51,145 nucleotides of DNA from an uncultured Candidatus Berkelbacteria bacterium (lineage in GTDB: Bacteria; Patescibacteriota; UBA1384; CAILIB01), in contig CAILIB010000015.1 in the NCBI GenBank assembly GCA_903834195.1, positions 1 through 51,145 of the forward strand, in the 5' to 3' direction. The translations under genes were made by a program, and so were the position numbers. How positions within the stretch are numbered: position 1 is the first letter of the stretch; each line of letters begins with the position of its first letter. This document shows, piece after piece, positions 1 through 51,145 of this stretch. Below the pieces are notes generated by a model, which made no database searches, had not been told where the DNA came from, and worked only from the letters and a program-made list of their open reading frames with translations.

Positions 1-258
1 AATAAATATGGAAAGGCTGTGGTTTCTAACTCAGCGATGCAGGTACTTCTAAAACAAAGCACATCATCGATTGATGTTATCGCCAATGTGTTTAATCTTA
101 CTGAGCAAGAAAAGTACTTACTCCTTAATGCATCTGTTGGTGAAGGGTTATTTTTCGCCGGACTTAGTCACGTGGCAATTAAGGTAACTGCTTCATACAC
201 TGAGGATCAAATTATCACCTCAGATCCAAAGCAACTCTTAGCAATGCGCAACTCATAA
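1..258 (+). CDS. C-terminal end of a VirB4/TraC-like (conjugation/T4SS-type) ATPase, truncated by the window edge
   Basis: Frame open from base 1. 'GKAVVSNSAMQVLLKQS...FNLTEQEKYLLLNASVGEGLFFAG...HVAIKVTASYTEDQIITSDP' resembles the C-terminus of VirB4-like ATPases of CPR/Gram-positive type. Confidence 0.8.
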   Translation, partial: NKYGKAVVSNSAMQVLLKQSTSSIDVIANVFNLTEQEKYLLLNASVGEGLFFAGLSHVAIKVTASYTEDQIITSDPKQLLAMRNS

Positions 259-267
259 TCTTGAGAT

Positions 268-2484
268 ATGCCTGTTCAATCACCTGAACAATCTGAAAGA
301 GAAAACGACACTCCAGAAGCTGATCAAGAAGAAGTTGATCAGGGGATAGATCAGGCACCTGATCAGGAATTACCTGCACAAAATCTTGCGCCCAATCCGG
401 CTCAACAAGCACCCCAGCCATCACCTCAGCAACCGCCTATACAACAGGGAATTATTGATCAAATTAACGGACCTCAGCAATCTATAATTGATCAAATAGA
501 CACGCCAACCGAGCCATCTGCAGCGATGCGAAATCAGATTGATGGCATTGGGCGAGGTAAAGAACTGGGTAAGAATCCGTCGCGCCTTGAGAGTACTCCT
601 GACGATAAAGCTAGAAATGCACCACTTACTCCGCCGCCAGTTCTGAATAATGATGCACAGCCTACATCAACTGAGACAAACGATTTTTCAAAACCAGATT
701 CAGTCTATAAAGAACCAAATGCAAAACTACCAAATCCTGCCGTTCCAGGTTCAGAAGACGAACTAAAGAAACGTGCATCAGGTGATGACATTAACCCAAG
801 AGCACAGGTCCCTGCATATATTCCTGGTGCTCAAAAACTGAATGATGTAGCTGCTAGAGCTCAGGCTGCCAAGGATAAATACAATAAAACAAAAGAGAAT
901 ATTAATGCAGCTAAAAAAGCCGCAGCGACTGGGGACGTGTCCGAACTAACCAAGCAGGGGGTTCAAAAGATTGTTGGTGACAGTAAAGCTGGACAAGCCT
1001 TAGCTGGAGCAGCTAAGGATGCAGCAGATCTTGCCCAAGTGTTTGAAGGGAATTTCTTAAGAGCGATTCCTATAGTCAAGAAGTACGGTAAACCGCTCGC
1101 AATTCTAGCCCTCATGTTTATCATAGTCTGCAGTGCAATTGGCGCAGGACTATACGAAGCTGTACAGGGTGCTGGAGATGCAAGTGCACTGGTTGGAACT
1201 GGGAATATTATTAGTGGTTCATACTGCCAAGGTATGATGAATTACACTGATGTTCAACAAGGGGGTACTACAACTAGAATCTTTACGAGTGGAACTACTG
1301 GAAAGTTTTCAGAAGAGTCTCCGTTAGATCCAAATACTGGACACATTATTGAACAAGAAAATCCTGGTCCAGTATCTTTTATTGACTACTACATGTCACA
1401 ACCTGCAGATGTACGTGCGCAATGGGCCCCATACTACATTACCGCCCGCTGGCCATACATTGCATCAACTTTTGGGCCTGGTGGTGATAAGAGTGGCCCA
1501 GCGTATCATGAAACTCGTAATGGCTTTGCCGGACTACCAACGTCTAATCTTTACCAAGGAAAGCGCGTCATCATTTTCAGTCCCAAAACCAAAAAGGCTG
1601 TACTGGGCATTATTCTTGAGTTCGGACCTCAACCATGGACAGGATCTGAAGGCCATCCTGCCAGTGAATATAGTCAACAATTAGCCAACTGGAATACAGG
1701 TTCAAGTAATGGATTTCGAATTCAAGATCCACCAGGGTTTATCGAACGTGTTGCGGGTGGACCACCATCATTAGAAAAAGTTCTAGGAATTAATAACCAA
1801 GACACAATTGTGTACGGGTTTGCCCCTCCAGAACTACAGAACACAGCGCCAGGACCAATTAATTGCACTGTTGTTACTGCGGGGAGCGGTCCAACCAACG
1901 GAGCAACCCAACCACTTCCAGTACCACCAACAAACCAGTCGGCCGGCGGGCAATGTGGAATTGCTAGTACTATCTCTGTAGTTCGCTACTACAATCCAGC
2001 ATACAATGACACGGCGTACTATGATGCAGCAAACAACGCAGTTACAAAAGGTGCCACTACACTCTGTGTAAGTCCAAGTTACATTAACGATCACAGCGCT
2101 GGAAAAGTAAGTGATTTCACTCTTGCTACTGTTGAACGAAATAAGGGCTTTCCTACAGCAACATTTGATAACGTTAAACAGTCAGTACTGTCAGGTGACC
2201 CTGTAATTATGTACAGTGCCCCGGACGCCTTCTACCCACCTACCGCACAGTACAATCAACACATCTTTGTTATTACTGGGTATAATGCGAGTACTGATAC
2301 ATTCGACATTATGAGCCCTAACGGAAAAGCAGATATCTTCAACGGTGTGATCGATGGAATAGGTAGTCCAAAGGGTCAGAAAATTACCGCCGACTACCTC
2401 ATGTCTAAGACGACGAATATAGATTCTGCCTACGGAGGACATAGCTTCATGATTCGTAAAAAGTACTTACAAGTTTCGCCGTAA
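268..2484 (+). CDS. Membrane-anchored protein: disordered Q/P/E-rich N-terminus, one TM helix, RlpA-like double-psi beta-barrel, C-terminal C39-like (papain-fold) peptidase domain
   Basis: TM 'LAILALMFIIVCSAIGAGL'; 'KRVIIFSPKTKKAVLGIILEFGP...RVAGGPPSLEKVLG' is DPBB-like; 'QCGIAS...GDPVI...HIFVITGY...IMSP' is C39-like. Confidence 0.65.
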   Translation: MPVQSPEQSERENDTPEADQEEVDQGIDQAPDQELPAQNLAPNPAQQAPQPSPQQPPIQQGIIDQINGPQQSIIDQIDTPTEPSAAMRNQIDGIGRGKELGKNPSRLESTPDDKARNAPLTPPPVLNNDAQPTSTETNDFSKPDSVYKEPNAKLPNPAVPGSEDELKKRASGDDINPRAQVPAYIPGAQKLNDVAARAQAAKDKYNKTKENINAAKKAAATGDVSELTKQGVQKIVGDSKAGQALAGAAKDAADLAQVFEGNFLRAIPIVKKYGKPLAILALMFIIVCSAIGAGLYEAVQGAGDASALVGTGNIISGSYCQGMMNYTDVQQGGTTTRIFTSGTTGKFSEESPLDPNTGHIIEQENPGPVSFIDYYMSQPADVRAQWAPYYITARWPYIASTFGPGGDKSGPAYHETRNGFAGLPTSNLYQGKRVIIFSPKTKKAVLGIILEFGPQPWTGSEGHPASEYSQQLANWNTGSSNGFRIQDPPGFIERVAGGPPSLEKVLGINNQDTIVYGFAPPELQNTAPGPINCTVVTAGSGPTNGATQPLPVPPTNQSAGGQCGIASTISVVRYYNPAYNDTAYYDAANNAVTKGATTLCVSPSYINDHSAGKVSDFTLATVERNKGFPTATFDNVKQSVLSGDPVIMYSAPDAFYPPTAQYNQHIFVITGYNASTDTFDIMSPNGKADIFNGVIDGIGSPKGQKITADYLMSKTTNIDSAYGGHSFMIRKKYLQVSP

Positions 2485-2491
2485 TATTCCA

Positions 2492-3751
2492 ATGGCAGAT
2501 ATCGAACACGCAAATCCATTCGCAAAAAATCGTCGAACAACCCTTGTTCGGAACGTTTTAGGATGGACAATTGCCATCGTAGTGATCGTAGGGGGCTTTG
2601 CCTACTTTACGAGAACCCAACAGAGTTCAATCCTCATTTTAGGATCGACCTCCGATGTGTCCATATCCTTAAATGGCCGAGCTGTACAGGGTAAAAATGA
2701 CCCTCGAGGTATTTCTGTACCTGTTTACTCAGGTGAGTACAGATTGACCCTTACCCGCCCAGATAACGAGCAATTTAGCCAAGATGTGAGCGTGCCGGCC
2801 GGTATTACTGTCTCAATTCGACCTGTCTACACACTGTACACACCACCCTCGTCACCATCCAATTCAAGCAATACAATCGACTACGTTGTTGCAACTCCAG
2901 ACCAAAAAAACATCTACTACCTTGGCGATGACCGAAGTCGGCTATACCGCATGGAAGTTTCCAATCGCTCTGTGATTCCACTCACTCAACAACCGCTTTC
3001 AGGCGTATCAGCAGTGGAGTGGTCAAACGATCCAAGTGTTGCTTTAGTCATACAAACGAATGGAATTTTCTTACAAGAAATTCCAAACTATGACTTCAAA
3101 GGACAACACATTGTCCATGTTGCTGATGACTTTCTCTCACCAAAATGGGACCCAAATGATAACTCGCGCATAGGCGCTGCATACTTTGCTAAGTCGGGTG
3201 AGAAATCACTTGTTCTCGTTGATAAACGTTTTACAACCATTGACCGTAAAGCTGATCTTAGCAACTTCACCAATCCTAAAATTATCTGGTCACCTGATAG
3301 CAAGTACATTGCGGTTATCAATCGTGCAAACGATCCACTCCAGAACAACCTCTGGCTGTACAACCTCTCAACTGGCGAGTTTCGCGCACTGACTTCTGCA
3401 GGTACAGTTCTTGATGCAAGCTTTAGCCCGGGCAGCAATGCAATTTTGTATGAAACCCTGACAAACAATGAACATACCTTACGCGCAAAAAGTGTTGCAA
3501 CGGGAACTGACTTCGCAGTTTCATTCTCAAATACAGTTAAACAAACTGCCTGGAGAGATGATGCAAGTTTTTACACTACAGGAAGTACTAATAACAGCCT
3601 TTCAATACACTCATTGAATGGAGACGCCCAAGATATTACGTACTCTGGACCATCAACAAGCACAATCAGAGGGATGTTCTATTTCAGCAGCTCGCAGACT
3701 TTGGTATTCTATACAGAGAATACAGTTTACACAGTCAGCTTGAACGGTTAG
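2492..3751 (+). CDS. N-terminally anchored PEGA-like domain plus TolB/PD40-like beta-propeller protein
   Basis: N-terminal TM; 'VSISLNG...GEYRLTLTRPD' PEGA-like; repeated 'VEWSND', 'PKWDPN', 'IIWSPDSKYIA', 'ASFSPGSNAILY' blades. Confidence 0.75.
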   Translation: MADIEHANPFAKNRRTTLVRNVLGWTIAIVVIVGGFAYFTRTQQSSILILGSTSDVSISLNGRAVQGKNDPRGISVPVYSGEYRLTLTRPDNEQFSQDVSVPAGITVSIRPVYTLYTPPSSPSNSSNTIDYVVATPDQKNIYYLGDDRSRLYRMEVSNRSVIPLTQQPLSGVSAVEWSNDPSVALVIQTNGIFLQEIPNYDFKGQHIVHVADDFLSPKWDPNDNSRIGAAYFAKSGEKSLVLVDKRFTTIDRKADLSNFTNPKIIWSPDSKYIAVINRANDPLQNNLWLYNLSTGEFRALTSAGTVLDASFSPGSNAILYETLTNNEHTLRAKSVATGTDFAVSFSNTVKQTAWRDDASFYTTGSTNNSLSIHSLNGDAQDITYSGPSTSTIRGMFYFSSSQTLVFYTENTVYTVSLNG

Positions 3752-3776
3752 TAATTCTGCCAGGAACAAAGGGGAT

Positions 3777-4820
3777 ATGGCGAACGACTCAGGAAGTGGA
3801 GGGGGTGGAGGATTAGTTATAGCACTCATTGCGGCTTTTGCTGCAGGTCCTCTTATTATCCTTATCTTACTTGCCATGGGTTTTGCACAAGATGGCCCAA
3901 GTCCAAAAGGCAGTAGTAAACCCCAAACCATTGACCCAGCTCCAACCTCAAAAGATCAGCCGGCCTTAGCAACGTTTGATCGCAGTGTAGACCCAAAAAA
4001 CTGGCTCGCAAAAAATGGGAGTAACTTATCTGATATAAGTACCCAGTTTCAGAACCAGGATAAGGCCATGTCTGATGGCGTAGCATTCGAAGGTGCACCC
4101 GGTGACCGCGTCACTAAGATGAAAGCACAGCTCAAGATTATGATTGCTGACATTACAGCAATCCAACAAGCAAAAGCAGCCTCACCTGACCAGATTAAAA
4201 AAACTGCCAAGCTCATCACTGACTGGGGAGTCTATGACAATCTCCGCATTATCGCCACTGCAGCAACACTTGCAGATCAGGCAATTGCACTTGTAACCCA
4301 AAACAAAAATGGAACTGGGGATATTGCATATATTGCGTCTCGCCCTGTGATTGTAATCAATAACACAGACCCAAAAGGCCTCGACACATCTGGATTCATC
4401 GTATATTCACTTATCAAAACAAGAATATTTCACGGTAACGATCAGCCAAGTGTTGATATGTTTTACACCAGATACAGCACTGATACACGATTTACTCTTG
4501 TTGACTCAGCACTCAATAGCCGGATTGACGACAGCAAAGCACAAGGCGAACTTCAAAAGGGCGACATTGTGCTGACGAGTACTGGAGATGTGAGTAGTGC
4601 TGATAACGCCCAAAACGTAAACCAGGCGTTTATGTATATAGGAGCAGGACATTCTGAGGGCGATGTTGTTGAGTCAACTGTTTCAGGATCAAAGACTGGA
4701 CCTCAGTTCGACACCTTAAACAACCACCTATCCAGCGGAACAGTTGGTGCAAAACAGAAGATCCAGGTCATTCTACGTTTAGCCACTCCTTCACCATCCA
4801 CAACAACTCCTACACTGTGA
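3777..4820 (+). CDS. Membrane-anchored NlpC/P60-fold protein with substituted catalytic residues
   Basis: N-terminal TM; 'GLDTSGFIVY', 'LQKGDIVL', 'QAFMYIG', 'VVES' align to NlpC/P60 'G.DCSG', 'LQPGDLVF', 'HVGIYIG', 'MIHA'. Confidence 0.7.
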   Translation: MANDSGSGGGGGLVIALIAAFAAGPLIILILLAMGFAQDGPSPKGSSKPQTIDPAPTSKDQPALATFDRSVDPKNWLAKNGSNLSDISTQFQNQDKAMSDGVAFEGAPGDRVTKMKAQLKIMIADITAIQQAKAASPDQIKKTAKLITDWGVYDNLRIIATAATLADQAIALVTQNKNGTGDIAYIASRPVIVINNTDPKGLDTSGFIVYSLIKTRIFHGNDQPSVDMFYTRYSTDTRFTLVDSALNSRIDDSKAQGELQKGDIVLTSTGDVSSADNAQNVNQAFMYIGAGHSEGDVVESTVSGSKTGPQFDTLNNHLSSGTVGAKQKIQVILRLATPSPSTTTPTL

Positions 4821-7800
4821 GAATTCTCAGCAAAATAATTTGTTGCATTCTGGTTGAACTCTTATTGGTTAACAGTGCGGCTTTTGCAATTCCACTTGCT
4901 CTCGCAGCATCTTCCAGCACTGATGCGAGCGCATATACACTGACAGGATGCACACTTCCAACTTTCTCAACCACTCCAGTTACGTCTGCAACTGTATCTG
5001 ACCCTGCTCTGGTTGAAGATGTAGCTAGTTCAAGCGTAGTAGGGTTTAACTTGGATTTTGAAGGCGGAGAACCACTCTACAATTCTGGCCAGATAAACAC
5101 AATTCTCCAGTCCTTTTCCAAAACCAACGGGGGAACATTTGATTCAGCTACAAATACGTGGACATTTTGTACTAATCAAAATATGGACCGCCTATTCTCA
5201 GGTATTCCTACAAATTCTACCGAACAGCAGTACCTAGATACACTGCAAGATCCATTACCAAAAATATCGATGAGCGATCTCGATCGCTACGCTATTGAAG
5301 GTGAACCATGTCGACTCTTTATCACTGCCACAGGCCAATGTGACGAAACGCTCGTTCCAGATCTCGATGCTACTGGAAAGCAAAAGCTGAACGATGATGG
5401 CACCCCAGCCATGAAGCCAAAGTATTTCGATGATATTTTTACTGCCGGTGCCTCAAAGAATCACTGGGATGCACCTAAAGCAGATGTTAGAATTCTTAAA
5501 ACATTGGTTTATCTAACCACTCCAACTGATCTTGGAGGTGCGAACCACGAGAGTATTACAGTATCCCGCATCATTCAGACAGCAAACAAAAGCACTGAGA
5601 TTGTCGACCCAACGTTAGCTAGTGAAGATACGAGCCAGATTGCTGCCCATAGCTACGACATGGACAACCCTGAACATCCGGTAAAACTGTCTCAGGCGAT
5701 GGATATTAGTGCGATTGACACACTACGTGTCACAACTCGCGTAACAGAACAACGTCGCGCCTGTATTGGCGGGGGAGGGATCAGTTTTGGAAGTAGCTGT
5801 GATAAAGTAACCTACAACTATTCTGCTAGTCCGATCAAAGTATCATGGCAAACTGACGCAGGTGCTGCACAGTCAAGTGTACCTACTGACCTTTACCACG
5901 GTTCACTCTCTTTGTTTAGCGCAGGTCTTGGCAGCCTGCTCAACGATATGAATTTAAATACTACGATTGATCCTACTAAGATCAGTCTTAGTAACTTAGG
6001 AGATGTGAGCAAACTAATTGGAAGCACACTATTAAGCCAATCACTTAACACTCCTGGAAAATCCATTACTGGATGGGACGCCAATTCTACATTAGATTCT
6101 ATCGGCAGATCATATATTGCGGATCAATTAGGACTTCCTGACGGAGCATTATCAGATGGAAATACCACTGATGATATTACTCAAAATATTGGTGAAACCG
6201 CAGTTGAAAACGCCTATGACCTTCCTCATGGATCACTAAAAGGTGCAACTTCAGCCGACATTTGGACAAATGTAGGTCAACGATACCTTGAAGACGTTCT
6301 TGATATTCAACCTAATACACTTACACCTCAACAATACACAACAGCCGGATTGTTAGAGAAAATTGGTCAAGGCAAAATTGAAAAAGCACTTGCATTACAA
6401 CCTACAAGCTTTAGTTCAAACACGTGGGCCACAGATATTGCACCTGCTAAAAATAGTTCTGAGTTTACTAAAGAAAATGCAGGACATCTCGACGATGTTC
6501 TCGGCATTGGGTTCCAAGATACCAATGGGTCATCCAAAAATGTTAACGGATTTACCCCGGGCGATTTCAACGATGCAACTAAAACGCTTCTAAGTAACCC
6601 AACTCCAGCTGCGGTTTCCAAGTATAAGCAACTTATTGGTAGTCGGACAATCGAAAGTAGCATGGGTCGCTTTACCCCTGGTACAGCTTCTGGATCCACA
6701 GCAAAGGCTGAAACTGCGGCGTTCCTACCTGAAATTCTGTCTGCATTCGGAATTACCCTTTACGCAACTCCATTTGGAGTACCTTCTGGTGAAACATTAC
6801 TCTTTGACACAACCAAAGTTACCGGCGCACGAGTTACCTATGGCGCCACAAGTAATGAGACCACAGAAGCCTTAATTAGCAGTGGTATATATACTCGTGA
6901 TCAGATAATTGCACTCACAAAACAAATTTGTGATCTCATTTCGTCTGAAACACTCATTCCGTTTTCCTCACTTCCGAGAGATCTTCAGACTATATTCCAA
7001 AATGGAAACAAGTTTTCTCCAGCTAACTTCCCACCTACTTCACCTTCACAAGCCCCTCAGACTCTTAATACTGTTCTGACGACCTGGCAAATACCTATTC
7101 AAACACTGTTAAATTCAGTAACCAGCCGATTAAACTCCTCGAGCACTGTTGGAACCAACGAAGATGTTCCTACTCTTTTATCTGCTCAAAAAGCTCTCAG
7201 CACCGCAGTGGGAAGTATTAAACAGTATACTGACGGATTACTTACAACTATTGATATCCAAAATCAGAGCGGGCAAAGTGCTGCGCTGAACCTCCCTGGT
7301 ACCGTCTATGCAAGCAATCCGGATGGGACATTCAACACATCCCAAAAAATTATTTCAAGCGACCCGGTCACTACACTATTGAGTGGCAACCTTACTACTG
7401 GAGAACTTTCTCTTATTGGAAAACTGATAATCACTCAGAAGATTATTCCAGACCGACTTTCACAACGCCTAGCTCTTAGCCAAATAGTACAGAGCGAAAG
7501 CACAACGTATGGCGCATTTAACTCATTTGGTGTTGACCCAGGCAGTTGGACTACTAAAGGTTTCGACGACTACGACTTTGAGCGCATCTTTACTAAAGGA
7601 CTTGCGCAAAATGTATTTGATCGTATTGGCAAACTTCAGTTACTCCAAACAACTTGGAACATAACCAATCTCCAACCTCTTTCTGGACAAGGCTCAGTGA
7701 GCAACTCAGCAATGGACCAGATCAATGTCAAACTAAGCCAGGCAGCAAGTGGCTATGCGTTTTATAAAAATGACTTTGATCTATTAAAAAGTGCTATCAC

Positions 7801-10800
7801 TGAGCTCATTAATGGATTAAGCGGTTCAGACAATCTAAAAACTGCGCTAAAGGCGATTGGAGACACGACTACAACACTCTCAATCGGTGGTATTCGTGAC
7901 GCTGCACAAAAATACGAGGTTATTCTTAATAATCCTGCACTCAAAAAGGCAACCGGCGCCACACAAAGTAGCCTCAGTAAAGCCACACCACTCGTACAAG
8001 AGCTAATTGCAGGACACCCTCTCTCTTTCAGTCAAACTGCTGAAGTATCACAATCGGGGACGAACAGCTCTCCTCAAGCCAATAAGAATGCTGACGGATG
8101 TCTTGTTGTGGGAACATTCCGAGACATGATCAGTAATAACCAAGATATTAGCTCACTCATCAAATCGAGTGCTGGTTGTCGTGTTGATGATGCCTTCAAC
8201 CTTCCTGTCGGCTCGATGACTGTCTGGATAAACTCTAATGACAATTCATATAACGGTTTTGCAAAAGCAATTGGAACTTCATTAGAGAAAAATAATACCA
8301 CCCAAATTAGTGATAGTGATTTAGCAGCAGAGGGGAATAAAATTGTTAGTTCAAACTCAGTAAGCTCACTTACTGCTGGAATTCCAGGCGCTGGAGTTGG
8401 TGGTGGATTTAAGGCACAAGACGTGTTCAATGTTCTCAGTGGATATGCAAGTAACACACTCGAGAAAATGGGTACCACAATGGTAGATAACTACCTGAAC
8501 TGGGACACCGGGACTGCCGAAACGCTCGTTAATCCTCGCTGTACTGATCAAACCACCCAAACTATTACTTCATGTGGTCGCACCGACGCAAGTACTAAGC
8601 GTACTCAGGTGATGGCAACCATGGGATTAAAAGAGCTTGGCGATGCACTTAACTTCCCAACTAGCCTCACGCTCAGTTCTTCTCAAAGTTTTGTAAAAAG
8701 CTTTGGCAACGCACGTATTAGTGAAATTCTCGGCTTAGCACAAAACAGTTTTACCGGCTCATTCAAGAATATTATTGCTGCAAACGCAGGCCACCTCGAT
8801 AATCTCCTCAATAGTCTTTCTTGGTACCAAAATCCAGAAATCCGCAATCTTCAAGATATTCAACGATCTCTTCAAGGATATGTAGACGGCAACGGCACTG
8901 TTGGGGATCAATCAAGCGTAGCGGCCGCCCAATCTACATTAACTAGTGTAAGTTCATCACTCGACTCGTTTTACAACACAGTCCTTGGTACCATTACTGA
9001 CCCAGGAAGTAGTGTGTATGGAAAAGATACTACTGCCACAGGAACAACAGCTGACACGATCACAACAGCTGAAGCAAAAGCTGTATCATCGAGCATTTCT
9101 CAGCTCAAGAGTCTTTCCCAAAACTCCTCAATCGGTGATGATCTGCGCAATCAACTTGATGGTACACAACAATCACTCACTTCATCCGGTATCGGGAGTG
9201 ACTCGTGGAACACAAAAGAAAAATCTGCAGTACTTCTTCAGATGTCGAGTTACACAAATCGAATCGGCAGTCTTGGTTCACAATTAGGTGTTTCAGGTGA
9301 TGCATTCCAAAAACTTATTACCGGATCGTTAGACGGCGACTCTATCTCAGTAACAGAAGCAGATAAAGATATTACAAACTCACTTGTTTCAACAGCTACG
9401 AACAAGCTTCTCGCAAACACTCCTTTTGCCAGTTTAACTGATACATTCACAGCGCTTACAAAAGGCCCTGGATGTGACCGTGGGGTTGGATTTAAGGACT
9501 TTCTCCTCGGAACCGGCCCAGATACCGACTTGTCTGATATGTCGAACTGGGGATGTTCTAGTGAAACACTTGGTTCAACAAGTCTTTCTTCATTACTTAC
9601 AGGAAGTGACACAACTTCTACCACATTACGCACCAATCTCTACGACCACCTCCTTAGTCGCAGCTTCGGAATGAATGTCGAGAAAAAGTTGAACTTTGAA
9701 CCTGGAACTATTCGTGCAATTTTCCTCAATCCTTGGGAAGCAAAAGATATTGCCATTGACCAAGGTATCCGTACGATTGGTGCACAAATGCTGAACTTAA
9801 ATTCTCAAGCAAAATTCTCATCTGCCGAAGCTGGCATCTTTAATGGTTTTCGAAACTCGATTATGGCTGGGTTCTGCCCGGTAAATCCGCTTGCTGATTT
9901 GTCTGATTCTCAGAAGAACCAGAGTAAATCGAGTATTGGAATGTGTTCACTCAATTTCAACTCAACCCGTGCACTCGGTGCATTTGAAGGCAGTCTAAAC
10001 CAGGTTCTCGATGACGAACTTAAGAATGGTGGTGGAACAGGTCATAATATTGGACTAACTGACCTTGCAGTAGCATTTGCAGGTGGAATGGATGGCATAT
10101 ATTACCTTGGTGCTGCCGAGATCGCTAAGAATCTCAACATTACCCTTGGAAGCGGCTCAGGTTCTCAAAAGTTTAAGATCAACTTTACTGATATTCGTAA
10201 TGCTTTCGGCGGAACAGCTCTCAGTTCGCAAGACTTGAGCAATGCAGCTCAAACACAACAATCCGACTTCGTCCGAAACTATTACGTCCAATCTGGCTAT
10301 GACCCTTCAACCTTTGATAATGGTGCTGGGGGCATCATTGATATGGGCGGAATGAGCAATCAACAGGTGCTCAACATCTTCAACTCTGATCCGAATATTT
10401 CAAGTACTCAGCGAAGTTACTTGTTAGATACCCAAGCTGGAGTTGGTCAATCGAATGCATCACAGCAAATAAAAGAAGGTGCTCAGCTTCGCCTTCAGTA
10501 TCAGTCGTACGATGCTGCTGCGTACAAACTTGATCCTAATATTCCACAAGGATTTAGCTACGCCATGTTGCGAGGCACTAGTACTGACCGGGCACACTAC
10601 CTTGGCCTATACCTTGCAAATACACTAAACTTCTCCAAGAATCTCTTCGGCGGTTCTGGATTAACCAATGAAATGCTGGTTAATCTTTCCCAATACGCCA
10701 TCACATGTTTCACCGCAAACAGTGGTGCAACATGTAATCAAAGCCTAGTAACTCCACAGAGCCTCGGCCTCCTGGACAAATGGTTTGATGGCCAAGCTGG

Positions 10801-11989
10801 AAAGCTTCTCGGCATTGATTTACCTGCCGGAACTGTTCAAGGAATATTTGCCTGGGGAAGTACAGGGTTCAAAGGAAACACCTTTGATACCAGCAATACG
10901 TACCAAGTTGGCGGAGGTAGCTATGCTCCACTCGGTACAGTCTTACGAACATGGGCGATGAGTAAACTGTTCGGCTGGGCGGACAAAATGCTCGGATTTG
11001 ACCCTGGTACAGTTCTGAGTCTATATCAGGCAGCAAGCCAACTAATCCAGGCACAACAAGCATTAAGTGTGGCCGAATCTTCAGCGCCAGCAGTTAACTC
11101 TGTTGGATCAATCTTCGGCAACCCTGATTTGGGAACTCAAAATGTTGATGCAGCACAGGCTAACCTCGTAGCCGCGCAAGCTGCTGTCGTAAGTACGGTG
11201 ATCAACATAGCCTTCAAGAGCCAGATCGCTGATGCTGAAAAATCACTCGGCCTCGTACCTGGAACTGGGGCGCTCGGAGTGAGCATATTGGTCTGTCTTG
11301 CCATGGGAGCACCAGTTGCACCGCTCACTATCGCACTATTTGTCGCCATCAACCTATTTGGTACCTATAACGTAAAAATTGATGCACGGGCTAGTGGAAG
11401 TGGATACTATCCGTACAAAGGACATTACGGCAGTAATACAGTTGATCCATATCAATTCCCAACAACCAGTGTTCCTGACCTTGGTTCATTTGATGTACAG
11501 AACAGTACTTCCTACCACGCTGGAATCGAAGCTGCAGCTCAAGCTCACGTATATTCACTCCTTCGCGACCTCCTTACCATGCCTGCTCGCTGGCAAGCAG
11601 CAACAGGTCAAAGTGGAAATTCTGTTTGGATTTCTCAGATTTACACTGCCCGTAAAGAAGATGCGGATAACTTAAATGATCTTGTTTCTCAGCCAGCACC
11701 ATGGGAAAACACTGGCGGGTTCGGGTACGGCAGTCTAGAATCACGCGCAAATGTTGCCTACAACAACGCAACTGGAACCTTTGTTGCTAATCCAGACCCA
11801 GGATACCGCGCAGGACTCTTCTACTGTCTTCCATCTGGATCAGGCAATGGTGCCGCCACAAGCAGCAATGCAAATGGCAATGCAAGCACCAGCCCAACTG
11901 CAGCCACAAGCTCAGGTAGTGCAACCCCTGCAGCAGCGACCGCACAAACTTCCTGTGCATTCACCGACCACATCCACCTCCGCTGGTAA
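4817..11989 (+). CDS. Giant (2390 aa) exported S/T/G-rich protein with internal helical repeats, Cys pairs, a near-C-terminal hydrophobic segment and M15-like motifs at both ends
   Basis: GTG start overlapping the upstream stop (GTGA); signal-peptide-like N-terminus; uninterrupted 7.2-kb ORF. Confidence 0.8.
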   Translation: MRILSKIICCILVELLLVNSAAFAIPLALAASSSTDASAYTLTGCTLPTFSTTPVTSATVSDPALVEDVASSSVVGFNLDFEGGEPLYNSGQINTILQSFSKTNGGTFDSATNTWTFCTNQNMDRLFSGIPTNSTEQQYLDTLQDPLPKISMSDLDRYAIEGEPCRLFITATGQCDETLVPDLDATGKQKLNDDGTPAMKPKYFDDIFTAGASKNHWDAPKADVRILKTLVYLTTPTDLGGANHESITVSRIIQTANKSTEIVDPTLASEDTSQIAAHSYDMDNPEHPVKLSQAMDISAIDTLRVTTRVTEQRRACIGGGGISFGSSCDKVTYNYSASPIKVSWQTDAGAAQSSVPTDLYHGSLSLFSAGLGSLLNDMNLNTTIDPTKISLSNLGDVSKLIGSTLLSQSLNTPGKSITGWDANSTLDSIGRSYIADQLGLPDGALSDGNTTDDITQNIGETAVENAYDLPHGSLKGATSADIWTNVGQRYLEDVLDIQPNTLTPQQYTTAGLLEKIGQGKIEKALALQPTSFSSNTWATDIAPAKNSSEFTKENAGHLDDVLGIGFQDTNGSSKNVNGFTPGDFNDATKTLLSNPTPAAVSKYKQLIGSRTIESSMGRFTPGTASGSTAKAETAAFLPEILSAFGITLYATPFGVPSGETLLFDTTKVTGARVTYGATSNETTEALISSGIYTRDQIIALTKQICDLISSETLIPFSSLPRDLQTIFQNGNKFSPANFPPTSPSQAPQTLNTVLTTWQIPIQTLLNSVTSRLNSSSTVGTNEDVPTLLSAQKALSTAVGSIKQYTDGLLTTIDIQNQSGQSAALNLPGTVYASNPDGTFNTSQKIISSDPVTTLLSGNLTTGELSLIGKLIITQKIIPDRLSQRLALSQIVQSESTTYGAFNSFGVDPGSWTTKGFDDYDFERIFTKGLAQNVFDRIGKLQLLQTTWNITNLQPLSGQGSVSNSAMDQINVKLSQAASGYAFYKNDFDLLKSAITELINGLSGSDNLKTALKAIGDTTTTLSIGGIRDAAQKYEVILNNPALKKATGATQSSLSKATPLVQELIAGHPLSFSQTAEVSQSGTNSSPQANKNADGCLVVGTFRDMISNNQDISSLIKSSAGCRVDDAFNLPVGSMTVWINSNDNSYNGFAKAIGTSLEKNNTTQISDSDLAAEGNKIVSSNSVSSLTAGIPGAGVGGGFKAQDVFNVLSGYASNTLEKMGTTMVDNYLNWDTGTAETLVNPRCTDQTTQTITSCGRTDASTKRTQVMATMGLKELGDALNFPTSLTLSSSQSFVKSFGNARISEILGLAQNSFTGSFKNIIAANAGHLDNLLNSLSWYQNPEIRNLQDIQRSLQGYVDGNGTVGDQSSVAAAQSTLTSVSSSLDSFYNTVLGTITDPGSSVYGKDTTATGTTADTITTAEAKAVSSSISQLKSLSQNSSIGDDLRNQLDGTQQSLTSSGIGSDSWNTKEKSAVLLQMSSYTNRIGSLGSQLGVSGDAFQKLITGSLDGDSISVTEADKDITNSLVSTATNKLLANTPFASLTDTFTALTKGPGCDRGVGFKDFLLGTGPDTDLSDMSNWGCSSETLGSTSLSSLLTGSDTTSTTLRTNLYDHLLSRSFGMNVEKKLNFEPGTIRAIFLNPWEAKDIAIDQGIRTIGAQMLNLNSQAKFSSAEAGIFNGFRNSIMAGFCPVNPLADLSDSQKNQSKSSIGMCSLNFNSTRALGAFEGSLNQVLDDELKNGGGTGHNIGLTDLAVAFAGGMDGIYYLGAAEIAKNLNITLGSGSGSQKFKINFTDIRNAFGGTALSSQDLSNAAQTQQSDFVRNYYVQSGYDPSTFDNGAGGIIDMGGMSNQQVLNIFNSDPNISSTQRSYLLDTQAGVGQSNASQQIKEGAQLRLQYQSYDAAAYKLDPNIPQGFSYAMLRGTSTDRAHYLGLYLANTLNFSKNLFGGSGLTNEMLVNLSQYAITCFTANSGATCNQSLVTPQSLGLLDKWFDGQAGKLLGIDLPAGTVQGIFAWGSTGFKGNTFDTSNTYQVGGGSYAPLGTVLRTWAMSKLFGWADKMLGFDPGTVLSLYQAASQLIQAQQALSVAESSAPAVNSVGSIFGNPDLGTQNVDAAQANLVAAQAAVVSTVINIAFKSQIADAEKSLGLVPGTGALGVSILVCLAMGAPVAPLTIALFVAINLFGTYNVKIDARASGSGYYPYKGHYGSNTVDPYQFPTTSVPDLGSFDVQNSTSYHAGIEAAAQAHVYSLLRDLLTMPARWQAATGQSGNSVWISQIYTARKEDADNLNDLVSQPAPWENTGGFGYGSLESRANVAYNNATGTFVANPDPGYRAGLFYCLPSGSGNGAATSSNANGNASTSPTAATSSGSATPAAATAQTSCAFTDHIHLRW

Positions 11990-11998
11990 ACGACGTAT

Positions 11999-13519
11999 AT
12001 GAGCAACTCATTCGACTCCACAATCCAGCGTATTAACCGACAGACAGAAGAGCAAGCCGCCGAAGCACTCGCGAGTCAACAAGGTTTAAATTATGAAAAA
12101 CTAGACGACTACCCATTTAGTCTCGATGTACTTTCTTTAGTTGATTTGGCAGAAGCAACTCAAAAACAGTATGCACCATACCTCTTAACTAAGGATCAGG
12201 TTAAGATTGCAATTGTTCATCCAGAAAACGCCTTGGTACGTGATGAGATCGTTCTCTTTGGTCGCAAACATAATCTCGCAGTAGAAGAGGCCGTTGTATC
12301 TGGAACGAGCTTTAAGTTACTCCTCGCTTCATGGGCACGTCTTATCGAGGAAAAGAAACAGGGTGAAATCTCTCAAGTTGAAAGTGAGAAGCAAAAAGCT
12401 GAACACGATTACGTCGCCAAGATTAAAACGCTTGAGGATTTACAAAAAGAAGTTGCAACGGTAAGCACTACCGAGTTAATTGATGTTATTGTTGCCGCAG
12501 CAATGAACCAGGGCGCCTCTGATATTCACCTTGAACCAGAGGCTGAAACAATGACTGTTCGATTCCGAGTTGATGGAGTATTACAACGAGTGCTTCAACT
12601 CCCAATGACTCAGCATCACCACCTGATTTCACGTATTAAAATTCTGGCGCACATCAAAATTGACGTACATGGACTGAGTCAAGATGGTCGCTTCAGTATG
12701 AAAGACAAGGGAATAAACGTTGATGTACGTGTTTCAATTGTTCCGACTGGGTATGGGGAAGGGGTGGTAATGCGCTTACTCCACCAGGACGTTGAATCAG
12801 CAACCTTAGAGGCACTCGGATTTTCACCGTATAATTTGGCACTTATTGAAAAAGCAATTCGTCGACCATACGGGTTAATCCTTGTAACAGGTCCTACTGG
12901 TTCAGGTAAATCAACCACACTGTATGCAATCCTACAAAAGTTAAATACGACTGAAAAAAAGATTATCACCTTAGAAGACCCAATTGAGTACCGCATCCCA
13001 GGTGTGCAACAGAGTCAAATTGATGCAGATCACGGCTTTACCTTTGCCGAAGGATTAAAAGGTGCCCTGCGCCAAGACCCTGACATTGTTATGGTGGGTG
13101 AAATACGTGACCCAGAAACAGCCACAATCGCCCTGAACGCGTCTTTAACCGGTCACTTAGTACTTTCTACCCTTCACACCAATGACGCCATTACGGCCCA
13201 CACACGCTTTTTGGAGCTTGGGGTTGAGCCATTCCTCTTAGCGGGGAGTATTAATATGATTATTGCTCAACGACTAGTGCGCACACCTGTGCCAGGGAGC
13301 GACCCTGCAAACCCTACATATAAGGGGAGAACAGTTATTGCTGAGGTGCTTTGTCCTACTCAAGAATTTGAACGCGCTGTTACAAATCACGCGGATCAGA
13401 GTACGTTGCAGGAGCTTGCGATTAAAGGTGGAATGATTCCTATGCTTAAGGATGGTATGGATAAGGTTAAAGAGGGGAAGACGAGCGAGAGCGAGATTTA
13501 CCGTGTGACGGTGGTTTAG
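11999..13519 (+). CDS. pilB: PilB/GspE-family type IV pilus/type II secretion ATPase
   Basis: 'ASDIHLEP', 'RFRVDG', Walker A 'GPTGSGKSTT', Asp box 'TLEDPIEY', 'LRQDPDIVMVGEIRD', His box 'GHLVLSTLHTND'. Confidence 0.92.
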   Translation: MSNSFDSTIQRINRQTEEQAAEALASQQGLNYEKLDDYPFSLDVLSLVDLAEATQKQYAPYLLTKDQVKIAIVHPENALVRDEIVLFGRKHNLAVEEAVVSGTSFKLLLASWARLIEEKKQGEISQVESEKQKAEHDYVAKIKTLEDLQKEVATVSTTELIDVIVAAAMNQGASDIHLEPEAETMTVRFRVDGVLQRVLQLPMTQHHHLISRIKILAHIKIDVHGLSQDGRFSMKDKGINVDVRVSIVPTGYGEGVVMRLLHQDVESATLEALGFSPYNLALIEKAIRRPYGLILVTGPTGSGKSTTLYAILQKLNTTEKKIITLEDPIEYRIPGVQQSQIDADHGFTFAEGLKGALRQDPDIVMVGEIRDPETATIALNASLTGHLVLSTLHTNDAITAHTRFLELGVEPFLLAGSINMIIAQRLVRTPVPGSDPANPTYKGRTVIAEVLCPTQEFERAVTNHADQSTLQELAIKGGMIPMLKDGMDKVKEGKTSESEIYRVTVV

Positions 13520-13570
13520 TAGGCTCTCCTAGTTGCTAAAATGGCTTGATTGTGCTATATTTCGCACGTC

Positions 13571-14473
13571 ATGCGAACCTTTTCCAAATTCGGCATCGCG
13601 GCCATTGCCGCCTTTTCTTTGTTTCTCTGTGGATGCAGCAGTGCACCCATTAAAGAGACTACACTGGAGAATTCTTCTCCCAATCTCTCACTCGCAACAT
13701 CCAGTCCCAGTAGCGATGCGAAGGCTGTGCCTCCGTATGCGCTCCTAACTCGTCGTTTCGACCTCAGCAGCAGTCCAACCCGGGCTACCTGTGAGTACTT
13801 CCCCCTCATTGGAACCACTTTTAAAGTGCTCAATGCAAAGAAGATCGACGGGGGTGCATACACGTATTCAGACGCCGAATCAATCATGGCTGAAGTTCTG
13901 ACTGCACACGGCAGCATCGACCAGGTCGCCATGCAGGGAGGAGTGAATAACATCACCTTCTCGGTGGAAAGTGCCGAGATGAAAATCCCAGCAAGTTCAA
14001 CGTTGCAACTACCTCTGCGAAGGTCGGCCTGGATATACAACTTCGCCTACAAGGACAAAGTCACTAGCAAAGTGGTTAATCGCCAAATCCCGGTCAATTA
14101 TCTCGATGACCCAGACCAGCGGCAAGTGCTCGTTGACACAATCAACGACATTAGCAGGAATATCGAGCGAAAAGTGGACGATTGCATCGTCCGGCAGACC
14201 AGCCATGGTGAACTGTGGTGGGCGAAAGACGGCCCTGAGGCCGGAAAAAAGTGGCTTGAACATCTAAATGGCATGCGGAAGCAGGCCATGGCCTACTGCG
14301 AAAAGAATGACCTACCGTACACAGATCAGTTTCCCGGCAACCCGGATTCTGTCAGTGCGCACACGACGTCTGCAAGTTCGGTAACTGGACCATCAGCCAC
14401 AGAAGGATACCGAATAGCAATGGCGTACGCCACGTATCGCGACATGACCCGACACGGGTTTGTCGCAAAATGA
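13571..14473 (+). CDS. Hypothetical lipoprotein
   Basis: ATG at 13571; 'MRTFSKFGIAAIAAFSLFLCGC' signal with lipobox Cys; followed by an intrinsic terminator. Confidence 0.65.
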   Translation: MRTFSKFGIAAIAAFSLFLCGCSSAPIKETTLENSSPNLSLATSSPSSDAKAVPPYALLTRRFDLSSSPTRATCEYFPLIGTTFKVLNAKKIDGGAYTYSDAESIMAEVLTAHGSIDQVAMQGGVNNITFSVESAEMKIPASSTLQLPLRRSAWIYNFAYKDKVTSKVVNRQIPVNYLDDPDQRQVLVDTINDISRNIERKVDDCIVRQTSHGELWWAKDGPEAGKKWLEHLNGMRKQAMAYCEKNDLPYTDQFPGNPDSVSAHTTSASSVTGPSATEGYRIAMAYATYRDMTRHGFVAK

Positions 14474-14480
14474 TCGTCAT

Positions 14481-14517
14481 GAGGGACGTCCTGGTTATCC
14501 AGGGCGCCCCTCTTTTT
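14481..14517 (+). terminator. Rho-independent terminator
   Basis: gagggacgtcctgg-ttat-ccagggcgcccctc stem-loop followed by ttttt. Confidence 0.75.
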
Positions 14518-14559
14518 ATGCGTAAAGCCACTTCAAGAAAACGCTCCACCAATCATCTA

Positions 14560-14997
14560 TCAACAAAGACTATCCATTATTCCCAGGAACTGCGTTGGAG
14601 TTACAACCTGAACATCTCGGTATACACCTAAAATAAGCAGATCTTTATCGCCACTAATAATATATGTACATCCGCCTAGGATTGCAGTTTCAAGAACTTT
14701 ATTATCATCAGGATCTCGACTAGCCTCAACTGTTACTGAACCGAGCGCCACCATAGTAGTGTCCTCCCGAATAGAGGCCTCAAGTAAGGTTAGCTTGGGA
14801 ATAAACAAGGGAAATTTTTGAGTAATCTTCCGTCTTAGCTCACTCAACAACTCCTCGCTTACAACTACGATAATTTCTCCATGAATAAAGCGCTCAAGAA
14901 CCGTACCCGGAGAACCTACAAAAACGAGTCCGGATATCCAAACGTTCGTATCTATCACAACTCGAGGAACCTCTTTGTGTCGTCGAGGTTTAGTCAT
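14560..14997 (-). CDS. PIN-domain (VapC-like) toxin
   Basis: 'RVVIDTNVWISGL...ELLSEL...SRDPDDNKVLETAI...IISGDKDLL...VVTP' PIN motifs; start overlaps the antitoxin stop. Confidence 0.9.
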   Translation of the reverse strand: MTKPRRHKEVPRVVIDTNVWISGLVFVGSPGTVLERFIHGEIIVVVSEELLSELRRKITQKFPLFIPKLTLLEASIREDTTMVALGSVTVEASRDPDDNKVLETAILGGCTYIISGDKDLLILGVYRDVQVVTPTQFLGIMDSLC

Positions 14998-15217
14998 TGA
15001 GTAAATCGTAGACCTGTTCTTCACTGGTAATATTCATTACTTCACCAACTTTCCGCCCTGCAGTCATTAGGTCTGTCCAGCGGGCACGCCGTTCAAGGTC
15101 TGCGAGAGCTAAGCGACGAAAATACTCACTTCGACTGCCGAAGTCTTTTTTAACAGCTTGATCGATTTGTTCAAGAAGCACCGTGTCGAGTGCAATGTTT
15201 AGAGTTTTAGTTGCCAT
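14990..15217 (-). CDS. Ribbon-helix-helix (CopG-like) antitoxin
   Basis: 'TKTLNIALDTVLLEQIDQAVK...SRSEYFRRL' RHH pattern directly upstream of the PIN gene. Confidence 0.85.
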   Translation of the reverse strand: MATKTLNIALDTVLLEQIDQAVKKDFGSRSEYFRRLALADLERRARWTDLMTAGRKVGEVMNITSEEQVYDLLND

Positions 15218-15239
15218 ATAGCAAGTTTAATATATGGAC

Positions 15240-15270
15240 GTATTGTATAGGTATTGTATATTTATGTCAA
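15240..15270 (-). promoter_or_regulatory. Sigma70 promoter of the RHH-PIN operon with a tandem operator-like repeat
   Basis: Minus strand TTGACA (15265-15270), 17 bp, TACAAT (15242-15247); TATACAATAC occurs twice across the spacer and -10. Confidence 0.75.
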
Positions 15271-15322
15271 TCCGCAAATTGGGTGTGCTCACTTTCACAA
15301 CATACGTAAAGCTGCCCCGAGG

Positions 15323-16801
15323 CTAAACCTCTAATATTGTGCGAAGGTTTTCAACCGCATGACCCTCTTCCCATTTTGCAAGCAAGTCCTGAAACATGGT
15401 TGTTTGAAACAGCTTTGAAAATTCAGTTCGGACTTTTTCCCACTTTGGAATAATGAGCCGTTCTGTTTGCTGAACACAGCGTGAAGCACCAATTACAGCA
15501 CCGCAATCTCTATACAGATCATCAAAGGTTTCGATAAGCCGTTTTTGACCTTCACCAATAGGCAAGCCCATTTCAACTGCGCGCTGGGCGCTTAGCTGCA
15601 TATCCTTAACTATGAAGAACCCCTGTAAATAGGCCAAAAGCCGTTTAGTAGATTCTTGATCCTCCTGGTTATCACCCACAAGTTCCCAGTGGAGACCTTC
15701 TTTGAGAATTGTATACACGTTACTTGTGGCAGAAAACCAACCTGGTTTATGTTGGAGAAAGGAAGAATGCAATTCATCAAGGTGCGCATGTTGACTACGA
15801 AGCCCGTCTATATCTGAAGGCGAGAATTGCCGATTTAATATATCGGAATAATATTGAGCATCTCGCATGTAGGCTTCCTGCGAACTACGCGCACGTGTTT
15901 CTGGTAAAACACTATCTCGAGCAGAGCTACTGTTAATTCCTGAATGGAGCGGGGAATCGGAGTCAACACTTAATAAATAATCAGTTAAAAACTTAGTGTG
16001 ATGATGTAACTCGTGAATGATAGAAGTGGTCGGAGTTACATTATCAGTTCGTAACTCAATATTTATATCTACTACAACAAATGAAAGACATGAGCTCGAT
16101 GCATTGTATCGGGCACCACGACTACCGCGAGGGTCTGGAATAGGGAATGAGTACGGCCCTACCTGAACTAACCCTTGCCAATCTGCAGAGTTACACGTCA
16201 CTACAACTGCTCCCATGACACGTTTTACATCAAGAATTGCAGAGTGTGCAGTACAATCTGCTACTAATTGTGCTGATTTTTCACTCCTACTGTTCCAGGC
16301 TTCCAATAGAGCTGGTTCAAATTGACCCATAATAGCGGGGTCAAGAAGGTCTTTGGAGACAGCGTTTTGTTCTATGTGCCCTGTATGTGGATCTACACTA
16401 ACACCCTCAACATAATGGTCCATGAAAGAAAGAAATGGGACAATTTGCTCAATTTTCTCGTCACCTTCCTGATGCTCAAACTTTTCACGGTTTGAATCAT
16501 CACCTTCGAGAAGTTCAACAGATGTGACCGGTGACGAATTACTACCTTCAAAGTAGACCTGTCTACCCGGAAGAAAACTTGTATTAAGAAGTCGCCCTCC
16601 ATATCCTACCAAAGGGCCGGTTCCACTTTTAAAGAAGATATGGCGCTCACTTCCTTCGGTGGTTAATTCGGCCATGTACCGTGAGTTTCGCGTGTTAATT
16701 ACAAGTTCACAGGTGTCGGGAAGTGCCGAAATCTCTAATTCACCCTCTTGTTTGGGTGATGTGATTTCATTTTTGCCAAAACGTTCCTGAAAGGTGTTCA
16801 T
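15323..16801 (-). CDS. Hypothetical protein with an HExxH zinc-metallopeptidase-like motif
   Basis: 492-aa ORF; 'SIIHELHHH' and a downstream 'LDELHS' possible third ligand. Confidence 0.55.
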   Translation of the reverse strand: MNTFQERFGKNEITSPKQEGELEISALPDTCELVINTRNSRYMAELTTEGSERHIFFKSGTGPLVGYGGRLLNTSFLPGRQVYFEGSNSSPVTSVELLEGDDSNREKFEHQEGDEKIEQIVPFLSFMDHYVEGVSVDPHTGHIEQNAVSKDLLDPAIMGQFEPALLEAWNSRSEKSAQLVADCTAHSAILDVKRVMGAVVVTCNSADWQGLVQVGPYSFPIPDPRGSRGARYNASSSCLSFVVVDINIELRTDNVTPTTSIIHELHHHTKFLTDYLLSVDSDSPLHSGINSSSARDSVLPETRARSSQEAYMRDAQYYSDILNRQFSPSDIDGLRSQHAHLDELHSSFLQHKPGWFSATSNVYTILKEGLHWELVGDNQEDQESTKRLLAYLQGFFIVKDMQLSAQRAVEMGLPIGEGQKRLIETFDDLYRDCGAVIGASRCVQQTERLIIPKWEKVRTEFSKLFQTTMFQDLLAKWEEGHAVENLRTILEV

Positions 16802-16890
16802 TGGTTTTTAGTCTAAAGTATTTTGCTATCAGATACAAAATCACGACCATTACCGTAACAGCTCTGGATTTAGAGATCCCTTATACCAAT

Positions 16891-17065
16891 GAGAGGTAGG
16901 GATGACGTTCGCTTTCTGAACCTTTCACTCCGTATTTAAGCGGTTCAGAAGTGCTACACTAACTTCACTCTTTTCTCTGCAAAGTATGGTTTAGGCGAAG
17001 TCGAACCCGGTTTCGAATCTCGACTCGAAGACAAAGAAAAAGACCCCGAATGGGGTCATTTTCTT
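16891..17065 (-). repeat. tRNA-Ser 3'-fragment unit, copy 1 (degenerate), with 97-bp structured insertion (16904-17000) and terminal hairpin
   Basis: gagaggtagggat|insert|tcgaaccc equals the tRNA acceptor/T-arm antisense; insert matches 19593-19689 at 88/97 by manual count; hairpin aagaaaaagacccc-gaat-ggggtcattttctt at 17034-17065. Confidence 0.85.
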
Positions 17066-17195
17066 AGGCGGACTGCATGCGCTTTCTTTTGAACACCTGA
17101 TGGAGTGGTTAGACCAGTTGAGGTTAGCCTATGAAGATTAATTATATTACGAGTATAATAAGGTTGGAGATAGATAAAATTTAACGGCTCTGAGA

Positions 17196-17224
17196 TTGAT
17201 AAAAGCGTACTTTTATGGTATTAT
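17196..17224 (+). promoter_or_regulatory. Sigma70 promoter inside cassette 1
   Basis: TTGATA (17196-17201), 17 bp, TG-extended TATTAT (17219-17224). Confidence 0.6.
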
Positions 17225-17378
17225 CACGCCGTACTTTTACAGATTGATATCTTGATTTGAGATGGGCACCGTTTGCATCACATTTGTGGTGCTTGGAGTG
17301 CTCATCTCAAAGACGTGCCTGCCACAGCTCGACAGTATCGAGCTACGACCGTTCCCGAAAGGAACAAGGAGACTGACC

Positions 17379-17913
17379 ATCCCTTACAACATGCTCAGAG
17401 TGCCGAAAGAATATGCTGGACAGATTCGCGACCTTCTTACGAAGCTCAAAAGTGCTGACGTAGGAGTTGAATGGCTGGAAGCCTTAAAATTGTTTCTTCG
17501 TAAGGAGAACCCCTGGCCCCTCCTCGTCACGATTTTTAAAGGCATCGATGCTCTCATCACAGCCGGTGGCTACCAGAAGCTGGACAGCTGGATCTGCGAT
17601 CAAAACGCACCCCAGTATATCCACACTGGCAGTGACACAGTGGTCGAGTACCTCTATTTGGGAGCTTTGAGCTCTTCAGAAGAAGGTCTCGATAAGATGA
17701 AGGCGATGGGCTACCGCCCAGCACAAGACCCTGAAGTACTCGCTCAAGATATGAAGCATCCCGACCAACTGGTCGAGAGAAACCCTGTCGTTGTTCTAGG
17801 CTCGGTCTGGCAGAATCGCAATGGCAACCGCAACCGCGCTGATTCTCAACCGCAATGGTGCGAACCGCAAGGTCAACCTAAATTGGTGGAGCAACAGGTG
17901 AATCTCGAACTGA
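17379..17913 (+). pseudogene. Decayed CPR-type gene resembling a DGR target, with an Asn-codon-rich 3' end
   Basis: AAGGAG lies 7 nt before an in-frame ATC (possible mutated start; next ATG at 17391). 'LKLFLRKENPW...PVVVLGSVW', then a +1 frameshift near 17835 and TGA at 17899 within 'NRNGNRN/ALILNRNGANRKVNLNWWSNR*ISN'. Confidence 0.6.
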
Positions 17914-18233
17914 TGTGGAAGGGATTCGAACACCCTAACCTGAAGAAAATTTAATTAAGACAAAAAGAGCCAAAATGGCTCTTTTTCTGAGGCTTCTAAC
18001 CTGTAGTTGAAACATTTGGCGGACTGGATGCACTTTCCTTCGAACACTTGATGATCTGGATTGAGCAATTAAGAAGAGTATATGTTAAGAAGTAGAATCA
18101 GTTCTTAATAAGGTAACAGTGGCTACGATTTCTCATATGCTGGTATTTGCGAGTATTGAGATGTATTAGGTTAGGAACCTTTCTGCTATAAGAAAGGTAT
18201 GCTCTTGGAGCTAGTATTGCTACGGAGGATTGA

Positions 18234-19316
18234 ATGGAAAGGACATTTAAAAATCGAAGTATCGGAATCAGCGGACTAATGTCGGCAAATGAAGTGATTT
18301 CTATGCACGCACTTTTTATCCGACCCTGGGGTACCTATCACGCCGGGGAATACCAAAGCGGTGTGTATCCTGAGATAAGTCTCGGGGCAAACGTTTCTTC
18401 TGAATCACTTAGGACGGCGGAAGCTAACCCTGCTAGACTCTTGCCAAGCGTAGATCAGCTTGGTGACATCTTCTTTCAAGTAGGATGGCTTGAAATGGGT
18501 CGCAGCTTTGCTTGCTTCACTGCACCGAGTGATGAAGGGTTGGCTGATGAGTTAGAGCTTCTTTTTACGAGGTGCCCCTGTGAGGGTATTCAGCTCAACA
18601 TGCTCTGGCCAAACCCGACGGAGGTTGCACGCTTCCGGGAGAAACACCCGCACACACGCCTTACCCTACAAATCGGTCGTAACGCTCTAAACGAAGTTGA
18701 ATGGAACCCAGAAACACTTGTGAAGGTTGTTGAGCACTACTTTGGAGACATCCAGGCAGTGCTGCTTGACCTGAGCGAGGGAGAGGAGTTCACCTTTGAC
18801 CCTGAAGACTTAAAGCCGATCGTTGAAGCACTGATGCGCTTCCATAACCTTGAAATCGGGGTTGCGGGATGGCTCTCTGCTGAATCGATGCACCTGATTG
18901 CGCCGCTCGTTTCCATTTGTTCCTACCTTTCGGTAGAGGCAGGAGAGGTTGGGGGTAAGCTCCGTAACCCAGACGGCAGCTTCAACTATGAAGCGGTGGA
19001 CGCGTACCTTAAGGCGGCGTTTGCTGTCCTTTACGGTGAAAAGGAAATGCCTGATCTTGAGGCTGAACCACGGAGAGAGGAGCCGCATGGCCCACCTATT
19101 TCAATTCATGGAGCACAGCGTCAATTCGGACATCTCTCATCAATAAACTACTGGGGTGCAACGGCAGAGATCGAAGATGGGCTTCGCAGCTCTGGAAGAG
19201 GTCGACCAATCTGTCTAAAATGCGGGGAGCTCATGTTTCCTGCTGACGATCACGGCAGGTACACCTGTATTTGTAGCCTTGGAGATGTTGTTGATCTTGC
19301 AATGGACGACTTCTAG
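18234..19316 (+). CDS. TrpF-like TIM-barrel hypothetical protein with a C-terminal Cys-rich (CxxC...CxC) domain
   Basis: 'GIQLN', 'LTLQI', 'VLLDLSEG', 'IGVAGWLSAES', 'SVEAG...KLR' follow the PRA-isomerase-like barrel pattern; 'CLKCGELMFPADDHGRYTCIC' at the end. Confidence 0.55.
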   Translation: MERTFKNRSIGISGLMSANEVISMHALFIRPWGTYHAGEYQSGVYPEISLGANVSSESLRTAEANPARLLPSVDQLGDIFFQVGWLEMGRSFACFTAPSDEGLADELELLFTRCPCEGIQLNMLWPNPTEVARFREKHPHTRLTLQIGRNALNEVEWNPETLVKVVEHYFGDIQAVLLDLSEGEEFTFDPEDLKPIVEALMRFHNLEIGVAGWLSAESMHLIAPLVSICSYLSVEAGEVGGKLRNPDGSFNYEAVDAYLKAAFAVLYGEKEMPDLEAEPRREEPHGPPISIHGAQRQFGHLSSINYWGATAEIEDGLRSSGRGRPICLKCGELMFPADDHGRYTCICSLGDVVDLAMDDF

Positions 19317-19360
19317 ACTTACTGTATTTTCTGCACTATTCCTGTAGTGCGTAGTATCTT

Positions 19361-19397
19361 GCACTCCTCTTACTTCGGTTCGGGTGGGTGCTTTTTT
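19361..19397 (+). terminator. Possible intrinsic terminator after the cassette 2 gene
   Basis: gcactc...gggtgc imperfect stem followed by tttttt. Confidence 0.45.
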
Positions 19398-19575
19398 AAT
19401 ACTTTTTCTAAAATATAAGTTCGAAATAAAATGAATGACCAAATTGCCTTCAGGTCAAAACCGAACAGAGAGCATGTGATATTGAACACCTCCAACCTGA
19501 ACAATACAAATTTAAACCAGAAAAAGAGCAGTAATGGCTCTTTTTCTGTGGCTTCTAACCTGTAGTTAAAACATT

Positions 19576-19816
19576 TGGCGGAGAGGTAGGATGACGTTCG
19601 CTTTCTGAACCTTTCACTACGTATTGAAGCGGTTCAGAAGCACTACACTAACTTCGCTCTTTGCTTCGCAAAGTATTGTTTAGGCGAAGTCGAACCCTCC
19701 GCTTCGCGGTACGGGTTCGCATCCTTACAGAAAACAATAAAACACACACCCGTCTGGAACGACTCCGCAGGTACATTATTGTACCGAGGACTAGTGACAG
19801 ACGGGTGTGTGTTTTA
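19576..19816 (-). repeat. tRNA-Ser 3'-fragment unit, copy 2 (241-bp period), with 97-bp structured insertion (19593-19689)
   Basis: tggcggagaggtagg identical to 19817-19831; at|insert|tcgaaccc; followed by an inverted copy gggttcgcatcct and a 20-bp perfect inverted repeat (19737-19756/19798-19817). Confidence 0.9.
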
Positions 19817-19906
19817 TGGCGGAGAGGTAGGGATTCGAACCCTAGATACAGTTGCCCGTATGGCGGTTTTCGAAACCGCTGCTTTCGACCACTCAGCCAC
19901 CTCTCC
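19817..19906 (-). tRNA. tRNA-Ser(CGA)
   Basis: ggagagg acceptor stem, D arm, gcggt-TT-CGA-AA-accgc anticodon arm, long variable arm, GGTTCGAATCC T arm, discriminator G and encoded CCA. Confidence 0.97.
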
Positions 19907-19936
19907 AATTTATCTCCTCACAAGAGATGGTAACAG

Positions 19937-20797
19937 CTACTTTTTCTTCCGAACAGTAACCTGGACACCTTTTTTGTTCGATGTCTCTTCTGCGATCTGC
20001 TTTTCAACTGTTGCCGTGCGCTTTGGATGTTCTGGGTGCTTATGATCTGCCTCGATAAGTGCTGTATCTACACCGGCAATTTCGAACTTCTTCTTATTAA
20101 CTTGAGCCTGTTGAGCAATCGAGAATGCTGTGGTAATTACCCAGTAGAATGAGATGCCAGCAGCAAATCGACTCGCAGCGAAAAGAGTCATGGCTGGAAG
20201 GAGGAATGTCATATTGCGCTGAGCTGCCATCATTGGATCAACATCGCCATCACTATTTGGCTTAACCGGAGGGTTAATCATGCGCATTAAGAAGTACTGG
20301 AGAACCGCAGCAATGATTGGGAAAATGTAATACTTGTCGCCCTGTAATAAATCGATTCCAAACGCATTTGTATTCACACTAGCTGCGTGTGGCATCCAGG
20401 CATAAATACCTGTAGCGTCAGTCGTTAAACCTTGACGAATTACTTGATAGAAAACCAGGAGAACTACCAACTGAATAATCGAAGGTAAACAAGAACTTCC
20501 CAGGGGATTAATCTGATTTTTCTTATAGAGCTCCATTTGTGCAGCTGCCAAGCCTTGGCGATCATCGCCATACTCTTTTTTCAACTCAGCCAAAACTGGT
20601 TGTAGCTGGTTAATCTTGCGCTGAGTTTCAGCTGCCTTACGAGAAGGTACAAGAAGTGCAAACCGTACAACCAATGTCACAAGCAAGATTGAAATAGCTG
20701 CAAAGTGCCCAGGAAGTGCCCAGTTGAAGAAGTTCAACAGGTTTAATAGTGGGAGATAGAGAATCGCGCGAAAGATATCAATAATCATGGAGAACAT
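19937..20797 (-). CDS. yidC: Membrane protein insertase YidC/Oxa1
   Basis: 'AISILLVTLVVRFALLVP', 'LQPVLAELKKEY', 'QMELYKKNQINP...SCLP', 'FYWVITTAFSIAQQ'; canonical synteny. Confidence 0.93.
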   Translation of the reverse strand: MFSMIIDIFRAILYLPLLNLLNFFNWALPGHFAAISILLVTLVVRFALLVPSRKAAETQRKINQLQPVLAELKKEYGDDRQGLAAAQMELYKKNQINPLGSSCLPSIIQLVVLLVFYQVIRQGLTTDATGIYAWMPHAASVNTNAFGIDLLQGDKYYIFPIIAAVLQYFLMRMINPPVKPNSDGDVDPMMAAQRNMTFLLPAMTLFAASRFAAGISFYWVITTAFSIAQQAQVNKKKFEIAGVDTALIEADHKHPEHPKRTATVEKQIAEETSNKKGVQVTVRKKK

Positions 20798-21039
20798 TAT
20801 TTAACTGGATCGTGACCACCTTTACCAAACCAGGGGTTACAGCGTAATACTCGTAGTGTTCCAAGGTAGACGCCTTTTACTACACCATATTTTTCTATTG
20901 CTTGATACCCGTATTCACTACATGTTGGTGTGTACATGCAGTATCCATATGGATAGTTCACTTTCCGTGGACTGTGATCTGGCGACCACACTCGTTGGTA
21001 CAAGCGTATTAGCGCGAGGACTGGAGTCTTCGGAGACAT
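20797..21039 (-). CDS. yidD: Membrane protein insertion efficiency factor YidD
   Basis: 'LIRLYQ...SP...CMYTPTCSEYGYQAIEKYG...RVLRCNPW...GGHDPV'. Confidence 0.95.
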   Translation of the reverse strand: MSPKTPVLALIRLYQRVWSPDHSPRKVNYPYGYCMYTPTCSEYGYQAIEKYGVVKGVYLGTLRVLRCNPWFGKGGHDPVK

Positions 21040-21341
21040 TGGTCAAGTTGGCCGATAAGTTCAGTGCTTGAAAGTTCAGCTGCGCCTTTTAAAAGTCGGA
21101 CAATAAGCATTCCTTGTGGTAAACCTCGTTCACGCAAGGAAGCTCGTATCCTTCTTTTACAAAGATTACGAGTAACTGCATTGCGCGCTACTTTCGTATC
21201 AACGATAACAGTGACTGCACCTAGGGTACCAGGTTTCGGAAGGAAGGTACAACTAATCATCCCGTACGTTCGACGTTCACCACGCCGAAATACGTACAAG
21301 ATATCCTTACTCGAATGCAGCCTTTGTTCACGAGGGAACAC
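21009..21341 (-). CDS. rnpA: Ribonuclease P protein component
   Basis: 'RLHSSKDI..VFRRG', 'KVARNAVTRNLCKRRIR' RNR-like motif; between rpmH and yidD. Confidence 0.88.
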   Translation of the reverse strand: MFPREQRLHSSKDILYVFRRGERRTYGMISCTFLPKPGTLGAVTVIVDTKVARNAVTRNLCKRRIRASLRERGLPQGMLIVRLLKGAAELSSTELIGQLDQCLRRLQSSR

Positions 21342-21356
21342 GAAGTGAGTACTTAA

Positions 21357-21506
21357 TTAGTACTTGCGCTTTTCGTCGGACACGGTCAACTTATGACGAC
21401 CCTTGAGGCGACGAGCTTTGATCACGTTGATTGCATCACGCATACGGGCTCGGAAGCCGTGTTTGCGCAGACGCTTTCGCTTATTTGATTTTCCATCTAC
21501 ATACAT
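21357..21506 (-). CDS. rpmH: 50S ribosomal protein L34
   Basis: '[14 protein letters not shown]...[16 protein letters not shown]'; ATG at 21504-21506; divergent from dnaA. Confidence 0.93.
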
Positions 21507-21669
21507 GAGTAGTACTCTACCTGATTTCTTCCTGTTGTTCAAGCCTAGATAATTGGAGTTAAAAGCTTGTAATGGATGACTTCACCCTATTCTTCCGCAT
21601 GTCACTCTTTTTGACGAGGACTAAGAGTTTGGACGTAGTGTTCGGAAGATAGCGAACATATATCGAACA

Positions 21670-21698
21670 TGTGGATAACTCTTTACACATGTGGATAA
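21670..21698. promoter_or_regulatory. Two perfect DnaA boxes upstream of dnaA
   Basis: TGTGGATAA at 21670 and 21690 within an acatgtggataact direct repeat; a third at 21900 inside dnaA. Confidence 0.9.
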
Positions 21699-21762
21699 CT
21701 TTTGTACCCTTATAACCAAGCGGGCACGAGCCCATTTTTTAACGCCACTAACTGCCCCTACA

Positions 21763-23151
21763 ATGACCGAGGAACAGCTATCCTCAACCTGGAAAATGAC
21801 ACTTAAGCAGATGGAAGGGGCATTCCCATCTGCGATTTATAAAAGTGTCTTCGGAACGAGCTCACTCAAGGGAGTATCTGGTGATATTGCAGAGGTAACT
21901 GTGGATAACCAGGTAGCCCGAAACTTCGTCAGTAAGTACGCTGAAGAGAAGCTTCTAAAGAACTTAAGTGAAGTTCTAGGAGCACCTATTACTCAAGCAC
22001 GGTACACGATTAAACCGGTCGCCAAGGAAGCAAAAAATATTAAATCGCACACTGAAAAAGGGGAGGAGTTATTCCACTCAAACAAGAACCATTCTTTGGA
22101 ACCAAACCAAAATCTGAGTTCAAATTTGAACCCGAAGTACACCTTTAGTAGTTTTATTGTTGGTAATCGTAACCGACTTGCTCACGCTGCTGCTCGCGCA
22201 GTTGCTGAAAGCCCTGGTAATTTATACAATCCTCTTTACTTATATGGTGGTGTGGGATTAGGTAAAACCCACCTCATGCAAGCGATTGGGAATGAAATTC
22301 TTCGCACCAACCCTGAGAAAAAAGTATTGTACGTTTCTTGTGAAAGTTTCATGAACGAGTTTGTTGCTAGTATTCGTGGGGCTGGCCAGGAAGCTTTTAA
22401 GAAGAAGTACCGCAATATAAACGTCTTTCTTGTAGATGATATTCAATTCATCGCTGGAAAAGATGGTATTCAGGAAGAATTCTTTCACACCTTCAACGCA
22501 CTTTACCAAACTAATGCGCAGATCGTCATTACTTCAGATATTATCCCATCTGAAATGAAGGGGTTGGAAGATCGCCTCTCAAGTCGATTTAGCGCTGGAA
22601 TGATTGCTGACATGCAGTTGCCAGATTTAGAAACCCGTCAGGCAATCCTTATTTCAAAGTGCCAAGAGCGCGGTATTATTCTCCCAAACGAAGCAATTAC
22701 GTATATTGCTGATCAAATTGATACAAACATTCGAGAATTAGAAGGGGCACTTAGTAGAGTCGTCCTGGCCATTCACGCATCGGGAAATACCCATCCATCC
22801 CTTAATGATGTTAAAACGGCGTTAACAGGCATTATCTCCACAAATAGACCCTCTAAGAAAAGCTCGGCACAGTCACTTATGGATCTTGTGTGTCAGTTTT
22901 ATAGTATTGAGCTCGCTGACCTCCTTGGCCCTCGTCGCCAACAAGAGCTTGTGCGCCCTCGTCAAATTCTCATGTATCTCTTGAAACATGAACTTGGTAT
23001 GACATTTCCGGCGATTGGCCGTGAAGTAGGTGGACGCGATCACACTACTGCAATGCACTCAGTTGATAAGATTGAGAAAGAAATGAAAAAATCACCTGAG
23101 CTATTAGAAGAACTTCAACATTTAAAAGAACAATTGTATACGGTCAAATAA
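21763..23151 (+). CDS. dnaA: Chromosomal replication initiator DnaA
   Basis: 'LNPKYTFSSFIVG', 'YNPLYLYGGVGLGKTHL', 'VDDIQF', 'NIRELEGAL', 'GGRDHTT'; likely ATG at 21763. Confidence 0.98.
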   Translation: MTEEQLSSTWKMTLKQMEGAFPSAIYKSVFGTSSLKGVSGDIAEVTVDNQVARNFVSKYAEEKLLKNLSEVLGAPITQARYTIKPVAKEAKNIKSHTEKGEELFHSNKNHSLEPNQNLSSNLNPKYTFSSFIVGNRNRLAHAAARAVAESPGNLYNPLYLYGGVGLGKTHLMQAIGNEILRTNPEKKVLYVSCESFMNEFVASIRGAGQEAFKKKYRNINVFLVDDIQFIAGKDGIQEEFFHTFNALYQTNAQIVITSDIIPSEMKGLEDRLSSRFSAGMIADMQLPDLETRQAILISKCQERGIILPNEAITYIADQIDTNIRELEGALSRVVLAIHASGNTHPSLNDVKTALTGIISTNRPSKKSSAQSLMDLVCQFYSIELADLLGPRRQQELVRPRQILMYLLKHELGMTFPAIGREVGGRDHTTAMHSVDKIEKEMKKSPELLEELQHLKEQLYTVK

Positions 23152-23525
23152 CTAACATTCAATTCTTTGCCTCCGCATCCCGAGTATTTACGGGGAGGAC
23201 CAGCAAAGAATTGAATGGTTAGATTTTTGTTCTTTATATATATTTATGTAGTAATGGTAATAGTAAGGGTGGGGGAAAAGTGGAAAAATATGAGAAGATG
23301 GCTTCGGAAGGCGAAGAACTCTGAAATTCCACTGGGGACAAGCCAGTTAGTAATCGTTTAACAACTATTGTATAACCAAGTTATCCGCAGGAAGGCATAG
23401 TGGGGTGTGGGATAACTAGTAGTTGTACACCGTATTTCCCCAAAGTTATCCCCGAAATTGTACAGGAGAACCAATGATTATCCCCACTTTATCCACTACT
23501 TATCCACAGCCTAGAATAGACTGAT
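23152..23525. other. Replication origin oriC
   Basis: dnaA-dnaN intergenic. AT-rich tract 23222-23248; trinucleotide run TAG TAA TGG TAA TAG TAA (23249-23266); DnaA-box-like 9-mers at 23381, 23407, 23446, 23478, 23489 and perfect TTATCCACA at 23500; visible switch from C/A-rich to G/T-rich + strand. Confidence 0.92.
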
Positions 23526-24638
23526 ATGAAGTTTACCTGTTCTAAAGAAGAACTTGACCGACAACTCCAACATGTGAGTCGTATAGTAACGATTCGCCAG
23601 TCGCTTCCAATACTTTCAAACCTGTTACTAGAAACAGATGGGGCGTTCATTCGGATTAGTGGGACGGATATGGAGCTTGCTGTAACTACCCGTGTTGCGG
23701 CTGAAGTTGAGCAAGAAGGTGTATTTACTGTTCCAGCTAAGATTTTCCAAGATTTTGTGCACCAAAATCCAGATGGGGAACTAACCTTTAAACTTGAAGG
23801 TGTTGAATTGGTTTGTTCAAGTGCTAAGGTTCAAGCGCGAATTGGGGGAATTGATCCAGAAGAATACCCTGAATTACCAAAAGTACCCGAAGAACAACGA
23901 TTAGCAATTCCAAGTGAGGCATTTATTGATGCACTAAAGAAAGTGGTTATTGCGGCTGCAACCGATGCGGCTCGACCGGTACTTACAGGTGTATTTATGC
24001 GCGCTGAGAATGATTTACTCACCATTGCAGCAACTGATAGTTTTCGTTTGGCTGAACGGGTTATCTCAAGTGTTCCAACTCCAACTGCTCAAGAACTACT
24101 GATTCCAGCCAGAACTGTACAAGAGTTAATTCGTATTACAGCCCAGCTTCCGGAAGGGACAGACATTGAAATACTCCTTGGTGAAAATCAGATTGTATTT
24201 CGACTTGGTGGAATTGAGTTATATTCTCGATTGCTTACAGGAAAGTTTCCTCAGTACCGAAGTCTGATTCCTCCAGCTTTTGTGGCTGAGGCTGATGTAG
24301 CTACTTCGGAATTTATTCAGAGTTTGCGATTAGCTACGATTTTCTCTCAATCTGGTGTGGCTAATGTCTTATTAGAGCTTGATGCTGAAGGAGTATTTAC
24401 TGTTTCTAGTTACGGTTCGCAAAAAGGTTCAGCTAAACACACATTGTATGCGGTGCTCAAAGAAGGTTCGGAGCCAATTCGGGCAGCATTTAATACCCGC
24501 TTTCTTCTTGATGCAGTAGGGGCAACTGGTACAGATTTTGTAAAACTCAAATTCAGTGGAACAACATCGCCGTTTATTTTAACCACAGACGATCCGCAGT
24601 ACTTTCAATTAGTGATGCCTATTCGTCTCGATTCCTAA
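23526..24638 (+). CDS. dnaN: DNA polymerase III beta sliding clamp
   Basis: 'LPILSNLLL', 'GTDMEL', 'RPVLTGV', 'ATDSFRLA', 'GKFPQY', 'AFNTRFLLD', 'LVMPIR'. Confidence 0.97.
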   Translation: MKFTCSKEELDRQLQHVSRIVTIRQSLPILSNLLLETDGAFIRISGTDMELAVTTRVAAEVEQEGVFTVPAKIFQDFVHQNPDGELTFKLEGVELVCSSAKVQARIGGIDPEEYPELPKVPEEQRLAIPSEAFIDALKKVVIAAATDAARPVLTGVFMRAENDLLTIAATDSFRLAERVISSVPTPTAQELLIPARTVQELIRITAQLPEGTDIEILLGENQIVFRLGGIELYSRLLTGKFPQYRSLIPPAFVAEADVATSEFIQSLRLATIFSQSGVANVLLELDAEGVFTVSSYGSQKGSAKHTLYAVLKEGSEPIRAAFNTRFLLDAVGATGTDFVKLKFSGTTSPFILTTDDPQYFQLVMPIRLDS

Positions 24639-25669
24639 TGCTCGAGAGTATTCTACTGCACAACTTTCGCAGTTATACCGAGCGTCAGTTTGAACTGGGC
24701 AAACAAACAGTAATTACTGGTCCGAATGGGGCTGGAAAAACGAACATCCTGGAAGCTGTGGCAATGTTGTCACTGACTACATCCTGGAAAACTGAAAAAG
24801 ACAGTGAGGTGATTTTATGGGGAGAGCCGTTTACACGTGTAGTGAGTGGTGATCGAGAATTAGTTGTGCAACGTCATCCGTACTTTAAGCGAATTCGGCT
24901 TGATGGGGTAAGTAAGCGGGTGGGCGAGGTATTAGGAACGCTGCCTTCAGTACTATTTCAGCCAGATGACAGTGCATTGGTATATGGTTCACCAACCTAT
25001 CGCCGTCAGGCATTAGATCGGTTACTCAGTCAGACGGCTCCAGGGTATTTAAAAGCACTTACGCAGTTGCAACGGGTAGTTAAACAGAGAAATAAGCTCC
25101 TAAAGCAGATTCAAGAAGGGCAAGCCAGTGAACTAGAGTTGCCGTACTGGGATCAGCAGTTGATGGCCGATGCATTAGTTGTCCAATCTGTTAGAGCGGA
25201 TGCAATACCAAGATTATGCGCTAATTTACAGCAACACTTTCATGATCTCGTGGATTCTGATCAACGAGTGAATATGGTATACGAAACAAGTCCAAAACAC
25301 GTTGATGGGGCTGATTTAGCAGAGCATTTACAACGAAATCGCCACAAAGAAATTGCTGCTGGCGTAACGTTGTATGGACCACATCGGGAAGATATTCTTT
25401 TTACTTGGGGTGAGCACTTAGCGACTGAAGGTATGTCGCGTGGACAGGTCAGGGCTCTTGTTTTAGCCTTTAAACTTGCTGAGGTAGAATATATTGAGGG
25501 CAAAACTGGCTCAGCCCCAATTTTACTTCTTGATGATGTATTTTCTGAGTTTGATGATGTGCGCCGGGGTCGTGTGATTGAACTTAGTAAAACGTATCAA
25601 ACCATTCTTACAACTACTGAGTTGGATGATGTTCACAAGACTGATTCCACATACGTAATATCACTTTAA
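24638..25669 (+). CDS. recF: DNA replication and repair protein RecF
   Basis: 'NFRSY', 'GPNGAGKTNILEA', 'GPHRED', 'SRGQ', 'LLLDDVFSEFD'. Confidence 0.95.
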   Translation: MLESILLHNFRSYTERQFELGKQTVITGPNGAGKTNILEAVAMLSLTTSWKTEKDSEVILWGEPFTRVVSGDRELVVQRHPYFKRIRLDGVSKRVGEVLGTLPSVLFQPDDSALVYGSPTYRRQALDRLLSQTAPGYLKALTQLQRVVKQRNKLLKQIQEGQASELELPYWDQQLMADALVVQSVRADAIPRLCANLQQHFHDLVDSDQRVNMVYETSPKHVDGADLAEHLQRNRHKEIAAGVTLYGPHREDILFTWGEHLATEGMSRGQVRALVLAFKLAEVEYIEGKTGSAPILLLDDVFSEFDDVRRGRVIELSKTYQTILTTTELDDVHKTDSTYVISL

Positions 25670-25677
25670 AACGTCCT

Positions 25678-27459
25678 ATGCCAAATCAAACTGAATGGAA
25701 TTTATCACTCTTAGTTCCGGATTTTTCTTCCGAGACGGTAGAACGTGAAAAACAGGCGCGAACAGCGGTAATTCAAACATTTATTCAGAAATGGAAAAGC
25801 GATACTTCATACCTAACAGATGTAGTGAAGCTTCGAGAGGCCCTCGATGAAGTAGAGGCAATTCTGCGAACTGGTGGTGTGGGTGGTGATATGAGTTACG
25901 CCATCGGGCTCTACGCTGTTTTAGATGAGGCAAGTGCTGAACGTCGAGGACTAAGTAATAATTTCGACGAGTTTGAGCGTAAGCTCCATAATGAGTGGCT
26001 CTTTTTCTTTTTGAACCTGAGTAAAGTGCCTGTTGTGCAACAAGAGATATTTCTTGCAGCGCCCGAACTTGAGAAGTATCACACATACTTAGTTGATTCG
26101 TTTGAGGAAGGGTCTCATTTACTCACAGAACTTGAAGAGAAGCTTGATTCGCTTAAATCAGGAGTAAGTTACCGAAAATGGGAAGACATGACTTCTGGGT
26201 TAATTTCAGCAGAAACTCGCATGGTTGCGGGCGTGGAGAAAACATTTGAAGAGTTGTTGAGTTTAATGAGTGATCCTAATAAAGAGATTCGGGACGAGGC
26301 GGCTGCGGGAATTCACTCAATAACTCACCAATACCGCAAAGTTGCAGAGAATGAGATTAATGCCATTCTTGAGAATAAGAAAATTGAAGATGATTTACGG
26401 GGCTGGGAGTATCCAGAATCACATCGGCTGTTTAGTGATGGGATTTCCAAAGAGGTTGTTGATGCAATGACAGAGGTGGTGGCAGGAGCCAATAGTGTTG
26501 CTCAAGAGTACTACGCACTAAAGGCACAAGTTCTTGGTGTAAAAAAGCTTGCCTACCATGAGCGTGGACTTTCGGTGGCTGAGGTTGAAAAAGAATATCT
26601 CTATGAAGATGCATTTGCCTTGGTAAAGAAGGTAGTTGGTCAACTAGACCCAGAGTTTGCTGAAATATTTGAAGGGTTCTCTACTAATGGCCAGATTGAC
26701 GTATTTCCTCGTAAAGGAAAGCGTGGTGGGGCTGCGTGTTGGCATAACGATATTGCACAGCCAACCTACATTTTGCTCAATCACACCAATAAAATTGGTG
26801 ATGTTACTACGTTGGCACATGAACTGGGTCATGGGATTAATAATGAGATGATGCGCCAAAAACAGCATGCGCTGTATTTTTCGACACCTATTTCTACAGC
26901 TGAAGTTGCAAGTACCTTCATGGAAGACTTTGTCTTGCGGGAAATAATGCAAGAAGCTACTCAAGAAGAGCGGTTGGCGCTTTTATTTGAAAAGATGGAC
27001 GATGTAGTTTCAACTATCTTCCGCCAAGTTGCGTGCTACAGGTTTGAACAATCCCTTCATGCTGCTTTTAGAACAAAAGGTTATGTTTCGGCTGAAGAAA
27101 TTGGACAGCTTTTCCAAGCGCAAATGGCTGCCTACATGGGTGACGCTGTGGAACAATCTGAAGGTGCTGAGAACTGGTGGGTGTACTGGAGTCATATTCG
27201 TTCATTCTTCTACGTATATTCTTATGCGAGCGGACTGTTAATTTCCATGGCATTACAGGCAAAGACTCGAGAAAATCCTGCATTTATTGCTCAGGTGAAA
27301 GAGTTTCTTTCTGCAGGATGTTCGGCGCGAGCTGAGGAGGTGTTTAAGAAGGCGGGCATTGATATTACCCAACGGTCTTTCTGGGAGTCTGGCATTGCTG
27401 AGTTGCGCGAATTGTTAGAAGAAACGAGGGAATTATCACGTCAGCTAGGGAAGATCTAG
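25678..27459 (+). CDS. pepF: M3-family oligoendopeptidase F
   Basis: 'WNLSLL', 'GKRGGA', 'TLAHELGHG', 'AEVASTFME', 'HIRSFFYVYSYASG'. Confidence 0.92.
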   Translation: MPNQTEWNLSLLVPDFSSETVEREKQARTAVIQTFIQKWKSDTSYLTDVVKLREALDEVEAILRTGGVGGDMSYAIGLYAVLDEASAERRGLSNNFDEFERKLHNEWLFFFLNLSKVPVVQQEIFLAAPELEKYHTYLVDSFEEGSHLLTELEEKLDSLKSGVSYRKWEDMTSGLISAETRMVAGVEKTFEELLSLMSDPNKEIRDEAAAGIHSITHQYRKVAENEINAILENKKIEDDLRGWEYPESHRLFSDGISKEVVDAMTEVVAGANSVAQEYYALKAQVLGVKKLAYHERGLSVAEVEKEYLYEDAFALVKKVVGQLDPEFAEIFEGFSTNGQIDVFPRKGKRGGAACWHNDIAQPTYILLNHTNKIGDVTTLAHELGHGINNEMMRQKQHALYFSTPISTAEVASTFMEDFVLREIMQEATQEERLALLFEKMDDVVSTIFRQVACYRFEQSLHAAFRTKGYVSAEEIGQLFQAQMAAYMGDAVEQSEGAENWWVYWSHIRSFFYVYSYASGLLISMALQAKTRENPAFIAQVKEFLSAGCSARAEEVFKKAGIDITQRSFWESGIAELRELLEETRELSRQLGKI

Positions 27460-27487
27460 TATTCCCGATTTTTGAGAAGTGAGAATA

Positions 27488-27516
27488 TTGACATAATTCT
27501 GTACATATTCTACTGT
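27488..27516 (+). promoter_or_regulatory. Sigma70 promoter of the Phd-RelE operon (probably leaderless)
   Basis: TTGACA (27488-27493), 17 bp, TACTGT (27511-27516), ATG at 27523. Confidence 0.65.
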
Positions 27517-27522
27517 CTTACT

Positions 27523-27795
27523 ATGGAAACTAAGACAACGATTTCAAGTACAGAGGCTCGACAAAAGTTCGCAGAGATTTTAGATTCTCTCGAGAACTCA
27601 GGTCAAACCTATACACTTACGGTAAATGGTAAAGCTAAGGCAGTACTTGTTAATGCTGAAGAATTTGAGGCGATGCAAGAGACGCTCGAAATTATGAGTG
27701 ACCCAGCTGCAATTAAGGCAATCAAGAAGAGCTTAAAACAGATTGAGGATGGTGAAGTAATTTCTCTGGAGGAGCTACTTGGAGCCGGAATTTAA
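27523..27795 (+). CDS. Phd/YefM-family antitoxin
   Basis: 'ISSTEARQKFAEILD...LTVNGKAKAVLVNAEEFEAMQETLEIMSD'. Confidence 0.9.
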   Translation: METKTTISSTEARQKFAEILDSLENSGQTYTLTVNGKAKAVLVNAEEFEAMQETLEIMSDPAAIKAIKKSLKQIEDGEVISLEELLGAGI

Positions 27796-28048
27796 TACGT
27801 ACCAGGTTTTTCTCTCGCGTGAAGCTCAGAAAGAGTGGGGGAGAATACCTGTGGAATATAAAAATAGGGTACGTAAGGTTTTGTTGTATTTACAAACAGA
27901 CCCATTTTTTGGCAAGTCTCTTAAGGGTGAATTGCAGGGGTTATTATCGGCACGATGTTGGCCGTATCGAATACTCTACAGATTTAGTACCACATTACGT
28001 CGAGTAGATATTGTTCATATTGGCCATCGGCAAGGCGTGTATAAATGA
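27779..28048 (+). CDS. RelE/ParE-family toxin
   Basis: 'YQVFLSREAQKE...DPFFGKSLKGELQGLLSAR..PYRILY...IVHIGHRQGVYK'; overlaps the antitoxin. Confidence 0.9.
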   Translation: MEPEFNTYQVFLSREAQKEWGRIPVEYKNRVRKVLLYLQTDPFFGKSLKGELQGLLSARCWPYRILYRFSTTLRRVDIVHIGHRQGVYK

Positions 28049-28055
28049 AATATAA

Positions 28056-28094
28056 AAATACCCCTCTGTTGCTAACTGCTTCAGAGGGGTATTT
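28056..28094. terminator. Bidirectional terminator between relE and rnj
   Basis: aaatacccctctg / cagaggggtattt 13-bp inverted repeat between convergent genes. Confidence 0.8.
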
Positions 28095-28104
28095 CTTGGA
28101 GTGA

Positions 28105-30258
28105 TTAGACCTCAATAATAACTGGAATGATCATCGGCTCACGCTCAGTCTTCTGATAGAGCATCTTGGTGAGATAATCACGCAAATCATTCTTGATAGC
28201 GCCAAAGTCGTAGTTTGGCTTCTCAACTGCCGAAGTGAGAATTCGCTTAATTTCAAGGCGAACATCGTTCACAAACTTTTCATTCTCACGCATGTAGATG
28301 AATCCACGGGAAATGATATCAGGTGAGGTGATGAATTGCTTCTTCTTGGTATCGAATACGGTAATAACCACGAAGATGCCTTCTTGTGCCATCGCTTTAC
28401 GATCAGATAGAACGATGTTACCAACGTCTCCAACACCTAAACCGTCAACGATAACGTAGCCTGCAGGAACTGCTTCATCGGTAAGGTGAACCTTGCCAAG
28501 GTGATCCATTTCAATAACGCCACCGTTGTCACCAAGCATGATATTCTCGCTTTCAACACCAACTTCTTCAGCTAGTTGACCATGGAGGATACGCTTGTTG
28601 CGCTCACCGTGGAGCGGGATGAAGTACTTTGGATGCATGAGGGCAAGCATAAGCTTGAGCTCTTCTTGGTTGGCGTGACCAGTTGTGTGAACGTCGAGAG
28701 TCTTGTTGTACACAACGTTTGCACCAGCCTTATAGAGGAGATCCATAACAGAGCCAACCGACTTTTCGTTTCCAGGAATTGGAGAAGCCGAGATAATAAC
28801 TGTATCGCCACGCTTAATTTGAATAGTACGGTGTTCACCAGTTGCCATGCGGTGTAGGGCTGCTCGCTCTTCACCCTGTGCACCTGTACAGATGATCAAA
28901 AACTTTTCTTCAGGGAAACGGCCAGCTTCACGGTCTGAGATAAGTGTGTTAGGTGGAAATTGAATTGCTTTCAGGTTTACAGCCATTTCAACGTTCTGTT
29001 GAATTGATCGTCCAACAATCAGAACTTTGCGGCCTAATTTGGCAGCAACGTTGATGGTTTGTTGAATACGATTCAAGTTTGAGGCAAACATTGCCACAAT
29101 TACACGGCCGTTGGCACCTTCGATGGCGCGAGCAAGTGATTGTTCAACCACTTTTTCTGACATCGAGAAACCAGGCTTTTCAGCGTTGGTAGAGTCGGAA
29201 AAGAGAAGATCTACGCCACGTGAACCAATTGCAGCCAAGGTGCGGAAATCAACAGGCTTGTTGTCGGCAGGGGTGTAATCAAACTTCCAGTCAGTAGCGT
29301 AGACAAGACGGCCATTTGGAGTCTCAATTTCTAATCCAACTGCACCAGGTACAGAGTGATTGAGACGGAATGGTCGCACGCGAAACGCACCAAGTTGGAG
29401 AATGTCTTTCTCTGGTTCAATAACAATAGTCTTGTTTCGAGCAACTAAATTGAACTCTTCAAGACGATGTTTGACCATCCCAATAGTTACGGCAGTACCG
29501 TACATGGTTGGGAACCCAAGGCGTTCGACAAGATAGGGAACTGCACCGATGTGATCAAGGTGTCCGTGGGTGATAATGGCGCCACGAATCTTGTCCTTTT
29601 TGTCATCGAGGTAGGAAATGTCTGGGATGATGTAATCAACACCCAACATATCTGAATCTGGGAATAAGAATCCCATATCAATAACGAGAATGTCGTTACC
29701 ATACTCGAGGATTGTCATGTTCTTACCAATTTCCTCAAGACCACCAAGTGGAATCACGCGCAGACGAGGATTGTTTGGGTTGTGAGTAATGTACCCTTCA
29801 GTATTCTGTTGGTGGGCCAGGTTTGGCTGGCCACTTGAGAATCCACGAGAATCATGGGGACGAAACTCTCCTTGTGGACGAGGGTCCATTGGACGACGGT
29901 CATCACGACGTGGTCCGCGATCAGAGCGTGGTGGCATTCCCATGTGAGGGCGACCTGGTAGCGCTGCGCCATTTTTAGGGCGAGCAGCTTGGTAGAATGT
30001 AGTGCGCTCACTCTTTTGCTGAGCGGTTTCACCAGTTTCTTCAAGAGGACTGAGCGGTGGAATACTTTCTTGAGGCGCAGCTGTTCCAGTTGCTTCTTCT
30101 TCAGATTGAGGTTGGGTTTGACTTTCGCTCTGACCAAGATCTGGTTCCGAAATTGTAACTGGTTTATCCGATAAAACAGGTCGACGACGACGAGTATTTT
30201 TACGAGGAATGTTGTTTTCGTCGGAAAACGCATCCTTATTGTTGGTAATTATGTTCAT
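28105..30258 (-). CDS. rnj: Ribonuclease J with a long disordered N-terminal extension
   Basis: 'IPLGGLEEIGKNM', 'THGHLDHIG', 'DSTNA', 'CTGAQGE', 'HTTGHA', 'PLHGE', 'PMIIPVIIEV'. Confidence 0.96.
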   Translation of the reverse strand: MNIITNNKDAFSDENNIPRKNTRRRRPVLSDKPVTISEPDLGQSESQTQPQSEEEATGTAAPQESIPPLSPLEETGETAQQKSERTTFYQAARPKNGAALPGRPHMGMPPRSDRGPRRDDRRPMDPRPQGEFRPHDSRGFSSGQPNLAHQQNTEGYITHNPNNPRLRVIPLGGLEEIGKNMTILEYGNDILVIDMGFLFPDSDMLGVDYIIPDISYLDDKKDKIRGAIITHGHLDHIGAVPYLVERLGFPTMYGTAVTIGMVKHRLEEFNLVARNKTIVIEPEKDILQLGAFRVRPFRLNHSVPGAVGLEIETPNGRLVYATDWKFDYTPADNKPVDFRTLAAIGSRGVDLLFSDSTNAEKPGFSMSEKVVEQSLARAIEGANGRVIVAMFASNLNRIQQTINVAAKLGRKVLIVGRSIQQNVEMAVNLKAIQFPPNTLISDREAGRFPEEKFLIICTGAQGEERAALHRMATGEHRTIQIKRGDTVIISASPIPGNEKSVGSVMDLLYKAGANVVYNKTLDVHTTGHANQEELKLMLALMHPKYFIPLHGERNKRILHGQLAEEVGVESENIMLGDNGGVIEMDHLGKVHLTDEAVPAGYVIVDGLGVGDVGNIVLSDRKAMAQEGIFVVITVFDTKKKQFITSPDIISRGFIYMRENEKFVNDVRLEIKRILTSAVEKPNYDFGAIKNDLRDYLTKMLYQKTEREPMIIPVIIEV

Positions 30259-30277
30259 ATATTTTTTAGTAGGAGAT

Positions 30278-30871
30278 CTAGTGTGTTTGTGTAAGATTTT
30301 GTAAAAGGGTTGGAATTGTGAGGAAATCTTCAGCCAGCGTAGTTTTCATTCCTCCGTTATAGAGGGCAACCGCTGGGTGATAGAGAGGAAGAAAATGTTG
30401 GTTGTTGTGAAATTGTGCGTGACCGTGCACCTCAGATATTTTTAGGTCAGGGATAAAGTGATTTAGTGCGTGTCTTCCCAAGGTGACAATAAGTTTTGGA
30501 TTAATAAGATCCAACTGATGGTCCAGGTATGTGGTTGCGCACACTACCTTTTCGAAAGGAAGGGGATCGCGGTTTCCAGGTGGCCGGCACTTAACGATGT
30601 TTGTTATGAAAACATCATCACGTGCTAACCCAATAGAAAGCAGCATTTGATCAAGAAGTTTTCCAGAGGCTCCGCAAAAAGGGACGCCGTGTACGTCTTC
30701 ATTCTTACCCGGGCCCTCGCCAATGAATACAATCTCAGCCTTTAGGTTTCCTGATCCAGGAACTGCGTTCGTTCGGCCTTCGCAGAGGGTGCATAGTGTG
30801 CACGTTCTGATAGTTGAAGCGATGTTCTGGAGTTCAGTAACCGAGTCTATTGCCATAGCAAATAACGCCAA
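30278..30871 (-). CDS. Family 4 uracil-DNA glycosylase (Fe-S)
   Basis: 'CTLCTLC', 'IGEGPG', 'PFCG.SG', 'TNIVKCRPPGNRDP', 'YHPA'; exact start uncertain (ATG near 30856). Confidence 0.93.
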   Translation of the reverse strand: MALFAMAIDSVTELQNIASTIRTCTLCTLCEGRTNAVPGSGNLKAEIVFIGEGPGKNEDVHGVPFCGASGKLLDQMLLSIGLARDDVFITNIVKCRPPGNRDPLPFEKVVCATTYLDHQLDLINPKLIVTLGRHALNHFIPDLKISEVHGHAQFHNNQHFLPLYHPAVALYNGGMKTTLAEDFLTIPTLLQNLTQTH

Positions 30872-30974
30872 AAAGCGGAGAAGATTCAGTAAAGGAGATC
30901 AAATGAAGTATGTATAGAGTATAGGCCGAAAAGTTGTCTCTGTCAATCTGTGTATATACTTTTTGCACAGTGTC

Positions 30975-31271
30975 TTACTGAGTATCTTCGGTGCGAATTA
31001 TGAGTTTTACGCGCTCTACGAGAGGTAAATTTCGTGTAGTACTATACGTTCTAAGTGTTGTCACAAGTGGTCCTTCTATCCCTTTAACTTTTATGGTGTC
31101 TGCACGCTGGATAGCCAAGGTTAAAACTCCTGCTTTTATAGATACAGCTTTAAACATATCTGGGTATAGGCGCTCAGCTTCATGACACACCATACCAGCA
31201 GCGAGTGTTCTATCAAGACCTCCACTTGTGAACTTTTTTCCAGCAATTCCACCTGTTTTATTCCAACTCAT
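30975..31271 (-). CDS. Small hypothetical protein, possibly DciA/DUF721-like
   Basis: 98 aa; 'KAVSIKAGVLTLAI...' weakly resembles DUF721; lies at the end of the mre/mrdA run. Confidence 0.4.
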   Translation of the reverse strand: MSWNKTGGIAGKKFTSGGLDRTLAAGMVCHEAERLYPDMFKAVSIKAGVLTLAIQRADTIKVKGIEGPLVTTLRTYSTTRNLPLVERVKLIIRTEDTQ

Positions 31272-31280
31272 AACTGGTGA

Positions 31281-33281
31281 TTAGTGTTCGCCTCGGAAGT
31301 CGGCGCTCAGGTTCAGGCTCGAACTTAATTGTTGGCCAGGGGCAAGAGGTTCATTAAAGTAAGCTCGGAGAATTTCTTCACTTACCGGCACGCTCGAGTG
31401 ATAACTTTCGTCATCTCCTTCAAGAATTACCGACCACACAATCTGAGGTTTGTCATAAGGGGCGTATCCTACGTAGGATGTGTCATATGCTTGGTTGTGA
31501 ATTCCAACCTGGGCAGATCCAGTTTTACCAGCTGACTGTACTTGAAGAGTATTGAGAGGGCGTCCAGAACCAGTTAATACTACGTCACGCATACCTTGTT
31601 GGATTTCCTGAACATTAGCTGGGTCAATAAATCCACTGCGAACCACAGTTGGCGGAATTAAATCTTCTTTGCCAGTTTTAGGGTCAACGTATCCCTGGGC
31701 GATTTGTGGTTTATAGAGCGTGCCTCCGTTTGCAATCGCAGAAGTTGCGGCGGCAAGTTGTAATGGGGTTGTAAGGAAGTATCCCTGGCCAATTGATGCG
31801 TGGTATGTGTCTCCTAAGTACCAAGGCTCACCGATATTCTTTCGTTTCCAGGTATCATCAGCAAGTAGTCCGCTAGACTCAGAAGGTAAATCGACATTGG
31901 ATTTTGAGCCAAAGCCGAAAAGAGCCAAATATTGGTTCATGGTGTTAATACCGAGCCCTTTAATGTTGGCAGGAGCATATCCACCGCCAATGGCGTAGAA
32001 AAACACGTCGTTTGAGTCTTTGATTGCGGTTGCTACGGTTGAGGAATACGCAGTGTGGTGACAAGTCCAGTCTGGAAAGTTAAAGCTACCGACATTAATT
32101 GCGCATGGGGTTACCCAGCTAAAGTCTCGGGTAATTGTGCCGGCTTGAAGTGCTGCGGCTCCAACGAAAGGTTTAATCGTTGAGCCTGACGGGAATTGAC
32201 CCTGAATTGTACGGTTTAACAAAGGGTTTCCAGGTGCGTTCAGGAGAGCGTTATAGTCGGCTGTACTAATCCCATCAGCAAATTGCTGTGAGTTATAATC
32301 AGGGAGTGAGACCATGGCTAGCACAGCACCTGTATTTGGATCCATGATAACACCACTCAATCCTAGTGTTGGCTCTGGACCGAATTTAATGTCTCGGCGG
32401 GCTAATTCATTGCTTAGAGCTGTGTATAGGATATTTTGTAGCTTGAGATTTATATTCAGCTTAAGTGTTTTTCCAGGTTGAGCGTCTTGATCAGCACTAC
32501 TTGCCACAATTCGGACGATTTCTCCCTGCGCATTAACTTCAGCCTGTTGTTTACCAGGGGTGCCACTCAAAGCGTCGTTGTACTGTTTTTCTAGGCCTGT
32601 TTTGCCAACCTGCTCGTTTGGAGAGTGTCCATCAGTAACATCCTGCGTACTGGCAGTTCCAACGTAGCCGATAAGCTGTCCCTCTGAAGGAAAAGCGGTG
32701 TAGAGACGGGTTGGTGTTTCTTGTAAGACAACGCCAGGGGTGCTCGCAAACCATTCAGTGTAGAGAAGTTGATCTTGTTTGCTTAAGTTAATCTTAATCG
32801 GAAAACTATCCGGACTCGTTTTACGACTTTTCTCAATAAAGGTGATGGTGGCATCGTCGATGCCAGCCTTTTGTTTCAGAAGGGCATACACCGCTTCACG
32901 CTGAGCTTGATTGCTCGGGAGTGTTTGCGGATTAATCGCTAATGCCATGTGGCTACTGTTCTGGGTAAGAATCGTGCCATTAGCATCCTCAATAAGACCA
33001 CGATCGGCAGGTATGCTGAGGAATCGTACGGTATTTCCTTCAGCTTTAGCTCGGTTAAACTGAGCCCCTTTTACTTGAAGGAGATAGCACTGGACTCCAA
33101 TAACTGTGGCGATAATGCATCCGGTGAGTGCTAAGCCTGAAAATGAGCGGGGTTGTCGAACTTCTTCAACATCACCCTCAATACCGTCCAGTGGGGTGCT
33201 GTACTCAGTTGCGGTATCATCGCTTCGCTCTGCGCGTTGATCGCTACCTGTCGGATTACCGAAAAGATCAAATGAGTTCAT
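31281..33281 (-). CDS. mrdA: Penicillin-binding protein 2
   Basis: 'PADRGLIED', 'GKTGLEKQY', SxxK 'GSTIK', SxD 'SNDVFFY', 'GKTGSA'; downstream of mreBC. Confidence 0.92.
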   Translation of the reverse strand: MNSFDLFGNPTGSDQRAERSDDTATEYSTPLDGIEGDVEEVRQPRSFSGLALTGCIIATVIGVQCYLLQVKGAQFNRAKAEGNTVRFLSIPADRGLIEDANGTILTQNSSHMALAINPQTLPSNQAQREAVYALLKQKAGIDDATITFIEKSRKTSPDSFPIKINLSKQDQLLYTEWFASTPGVVLQETPTRLYTAFPSEGQLIGYVGTASTQDVTDGHSPNEQVGKTGLEKQYNDALSGTPGKQQAEVNAQGEIVRIVASSADQDAQPGKTLKLNINLKLQNILYTALSNELARRDIKFGPEPTLGLSGVIMDPNTGAVLAMVSLPDYNSQQFADGISTADYNALLNAPGNPLLNRTIQGQFPSGSTIKPFVGAAALQAGTITRDFSWVTPCAINVGSFNFPDWTCHHTAYSSTVATAIKDSNDVFFYAIGGGYAPANIKGLGINTMNQYLALFGFGSKSNVDLPSESSGLLADDTWKRKNIGEPWYLGDTYHASIGQGYFLTTPLQLAAATSAIANGGTLYKPQIAQGYVDPKTGKEDLIPPTVVRSGFIDPANVQEIQQGMRDVVLTGSGRPLNTLQVQSAGKTGSAQVGIHNQAYDTSYVGYAPYDKPQIVWSVILEGDDESYHSSVPVSEEILRAYFNEPLAPGQQLSSSLNLSADFRGEH

Positions 33282-33726
33282 ATTCTGCGTGACGGGTGCT
33301 GTGTTGGATGAATCCTCCGATTAAACCTGCTGCAAAGAGTGCAGTAAGTGACTGGGGAAGATAGTGAAAATATTGTCCAAGCGGAAGCATAAAGAGTGGA
33401 TATACAAGAATGAAGAGAACAAGGGCTACTATAAATCGGCCGAACTCAGAAGTAAAGCGAAAGAGGTCTCGAAATAAGAGTGCAAGACCATACAAAAATA
33501 CTGCTACTAAGCTTGCTGTGCCGAAGTGGTGATTATCGAGAAGTTCTATTCCTACAGTAATACCAAATAGGAGTGCACCAGGTGAAATGAGGCGAAGTTT
33601 AAAGAAGAATGTATAGAGTGAAATAGAGAAAACGAAGAGGGTGGCTGCAAGTTGCCAGCTTGTGAAGACGGTAAGTACGCACAAGATACAGAGGATGCCG
33701 AGTAACGTATTAGCGAATGCTTTCAT
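33268..33726 (-). CDS. mreD: Probable MreD-like membrane protein
   Basis: Highly hydrophobic 152-aa protein between mreC and PBP2; call rests mostly on synteny. Confidence 0.6.
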   Translation of the reverse strand: MKAFANTLLGILCILCVLTVFTSWQLAATLFVFSISLYTFFFKLRLISPGALLFGITVGIELLDNHHFGTASLVAVFLYGLALLFRDLFRFTSEFGRFIVALVLFILVYPLFMLPLGQYFHYLPQSLTALFAAGLIGGFIQHSTRHAEYELI

Positions 33727-33731
33727 GGTGG

Positions 33732-34520
33732 TTAGACTGTATCAACGAGCAGAATAAACATCGATTGCATGGTTGAAGGGTCGACAAGTTGTTCAATGGT
33801 AAAGCTTTGAGATGTGTCACTCTTAGCTGAAAGAGAAGCTCCAGTGTTACCAATCAAAATACCTTGAGGAAGGGTTCCACCGAGTCCGCTGGTTTCAACA
33901 ACACTCTTTACCGGGATAGTTACGCCCTGGCTGATGTAACTCAGTGTTGCTGTATTGCCTGTACCTGTAATCACTCCGAGTTGGTGGTCTGGGTCGATCC
34001 AGGCCTGAATAAGTGATTTTTGTGATCGAACAGAGCGTACAACAGCGCTGTGGTCGCGCACTGAGATTACTCGCCCGATCAGGACGCCTTGATTTACTGC
34101 TGGCTGACCAACTTTTACTCCATCAGAACTTCCAACGGTAATTGTGAATGTTGGATCGAGCGGGTCTGCATTGTTGTACAGTGCGATTTGAGCAAGGACT
34201 TTTGCTGTGTCGTGTACTATTCCGGTTACGCCAAGCTGCTTTCGTAAGTCAGCGTTTTCCTGTTTGATACTATTCTGATCAATCAGTTGTTGTTGGAGTG
34301 AAATAACCTGGCCTTCAAGGGTAGTATTTTGATCACGTAAATCACCTAACTGGTTGAAGTTGTTCACTGAGTTTCGTAACCCCGTACTATGTGTGACAAA
34401 AAAGTGAGCAACTGGTTTAACTACAGTAAGTGCTGTATCGCGAAGTTTGCTCACCAGAGTAATCGGGAGAACGAAGAGAACGAGTACGAGCCCAAGGTAA
34501 ATAATAAATCGGCGGGTCAT
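33732..34520 (-). CDS. mreC: Rod shape-determining protein MreC
   Basis: TM, coiled coil 'ENADLRKQL', 'GSSDGVKVGQP...LIGRV', 'TSGLGGTLPQGILIG'. Confidence 0.93.
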   Translation of the reverse strand: MTRRFIIYLGLVLVLFVLPITLVSKLRDTALTVVKPVAHFFVTHSTGLRNSVNNFNQLGDLRDQNTTLEGQVISLQQQLIDQNSIKQENADLRKQLGVTGIVHDTAKVLAQIALYNNADPLDPTFTITVGSSDGVKVGQPAVNQGVLIGRVISVRDHSAVVRSVRSQKSLIQAWIDPDHQLGVITGTGNTATLSYISQGVTIPVKSVVETSGLGGTLPQGILIGNTGASLSAKSDTSQSFTIEQLVDPSTMQSMFILLVDTV

Positions 34521-34529
34521 AATGACAGC

Positions 34530-35585
34530 CTAACGATATACAGTAGGAAGGAGTACTTCTTGGAGGTGATCGAGGTTCTCCAGAACTTGACCTGTTCCAC
34601 GTGCTACACAAGAAAGAGGGTCCTCGGCAATGTAGACGGGCATATGTGTTGCTTCTTGTAAGAGCTTATCAAGTCCACGTAGAAGTGCACCACCACCAGC
34701 AAGAATAATTCCACGATCCATAATATCAGCGAGAAGTTCAGGCGGAGTTTCTTCAACGGTGAGTTTCACCGCATCTACGATGGCTGCAACCGACTTGGTG
34801 AGTGCTTTACGGATTTCCTCGTCACTAATAGCGATTTCTTTTGGAAGTCCAGATATAAGGTCGCGTCCACGCATTGGAAATGTCATGCGCTCGGCAAGCG
34901 GATATGCAGAACCGATAGCAATTTTAATATCTTCAGCCGTTCGTTCTCCGAGAAGTAAATTAAACTGGTCGCGTGCGTAGCTGATAATGTCGTCATTAAG
35001 TTCGTCTCCTGCAACACGAAGTGAGCGAGATGTTACGATTCCTCCTAAGCTGATAACAGCAACTTCTGTTGTTCCTCCACCAATGTCAACAATCATGCTT
35101 CCAGTTGCATCTTGAACCGGAAGGGTGGCACCAATGGCGGCTGCCATCGGTTCTTCTATGAGAAATACCTGGCGTGCTCCTGCGTTCAGTGCGGCTTCTT
35201 CTACTGCGCGTCGCTCAACTTCGGTGACACCATATGGGATACCAACAACCACACGAGGACGAGGGGCGAGGGATAGAAAACGGCTCTTGTGAACCTTTTC
35301 AATAAAATACTTCAACATGGCTTCAGTGACTTCAAAGTCAGAAATTACCCCATCAACGAGCGGGCGGATAGCAACGATGTGAGATGGTGTACGCCCAACC
35401 ATCTTTTTTGCTTCATCACCAATAGCAAGAACTTGTTTAGTTTTCTTGTTGATTGCTACAACACTTGGTTCATTAATAACAACGCCCTTGCCGCGTACGT
35501 AGACGAGGGAATAGGCGGTACCAAGGTCGATACCAATGTCTTGCGATAGTTTGCCGAGGATGCGGTCGAGTGGGCGGAATTGCAT
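34530..35585 (-). CDS. mreB: Rod shape-determining protein MreB
   Basis: 'IGIDLGTA', 'EPSVVA', 'IRPLVDGVISDF', 'EEPMAAAIG', 'DIGGGTTEVA', 'GGGALL'. Confidence 0.98.
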   Translation of the reverse strand: MQFRPLDRILGKLSQDIGIDLGTAYSLVYVRGKGVVINEPSVVAINKKTKQVLAIGDEAKKMVGRTPSHIVAIRPLVDGVISDFEVTEAMLKYFIEKVHKSRFLSLAPRPRVVVGIPYGVTEVERRAVEEAALNAGARQVFLIEEPMAAAIGATLPVQDATGSMIVDIGGGTTEVAVISLGGIVTSRSLRVAGDELNDDIISYARDQFNLLLGERTAEDIKIAIGSAYPLAERMTFPMRGRDLISGLPKEIAISDEEIRKALTKSVAAIVDAVKLTVEETPPELLADIMDRGIILAGGGALLRGLDKLLQEATHMPVYIAEDPLSCVARGTGQVLENLDHLQEVLLPTVYR

Positions 35586-35645
35586 ATGAATACAGGGTAG
35601 CAGATGGAGGGCGTTCGTTCCAGGGTCAGCTAACTTAGAAACAGG

Positions 35646-36407
35646 TTACTTGCCGTTCACTTGCTGATTATGCTGGGCCAACGTCTTGGCAAGCAAAAGC
35701 TGTCCGTTCTTATGAACAAAATAGTAGTAAGGATTGGTTTCAGGATTAATAGCTGCCTCGATACTCTTGATTCCAGGGTTACAAATAGGTCCAGGCGGCA
35801 AGCCTTCAACAGTATATGTGTTAAAAGGTGAATGTACCCCTTGATAATCGGCAACGGTAATTACTCCCCAGAACTGAAAAGTACTATCTGGATTTGCCTG
35901 GTATGCAAGCGTGTCTTTGGCATATTGAGTTGTTGGATCAGCCTCAAGCTTCATGTTGATCTTGAGACGATTGTTGTAGACGCCGGCAATTGTTGCACGT
36001 TCAGAGTCGCCACTTGCTTCACGTTCTACAATTGAAGCAAGAATGAGTTGGTCCCTGGTCAGGTTTAGCGAGGCAGTTTTTGTATTAAAATTCTCCTGCA
36101 TTTTACTTACAACATCACTTGCAGATGTGTTAGGAAAAAAACGGTATGTATCAGGGAAGAGTGTCCCTTCTACCCCGGAAGAGGCGGCAAGAAAGTCTTT
36201 GGCACTTGTAATTCCTTTATTCTCCAATTCAGTTGCGATTTCTTCGCGACGCTTTCCTTCAACTACAGTAATGCTAATATCTTTACGCTTGAGTGATCGG
36301 GCCAGTGCGTCGGCAGCATCCTTACCTTGTTTATAGTAATGGATACCTGTAAACACAGAGGCACCTAGAATAACGATGACAAGGACAGCGATTATCCATT
36401 TCACCAT
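35646..36407 (-). CDS. mltG: Endolytic transglycosylase MltG (short form)
   Basis: 'EGTLFPDTY', 'LASIVEREA', 'LEADPT', 'SPFNTY...GLPPGPICNPG'. Confidence 0.93.
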   Translation of the reverse strand: MVKWIIAVLVIVILGASVFTGIHYYKQGKDAADALARSLKRKDISITVVEGKRREEIATELENKGITSAKDFLAASSGVEGTLFPDTYRFFPNTSASDVVSKMQENFNTKTASLNLTRDQLILASIVEREASGDSERATIAGVYNNRLKINMKLEADPTTQYAKDTLAYQANPDSTFQFWGVITVADYQGVHSPFNTYTVEGLPPGPICNPGIKSIEAAINPETNPYYYFVHKNGQLLLAKTLAQHNQQVNGK

Positions 36408-36817
36408 GCTAATCCATTCTCATCCAGGTAATCCTGAAGTAGTACTGCAGCGGCAGCAGCATCTTTATCGGTACCAGGGAAGCGTTGCAAAGCGTCTTGG
36501 GTAGTTAAATACTCGTTTGCCTTGATGATTACTGGGGTTAGGTTTGACGCCGTAAGAAGTGTTTCGAGTCGGCTCAGTAGGCCTTCGGTACGGAGAGATT
36601 GAGCTGTTGCGGTTCCGTCTTCTTCCCAGGGAATGCCCACAAGAATTGTGGCAATTTCATACTCTTTACAGAGTTTTACTACTGCTTCCAGCATTGGATT
36701 TGCGTGCGGAGGTGTCCAAGTAACTGTTGTGAGTGGCTGGGCGATGCGCCCACTCTCTGATAAGGCAACGCCGGTATGGCGAAGGCCAATATCAAGTGCC
36801 AAGTAGGGACTACTCAT
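36401..36817 (-). CDS. ruvX: YqgF/RuvX RNase H-like nuclease
   Basis: 'LALDIG...GVALSE', 'LVGIP', 'NEYLTT', 'DAAAAAVLLQDYLD'. Confidence 0.88.
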   Translation of the reverse strand: MSSPYLALDIGLRHTGVALSESGRIAQPLTTVTWTPPHANPMLEAVVKLCKEYEIATILVGIPWEEDGTATAQSLRTEGLLSRLETLLTASNLTPVIIKANEYLTTQDALQRFPGTDKDAAAAAVLLQDYLDENGLAW

Positions 36818-38639
36818 AACTGACTGATACCGTCAAAAAGTGCGAAATAAATGGAAGGCGCTTTAGTGGCCACCAACCTGGTTTTTGAGAAATTGAAAGG
36901 GTAGCATTTGGTACATTCGCGGCAATGTATGCCTGGGCATCAGCAAGGGTCTTTCCAGAAATCTGTTTTTGGATGGTTGCAGTATTTAAGATGGCCGACT
37001 GTTTACCAGTAGTAGCACTAGTAATAGTTGCAGATTTACCATCTTTACCTGGAGTAAATGCAGTAACTGTTGTTCCTGTAATTTCTCGGCTTGAGGTGTT
37101 TGGTGTGTCAGCAAGTGAACGTGCTCGCGCAGCAGCTGTAATGTCAGCGGTTGCCACGGTTAATCGTTGGACGTGGATTGCGCCAGTTACTTTTCCAGTA
37201 TCAACCTGATCACCTACTGAAACGTTGAGGCTTGGGACATCACTGGTAGTTGTATCTGTTGTTGCATTGAATTGAAGGGCTTTGTCAGTCACGAGCTGGG
37301 TCAATTTTTGAGTAACTTCATCACCTAGTTTTTTGGCTAGCGCGGCTTTTGCTCCAGTAACATCGGCATCACTAATAATTGCAACTTGTTTGCTTGTGCC
37401 GCCTGCAGCTGTAAGAGATCCGGTGAGGTCAATGCCATTACCTATAATTTCTCCTATACTTGTTCCGGTAATATTACTCGCTGTTCCAGCAGCGTTAGCA
37501 GTAATCGCAACTGAGGCCGTGCCAGGGATAAGTGGTTTACCCGGTGCTTGAACGTATCCAGGTATTGATGCCGCGGCTGAAGTTGTAAACTGTAGCCCAC
37601 CTGCTGTTACAATTGTGCCTGCAGGTAAAATTTGCGGAGTAGTACTCTTACTGTTGAATAGAGTTACTGTGCCGCTTGCATTTGTGCCAACATCTTTTGT
37701 TCCGGTTGCCTTAAAATCTTGAGAATCAGTTACATCAACAGTCTGAATAGTTGCAGGAAGTGATGTGTAATCAGCACTTACCGATTTGATGTCGGTAGAA
37801 GTGTTGAAGCTGAGATCCTTTTTCCACTGGTCGGCCTTCACGGTGACTTTTGCATCGGTAATCGGTAAGAAAAGGAAGCTAATCGCGATTAAAGCTACGA
37901 GAAGCAGTGCACCGCAATACAATACAAAAGGTGCAATTTTACGACGCACCTTTTTACGTGGCCCGGCAAGTGCAGTTCTTGGTGCAATTGGAGTGCGAGA
38001 GATGCTGGTATCGCTTGGTGGCGTGAGCGGTTTGCGGTCAATGGAACGGCGCTCCAGATTCGGCACGTCTACTGGAATCACTGGAGGTGCCATATCTTCA
38101 GGTGTTATTGGGGCTGTGGGAACATCTGTGACAACAGCTTCCTCAGGTTTTTCAACTGGGATCTCCTGGCGAACTATTTCGGGAATACTCTCAGGGGCAA
38201 CAGCTTGTACTGGGGTAACAAGTTTTTTGGGAATAATAATAGGTTCAACAGCTGTGCGAGTAGGTGATTCAGATTGCTCATCCGGCGCTTCACCCTCATC
38301 ATAGTATCGGTGAATTCTGACACCACCAATAACATCTGCCTCAGGCTGTTCTTGATCTAACCCACCTTCCTGGAGGACTTTTGCAACCTCAGATTCGGTT
38401 GATGCAACTGGAATACCAAGTTGCGTAGCAAGATTGCGACCAATTTTATCGGTAGTAACGATAACAAGTTCTTTGCCTGCATCGTTAGCTGCGCGGCGGG
38501 CGAGCTTCAAATTAACAATACTTTGAAGTAGTGTAGCTCCTTTTGGTGCTACAAGAGCCACTAACTTTTCAGGAGCGGCTTTAAGGCGCTCAATGACGGT
38601 GGTAATTTCGTCGCTCGGTTCTACGTAGAGTTTATGCAT
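36810..38639 (-). CDS. Single-pass membrane protein with a baseplate-J/gp47-like extracellular region
   Basis: N-terminal 'DEITTVIERLK...PKGATLLQSIVNLKL' domain, P-rich linker, TM, 'ASGTVTLFN...LPAGT...FTT...V.ITA...G...NI...GGTS'. Confidence 0.7.
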   Translation of the reverse strand: MHKLYVEPSDEITTVIERLKAAPEKLVALVAPKGATLLQSIVNLKLARRAANDAGKELVIVTTDKIGRNLATQLGIPVASTESEVAKVLQEGGLDQEQPEADVIGGVRIHRYYDEGEAPDEQSESPTRTAVEPIIIPKKLVTPVQAVAPESIPEIVRQEIPVEKPEEAVVTDVPTAPITPEDMAPPVIPVDVPNLERRSIDRKPLTPPSDTSISRTPIAPRTALAGPRKKVRRKIAPFVLYCGALLLVALIAISFLFLPITDAKVTVKADQWKKDLSFNTSTDIKSVSADYTSLPATIQTVDVTDSQDFKATGTKDVGTNASGTVTLFNSKSTTPQILPAGTIVTAGGLQFTTSAAASIPGYVQAPGKPLIPGTASVAITANAAGTASNITGTSIGEIIGNGIDLTGSLTAAGGTSKQVAIISDADVTGAKAALAKKLGDEVTQKLTQLVTDKALQFNATTDTTTSDVPSLNVSVGDQVDTGKVTGAIHVQRLTVATADITAAARARSLADTPNTSSREITGTTVTAFTPGKDGKSATITSATTGKQSAILNTATIQKQISGKTLADAQAYIAANVPNATLSISQKPGWWPLKRLPFISHFLTVSVSYE

Positions 38640-38672
38640 ACGCTTATATTGTAGCGCGTAAACTGGAGAACT

Positions 38673-39935
38673 TTAAGAGCGGAGCGATTTGAGGATCTTA
38701 TTCATTGTGCCTCCTAAGTGGGTTTCGGAAGATACGAGATCGAGTGCGATGTTGGCCAGTGCCATTGGAGTTACATCTTGTGTGCCTGTAAGATCTTTCG
38801 TCTGATCTTTAATATTGGTGACGTTTTCAGGTTTGATGAACTGTATTTCGGGCTGCTTGGCAAATGGTAAGTCTTTGCTCCACTTTTTTCCTTCAAGTGC
38901 CTTTTTTAAGTCCGGCAACAGACTTCCACCACCGCAGAGGAAAATCTTGGTTGGGAGCAATTTGTTGTCAATAAACCGTTCAGAGGTTGCGAATTCTTCC
39001 AAGGCAAGCTCAACTCCCGATAGCCATACCGAAACATCGCTTTCAATGTAGTCATGTACGCGGTCGATATCTTTGTCATCAAGTTCACCGTCTGAATAGG
39101 CAATTTTGACCTTTTCAGCTTCGGCAAATGAAATCTTCAATTCACTTGCGATGCGCTTGGTAAATACTCGTCCACCCAGGGCAAACATTTTAGTACCTTC
39201 TAGACCACCAGAACGTACAACTGCAATATCAGTAGTGCCGCCGCCAACGTCAATGAAAATACTTGAAAGATCGCCGGTTTCTTGATCGCCAAAACAGCGA
39301 GCAACTGCGTATGGCTCTGTAGCAACGGTGAGTAAGGTTAAATCGAGACCGTCGACAATACTTTGAATCGCACCTAAGTGAACGGTTGGGGCGTATGCAG
39401 TGTAAATGTTAACTTCAACTGATTTTCCTTGAAAACCAATTGGATTAGTGACACGGTACCCGTCAATTTTGACGCCAACAACTGCAGAGTTCACTAATTG
39501 AACTTCAATTTCTCGGTAGCCGGTTTCCCAAGCAAGTTCCTTACGAGACTTCTCGAGAATTTGCTTTTGGGCCTCACTGATAATTTCTTGCAGCTCGGCT
39601 TGAGTAATTGGTGTATTCGGGTTGCGACGGGTGAGAGTTGTGCTGGTTGTGGCTCCCTTAACGAGCTCGCCCGCAATACCTACCACAGTTTGTTCAGCTT
39701 CTCGCCCGGCTTGAGTAAACGCTTCCTCGATTGCCTTGGCGGCAGTCGAAATGACGCCGTGGATATCTGTAACGTGTCCACCCTGCATATCTGAAAGACG
39801 TTGACGGTGTTTGGCTGCGCCAATAACCACTCCGTGATCTTCATGAACTTCAAAAACCAATGTTTTAACAAACTCGGTTCCGATGTCGAGTGAGAGGGCT
39901 ACAGGAATTGATGGAGTACGCCGGAATAGTGCCAT
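38673..39935 (-). CDS. FtsA-like actin-fold ATPase
   Basis: 'LSLDIGTEFVK', 'VVGIAG', 'EPYAVA', 'IDVGGGTTDIA', 'AEAEKVK', 'LCGGGSLL'; likely ATG at 39935. Confidence 0.85.
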   Translation of the reverse strand: MALFRRTPSIPVALSLDIGTEFVKTLVFEVHEDHGVVIGAAKHRQRLSDMQGGHVTDIHGVISTAAKAIEEAFTQAGREAEQTVVGIAGELVKGATTSTTLTRRNPNTPITQAELQEIISEAQKQILEKSRKELAWETGYREIEVQLVNSAVVGVKIDGYRVTNPIGFQGKSVEVNIYTAYAPTVHLGAIQSIVDGLDLTLLTVATEPYAVARCFGDQETGDLSSIFIDVGGGTTDIAVVRSGGLEGTKMFALGGRVFTKRIASELKISFAEAEKVKIAYSDGELDDKDIDRVHDYIESDVSVWLSGVELALEEFATSERFIDNKLLPTKIFLCGGGSLLPDLKKALEGKKWSKDLPFAKQPEIQFIKPENVTNIKDQTKDLTGTQDVTPMALANIALDLVSSETHLGGTMNKILKSLRS

Positions 39936-40011
39936 AGTGATCATATAGTACCACACCACAAAAGACTCTGCCTGCTTCTGTGTGACCCATCCAGCAGTGT
40001 ATACTAATCAC

Positions 40012-40833
40012 ATGCAAGATCTTGTAGGGGGGAGTACAGTGTACGTTTTTGGGGGAGGCATACTTGTTGCGCTCCTACTTGGGTTTTTAATAGGTCGATT
40101 AGCAAAGAGTCGACGTTCTGATGGAATGGGTGATGCCGGCACGAAGGTGCGTCAGGACCAGTTTATTATGCTTGCCTCTCATTATCTACTGACCCCACTG
40201 AGTATTATTCAGACAGCACTCGCGAGTCTGCAAGAAGCTGATATGTCACTTAATGTTGATCAGCGACATCGATTATATGATGCAATTCAGGCGGGACAAA
40301 AGCGTCTTTGGATTGTGGCCGAGGAAATGGTTCTGGTGAACGAAATTGAGCACTCAACACTTGAGCCTCAGTTTGCTCCATCTGATGTTTCTGATGTAAT
40401 TTCTGCGGCTATAGCTGATGTAGATGTTTTTGCACGCGTGAAGAATCTGGCAATCCTTTTTCATGACATGAGTGGGCAGTTTCATGAAGCTCGCCTCGAT
40501 GCTCGTCGTATGCGCCAAGCTGTTATTGCTATCTTGGATAATGCGATTAAGTTTAGTGAGATTGGTGATAAGGTTGAAATCCAACTGATTTGTGAAGAAG
40601 GTTTTTATAACTTGATCGTAAAAGATACTGGAGTTGGTATGGATGAGCAGGCAAGAGCTCGTCTAGGGGAGCGGTTCTTCCGCGGTAGTTCGCTCTATAA
40701 TTTCAATTACGAAGGAATGGGTCTTGGATTACACATCGCGTATGCCATTTTTAAGGCTCATGGCGGATCTATGTCGATTATGTCGGAAGTGAACGTTGGT
40801 ACTACGGTTACTGCTCGTTTTCCGATGCTGTAG
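40012..40833 (+). CDS. Orphan membrane-anchored histidine kinase (HisKA + HATPase_c)
   Basis: One TM; H box 'SHYLLTPL', N box 'LDNAIKFS', G1 'DTGVGM', 'FFRG', G2 'GMGLGL'. Confidence 0.88.
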   Translation: MQDLVGGSTVYVFGGGILVALLLGFLIGRLAKSRRSDGMGDAGTKVRQDQFIMLASHYLLTPLSIIQTALASLQEADMSLNVDQRHRLYDAIQAGQKRLWIVAEEMVLVNEIEHSTLEPQFAPSDVSDVISAAIADVDVFARVKNLAILFHDMSGQFHEARLDARRMRQAVIAILDNAIKFSEIGDKVEIQLICEEGFYNLIVKDTGVGMDEQARARLGERFFRGSSLYNFNYEGMGLGLHIAYAIFKAHGGSMSIMSEVNVGTTVTARFPML

Positions 40834-40887
40834 TTGGGGTATCTCTACAGACAAAACTGAATGTGGTAAGGTGAGAAAAACCCTCCT

Positions 40888-42687
40888 ATGCAACATTTAT
40901 CCTCCTCTGAAACTCGTACCCGCTTTTTGAACTTTTTCCGTGAGCACGGCCATACTGTTGTGCCGTCGGCTTCACTGGTGCCAGAAAATGATCCAACTGT
41001 CCTGTTTACTACTGCGGGAATGCAGCCGTTAGTGCCGTATTTAATGGGAGAACCACACCCGCTTGGCCGTCGAATTGCCAGTGCGCAGAAATGTGTTCGT
41101 ACCGGGGACATTGAGGAAGTTGGTGACAATCGTCATCTGACGTTTTTTGAAATGTTGGGCAACTGGTCACTAGGAGATTACTTCAAGAACCAGTCGATTC
41201 GCTGGAGTTTTGAGTTTTTGACCAATAAAGATCATGGACTTGGTCTTGATCCGGAACGGCTCTATATCACTGTTTTTGCCGGTGATGCCAATGCTCCGAA
41301 AGATGAGGAGTCTATAGGTATTTGGAAAGAAGAGTTTGCCGGTGTTGGTATTGATGTGCAGGTTGATCGTCCACTGGCTGAAGGTGGGCGTATATTCTGT
41401 TTGCCTGCTGAATCTAACTGGTGGGGTCCTGCTGGTCAATCTGGCCCATGTGGACCTGATACTGAGATCTTTTACGACCGAGGTGAAGGACATGGAGCAC
41501 AAACCCTTTCTGACGGTTTTCCTGATTTTGACAGTGGCCGATTAGTGGAGATTTGGAACAATGTGTTCATGATGTTTAACAAAACAGAGGATGGAAGCTT
41601 CATTCCACTTGAACACAATAATGTGGATACAGGTATGGGCTTCGAGCGCATTCTCTGTGTGCTTCAGGATGTGGCGACTCCATTTGAAACTGATGCGTTT
41701 TTGCCACTCATAGAGGTGTTGCGAACATTTGTACCTGAGGCAGTTCAGCAAGATACGTTGAGTATGAATATTATTGCAGATCACCTTCGCGCTGCGGTGA
41801 TGCTTGGGGTAGATGGCGTGCGTCCGTCAAATAAGGACCGGGGCTACGTACATCGCCGTTTAATTCGCCGTGCAGTGCTAAAGATGCAAGTTGAGAGCAC
41901 TGATTGGATTCATCCGGCAGTTGAAGCTGTGGCAGGAATTTATGCGGAGCAATATCCAGAAGTTGGTGCTGTTGTGGCTGAAATTTCTCAATCTATTGAA
42001 GAAGAGGTACGTAAATTCCAAAAAACACTTGGTCGTGGCAAGCAAGAAATTGCAAAGCGAGGCCATTTAACGGGTAAAGACGCTTTCGATCTCTATCAGA
42101 GTTACGGTTTTCCACTTGAGTTAACCCGCGAGTACGCTGCGAGCCAGGGTGTGACCATTGATGAACAGGAATTTGAGGCTGAGTTCCGCAAGCATCAAGA
42201 TTTATCTCGCACAGCGTCAGCTGGGCAGTTCTCATCTGGTTTGGCAGATCACTCTGAACAGACGGTGAAATATCATACAGCCACTCATTTGCTCCACCAG
42301 GCACTACGTGACGTGCTCGGTCATACTGTGCAGCAGCGGGGAAGTAATATTACTCCAGAACGGCTGCGGTTTGACTTTTCTTACCCTGAAAAAATGACGC
42401 CTGAACAAATTCAGCAGGTTGAGAGTATTGTGAATGAGAAAATTAAGGCTGATTTACCAGTTGGTACGACAGAAATGTCGCCGGACGAGGCACATACGTT
42501 AGGCTTTCTCGGGTTCTTTGGTCACAAATATGGTGACATTGTCAGTACCTACGATATTGGTGGGTACTCGCGTGAGATTTGTACCGGTCCACATGTTGAA
42601 CATACCGGTGTGATGGGTGAGTTTAAGATTCAGAAAGAGGAAGCAGTTTCTGCTGGTGTACGGCGGATTAAGGCAGTGCTTTCGTAA
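40888..42687 (+). CDS. alaS: Alanine--tRNA ligase (short form lacking the C-Ala domain)
   Basis: 'DPTVLFTTAGMQP', 'HLTFFEMLGNWS', 'EIWNNVF', 'DTGMGFER', editing 'HTATHLL' and 'CTGPHV'. Confidence 0.97.
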   Translation: MQHLSSSETRTRFLNFFREHGHTVVPSASLVPENDPTVLFTTAGMQPLVPYLMGEPHPLGRRIASAQKCVRTGDIEEVGDNRHLTFFEMLGNWSLGDYFKNQSIRWSFEFLTNKDHGLGLDPERLYITVFAGDANAPKDEESIGIWKEEFAGVGIDVQVDRPLAEGGRIFCLPAESNWWGPAGQSGPCGPDTEIFYDRGEGHGAQTLSDGFPDFDSGRLVEIWNNVFMMFNKTEDGSFIPLEHNNVDTGMGFERILCVLQDVATPFETDAFLPLIEVLRTFVPEAVQQDTLSMNIIADHLRAAVMLGVDGVRPSNKDRGYVHRRLIRRAVLKMQVESTDWIHPAVEAVAGIYAEQYPEVGAVVAEISQSIEEEVRKFQKTLGRGKQEIAKRGHLTGKDAFDLYQSYGFPLELTREYAASQGVTIDEQEFEAEFRKHQDLSRTASAGQFSSGLADHSEQTVKYHTATHLLHQALRDVLGHTVQQRGSNITPERLRFDFSYPEKMTPEQIQQVESIVNEKIKADLPVGTTEMSPDEAHTLGFLGFFGHKYGDIVSTYDIGGYSREICTGPHVEHTGVMGEFKIQKEEAVSAGVRRIKAVLS

Positions 42688-42690
42688 AAT

Positions 42691-42731
42691 AAATAGCGCT
42701 CAGAGTATTTTTAGATACTAAGAGCGCATTT
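42691..42731. terminator. Hairpin between convergent genes
   Basis: aaatagcgctc...gagcgcattt imperfect inverted repeat. Confidence 0.5.
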
Positions 42732-42745
42732 GGTCACCGCCGATT

Positions 42746-43417
42746 TTAGTCGACGTAGTTGAAGTGTGCGCGGACACGGTCCGCGATACTATGAATGTTC
42801 TCCAGAGGGCGGTTGTGGTCGTCCGTGGAGTTGTCTAGCGTAATGATTTGGCCGCCGTGTGACATTTTATAGTCGCCGATCAGTCGGCGGAACGAAGTTT
42901 CTGTGCCAGAGGCTTCACGGCCTTCGAAGGCATCTTTTAGCCGAGATCGTCGCCAGTCGTCGGTTGCAGTGATGTGAATGGCTAGGCCCTTCACAACATC
43001 AAAACCAACTTCAAAGTCTCTCTCTTTTCTGGCTCCGATGACACCTCCAGGGCCGTTTTCAAGAGCCAAAGTGAGTGCTGTACGAATCAGGATTTCCTTC
43101 CCGAATGTTTCACACAGTTCGGCTTGGTGTGATTCAAGGTCTTTTGCAATGGCGAGTTTGCCGTTGTAGGCGGCCTCACTTGATCCGCAGAGGTGGCTCA
43201 AATCCTCACCCATTTTTTCCCCGAGAGAGGGGATGAGTACGTCGTCAGAGATTGTGACAAGCTTAAGCCAGGGAAGAACCTCTTCCATTACGGCCTGATG
43301 TTTGTTTTTTCCTGCCCCGGCGTTGCCGAGCAAGAGAATGGCGGGTCTGCCTTGAAGTTGATCAAGGGGCAAGGCGTTGGCGAAAAGAGTTTGAAATCGA
43401 TTCTGTATAGCAACCAA
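42746..43417 (-). CDS. P-loop nucleotide-kinase-like hypothetical protein
   Basis: 'ILLLGNAGAGKN' Walker A; 'IHITATDDWRRSRL' lid-like segment; 'LDNS'. Confidence 0.55.
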   Translation of the reverse strand: MVAIQNRFQTLFANALPLDQLQGRPAILLLGNAGAGKNKHQAVMEEVLPWLKLVTISDDVLIPSLGEKMGEDLSHLCGSSEAAYNGKLAIAKDLESHQAELCETFGKEILIRTALTLALENGPGGVIGARKERDFEVGFDVVKGLAIHITATDDWRRSRLKDAFEGREASGTETSFRRLIGDYKMSHGGQIITLDNSTDDHNRPLENIHSIADRVRAHFNYVD

Positions 43418-43570
43418 AGAAGAAACACCTCGGGCCTGTTAAAATCCCATAATGGGTCAACAGACATGAATCGTTTATACCAGTAGCAAGATAACTAATC
43501 AACACCCTTGCTGCTTGACATTATTTGAAATCAGTACGGAAATTAATAAAAAATTAAGCCGAATATATCA

Positions 43571-43598
43571 TTGACAAACAAGTCGATTCGGCTATACT
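43571..43598 (+). promoter_or_regulatory. Sigma70 promoter upstream of greA-lysS
   Basis: TTGACA (43571-43576), 16 bp, TATACT (43593-43598). Confidence 0.7.
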
Positions 43599-43776
43599 TT
43601 TTGCAGCAACCACCTACAGTATGCCTAAGGGCAACTTTTTTATTACCACTACTTTACCTTTTGTGCATAACAGGTTCAAAAGATACTAGTAGACTCAGTA
43701 TGATCCCGCACTGCGGGGGTGGGGGCGCTGCGCTAACCATTTACCTATTACTTAGGACGATCCGTAGAGTACCCTT

Positions 43777-44247
43777 ATGAAAGACGTATTACTTACAAAA
43801 GAGGGATTAGAAAAATTGAAGGGCGAGTTGAAGAAGCTTATTGAAGTTGATCGCCAAGCCGTCGTTGCCCTCATTAAGGAGGCTCGTGCGTACGGTGACT
43901 TCTCCGAAAACAACGAGTATGACGCAGCTCGTGACCAGCAATCAATGATTGAAGGTCGTATTGAGGAACTTGAAGCGCTTCTTAAGAATGCTCGAGTAAT
44001 CGATGAAGACAAGGTTAAGGCTAGTACCGGCCGTGTTGTTATTGGTGCTACAGTAGAAGTTGAAGTAGAAGGCGACAAGGAAGTATTCCAATTAGTTGGT
44101 TCTGCTGAATCTGATCCTTCAACAGGTCACATTTCTGTAGAGTCACCTCTCGGTAAGGCTCTTCTTGGAGCTCAGATTGGTGAAGTTGTTGCCGTGGTAA
44201 CACCAGATGGCGACAGTATGAATTACAAAATTATTAAGATCAATTAA
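43777..44247 (+). CDS. greA: Transcription elongation factor GreA
   Basis: 'LTKEGLEKLKGEL', 'GDFSENNEYDAA', 'ISVESPLGKALLG'. Confidence 0.97.
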   Translation: MKDVLLTKEGLEKLKGELKKLIEVDRQAVVALIKEARAYGDFSENNEYDAARDQQSMIEGRIEELEALLKNARVIDEDKVKASTGRVVIGATVEVEVEGDKEVFQLVGSAESDPSTGHISVESPLGKALLGAQIGEVVAVVTPDGDSMNYKIIKIN

Positions 44248-44253
44248 CCAAGA

Positions 44254-45735
44254 ATGTATCGGTTCGACGACCTTGACCCATTCGAGTCTCGTCGCGCCAA
44301 GCTTAATACCTGGTATGAGCTTGGTGTAAACCCGTACCCCGCTGAAACGCCCTCGCACAGCACTGTGATCGATACGCGTACCAGTGGAAATCACTTGGCA
44401 ATAGATGGTCGCCTCGAAGAAGGGGTTGCTGTGGCTGGTCGCATTCGTGCGATGCGTGGCCAGGGCGCCCTCTTTTTTGTGGATGTTCAAGATGAAACTG
44501 GTAAAGTTCAGGTTCTTTTCAAAAAGGATCTCATAAGTGAAGAGTTATTCGATCGGCTTGCACTGCTTGATTTAGGAGATTTTATTTGGGTTTCGGGTGA
44601 GTTATTCGTGACTCGTCGTGGAGAACTTACAGTCGAGGTTAAAAACTGGCAAATCTTGAGTAAAACATTGCGTCCACTGCCGGATGCCTGGGATGGGTTA
44701 CAAGACCTAGATCTACGCCAGCGTCAGCGATATGTGGATCTCTTGGTAAACGATGGGGTGAAGGAACGATTCTTAACTCGTTCTAAAATGGTTGCCGCTA
44801 CCCGTCAGTTTATGGCGCAGAAGGGCTTTGTTGAGGTTGAAACGCCGGTTCTTGAGCATACGCCGGGTGGAGCCGATGCTGAGCCGTTTATGACCCATTA
44901 CAACGCTCTGGACACAGACTTCTTTCTCCGTATTTCACTTGAACTTCACTTGAAGCGGTTGGTTGTAGGTGGGTTTGAGAAGGTTTTTGAGATTGGCCGT
45001 GTGTTTCGTAACGAAGGAATGAGCCCACAACATCTTCAAGAGTTTTCAATGTTTGAATTCTATTGGGCGTTTGCTTCATACCGAGAACTGACGCCATTTA
45101 TAGAAGAATTGTATTCACACATCATTATGGAGTGCTTTGGTTCACTTCAGATTGAACGTGGTGATAAAGTGCTCGACTTTACAACGCCATGGCCGCGAGT
45201 TTCCTATGTTGAATTACTCAAGCAGTATGCAGGCGTTGATCTGATGACGGTTTCGGACGAAGAATTACTTGAGCACACGAAAAAGCACAATCCTGAAGCC
45301 GATGCTTCTCTCGGGCGTGGTCGCTTGATGGACATGCTCTACAAAAAGACAGTGCGTCCATACCTGATCCAGCCTCAATTTGTGATTGATGTGCCGGTTG
45401 AATTTTCACCACTGGCTAAGCGAAAAGCTGACGAACCTCGGCTTACCGAGCGTATCTTGCCACTTGTGGATGGAATTGAACTTGGTAATGGCTGGTCAGA
45501 ACTCAATGATCCGATTGATCAGCGTAACCGCTTTGAAGAGCAAGAAAAGCTGCGTCTTGAAGGTGATCCTGAAGCACAGCGCATGGACCACGACTTTTTG
45601 CGTGCTATGGAGTACGGCATGCCACCAATTACTGGTTTTGGCGTGAGCATTGATCGCTTAATGGCTGTATTTGCAGGTTTGGATTCAGTCCGTGAGACTG
45701 TGCTTTTCCCAACCATGCGTCCTGAGAAGGAGTAA
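44254..45735 (+). CDS. lysS: Lysine--tRNA ligase (class II)
   Basis: OB fold 'VAGRI..MRGQG', 'RQRYVDL', 'LRISLELHLKRL', 'FRNEG', 'EYGMPPITGFGVSIDRL'. Confidence 0.97.
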   Translation: MYRFDDLDPFESRRAKLNTWYELGVNPYPAETPSHSTVIDTRTSGNHLAIDGRLEEGVAVAGRIRAMRGQGALFFVDVQDETGKVQVLFKKDLISEELFDRLALLDLGDFIWVSGELFVTRRGELTVEVKNWQILSKTLRPLPDAWDGLQDLDLRQRQRYVDLLVNDGVKERFLTRSKMVAATRQFMAQKGFVEVETPVLEHTPGGADAEPFMTHYNALDTDFFLRISLELHLKRLVVGGFEKVFEIGRVFRNEGMSPQHLQEFSMFEFYWAFASYRELTPFIEELYSHIIMECFGSLQIERGDKVLDFTTPWPRVSYVELLKQYAGVDLMTVSDEELLEHTKKHNPEADASLGRGRLMDMLYKKTVRPYLIQPQFVIDVPVEFSPLAKRKADEPRLTERILPLVDGIELGNGWSELNDPIDQRNRFEEQEKLRLEGDPEAQRMDHDFLRAMEYGMPPITGFGVSIDRLMAVFAGLDSVRETVLFPTMRPEKE

Positions 45736-46027
45736 AAAAAGAAGCCTTTTGCGCTGGTGGCGCTCAGGCTAGTTGTTGAGCAAAAATAGCTCATTTGTTT
45801 ATGCTGGAAGAATAAAGTTGCAGCTCTATTTCTTCCGGGGTGGGCTTATTTATTCCCAGAAATTCGTAGTACAAGCATGTAATGTTGTACAAAGTTTCGC
45901 CAACCGCAGTCAGAAAACGTTCAACCATCTGTAGTGTGTCCTCCCGTTCGGGTAAATATAGCAGGAGTATATAAAAAGTCTAGAAAAATGGCGTGACAAC
46001 CAGGTTTAAATCTGCCAGTATATCTGT

Positions 46028-47311
46028 ATGTTAGATATCAAATTGATCCGAGAAAACCCTGAATTAGTCCGTGACGGAATGCGTCGCAAGTGCGTTGATC
46101 CGCAGGTGGTTGATAATGTTCTCAAATTAGATGAAGAGCGTCGTGAGCTGCGTAAACAGACAGAAGCAGAGCAGGCACGCTTGAATGAGTCATCTCAGAA
46201 GATGGCAACAGCATCTCCAGAAGAGCGCGAAACACTTCGGGCTGATTTACGTACACTATCGGATGGTATTCAAGACAAAAACAATAAGTTAGGTGAGTTG
46301 GATGAGCGTTTTCTCGTTTTGATGCGCATTATTCCAAATATTCCAGATGCTGACGTTCCAGATGGTAAAACAGATAAGGAGAACGTAGTTATTCGCACAG
46401 AAGGAGTAAAGCGTGAATTTGGGTTTACACCGAAGGATCACGAGGAATTGGCACAAGCTCTCGATTTGCTTGATATGGAACGGGGAGTGAAAGTTTCAGG
46501 AGCAAAGTTTTATTACTTGAAAAATCAACTTGTTATTCTAGAAAACGCAGTGTTACGTTTCGCACTCGATGTACTACGTGGAAAAGGATTTACTCTGATG
46601 ACAGTGCCTAATATGGCGAGGGCCGATGCATTCTATGGCGCAGGTCACTTTTCGACGCCAGAAGATGCCGAAGACGGTGATGCCTACAGGTTAGAGCGTG
46701 ATAACCTATATCTTGTTGGTACGGCTGAAGTTGGGTTGGTTAACTACCATGCCGACGAAACATTGAAAGAAGGTGATTTACCTTTGCGCTACGCAGGAAT
46801 TTCACCATGTTACCGTCGTGAAGCTGGTACATATGGGAAAGAGACTCGTGGATTATATCGAGTACATCAGTTCAATAAGGTTGAAATGGTAACCCTTGTG
46901 CGTCCAGAAGACTCAGTTCGAGAGCACTCGATGTTACTAGCTGTTGCTGAAGAATTACTTACAAAGCTTGGGCTACATTATCAGGTAGTTCTAAACTGTG
47001 CCGGTGATTTAGGTCAGCCACAATCAAAGAAGTGGGATATTGAAACCTGGATGCCTGGTATGGGCAAATATGGTGAAACTCATTCATGTTCAAATGACAC
47101 CGATTATCAGGCTCGTACATTGAATATAAAGTACCGAGTGAATGCTCAGGAAAAAGCAACGGCGTATGTGCATACACTCAATAATACTGCGCTGGCTTCT
47201 CCGCGTATTCTGATTGCATTACTCGAGAATTATCAGGAAGAAGATGGTAGTATCACAATTCCAGAAGTTCTTCGTCCGTATACTGGATTTGATCGAATTT
47301 CCCGAGCATAA
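46028..47311 (+). CDS. serS: Serine--tRNA ligase
   Basis: 'MLDIKLIRENP', 'GTAEV', 'YRREAG', 'GLYRVHQFNKVE', 'SCSNDTDYQAR', 'HTLNNTA'. Confidence 0.98.
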   Translation: MLDIKLIRENPELVRDGMRRKCVDPQVVDNVLKLDEERRELRKQTEAEQARLNESSQKMATASPEERETLRADLRTLSDGIQDKNNKLGELDERFLVLMRIIPNIPDADVPDGKTDKENVVIRTEGVKREFGFTPKDHEELAQALDLLDMERGVKVSGAKFYYLKNQLVILENAVLRFALDVLRGKGFTLMTVPNMARADAFYGAGHFSTPEDAEDGDAYRLERDNLYLVGTAEVGLVNYHADETLKEGDLPLRYAGISPCYRREAGTYGKETRGLYRVHQFNKVEMVTLVRPEDSVREHSMLLAVAEELLTKLGLHYQVVLNCAGDLGQPQSKKWDIETWMPGMGKYGETHSCSNDTDYQARTLNIKYRVNAQEKATAYVHTLNNTALASPRILIALLENYQEEDGSITIPEVLRPYTGFDRISRA

Positions 47312-47418
47312 GGCATAATGTACTATTCTCATTTTCAGAGACGCTAGACTAGTCTAGGCGTTTATTTTCGGTTGGTGTACGGTATGTGCACGCGCGTACT
47401 TTATCCGTAATTACTCCT

Positions 47419-48510
47419 ATGAAACTACGAGTTATTCTTTGTTGTGCACTTGTATTAGTACCTAGTTTTGCACATGCGAAAACCGCTACTACTATCTGGA
47501 GGGCTAAGCCGCCTTTTCACATTGTTCCAGCTGCAACTGGTGCTGGGTATTCTCCTTCTGATATTCGGAATGCCTACGGGATTCCTGGTTCATATTCTGG
47601 AGTGGCAACTAAAATTGCCATTGTTGATGCGTACGTGCCAAATCAGATTAAACATGATCTTGATGTATTCAGTTCAGCGTTTAAACTCCCAGCTATGGCA
47701 AGCGGATGTAGTGTTACGACCGGTCCACACCCGTGCCTACAAGTGGTAGGAGGTTCAAATAGTATTATTGACGCTGGCTGGGCAACTGAAGCTGATCTTG
47801 ATGTTGAATGGGCTCATGCAATTGCTCCACAGGCAGATATTGTAGTGGTTTCGGCTACGAGTGATTCGTTAAATGACTTAATGGCAGCTGTAGATAAAGC
47901 TACAGTACTCTCACCAAATGTTGTTTCACTAAGTTGGGGCGGGAATGAGTTCTCTGGTGAAACTGCACTCGCAAGTCATTTTAATAATCCAACCATTACC
48001 TACGTTGCTTCGTCTGGAGATAGTGGAACAGGAACGTCTTTTCCAGCGGTGATACCTTCAGTATTAAGTGTTGGTGGAACTTCCTTGCATGTAAGTGGTC
48101 GCACTATTACAGAGGTGGCTTGGAAAGGGTCGGGAGGAGGGATAAGCAAGTATTTTGCAAAACCTACTTACCAAAATGGATTTGTAATCGGAACTAAACG
48201 TGCAGTTCCGGATGTCTCATATAACGCTGATCCTGCAACAGGGTATCGAGTGTACTCATCAAAGCAAGGTTGGATTGAGGTAGGGGGAACAAGTGCTGGT
48301 GCTCCACAATGGGCTGCACTTATCGCTGGAATTTCCTCACAGAATCGGTCTAGGGCCGTCTCAAATCTGTACTTCAAAGTATCGTTGTTTAGAGATATAA
48401 TTTCGGGCAAAAACGGTAGTTGTGCACAGTTTTGTGTAGCACGGGATGGGTTTGATACAGTCACAGGGTTGGGTTCACCAAAAGCATCACTCATATCAAC
48501 GCTATTTTAA
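47419..48510 (+). CDS. Secreted S53 (sedolisin/kumamolisin-like) peptidase
   Basis: Signal peptide; 'EADLDVE', 'SSGDSG', 'GGTSAGAP', Ca-site 'DIISGKNG...GFDTVTGLGSP'. Confidence 0.9.
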   Translation: MKLRVILCCALVLVPSFAHAKTATTIWRAKPPFHIVPAATGAGYSPSDIRNAYGIPGSYSGVATKIAIVDAYVPNQIKHDLDVFSSAFKLPAMASGCSVTTGPHPCLQVVGGSNSIIDAGWATEADLDVEWAHAIAPQADIVVVSATSDSLNDLMAAVDKATVLSPNVVSLSWGGNEFSGETALASHFNNPTITYVASSGDSGTGTSFPAVIPSVLSVGGTSLHVSGRTITEVAWKGSGGGISKYFAKPTYQNGFVIGTKRAVPDVSYNADPATGYRVYSSKQGWIEVGGTSAGAPQWAALIAGISSQNRSRAVSNLYFKVSLFRDIISGKNGSCAQFCVARDGFDTVTGLGSPKASLISTLF

Positions 48511-48587
48511 CTCTGCTCAACCTTCCTATTTCAGGATATAGTCGCTATAGTGAACCCTGCATATATAGACAATAGAATCTACTTTCC

Positions 48588-51134
48588 ATGAGTGTACTCG
48601 AACGGTTATTCAATGATGTGAGCGGACAGTTCCTCAGGCGCCAGAAACGGACGCTCGAAAAAGTAGGCTCATTTGAAGAAGGTGTTAAAGAGCTTTCTGA
48701 TACTCAGTTGGCAGCACGTGCTGCAGAATTACGAAGTGCAATTCAGACTAAAGCTGCAGATCAAAGTCATGATCCATTAGCAATGTTAGAAATTGCTGAT
48801 CGTGTACGTGAGAAAAAGGAAATCAACGCAATTTTGGATGAGTTTCTTCCAGAGGTGTACGCACTGGTACGAGAAGCAGGGCGTCGTACTGTAAATCAAC
48901 GGCACTTTGACGTTCAAATTCTCGGTGGTATTGCGTTGCATCAGGGAAGCATTGCAGAAATGCGTACTGGTGAAGGAAAAACCTTGGTTGCTACGCTTCC
49001 ACTTTCACTTAATGCAATGCTTGGCCGCGGCGCACATCTTGTCACAGTGAACGATTATTTGGCACGTCGTGATGCAACAACGTACGCACCAATTTATCAG
49101 TTGCTTGGGCTGAGTGTTGGTGTAATTAATCACGATGCCTCTTTCCGTTACCACGAAGGTGAGATGGTCTCAGTGACTCGTCAAGAAGCCTATGCCTGTG
49201 ATATTACCTATGGCACAAACAATGAGTTCGGTTTTGATTACCTGCGTGACAACATGGTGCAAGATGCATCTCAGCTTGTGCAGAGAGAACAGTTCTTCGC
49301 AATTGTGGATGAGGTAGACTCAATCCTGATTGATGAGGCTCGTACTCCGCTTATTATTTCTGGCCCAGCTGAAGAATCTGCTGATCAGTATGTTCAGTTT
49401 GCTAAGTTAGTGCCGCGTCTTAAACTTGAGAAAGATTACACAGTTGATGAAAAAGATCGTGTAGTAAGTCTTACTCAAGATGGTATTACTAAAATGGAAC
49501 AGTTGCTCGGTGTAGAAAACATCTACGGAGAAGAAGTTCAGCTTGCATACCATCTTGAAGAGGCGCTAAAAGCTAATATCCTTTTCCGTCGAGATAAAGA
49601 TTACATCGTTCAAGAAGGAGAAGTTGTTATTGTTGATGAACATACTGGTCGTCTTATGCCAGGTCGCCGTTATTCTGAAGGGTTGCACCAAGCAATTGAG
49701 GCAAAAGAAGGTGTGCGTGTTCAGCGTGAGAACAATACATTAGGAACAATTTCATTCCAGAATTTATTCCGTATGTATACCAAGTTAGCTGGTATGACTG
49801 GTACTGCGGCAACAGAAGCTGAAGAGTTCATTAAAATTTACGGGCTTGAAGTAATTACTATTCCGACCAATCAAGAGATGGTTCGTAAAGATTTTCCTGA
49901 TCGTATCTACAAAACTGAGGAAGGTAAGTACAAGGCAGTAATTAAGGATATTAAAGAACTGAACGCAGCCGGCCGACCTATCTTAATTGGTACTATTTCT
50001 GTTGAGAAGAATGAGTATCTTGCTGAACTACTGAAGCGTAGTGGGGTAAAGCATGAAGTATTAAATGCAAAGAATAACGAACGTGAAGCTGCAATTATTG
50101 CTCAAGCAGGGCGTAAAGGAGCGGTAACACTTGCAACTAACATTGCCGGTCGTGGAACTGACATTATTCTTGGTGGTGTAATGCCAAAGCGTGATGCATT
50201 CGAGAAAGAAGTTGAATTTAAAAAGGCTCTTGAAACTTGGCAAGCAAACCATGATGAAGTAGTAAAACTTGGTGGGCTTCACGTTTTAGGAACAGAGCGA
50301 CATGAGTCACGTCGTATTGATAATCAGTTACGTGGTCGTGCAGGACGCCAAGGTGATCCAGGCTCCTCACAGTTCTACGTTTCAACTGAAGATGATCTAA
50401 TGCGCATCTTTGGTGGCGACCGAATGAAAAACTGGCTAACTGTAATGGGCGTGCCAGAGGATGAACCAATTGAGCATAGTATGCTTTCAAAATCGATTGC
50501 TGCAGCGCAGAAGCGTGTTGAAGGATATAACTTTGATGCTCGTAAGCATGTGGTTCAATTTGACGATGTTCTAAACCGTCATCGTGAGGTTATTTACCGA
50601 CGTCGTCGTAAAATGCTCATTAAGCCAGAGGACATTACTGAAATAGAAGAAGCAATTACTGAAGCTCTTCATCATGAAGCGCGCCACCTTACAGGTCTGC
50701 ACACTACTGGATACCACACAGAGTGGAATGTAGAACGACTTACGCGTGATTTAGCTGCGCTTGTTGGCATGACCGAAGCTGTACGGGTAGAGCTTCAAAC
50801 AGAACTCACGAGTTACATAAGTGATAGTGGTGTTGAAGATCGTGTTAAAGAAGTTCTTGAGGAAGCATATGCTGCCAAGAAAAAAGAATTTGAATCAGTG
50901 TACCCATATATGCTCCGTGCAATCTACCTAGGAACTATTGACATGCTTTGGGTAGAGCACCTTACCACTATGCAAGAACTTCGAGGAAGTGTTGGTCTTA
51001 AAGCATATGCCCAAGCAGATCCTCTTGTAGTGTATAAGTCAGAGGGGTATCGTCTATTTCAACAGTTAATTACAAGTGTAGATTTACAGACAGCCAGAAC
51101 AGTTCTACGAGTGCAAAACGTGCAGACTGCCTGA
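48588..51134 (+). CDS. secA: Preprotein translocase ATPase SecA
   Basis: 'EMRTGEGKT', 'VTVNDYLA', 'DEVDSILIDEARTPLIISG', 'GRAGRQGDPG', 'DPLVVYKSEG'. Confidence 0.98.
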   Translation: MSVLERLFNDVSGQFLRRQKRTLEKVGSFEEGVKELSDTQLAARAAELRSAIQTKAADQSHDPLAMLEIADRVREKKEINAILDEFLPEVYALVREAGRRTVNQRHFDVQILGGIALHQGSIAEMRTGEGKTLVATLPLSLNAMLGRGAHLVTVNDYLARRDATTYAPIYQLLGLSVGVINHDASFRYHEGEMVSVTRQEAYACDITYGTNNEFGFDYLRDNMVQDASQLVQREQFFAIVDEVDSILIDEARTPLIISGPAEESADQYVQFAKLVPRLKLEKDYTVDEKDRVVSLTQDGITKMEQLLGVENIYGEEVQLAYHLEEALKANILFRRDKDYIVQEGEVVIVDEHTGRLMPGRRYSEGLHQAIEAKEGVRVQRENNTLGTISFQNLFRMYTKLAGMTGTAATEAEEFIKIYGLEVITIPTNQEMVRKDFPDRIYKTEEGKYKAVIKDIKELNAAGRPILIGTISVEKNEYLAELLKRSGVKHEVLNAKNNEREAAIIAQAGRKGAVTLATNIAGRGTDIILGGVMPKRDAFEKEVEFKKALETWQANHDEVVKLGGLHVLGTERHESRRIDNQLRGRAGRQGDPGSSQFYVSTEDDLMRIFGGDRMKNWLTVMGVPEDEPIEHSMLSKSIAAAQKRVEGYNFDARKHVVQFDDVLNRHREVIYRRRRKMLIKPEDITEIEEAITEALHHEARHLTGLHTTGYHTEWNVERLTRDLAALVGMTEAVRVELQTELTSYISDSGVEDRVKEVLEEAYAAKKKEFESVYPYMLRAIYLGTIDMLWVEHLTTMQELRGSVGLKAYAQADPLVVYKSEGYRLFQQLITSVDLQTARTVLRVQNVQTA

Positions 51135-51145
51135 GTATGTCCTAT

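Follow-up and report, generated by a model that had tools for sequence, protein, structure and literature searches.

A giant protein of a putative Patescibacteria type IV secretion locus whose two ends probably form one composite LAS/M15-type domain

Results

The giant gene and its product

The window, by which we mean the whole stretch of 51,145 nucleotides analysed here (contig CAILIB010000015.1 of an uncultured Candidatus Berkelbacteria bacterium, an ultra-small member of the CPR/Patescibacteria), carries a gene for a protein of giant size, whose features and neighbours are listed in Table 1. The start retained for this gene matches the N-terminus of a relative, P0003 (38% identical), and the whole protein gave no match in Pfam or NCBIfam. 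The N-terminal hydrophobic segment would be cleaved after its Ala-x-Ala site.

Table 1. The giant gene, the parts of its product and the surrounding genes in the window
Feature	Position (nt)	Strand	Description or basis
Three same-strand upstream genes	268..4820	+	738 aa, C39_2-like papain-fold; 419-aa beta-propeller; 347 aa, no match
Giant ORF, 2,390 aa	4817..11989	+	GTG start; overlaps the preceding ORF's stop by 4 nt
Hydrophobic signal or anchor, aa 1-33, '...AIPLALAASSS'	4817..4915	+	Hydropathy scan, mean 2.47
N-terminal domain, aa about 212-352	5450..5872	+	AlphaFold2 model, conservation, VIA-align
His278	5648..5650	+	Counterpart of the His in S-x-H-x2-G-x-A-x-D
Asp296	5702..5704	+	Counterpart of the Asp of the motif; followed by invariant Asp301
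Middle region, aa 369-2142	5921..11242	+	No known family (no Pfam match)
Hydrophobic hairpin (putative), aa 2143-2183	11243..11365	+	'LGLVPGT' to 'NLFGTY' (both conserved), 'GAPVAP' break mid-way
C-terminal domain, aa 2186-2390	11372..11986	+	AlphaFold2 model, predicted interface
Asp2384-His2385-Ile2386-His2387	11966..11977	+	Includes the conserved His (His2387) at -4 from the C-terminus
PilB/GspE-type ATPase gene	11999..13519	+	Pfam T2SSE, E = 7e-111; NCBIfam GspE/PilB
dnaA	21691-23151		
dnaN	23526-24638		
recF	24638-25669		

The N-terminal domain (AlphaFold2 model, mean pLDDT 74.5) runs from a helix, DVRILKTLVYL, to a strand, ITVSR, then to the site with His278 and Asp296, a long beta-hairpin and the invariant PIKVSWQ. 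The C-terminal domain (mean pLDDT 79.1, pTM 0.70) is modelled as an alpha/beta fold with one long helix; it is made, in order, of SGSGYYPY, the long helix AAAQAHVYSLLRDLL, ISQIYTARKED, RAGLFY, a low-complexity linker and a terminal strand. A sequence-only reading of this DNA had proposed that strings near the two ends of the protein are the halves of one M15/LAS-like peptidase domain. All of these strings are in the translation: KADVRILKTLVYL (Asp223 at nt 5483), ITVSRI, AAHSY and SQAMDISAID at the N-terminal side, with the histidine placed at 5648 being His278 (nt 5648-5650), and HVYSLLRDLLTMP, ISQIYT, GLFY and FTDHIHLRW followed by a stop at the other.

The same reading took the middle for a repeat region, and there it was not borne out: self-BLAST detected no internal repeats in the middle region at E <= 0.01, and the idea of a tandem-repeat array was dropped. 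A short motif, G-x3-h-[ED]-x2-L-x-L-x2-G-[ST], is present there in 9 copies, against 3.1 expected in shuffled sequences (maximum 10). In the relatives, the hydrophobic stretch preceding the C-terminal domain measures from 25 to over 60 residues and has a Pro/Asp break. As a length down to about 25 residues and such a break both fit a hairpin that enters and leaves on one side, the stretch may well bring the chain back to the side of the membrane from which it came, and the 2 to 5 cysteines found in 61 of the 75 C-terminal domains were counted in favour of this topology.

The giant gene probably belongs to a type IV secretion locus

The PilB/GspE-type ATPase gene starts 10 nt downstream of the giant ORF, and dnaA lies 9.7 kb downstream; in another locus of the family (L039), the giant gene is followed, at about 7 kb, by a PilB-like gene. 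Of 23 related loci, 21 have a VirB4-like gene within about 14 kb upstream of the giant (18 on the same strand, 3 divergent), and 2 have none. In two of these loci, L001 and L003, it is recognised by the Pfam model P-loop_TraG. Between virB4 and the giant gene lie hydrolase genes (M15_4, VanY plus glucosaminidase, or M23) and a beta-propeller gene, and in L071, a same-family genome, homologues of both the propeller and the C39-like protein occupy this interval. When the neighbours in the window were compared by BLAST with L001-L003, the beta-propeller was matched and nothing else. The contig begins about 4.5 kb upstream of the giant gene, so that the link to virB4 is out of view in the window itself; VirB4-like fragments are present elsewhere in the same genome, at the edge of one contig (C24) and on another (C19). 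Patescibacteria type IV secretion (T4SS) loci are described as often near dnaA in PMC12102498. On the strength of the upstream VirB4-like gene in 21 of 23 loci, the giant protein is most likely a hitherto overlooked component of the type IV secretion locus (MPF-FATA-like) of Patescibacteria. No Pfam or NCBIfam match to the named T4SS components VirB1, VirB6, VirB8 and PrgB was found in it.

A family of giants with conserved ends

A word-index search for homologues returned 2 relatives only, and the N- and C-terminal regions were the best conserved parts of these sole full-length relatives. The others were found by exhaustive HMMER search, which brought the family to 90 cluster representatives, 75 of them complete members; its short matches were fragments. 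A metagenome scan for the family returned 2 loci only.

At the aligned N-terminal position, the M15 signature S-x-H-x2-G-x-A-x-D is exact in 44 of the 75 complete members, and 18 more have a form extended between His and Asp. The window's protein is of the second kind: its own site is atypical, with H-x17-D against the canonical H-x6-D, because of an 11-residue, clade-specific insertion (YDMDNPEHPVK...) inside an otherwise canonical signature (alignment A3). The sequence-only reading had remarked that this spacing is longer than the canonical one, which is thereby borne out and traced to the insertion. The column of His278 holds a histidine in 64 of 75 members by script count, and is nearly invariant as column H87 of alignment A3 (at least 90% of 28 rows), as is the Asp column in the same 28 rows; over the complete members, the column of Asp296 has an Asp in 65 of the 75 and a Glu in 3. 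No conserved histidine follows the aspartate within the N-terminal domain in alignment A3.

At the other end of the protein, a histidine stands at -4 from the C-terminus in 64 of 75 complete members, among which are all 62 members with the canonical (44) or extended (18) His-to-Asp form. The N-terminal histidine, the aspartate and one of the two C-terminal histidines singled out beforehand are conserved in homologues, and the observation behind the sequence-only reading is real: its motifs are more than chance. The "final HxH strand" that it had expected did not hold for the family, since no more than 11 of 75 members have an H-x-H pair and the conserved residue is the second histidine of HIH, His2387. 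An acidic residue at -7 combined with His at -4 ([DE]-x-x-H) is found in 18 of 75, so that a catalytic base of this kind is not universal in the family, and the last residue is F, W or Y in 75 of 75. The distance from the Asp to the C-terminal His is 2,091 residues for the window's protein, with a range of 1,577 to 2,809 across the family, so that homologues with inserts of different length do exist. A contiguous, short form of the domain was sought in the family and none was found, the smallest Asp-to-His gap being 1,577 residues.

Predicted co-folding of the two ends

The two ends (aa 195-368 and aa 2186-2390) were modelled as a complex of two separate chains, along with three controls. The model scored ipSAE values of 0.84, 0.80 and 0.85, against 0.00 for the best control (0.00 for 3 of 3 controls). 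The tool states that 58 of 80 solved complexes, and 2 of 110 mismatched pairs, attain this ipSAE mark, a calibration which is rough here, our own alignment having been supplied. Between 237 and 269 contacts were predicted, with a partner pLDDT of at least 67 and agreement between runs in at least 78% of contacts. The pLDDT of the N-terminal domain was 59-63 with the C-terminal partner, against 36-46 with unrelated partners. No solved complex of like kind was found by sequence search.

The predicted interface joins the most conserved residues of the two ends: W344, Q345 and P339-340 with A2241 and K2244, and D296 with H2387. The contacts Asp296-His2387, with an expected error of 0.4 A, and Ile297-Ile2386 are among those of least error. 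At the level of the model, this suggests that the third ligand is His2387, placed beside Asp296 in the fold. It had been proposed that the two halves fold together, in which case His, Asp and His should converge. The ipSAE values against the controls speak for the proposal, but most of the C-terminal domain (aa 2186-2340) does not correspond to half of a LAS domain, and only its last 8 residues or so supply the missing LAS element. As to the convergence, Asp296 touches His2387 in the model, but His278 is absent from the confident interface residues. The interpretation as a whole is thus partly supported.

Since the model was built from two separate chains, the result is blind to whether the two ends meet in cis or in trans. 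We regard it as rather improbable that the composite LAS-derived domain pairs in trans, the N-terminal domain of one molecule taking the C-terminal domain or strand of another. Such pairing would give head-to-tail oligomers, as a ring or fibre at the T4SS, comparable to donor-strand complementation in chaperone-usher pili. The C-terminus does supply a terminal beta-strand, closing an intramolecular loop over a separation of 1,577-2,809 residues would be entropically costly, and PMC12102498 reports no PrgB-like adhesin or other surface fibre for the Patescibacteria T4SS. The hydrophobic hairpin just ahead of the C-terminal domain nevertheless points to membrane tethering of each copy, which is more in keeping with a base domain or a ring than with a long fibre. 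Improbable, too, is the more specific proposal that the composite site is an intermolecular, zinc-locked clasp building a head-to-tail ring or fibre round the Patescibacteria T4SS.

The two histidines tend to be lost together

The N-terminal histidine is absent in 11 of the 75 members, and 9 of these 11 have lost the C-terminal histidine as well. P0003, the nearest relative of the window's protein, has both histidines replaced (Phe and Tyr). Two rows lost the C-terminal His alone, and 2 lost the N-terminal site alone. A tree made with no more than the middle region places changes of the N-terminal His on 3 branches, and in all 3 independent pairs the C-terminal His shifts in the same direction; with 3 independent events only, the sign test gives p = 0.25. 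Since the 11 members without the N-terminal His keep both domains, a catalytic role would be dispensable in some lineages.

These data bear on the possibility that the two ends do not interact at all, the co-fold being a modelling artefact and the terminal aromatic motif (...H-I-G-F or ...H-L-R-W) a sorting or anchoring signal comparable to the beta-signal. An aromatic F, W or Y ending is frequent in outer-membrane beta-barrel proteins, and the invariably aromatic last residue of the 75 giants is what such a signal would look like; moreover, ipSAE is the model's own confidence and no measurement. We nevertheless hold this to be very improbable, as all three controls scored 0.00, the contact pairs join the most conserved residues of both ends, the N- and C-terminal His are lost together, and the C-terminal domain is modelled as alpha/beta with one long helix and no barrel. 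For these reasons the outer-membrane beta-signal was dropped as an account of the C-terminus. CPR bacteria are regarded as having no outer membrane.

Likeness to LAS/M15 enzymes

VIA-align of the N-terminal model gave 27 matches, among which were 7 LAS enzymes, all aligned on model residues 25-109: VldE (9flh, 2.8), the Zn DD-peptidase of Streptomyces albus (1lbu, 2.6), VanXYg (4muq, 2.4), two Hedgehog domains (6rmg and 2ibg, 2.2 each), and two phage endolysins, Ply500 (2vo9, 2.2) and LysB4 (6akv, 2.1). With hhalign, the N-terminal domain matched a 12-row alignment of Patescibacteria VanY at the motif (P = 4.4e-4 over 18 columns). Joining the C-terminal tail to the N-terminal profile returned the same 18-column match with no extension, and the C-terminal domain alone gave P = 0.59 against the VanY alignment, a reference of the M15B subfamily which may be the wrong one for this comparison. 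Peptidase_M15_3, with 2 loci only in 151 genomes, offered too few sequences for a profile. When 28 N-terminal domains were scanned singly, sub-threshold matches were obtained to VanY (3 members, best E-value 0.015), Peptidase_M15_4 (1 member, 0.048) and Peptidase_M15_2 (1 member, 0.18).

Other searches were negative. The curated M15 cut-offs of Pfam and NCBIfam were reached by neither the whole protein nor either domain, and Pfam searched at E <= 10 with P0003, P0004 and the two domains of the window's protein returned no relevant family. PDB sequence searches with the N-domain sequence, the N-domain profile and the C-domain profile found nothing better than E = 0.6, and Foldseek against the PDB gave no match at E <= 0.001 for either domain model (best E for the N-terminal domain 2.9). 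The C-terminal domain modelled alone had no LAS likeness and no clear structural relative, and a search of the ESM Atlas with the N-terminal domain gave no usable match.

The giants resemble the LAS/M15 enzymes (1lbu, 4muq, 2vo9, 6akv) in the signature itself, in a later histidine as presumed third ligand, which in some giants comes as [DE]-x-x-H or H-x-H, in the helix-strand-His...Asp part of the model that aligns to these structures, and in an extracytoplasmic, cell-wall-related setting. They differ from them in that the domain is not contiguous, whereas the enzymes have one domain of roughly 100-200 residues; in the H-x17-D of the window's clade and the lack of any Pfam M15 match at threshold; and in about 150 further C-terminal residues of no known fold within the composite globule. 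The N-terminal signalling domain of Hedgehog (6rmg, 2ibg) has the LAS fold and retains the zinc site without a clear peptidase use. It is a precedent for a LAS site serving in structure or binding, although it is eukaryotic, compact and contiguous, and its sequence likeness to the giants is limited to the ligand pattern.

These results could also be read as a two-piece, co-folded domain that is no kin of LAS/M15, the motif and the terminal His being convergent or a structural metal site in an adhesin or scaffold of the T4SS. No LAS family was significantly matched by sequence or by Foldseek, the order of strands after the Asp (long hairpin, PIKVSWQ, then a separate 150-aa C-terminal domain) is unlike that of compact LAS domains, and genuine M15/M23 hydrolases are already encoded next door. 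We find this unlikely: 7 LAS enzymes from at least 4 families among 27 matches, all on the same part of the model, would be hard to obtain by chance, 44 of 75 members match the 10-residue signature without deviation, and the weak Pfam matches are mostly to M15-type families.

Discussion

We consider it probable that the window encodes a secreted, membrane-tethered giant of a T4SS cluster whose two ends form one composite LAS/M15-type domain. The N-terminal domain would contribute His278 and Asp296, the opening portion of a metal site of LAS/M15 type, derived from S-x-H-x2-G-x-A-x-D and bearing the 11-residue insertion of the clade. About 1,800 residues of unrelated sequence would follow, after which the hydrophobic hairpin would lead the chain back to the external side of the membrane. 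Here the C-terminal domain of 205 aa would pack on the N-terminal domain, with its last strand beside the strand of Asp296, and would bring the missing third ligand, His2387, four residues from the C-terminal end, preceded by Asp2384. One composite globule would thus be built at the membrane from both ends, with the middle looped out from the cell surface.

The composite site presumably binds zinc. Catalysis is predicted with less confidence, as a possibility somewhat short of even. At the foot of a surface structure associated with the T4SS, the giant would most likely cut or bind the stem peptides of peptidoglycan, in a VirB1-like job, while its looped-out part would reach towards the host cell; the metal site would also clasp the two ends of the giant together. 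The membrane topology, the looped-out middle and the cellular role are those that we infer from the features assembled above.

If the model is true, a single chain builds a catalytic-type metal site from residues that lie some 2,100 positions from each other, and this split site is shared by a family with 75 or more giant members. Insertions into domains are nothing unusual, but one whose length exceeds that of the host domain ten to twenty times is extreme. It would also explain why the domain databases are blank on these giants, each half alone falling below every threshold. Full-text literature searches, the supplementary tables of PMC12102498 aside (lists of virB4 neighbours, which may include these genes unannotated), found a description neither of the family nor of a split M15/LAS domain. 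Were the clasp to operate in trans instead, it would represent a new kind of strand-and-ligand complementation, and might be the "missing" adhesin or pilus of host-dependent bacteria, with loops of roughly 1,800 residues reaching the host cell.

A large, conserved and previously unnamed component would be added to the Patescibacteria T4SS locus. VirB1-type hydrolases are proteins of 300-900 aa in which a lytic transglycosylase or muramidase is combined with CHAP or NlpC/P60 domains. Like the giant, those of pCF10 (PrgK), pIP501 (TraG) and ICEBs1 (CwlT) are encoded in virB4 clusters and are expected to open the cell wall; the giant differs from them by its 2,390 aa and by a candidate site which is M15-like and split, and its clusters already contain separate M15_4, VanY or M23 genes. 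According to PMC12102498 and work cited there, the Patescibacteria T4SS is essential for epibiotic growth in the one species tested. The same paper mentions no adhesin and few VirB1-type hydrolases for this system, VirB1 homologues being rare in Patescibacteria and other hydrolases possibly filling the role. The giant is a concrete candidate for both the adhesin and the VirB1-type roles.

As regards the former, no sequence relation links the giant to PrgB-type adhesins or to the giants of CPR bacteria such as Vampirococcus lugosii, Pfam and NCBIfam detected no adhesin domains in it, and a two-ended composite domain is undescribed for either group. It does share with them a very large size, secretion, tethering to the membrane and association with a cell-contact system, and PMC8080830 describes giant proteins of 1,392-4,163 aa, located at the membrane, in a predatory CPR bacterium.

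The giant protein and its relatives

The window holds a single long ORF, whose 2,390-residue product (hereafter the giant) matched no Pfam or NCBIfam family in any part. The strings quoted from its two ends by the sequence-only reading all stand in its translation where they had been placed. A word-index search returned 2 relatives, and an exhaustive HMMER search with residues 195-430 as query returned 90 cluster representatives at E ≤ 0.001 (44 at ≤ 1e-10, 13 at ≤ 1e-30), nearly all 2,000-3,300 aa long. Relatives in named records belong to Candidatus Berkelbacteria and other Patescibacteria. Of 401 sampled Patescibacteria genomes, 26 matched a profile built from the N-terminal domain: 2/2 in the window's family, 16/21 in the rest of its class, 7 elsewhere, plus the window's own genome (1.13 Mb, 46 contigs). 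Full-text literature searches returned neither an account of this family nor one of a split M15/LAS domain, and the accessible text of PMC12102498, PMC8080830, PMC10187176 and 10.1101/2025.01.14.632903 describes neither.

Features of the giant, its predicted interface and its gene neighbourhood (nucleotides of the window unless another contig or locus is named)
Feature	Location	Strand	Remark
Giant ORF	4817-11989	+	GTG start overlaps preceding stop
Hydrophobic signal or anchor	aa 1-33		N-terminal start; hydropathy
Hydrophobic stretch	aa 2143-2183		only one besides the N-terminal; hydropathy
His278 codon	5648-5650	+	
Asp296 codon	5702-5704	+	
Interface, first strand	aa 2186-2201		against aa 304-306
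Interface, long helix	aa 2233-2262		against Pro340, Trp344, Gln345
Interface, last eight residues			against aa 291-298
738-aa protein	268-2484	+	Peptidase_C39_2-like papain-fold domain, aa 550-684, E = 2.8e-10
PilB/GspE ATPase	11999-13519	+	starts 10 nt past giant ORF
PIN_3-domain gene	14560-15024	-	E = 2e-18
dnaA, dnaN, recF	21691-25669		9.7 kb downstream of giant ORF
VirB4-like gene	G000 C24:2-778	-	cut by contig start
VirB4-like frame	G000 C19:30784-31854	-	two in-frame TGA codons
PilB-like gene	L039 24600-26390		~7 kb downstream of its giant gene
ORF upstream of virB4	L001 3591-4394		
ORF upstream of virB4	L003 2257-3234		
Two-motif ORF	L035 (G069:C2:73381-76602)		just downstream of giant gene

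Candidate metal ligands at the two ends

For motif counts, 75 of the 91 proteins with the Asp column were kept, as they have the family C-terminal motif. Among the 16 set aside, 12 are fragment-like (383-1,849 aa), P0020 and P0065 have a different C-terminal end, and P0023 and P0033 have a few residues beyond a His-less C-terminal motif and lack the N-terminal His too, so that they would enlarge the class having lost both. With the N-terminal domains aligned and the C-terminal ends read off, the exact M15 signature S-x-H-x2-G-x-A-x-D was found in 44 of the 75, and the same His and Asp at wider spacing in 18. The giant's own spacing is H-x17-D, longer than canonical as had been noted from the sequence, with an 11-residue insertion plain in the alignment of 28 N-terminal domains. 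In all 62 of these members a His stands at -4 from the C-terminal end, in the forms ...W-T-H-I-G-F or ...D-x-x-H-L-R-W. The giant ends in ...C-A-F-T-D-H-I-H-L-R-W, and its conserved His is therefore His2387, the second of 'HIH'. A final HxH had been proposed; its second His is conserved, but the pair occurs in just 11/75 members ([DE]-x-x-H in 18/75). The distance from Asp to C-terminal His ranges from 1,577 to 2,809 residues over the 75 members (median 2,256), meaning that homologues with inserts of different length, which that reading had suggested looking for, do exist, and that none among the 75 has a short one.

The N-terminal His is absent in 11/75 members, 9 of which lack the C-terminal His as well, while 62 of the 64 that retain the first keep the second (Fisher test, p = 2e-8, on rows related by descent). 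On a FastTree tree of the middle region alone (1,398 columns, neither end domain included), three branches show a change of the N-terminal His: that of P0003 (sister to the window), that of a clade of 9, and that of P0085. In 3/3 independent pairs the C-terminal His changes alongside, which is below significance for want of events (sign test, p = 0.25). Two relatives, P0011 and P0095, lost the C-terminal His alone, and two others, P0026 and P0029, lost the N-terminal His and the Asp and kept the C-terminal His.

Likeness to the LAS fold

Modelled alone (mean pLDDT 74.5), the N-terminal domain runs helix, short strand, His...Asp segment, long hairpin. Foldseek found no structural match for this model. 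VIA-align returned seven LAS enzymes, all on model residues 25-109 (aa 216-300), ending just past Asp296; we take the matched ranges of these entries to hold their own His-x6-Asp pairs and to end ahead of the last His. Each match is weak singly, and the weight lies in their concentration in one superfamily. An hhalign profile-profile comparison with 12 Patescibacteria VanY domains aligned the 18 motif columns only (P = 4.4e-4, probability 33%). Scanned singly, the 28 N-terminal domains gave sub-threshold matches to DUF5715 and VanY (3 members each), to Peptidase_M15_4, Extensin-like_C and Peptidase_M15_2 (1 each), and to four unrelated families (1 each); DUF5715 and Extensin-like_C presumably belong to the Pfam clan of M15. 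The C-terminal domain alone was modelled with pLDDT 79.1 and pTM 0.70, and no resemblance of this model to any known structure was found. The models suggest that the N-terminal domain contains the LAS portion as far as the strand with the Asp and that the protein's last strand would supply the missing His, with ~150 further C-terminal residues as an extra module packed on the N-terminal hairpin. This departs slightly from the two halves of one LAS domain first proposed.

Predicted co-folding of the two ends

A two-chain model of residues 195-368 and 2186-2390, each with its own slice of the 75-row alignment, gave ipSAE values of 0.84, 0.80 and 0.85, compared to 0.00 for the best of three controls. 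The tool's calibration has 58 of 80 solved complexes reaching this mark, along with 2 of 110 mismatched pairs; these counts are only rough here because our own alignment was used. At least 78% of contacts were common to runs, partner pLDDT was at least 67, and pLDDT of the N-terminal domain was 59-63 with its partner versus 36-46 with unrelated ones. The predicted interface has 237-269 contacts and involves three C-terminal-domain elements; pairs with least expected error (0.4 Å) include Asp296-His2387 and Ile297-Ile2386. Sequence searches found no solved complex of like kind, so that the score is unlikely to reflect a solved complex already known to the predictor. Co-folding of the two ends, which the sequence-only reading had put forward, is thus supported by a model, short of demonstration: the scores and the Asp296-His2387 contact favour it, but His278 falls outside the confident interface residues.

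In the best-supported reading the two ends would build a single composite LAS-like metal site on the surface of the membrane, with the middle of the protein looped out. We consider such a composite site fairly probable, and pairing of the two ends in trans, between molecules, unlikely. Peptidase activity of the predicted site is possible but somewhat doubtful, since some lineages dispense with the site, the giant's spacing is atypical, and genes for real M15 and M23 enzymes lie close by. For the composite site, a structural zinc clasp like that of Hedgehog would be a serious alternative role.

Topology and middle region

The hydrophobic stretch ahead of the C-terminal domain is flanked by conserved 'LGLVPGT' and 'NLFG.Y'. 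Across the family it spans 25 to >60 residues and is broken midway by Pro, Gly or Asp, which fits a hairpin returning the chain to its side of origin rather than a single span. C-terminal domains have 2-5 cysteines in 61/75 members (Cys2337 and Cys2380 in the giant). From the broken stretch and the cysteines, we infer that the C-terminal domain would be extracytoplasmic and share a side of the membrane with the N-terminal domain. The middle had been called a repeat region. This is too strong a term, as self-BLAST found no internal repeats at E ≤ 0.01 and the motif G-x3-h-[ED]-x2-L-x-L-x2-G-[ST] occurs 9 times in the giant for 3.1 expected, with shuffles reaching 10. The motif is commoner in two relatives (13 in P0004 and 11 in P0005, versus a shuffle maximum of 7 in each).

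Gene neighbourhood

The best-supported reading of the giant is a membrane-tethered component of a type IV secretion system (T4SS). In 23 loci of relatives, inspected over up to 14 kb upstream of the giant gene (L001, L003, L039, L068-L087), a VirB4-like gene was found in 21 (same strand in 18, divergent in 3) and was absent from the upstream sequence of L077 and L079. The ATPase matches Pfam P-loop_TraG, and CagE_TrbE_VirB weakly. Other upstream genes encode cell-wall hydrolases (glucosaminidase+VanY, Peptidase_M15_4, M23) and a beta-propeller, the usual order being ~300-aa protein, VirB4, hydrolase, propeller, M23- or C39-like protein, giant. Directly upstream of virB4, 21/23 loci have a conserved ORF of ~240-390 aa without Pfam match, possibly a T4SS membrane component.

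In the window the order is 738-aa C39_2-like protein, beta-propeller, 347-aa protein, giant, PilB/GspE ATPase. Its own virB4 is out of view because the contig begins 4.5 kb upstream of the giant gene. Locus L071, from the window's own family, encodes VirB4, a propeller homologue (E = 2e-100 to the window's), a homologue of the 738-aa protein, then the giant; the 738-aa protein may be this cluster's cell-wall hydrolase. Elsewhere in the window's genome (G000), a VirB4-like gene is truncated where contig C24 begins, an edge that might adjoin the beginning of the window's contig, and a second VirB4-like frame, on C19, represents a broken copy or else some oddity of reading. The PilB genes here and in L039 hint at a link of type IV pilus genes with this T4SS cluster.

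According to the accessible text of PMC12102498, the T4SS of Patescibacteria are kin to monoderm conjugation systems, often near dnaA, lack both a relaxase and a PrgB-like adhesin, and have few homologues of VirB1. The giant's gene context matches that description; giant proteins go unmentioned in that text ('giant' and 'large protein', 0 occurrences).

As side observations, the ORF beside the giant gene of locus L035 has two S-x-H-x2-G-x-A-x-D motifs and is another M15-type protein. The window includes the replication origin region, with dnaA, dnaN and recF, and its PIN_3-domain gene is placed between that region and the pilB cluster. Cumulative GC skew along the whole window is lowest at ~14-18 kb and increases thereafter.

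Follow-up and report, generated by a model that had tools for sequence, protein, structure and literature searches.

Start-less reading frames behind a Patescibacteria tRNA-Ser gene: probable C-terminal helices of large serine recombinases on attachment-site arms

An attachment site can lie inside a gene of the element that carries it. The integrase gene of Mx8 extends across attP, and integration alters the C-terminus of the enzyme (PMC4383910). In integrases of the SSV1 type, att lies within int, and integration leaves an orphan C-terminal piece of the gene at the far end (PMC5861418). In mycobacteriophage BPs, integration at a tRNA swaps the C-terminus of a repressor whose gene spans attP, and this acts as a switch (PMC9262239). 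Tandem accretion at tRNAs, with degenerate elements pushed outward, has been described for tycheposons, which mostly have tyrosine recombinases (474/501; bioRxiv 2020.12.28.424599). Serine recombinases were not known to target tRNA genes as of 2014, according to PMC4383910.

The locus described here lies in a stretch of 51,145 nucleotides from an uncultured Candidatus Berkelbacteria bacterium (the window), which is contig C15 of a 1.13-Mb, 76%-complete genome. Behind its tRNA-Ser(CGA) gene there are two similar short reading frames without a start codon, called tails below. They are very probably the C-terminal helix of a large serine recombinase (LSR), carried on the attP' arms of two tRNA-Ser(CGA) islands that lost their recombinase or never had one. 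The two tails likely mark leftover one-gene islands.

Two tails behind tRNA-Ser(CGA)

The target, tRNA-Ser(CGA), lies on the minus strand at 19817..19906 and is preceded by yidC, rnpA, rpmH and dnaA, as read from their translations. Along the plus strand, a host-type trailer with a terminator is followed by a core, tail 1, one gene, and arm 1 with a terminator. A second core, tail 2, one gene, and arm 2 with a terminator and a copy of the tRNA end come next. From the end of arm 2, a 241-nt insert leads to the tRNA. A tRNA-end core, a terminator and a tail make up the joints between units. Two successive insertions behind tRNA-Ser(CGA) would be expected to leave the whole series in this order.

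Tail 1 (17067..17141, plus strand) sits on the outermost att arm, of the B-core-P' type. Its core occupies 17067-17072 and its TTTGAACAC motif 17088-17096. The trailer upstream of it holds a terminator-like hairpin (17042..17057, minus strand) that resembles the trailers of tRNA-Asp and other tRNAs in the same genome. Tail 2 (18017..18095, plus strand) forms an internal junction of the P-core-P' type, with its core at 18017-18023 and its TTCGAACAC motif at 18039-18047. Both cores copy the 3' end of tRNA-Ser(CGA). Both tails match the tail profile, with scores of 48.7 and 49.9, whereas the reversed genome gives at most 10.3.

The gene of unit 1 (17262..17954, plus strand) encodes 230 aa without a Pfam or NCBIfam family, and its 3' end runs into the arm 1 motif. 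At 17800-17930 this Asn/Arg-rich end is split over two frames and fused to the motif; it is presumably similar to a frameshifted variable-repeat region of a diversity-generating retroelement target. Arm 1 (17926..18016, plus strand, P-type) is non-coding, with a TCGAACAC motif 92 nt before the core and a terminator hairpin on the tRNA strand at 17962-17986. The gene of unit 2 (18234..19316, plus strand, 360 aa) gives a weak lead to a PRAI-like barrel and has a paralogue, 28% identical, elsewhere on the contig. Arm 2 (19441..19590, plus strand, P-type) is also non-coding. It holds a TTGAACAC motif 95 nt before the core, a terminator at 19518-19548 and a 15-nt copy of the tRNA 3' end at 19576-19590. 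The DNA behind tRNA-Ser(GCT) on contig C16 matches arm 2 with 89% identity over 150 nt.

A tRNA-trailer module of about 110 nt occurs twice near these units and represents a separate repeat family. Copy A (16900..17008) lies outside both units and copy B (19589..19697) within the 241-nt insert. Of the 16 copies in the genome, 11 follow a tRNA 3' end by no more than 700 nt, and a direct repeat of that end, 9-22 nt long, is often present. The module has no Rfam match and forms a small-element family apart from the tail units. In the Rfam scan, the tRNA alone scored above threshold. Just beyond the array, at 14560-15230 on the minus strand, a PIN-domain gene and a short upstream frame are likely a toxin-antitoxin pair. 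A 1149-nt contig of sequencing run X1 matches window 17031-17096 with 5 differences. This copy of trailer, core and tail is absent from the assembly, and may come from another tRNA-Ser array or from another organism.

The original prediction described two start-less frames, at 17067-17141 and 18018-18095, that differ mainly by synonymous codons. Re-reading the sequence reproduced both peptides and both positions, as well as all seven synonymous codon pairs. The two conservative changes that it listed (L/I and D/E) are real; the list was incomplete, since H/D, E/I, L/R and A/V bring the amino-acid changes over codons 1-22 to six. Codons 23-24 add E/V and D/K. If the 18 differences in codons 3-22 fell at random, the probability of at least seven synonymous codons would be 0.001 to 0.011, varying with the transition bias assumed, so an excess of synonymous changes is present. 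The pN/pS between the tails is 0.29 in the tail frame, and the remaining forward frames give 0.75 and 2.96. A value of 0.35 in one reverse frame is to be expected when third positions coincide.

The first 6-7 nt of each frame are the antisense 3' end of tRNA-Ser(CGA), which places the start of both frames at a recombination core, as predicted. Neither copy has an upstream gene of its own. Start codons are absent before both cores: tail 1 has 24 open codons upstream without ATG, GTG or TTG, and tail 2 is preceded by the reported in-frame TAA (17997-17999), with six sense codons between the two. Since the window arms beside the cores are non-coding and contain an in-frame stop, both copies would be untranslatable even on an excised circle.

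Recombinases that end in the tail

A DNA pattern made from the motif found 104 stretches in public genomes, and among the 80 titles listed most belong to Patescibacteria lineages. Loci with long flanks provide 81 distinct tails. A tRNA lies downstream of 32 of these, in every case with its 3' end towards the tail. In most of the 32, the first 4-7 nt of the tail copy the end of that tRNA.

Conservation of the reading frame can be judged from codons 15-22, the part not fixed by the search pattern. In-frame stops fall there in 8 of 98 tails, against 46-69 in the other five frames (61-69 and 46-51). The pN/pS of these codons is 0.28 in frame against 1.06 and 1.73, based on 86 close, non-independent pairs. 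Hydrophobic residues recur at tail positions 8, 11, 12, 14, 15, 18 and 22, the pattern of an amphipathic helix.

The tail belongs to a large serine recombinase, not to a tyrosine integrase. The original prediction had taken the motif for the C-terminal helix of a gene that spans attP, and natural LSRs with Resolvase and Recombinase domains do end in it. An example is L072, a 583-aa ORF with both Pfam domains. The LSRs ending in the motif are L072/P0001, P0115 and P0173, with P0218, P0169 and P0161 as shortened forms. The serine-recombinase order of Pfam domains is found in L072, L086, L068, L027, P0173 and P0169. The top Foldseek matches of the LSR are serine integrases, down to E 4e-20.

Among the 240 homologues listed (the best 120 of 148 and the best 120 of 196), conservation ends at one glycine, after which the sequences differ. 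Six end in this motif, one being the query and three stopping early. Long antisense-tRNA peptides end 122 others, 71 stop within 8 residues of the junction, 24 have other ends and 17 were unparsed. Other tails occur within the same LSR families, and the tail helix is not universal in them. The tRNA-coded ends vary from 3 to 100 residues in length and are therefore unlikely to be functional.

The LSR gene of the relatives stays open as far as the tRNA junction. It runs into antisense tRNA or into the tail of a following island, always in the same frame. Readthrough into the tRNA occurs at 42 of 52 parsed LSR loci (81 loci, 29 unparsed) and involves many kinds of tRNA, and 0 of 40 distinct anchored arms are out of frame with the tail. 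As had been proposed for the integrated state, an LSR at tRNA-Ser(CGA) (L157) reads into the antisense tRNA, with the peptide GGEGEIRT.

Seven intact islands of 5-19 kb have the tail at one end and, at the other, an LSR running into the tRNA, an arrangement that the original prediction had named as support. Three of them come from the LSR loci, four of which (of 81) have a tail upstream, with none on the opposite strand and many flanks too short; the others are L036, L068, L086 and G041. In the six parsed islands the LSR and the tail are in frame, and identity extends over at least core positions 1-4. In G041, two LSR islands stand in tandem at tRNA-Gly. The frame of the outer LSR, which is L072, crosses the joint into the tail of the 19-kb inner island, and the inner LSR reads into the tRNA.

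In a tree of 43 rows, from which loci with short or unparsed LSRs were left out, the Ser-targeting LSRs form one clade (7 rows, support 100/100). It spans tRNAs with the anticodons CGA, TGA, GCT and GGA, plus one tRNA called Tyr by ARAGORN.

A profile search of 1.84 billion representatives gave 58 matches, all of 31-190 aa and none a full-length LSR; LSR sequence lies in frame upstream in four of them. This outcome speaks against the assignment to LSRs; it would agree with a tail seldom joined to its enzyme in chromosome assemblies, but does not prove it.

Several LSRs have an ORF of about 120 aa directly upstream, without a Pfam match, which is a candidate directionality factor. The L027/L151 island at tRNA-Ser(TGA) has such an ORF just before an intact LSR of the Ser clade. 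Also on this island are a Replic_Relax gene and, with scores under the curated cut-offs, genes for a reverse transcriptase and an Avd-like protein. Inside the LSR 3' ends of L036, L068, L086, L151, L159 and L175, about 66-120 nt before the junction, there is an inverted pair of TTCGAACAC-type motifs, 36 nt apart. It is possibly an accessory or autoregulatory binding site.

The attachment sites have short cores of 4-9 nt at the extreme tRNA 3' end. The sequence TTCGAAC is the antisense T-loop motif in tRNA-Ser(CGA). The distance from the reference G to its first base is 21 nt in both tails, compared with 16 nt in the tRNA. The zinc-ribbon motif of LI integrase is at 16-24 in attP and 11-19 in attB (PMC3783163), and phiC31 binds at 17-27 in attP (bioRxiv 2025.05.02.651858). 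A 5-bp outward shift of the motif between attP and attB types is thus found here, on the P'/B' side only; the P arm has no mirror-image motif at the expected position. A second copy of the motif precedes the junction by 66-75 nt in 31 of 40 LSR genes, where 0.008 would be expected per 170 nt. In the non-coding arms of the window it stands 92-95 nt before the junction, and the outermost joints are without it. A crossover at core positions 2-3 fits both the identity at positions 1-4 and the motif offsets, which likely puts it 2-3 nt inside the tRNA 3' end, at the discriminator base and base 72.

Single-chain models show the tail as a helix on a low-confidence linker (pLDDT 71-78 in P0173, 56-61 in P0001). 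Modelled as a complex with P0173 residues 285-497, the tail scores 0.75, against 0.01 for the best of 3 controls. Of 157 solved pairs, 116 reach the mark used, as do 2 of 215 mismatched ones, counts that hold only roughly for the alignments used here; a pass is favoured, since the docked pieces are two parts of one natural chain. The runs agree in at least 95% of contacts, with a partner pLDDT of 75-76. The predicted docking site (residues 357-369, 430-468 and 487-496) is the base of the coiled coil, and Trp14, Leu15 and Leu18 of the tail are predicted to be buried.

In phiC31, the coiled coil drives synapsis and directionality (bioRxiv 2025.05.02.651858). Because the tail is predicted to pack at its base, integration would deprive the synapsis-controlling part of the enzyme of a folded element. 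The models suggest that the enzyme of the circle state would be the complete, integrating form, and that insertion would take away its packing helix. It is fairly probable that this loss would lower or redirect LSR activity.

The history of the locus may be pictured as follows. The 3' end of tRNA-Ser(CGA) would have received two islands in succession. In an excised circle, the LSR gene would cross attP and end in the tail. What the zinc ribbon of the LSR binds is likely the near-universal T-loop sequence, and this would explain how one LSR family can use many tRNAs. Integration into a tRNA would swap the predicted packing helix for an unconserved peptide. The codon pattern of the window tails was most likely inherited from LSR-bearing ancestors, and their DNA may still serve as an att arm.

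Arrays without an enzyme

The window contains no match to the Recombinase, Resolvase or LSR families. Elsewhere, a full LSR is absent from 29 of the 32 tail-to-tRNA intervals, a count in which the 8-kb flank limit favours short, LSR-less intervals.

A scan of 28 proximal arms, 100 tail-side arms and 59 controls found 7 arms that are clear LSR remnants. All that survives in each is roughly the final 22 codons, starting at the upstream motif. Of 25 LSR-less tRNA-proximal arms, 9 retain this motif, compared with 0 of 29 control trailers. For the window arms, erosion of islands with selection for the terminator and the att arm is about as likely as not.

Two more specific routes were considered. 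In the window arms no LSR coding remnant is recognisable: they score as shuffles do (z 0.6 and -0.2) and are negative on the LSR-end matrix, so their origin as decayed LSR coding ends is unsupported. An exact inverted motif pair lies in the LSR 3' end of 6 of 7 islands and 18 of 38 loci. Loss of the LSR by recombination at the centre of this pair was rejected, as the remnants break at the right-hand motif.

The same genome holds further arrays. Behind tRNA-Ala(GGC), at C26:408-6912, each of six tandem units opens with a tail that likewise lacks a start codon but belongs to a second family and is read in another frame (VDLWEKT...FEWLP). The pN/pS is 0.23 among these tails and 0.79-0.88 among their arms, which points to tails that were recently part of translated genes. 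Behind tRNA-Arg(TCG), at C19:6747-14930, there are five tails related to those of the window. Their arms keep TCGAACAC 53 nt before the core, and the outermost tail has a premature stop. In both arrays the tails are mostly one gene apart and the arms are homologous.

Intact LSR genes are present as well. One (C38:20841-22725) runs into tmRNA and another (C19:26211-27811) into tRNA-Glu(TTC), with no stop before either. The one at tRNA-Glu is the genome's sole member of the tail-bearing LSR family; it falls outside the Ser clade, on a long and unsure branch. A candidate third type of tail, LPDPLKVRTVLEQ, lies at C15 about 84970-85048 on the minus strand. It has a tRNA-Gln(CTG) core and is about 19 kb from tRNA-Gln(CTG).

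No tails were found in viral contigs by scans with the peptide pattern or the DNA pattern. LSR scans of viral contigs gave 0 and 1 locus, and no circular or phage form was seen. At ten loci around tRNA-Ser or yidC matches, in genomes of the same taxonomic family, there was no tail or LSR in flanks of at most 1.5 kb, several of them cut by contig ends. Neither a circle joint nor an empty-site joint appeared in three sequencing runs of one study, a result from assembled contigs only that carries no evidential weight.

The units without an integrase may instead be live, non-autonomous cassettes. They would keep a minimal attP, running from the TCGAACAC motif to the core together with the tail arm, and be moved in trans by an LSR elsewhere, each cassette giving its tail to any resident LSR behind which it lands. 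The G041 LSR, completed by its neighbour's tail, is what such a mechanism would produce. The scarcity of full LSRs in the tail-to-tRNA intervals, the one-gene spacing and homologous arms of the Ala and Arg arrays and the recurrence of arm 2 at a second Ser tRNA fit it too, as do the retention of the upstream motif in proximal arms and the fact that all 7 remnants start there. However, the flank limit biases the first of these counts, and the premature stop in the outermost Arg tail speaks against live units. Arm 2 was not found in 161 other genomes of the class or, by exact pattern, in metagenome contigs. The pN/pS of 0.23 within one array would also be unexpected for untranslated DNA, unless autonomous islands often renew the tails. 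Such cassettes are possible but rather doubtful. A general scheme for Patescibacteria, with one LSR family that recognises the universal T-loop and with integron-like one-gene cassettes at tRNA 3' ends that are moved in trans by serine chemistry and carry a plug-in helix completing and switching on a resident LSR, seems a little less probable still, and on balance unlikely.

Other readings question the role of the codons or the identity of the enzyme. Were the tail conserved only as a DNA binding arm, the codon pattern would be a by-product. The TTCGAACAC motif keeps the same DNA offset in the Ala-array tails, which are read in another frame, so part of the conservation is at the DNA level. 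Yet the lack of in-frame stops and the low pN/pS reach codons 15-22, which, at 42-66 nt from the core, lie outside the usual extent of an att half-site; the motif forms the end of natural proteins, and its helix is amphipathic. This makes a purely DNA-level role very improbable. Nearly as improbable is that each frame is an independent small gene with a non-canonical start, acting in trans on the LSR, for example as a directionality factor. Purifying selection among the tails of one array, the docking of the tail as a separate chain in the model and an internal ATG at codon 12 of both window copies agree with a small gene, but codon 12 is Met in just 6 of 98 relatives and no start codon stands upstream of either core. 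In addition, the N-terminal parts of predicted short ORFs with the motif are unrelated, and promoter-like sites are at chance level (3 found, 3.3 expected). Finally, the owner of the tail could be a tyrosine integrase whose gene attP divides, like those of Mx8 or SSV1, and both tRNA targeting and attP-spanning genes are documented for such enzymes (PMC4383910, PMC5861418). This is barely credible: all five full-length or nearly full-length motif-ending proteins scanned with Pfam (L072, P0115, P0173, P0218 and P0169) carry serine-recombinase domains, and the genome's single tyrosine recombinase match (Phage_integrase) is on another contig, C37.

Significance and comparison with known systems

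If the tails are LSR helices on attP' arms, as preferred here, they point to a candidate mechanism for the directionality or shut-off of serine integrases that needs no separate factor, with the state of the DNA rewriting a predicted packing helix. They would also add tRNAs to the target range of these enzymes. An LSR family that uses the conserved T-loop and a few acceptor-end bases could supply integrases usable in many hosts. For Patescibacteria, the 25-residue motif offers a sensitive way of spotting island ends. Finders that require an integrase and a tRNA fragment would miss such islands, because the cores are 4-9 nt long and 29 of 32 intervals have no integrase.

In the literature covered, which mostly leaves out subscription journals, no description of the tail-bearing LSR family was found. 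An integrase gene that crosses attP is already known for tyrosine enzymes; here the arrangement is extended to a large serine recombinase. As in the Mx8 and SSV1 systems, the att site lies inside the integrase coding sequence and the target is a tRNA, but the enzyme is not a tyrosine recombinase.

Mx8 intP/attP is similar in that the integrase gene spans attP and its C-terminus changes on integration. It differs in having a tyrosine recombinase, where the present system has an LSR, a tail of about 25 residues, a core of 4-9 nt, many tRNA targets and arrays of orphan tails. Studies reported on this system include Tojo 1996, Tojo and Komano 2003 and Magrini 1999. The SSV1 enzyme, also a tyrosine recombinase, is interrupted within its gene, whereas here the last helix alone is exchanged and the catalytic and DNA-binding domains stay intact. 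BPs has a tyrosine integrase, and what integration takes from its repressor is an ssrA-like degradation tag; here it is the recombinase that would lose a predicted packing helix.

Islands built by tycheposons share tandem accretion at a tRNA, and differ in their mostly tyrosine recombinases. One-gene or recombinase-less units also occur in arrays in integron cassette arrays and ccr-less SCC elements. An integron, however, has an adjacent IntI with attI. Here no IntI is adjacent, and each joint consists of a tRNA-end core with a coding relic after it.

With the serine integrases of LI/A118, phiC31, Bxb1 and SPbeta, the tail-bearing family shares the Resolvase, Recombinase and zinc-ribbon domains, the coiled coil and the 5 bp shift between attP and attB. 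It is set apart from these phage enzymes by an attP that lies inside the gene, by its tRNA target, and by an identity of only 16-20% to the top ten solved chains.
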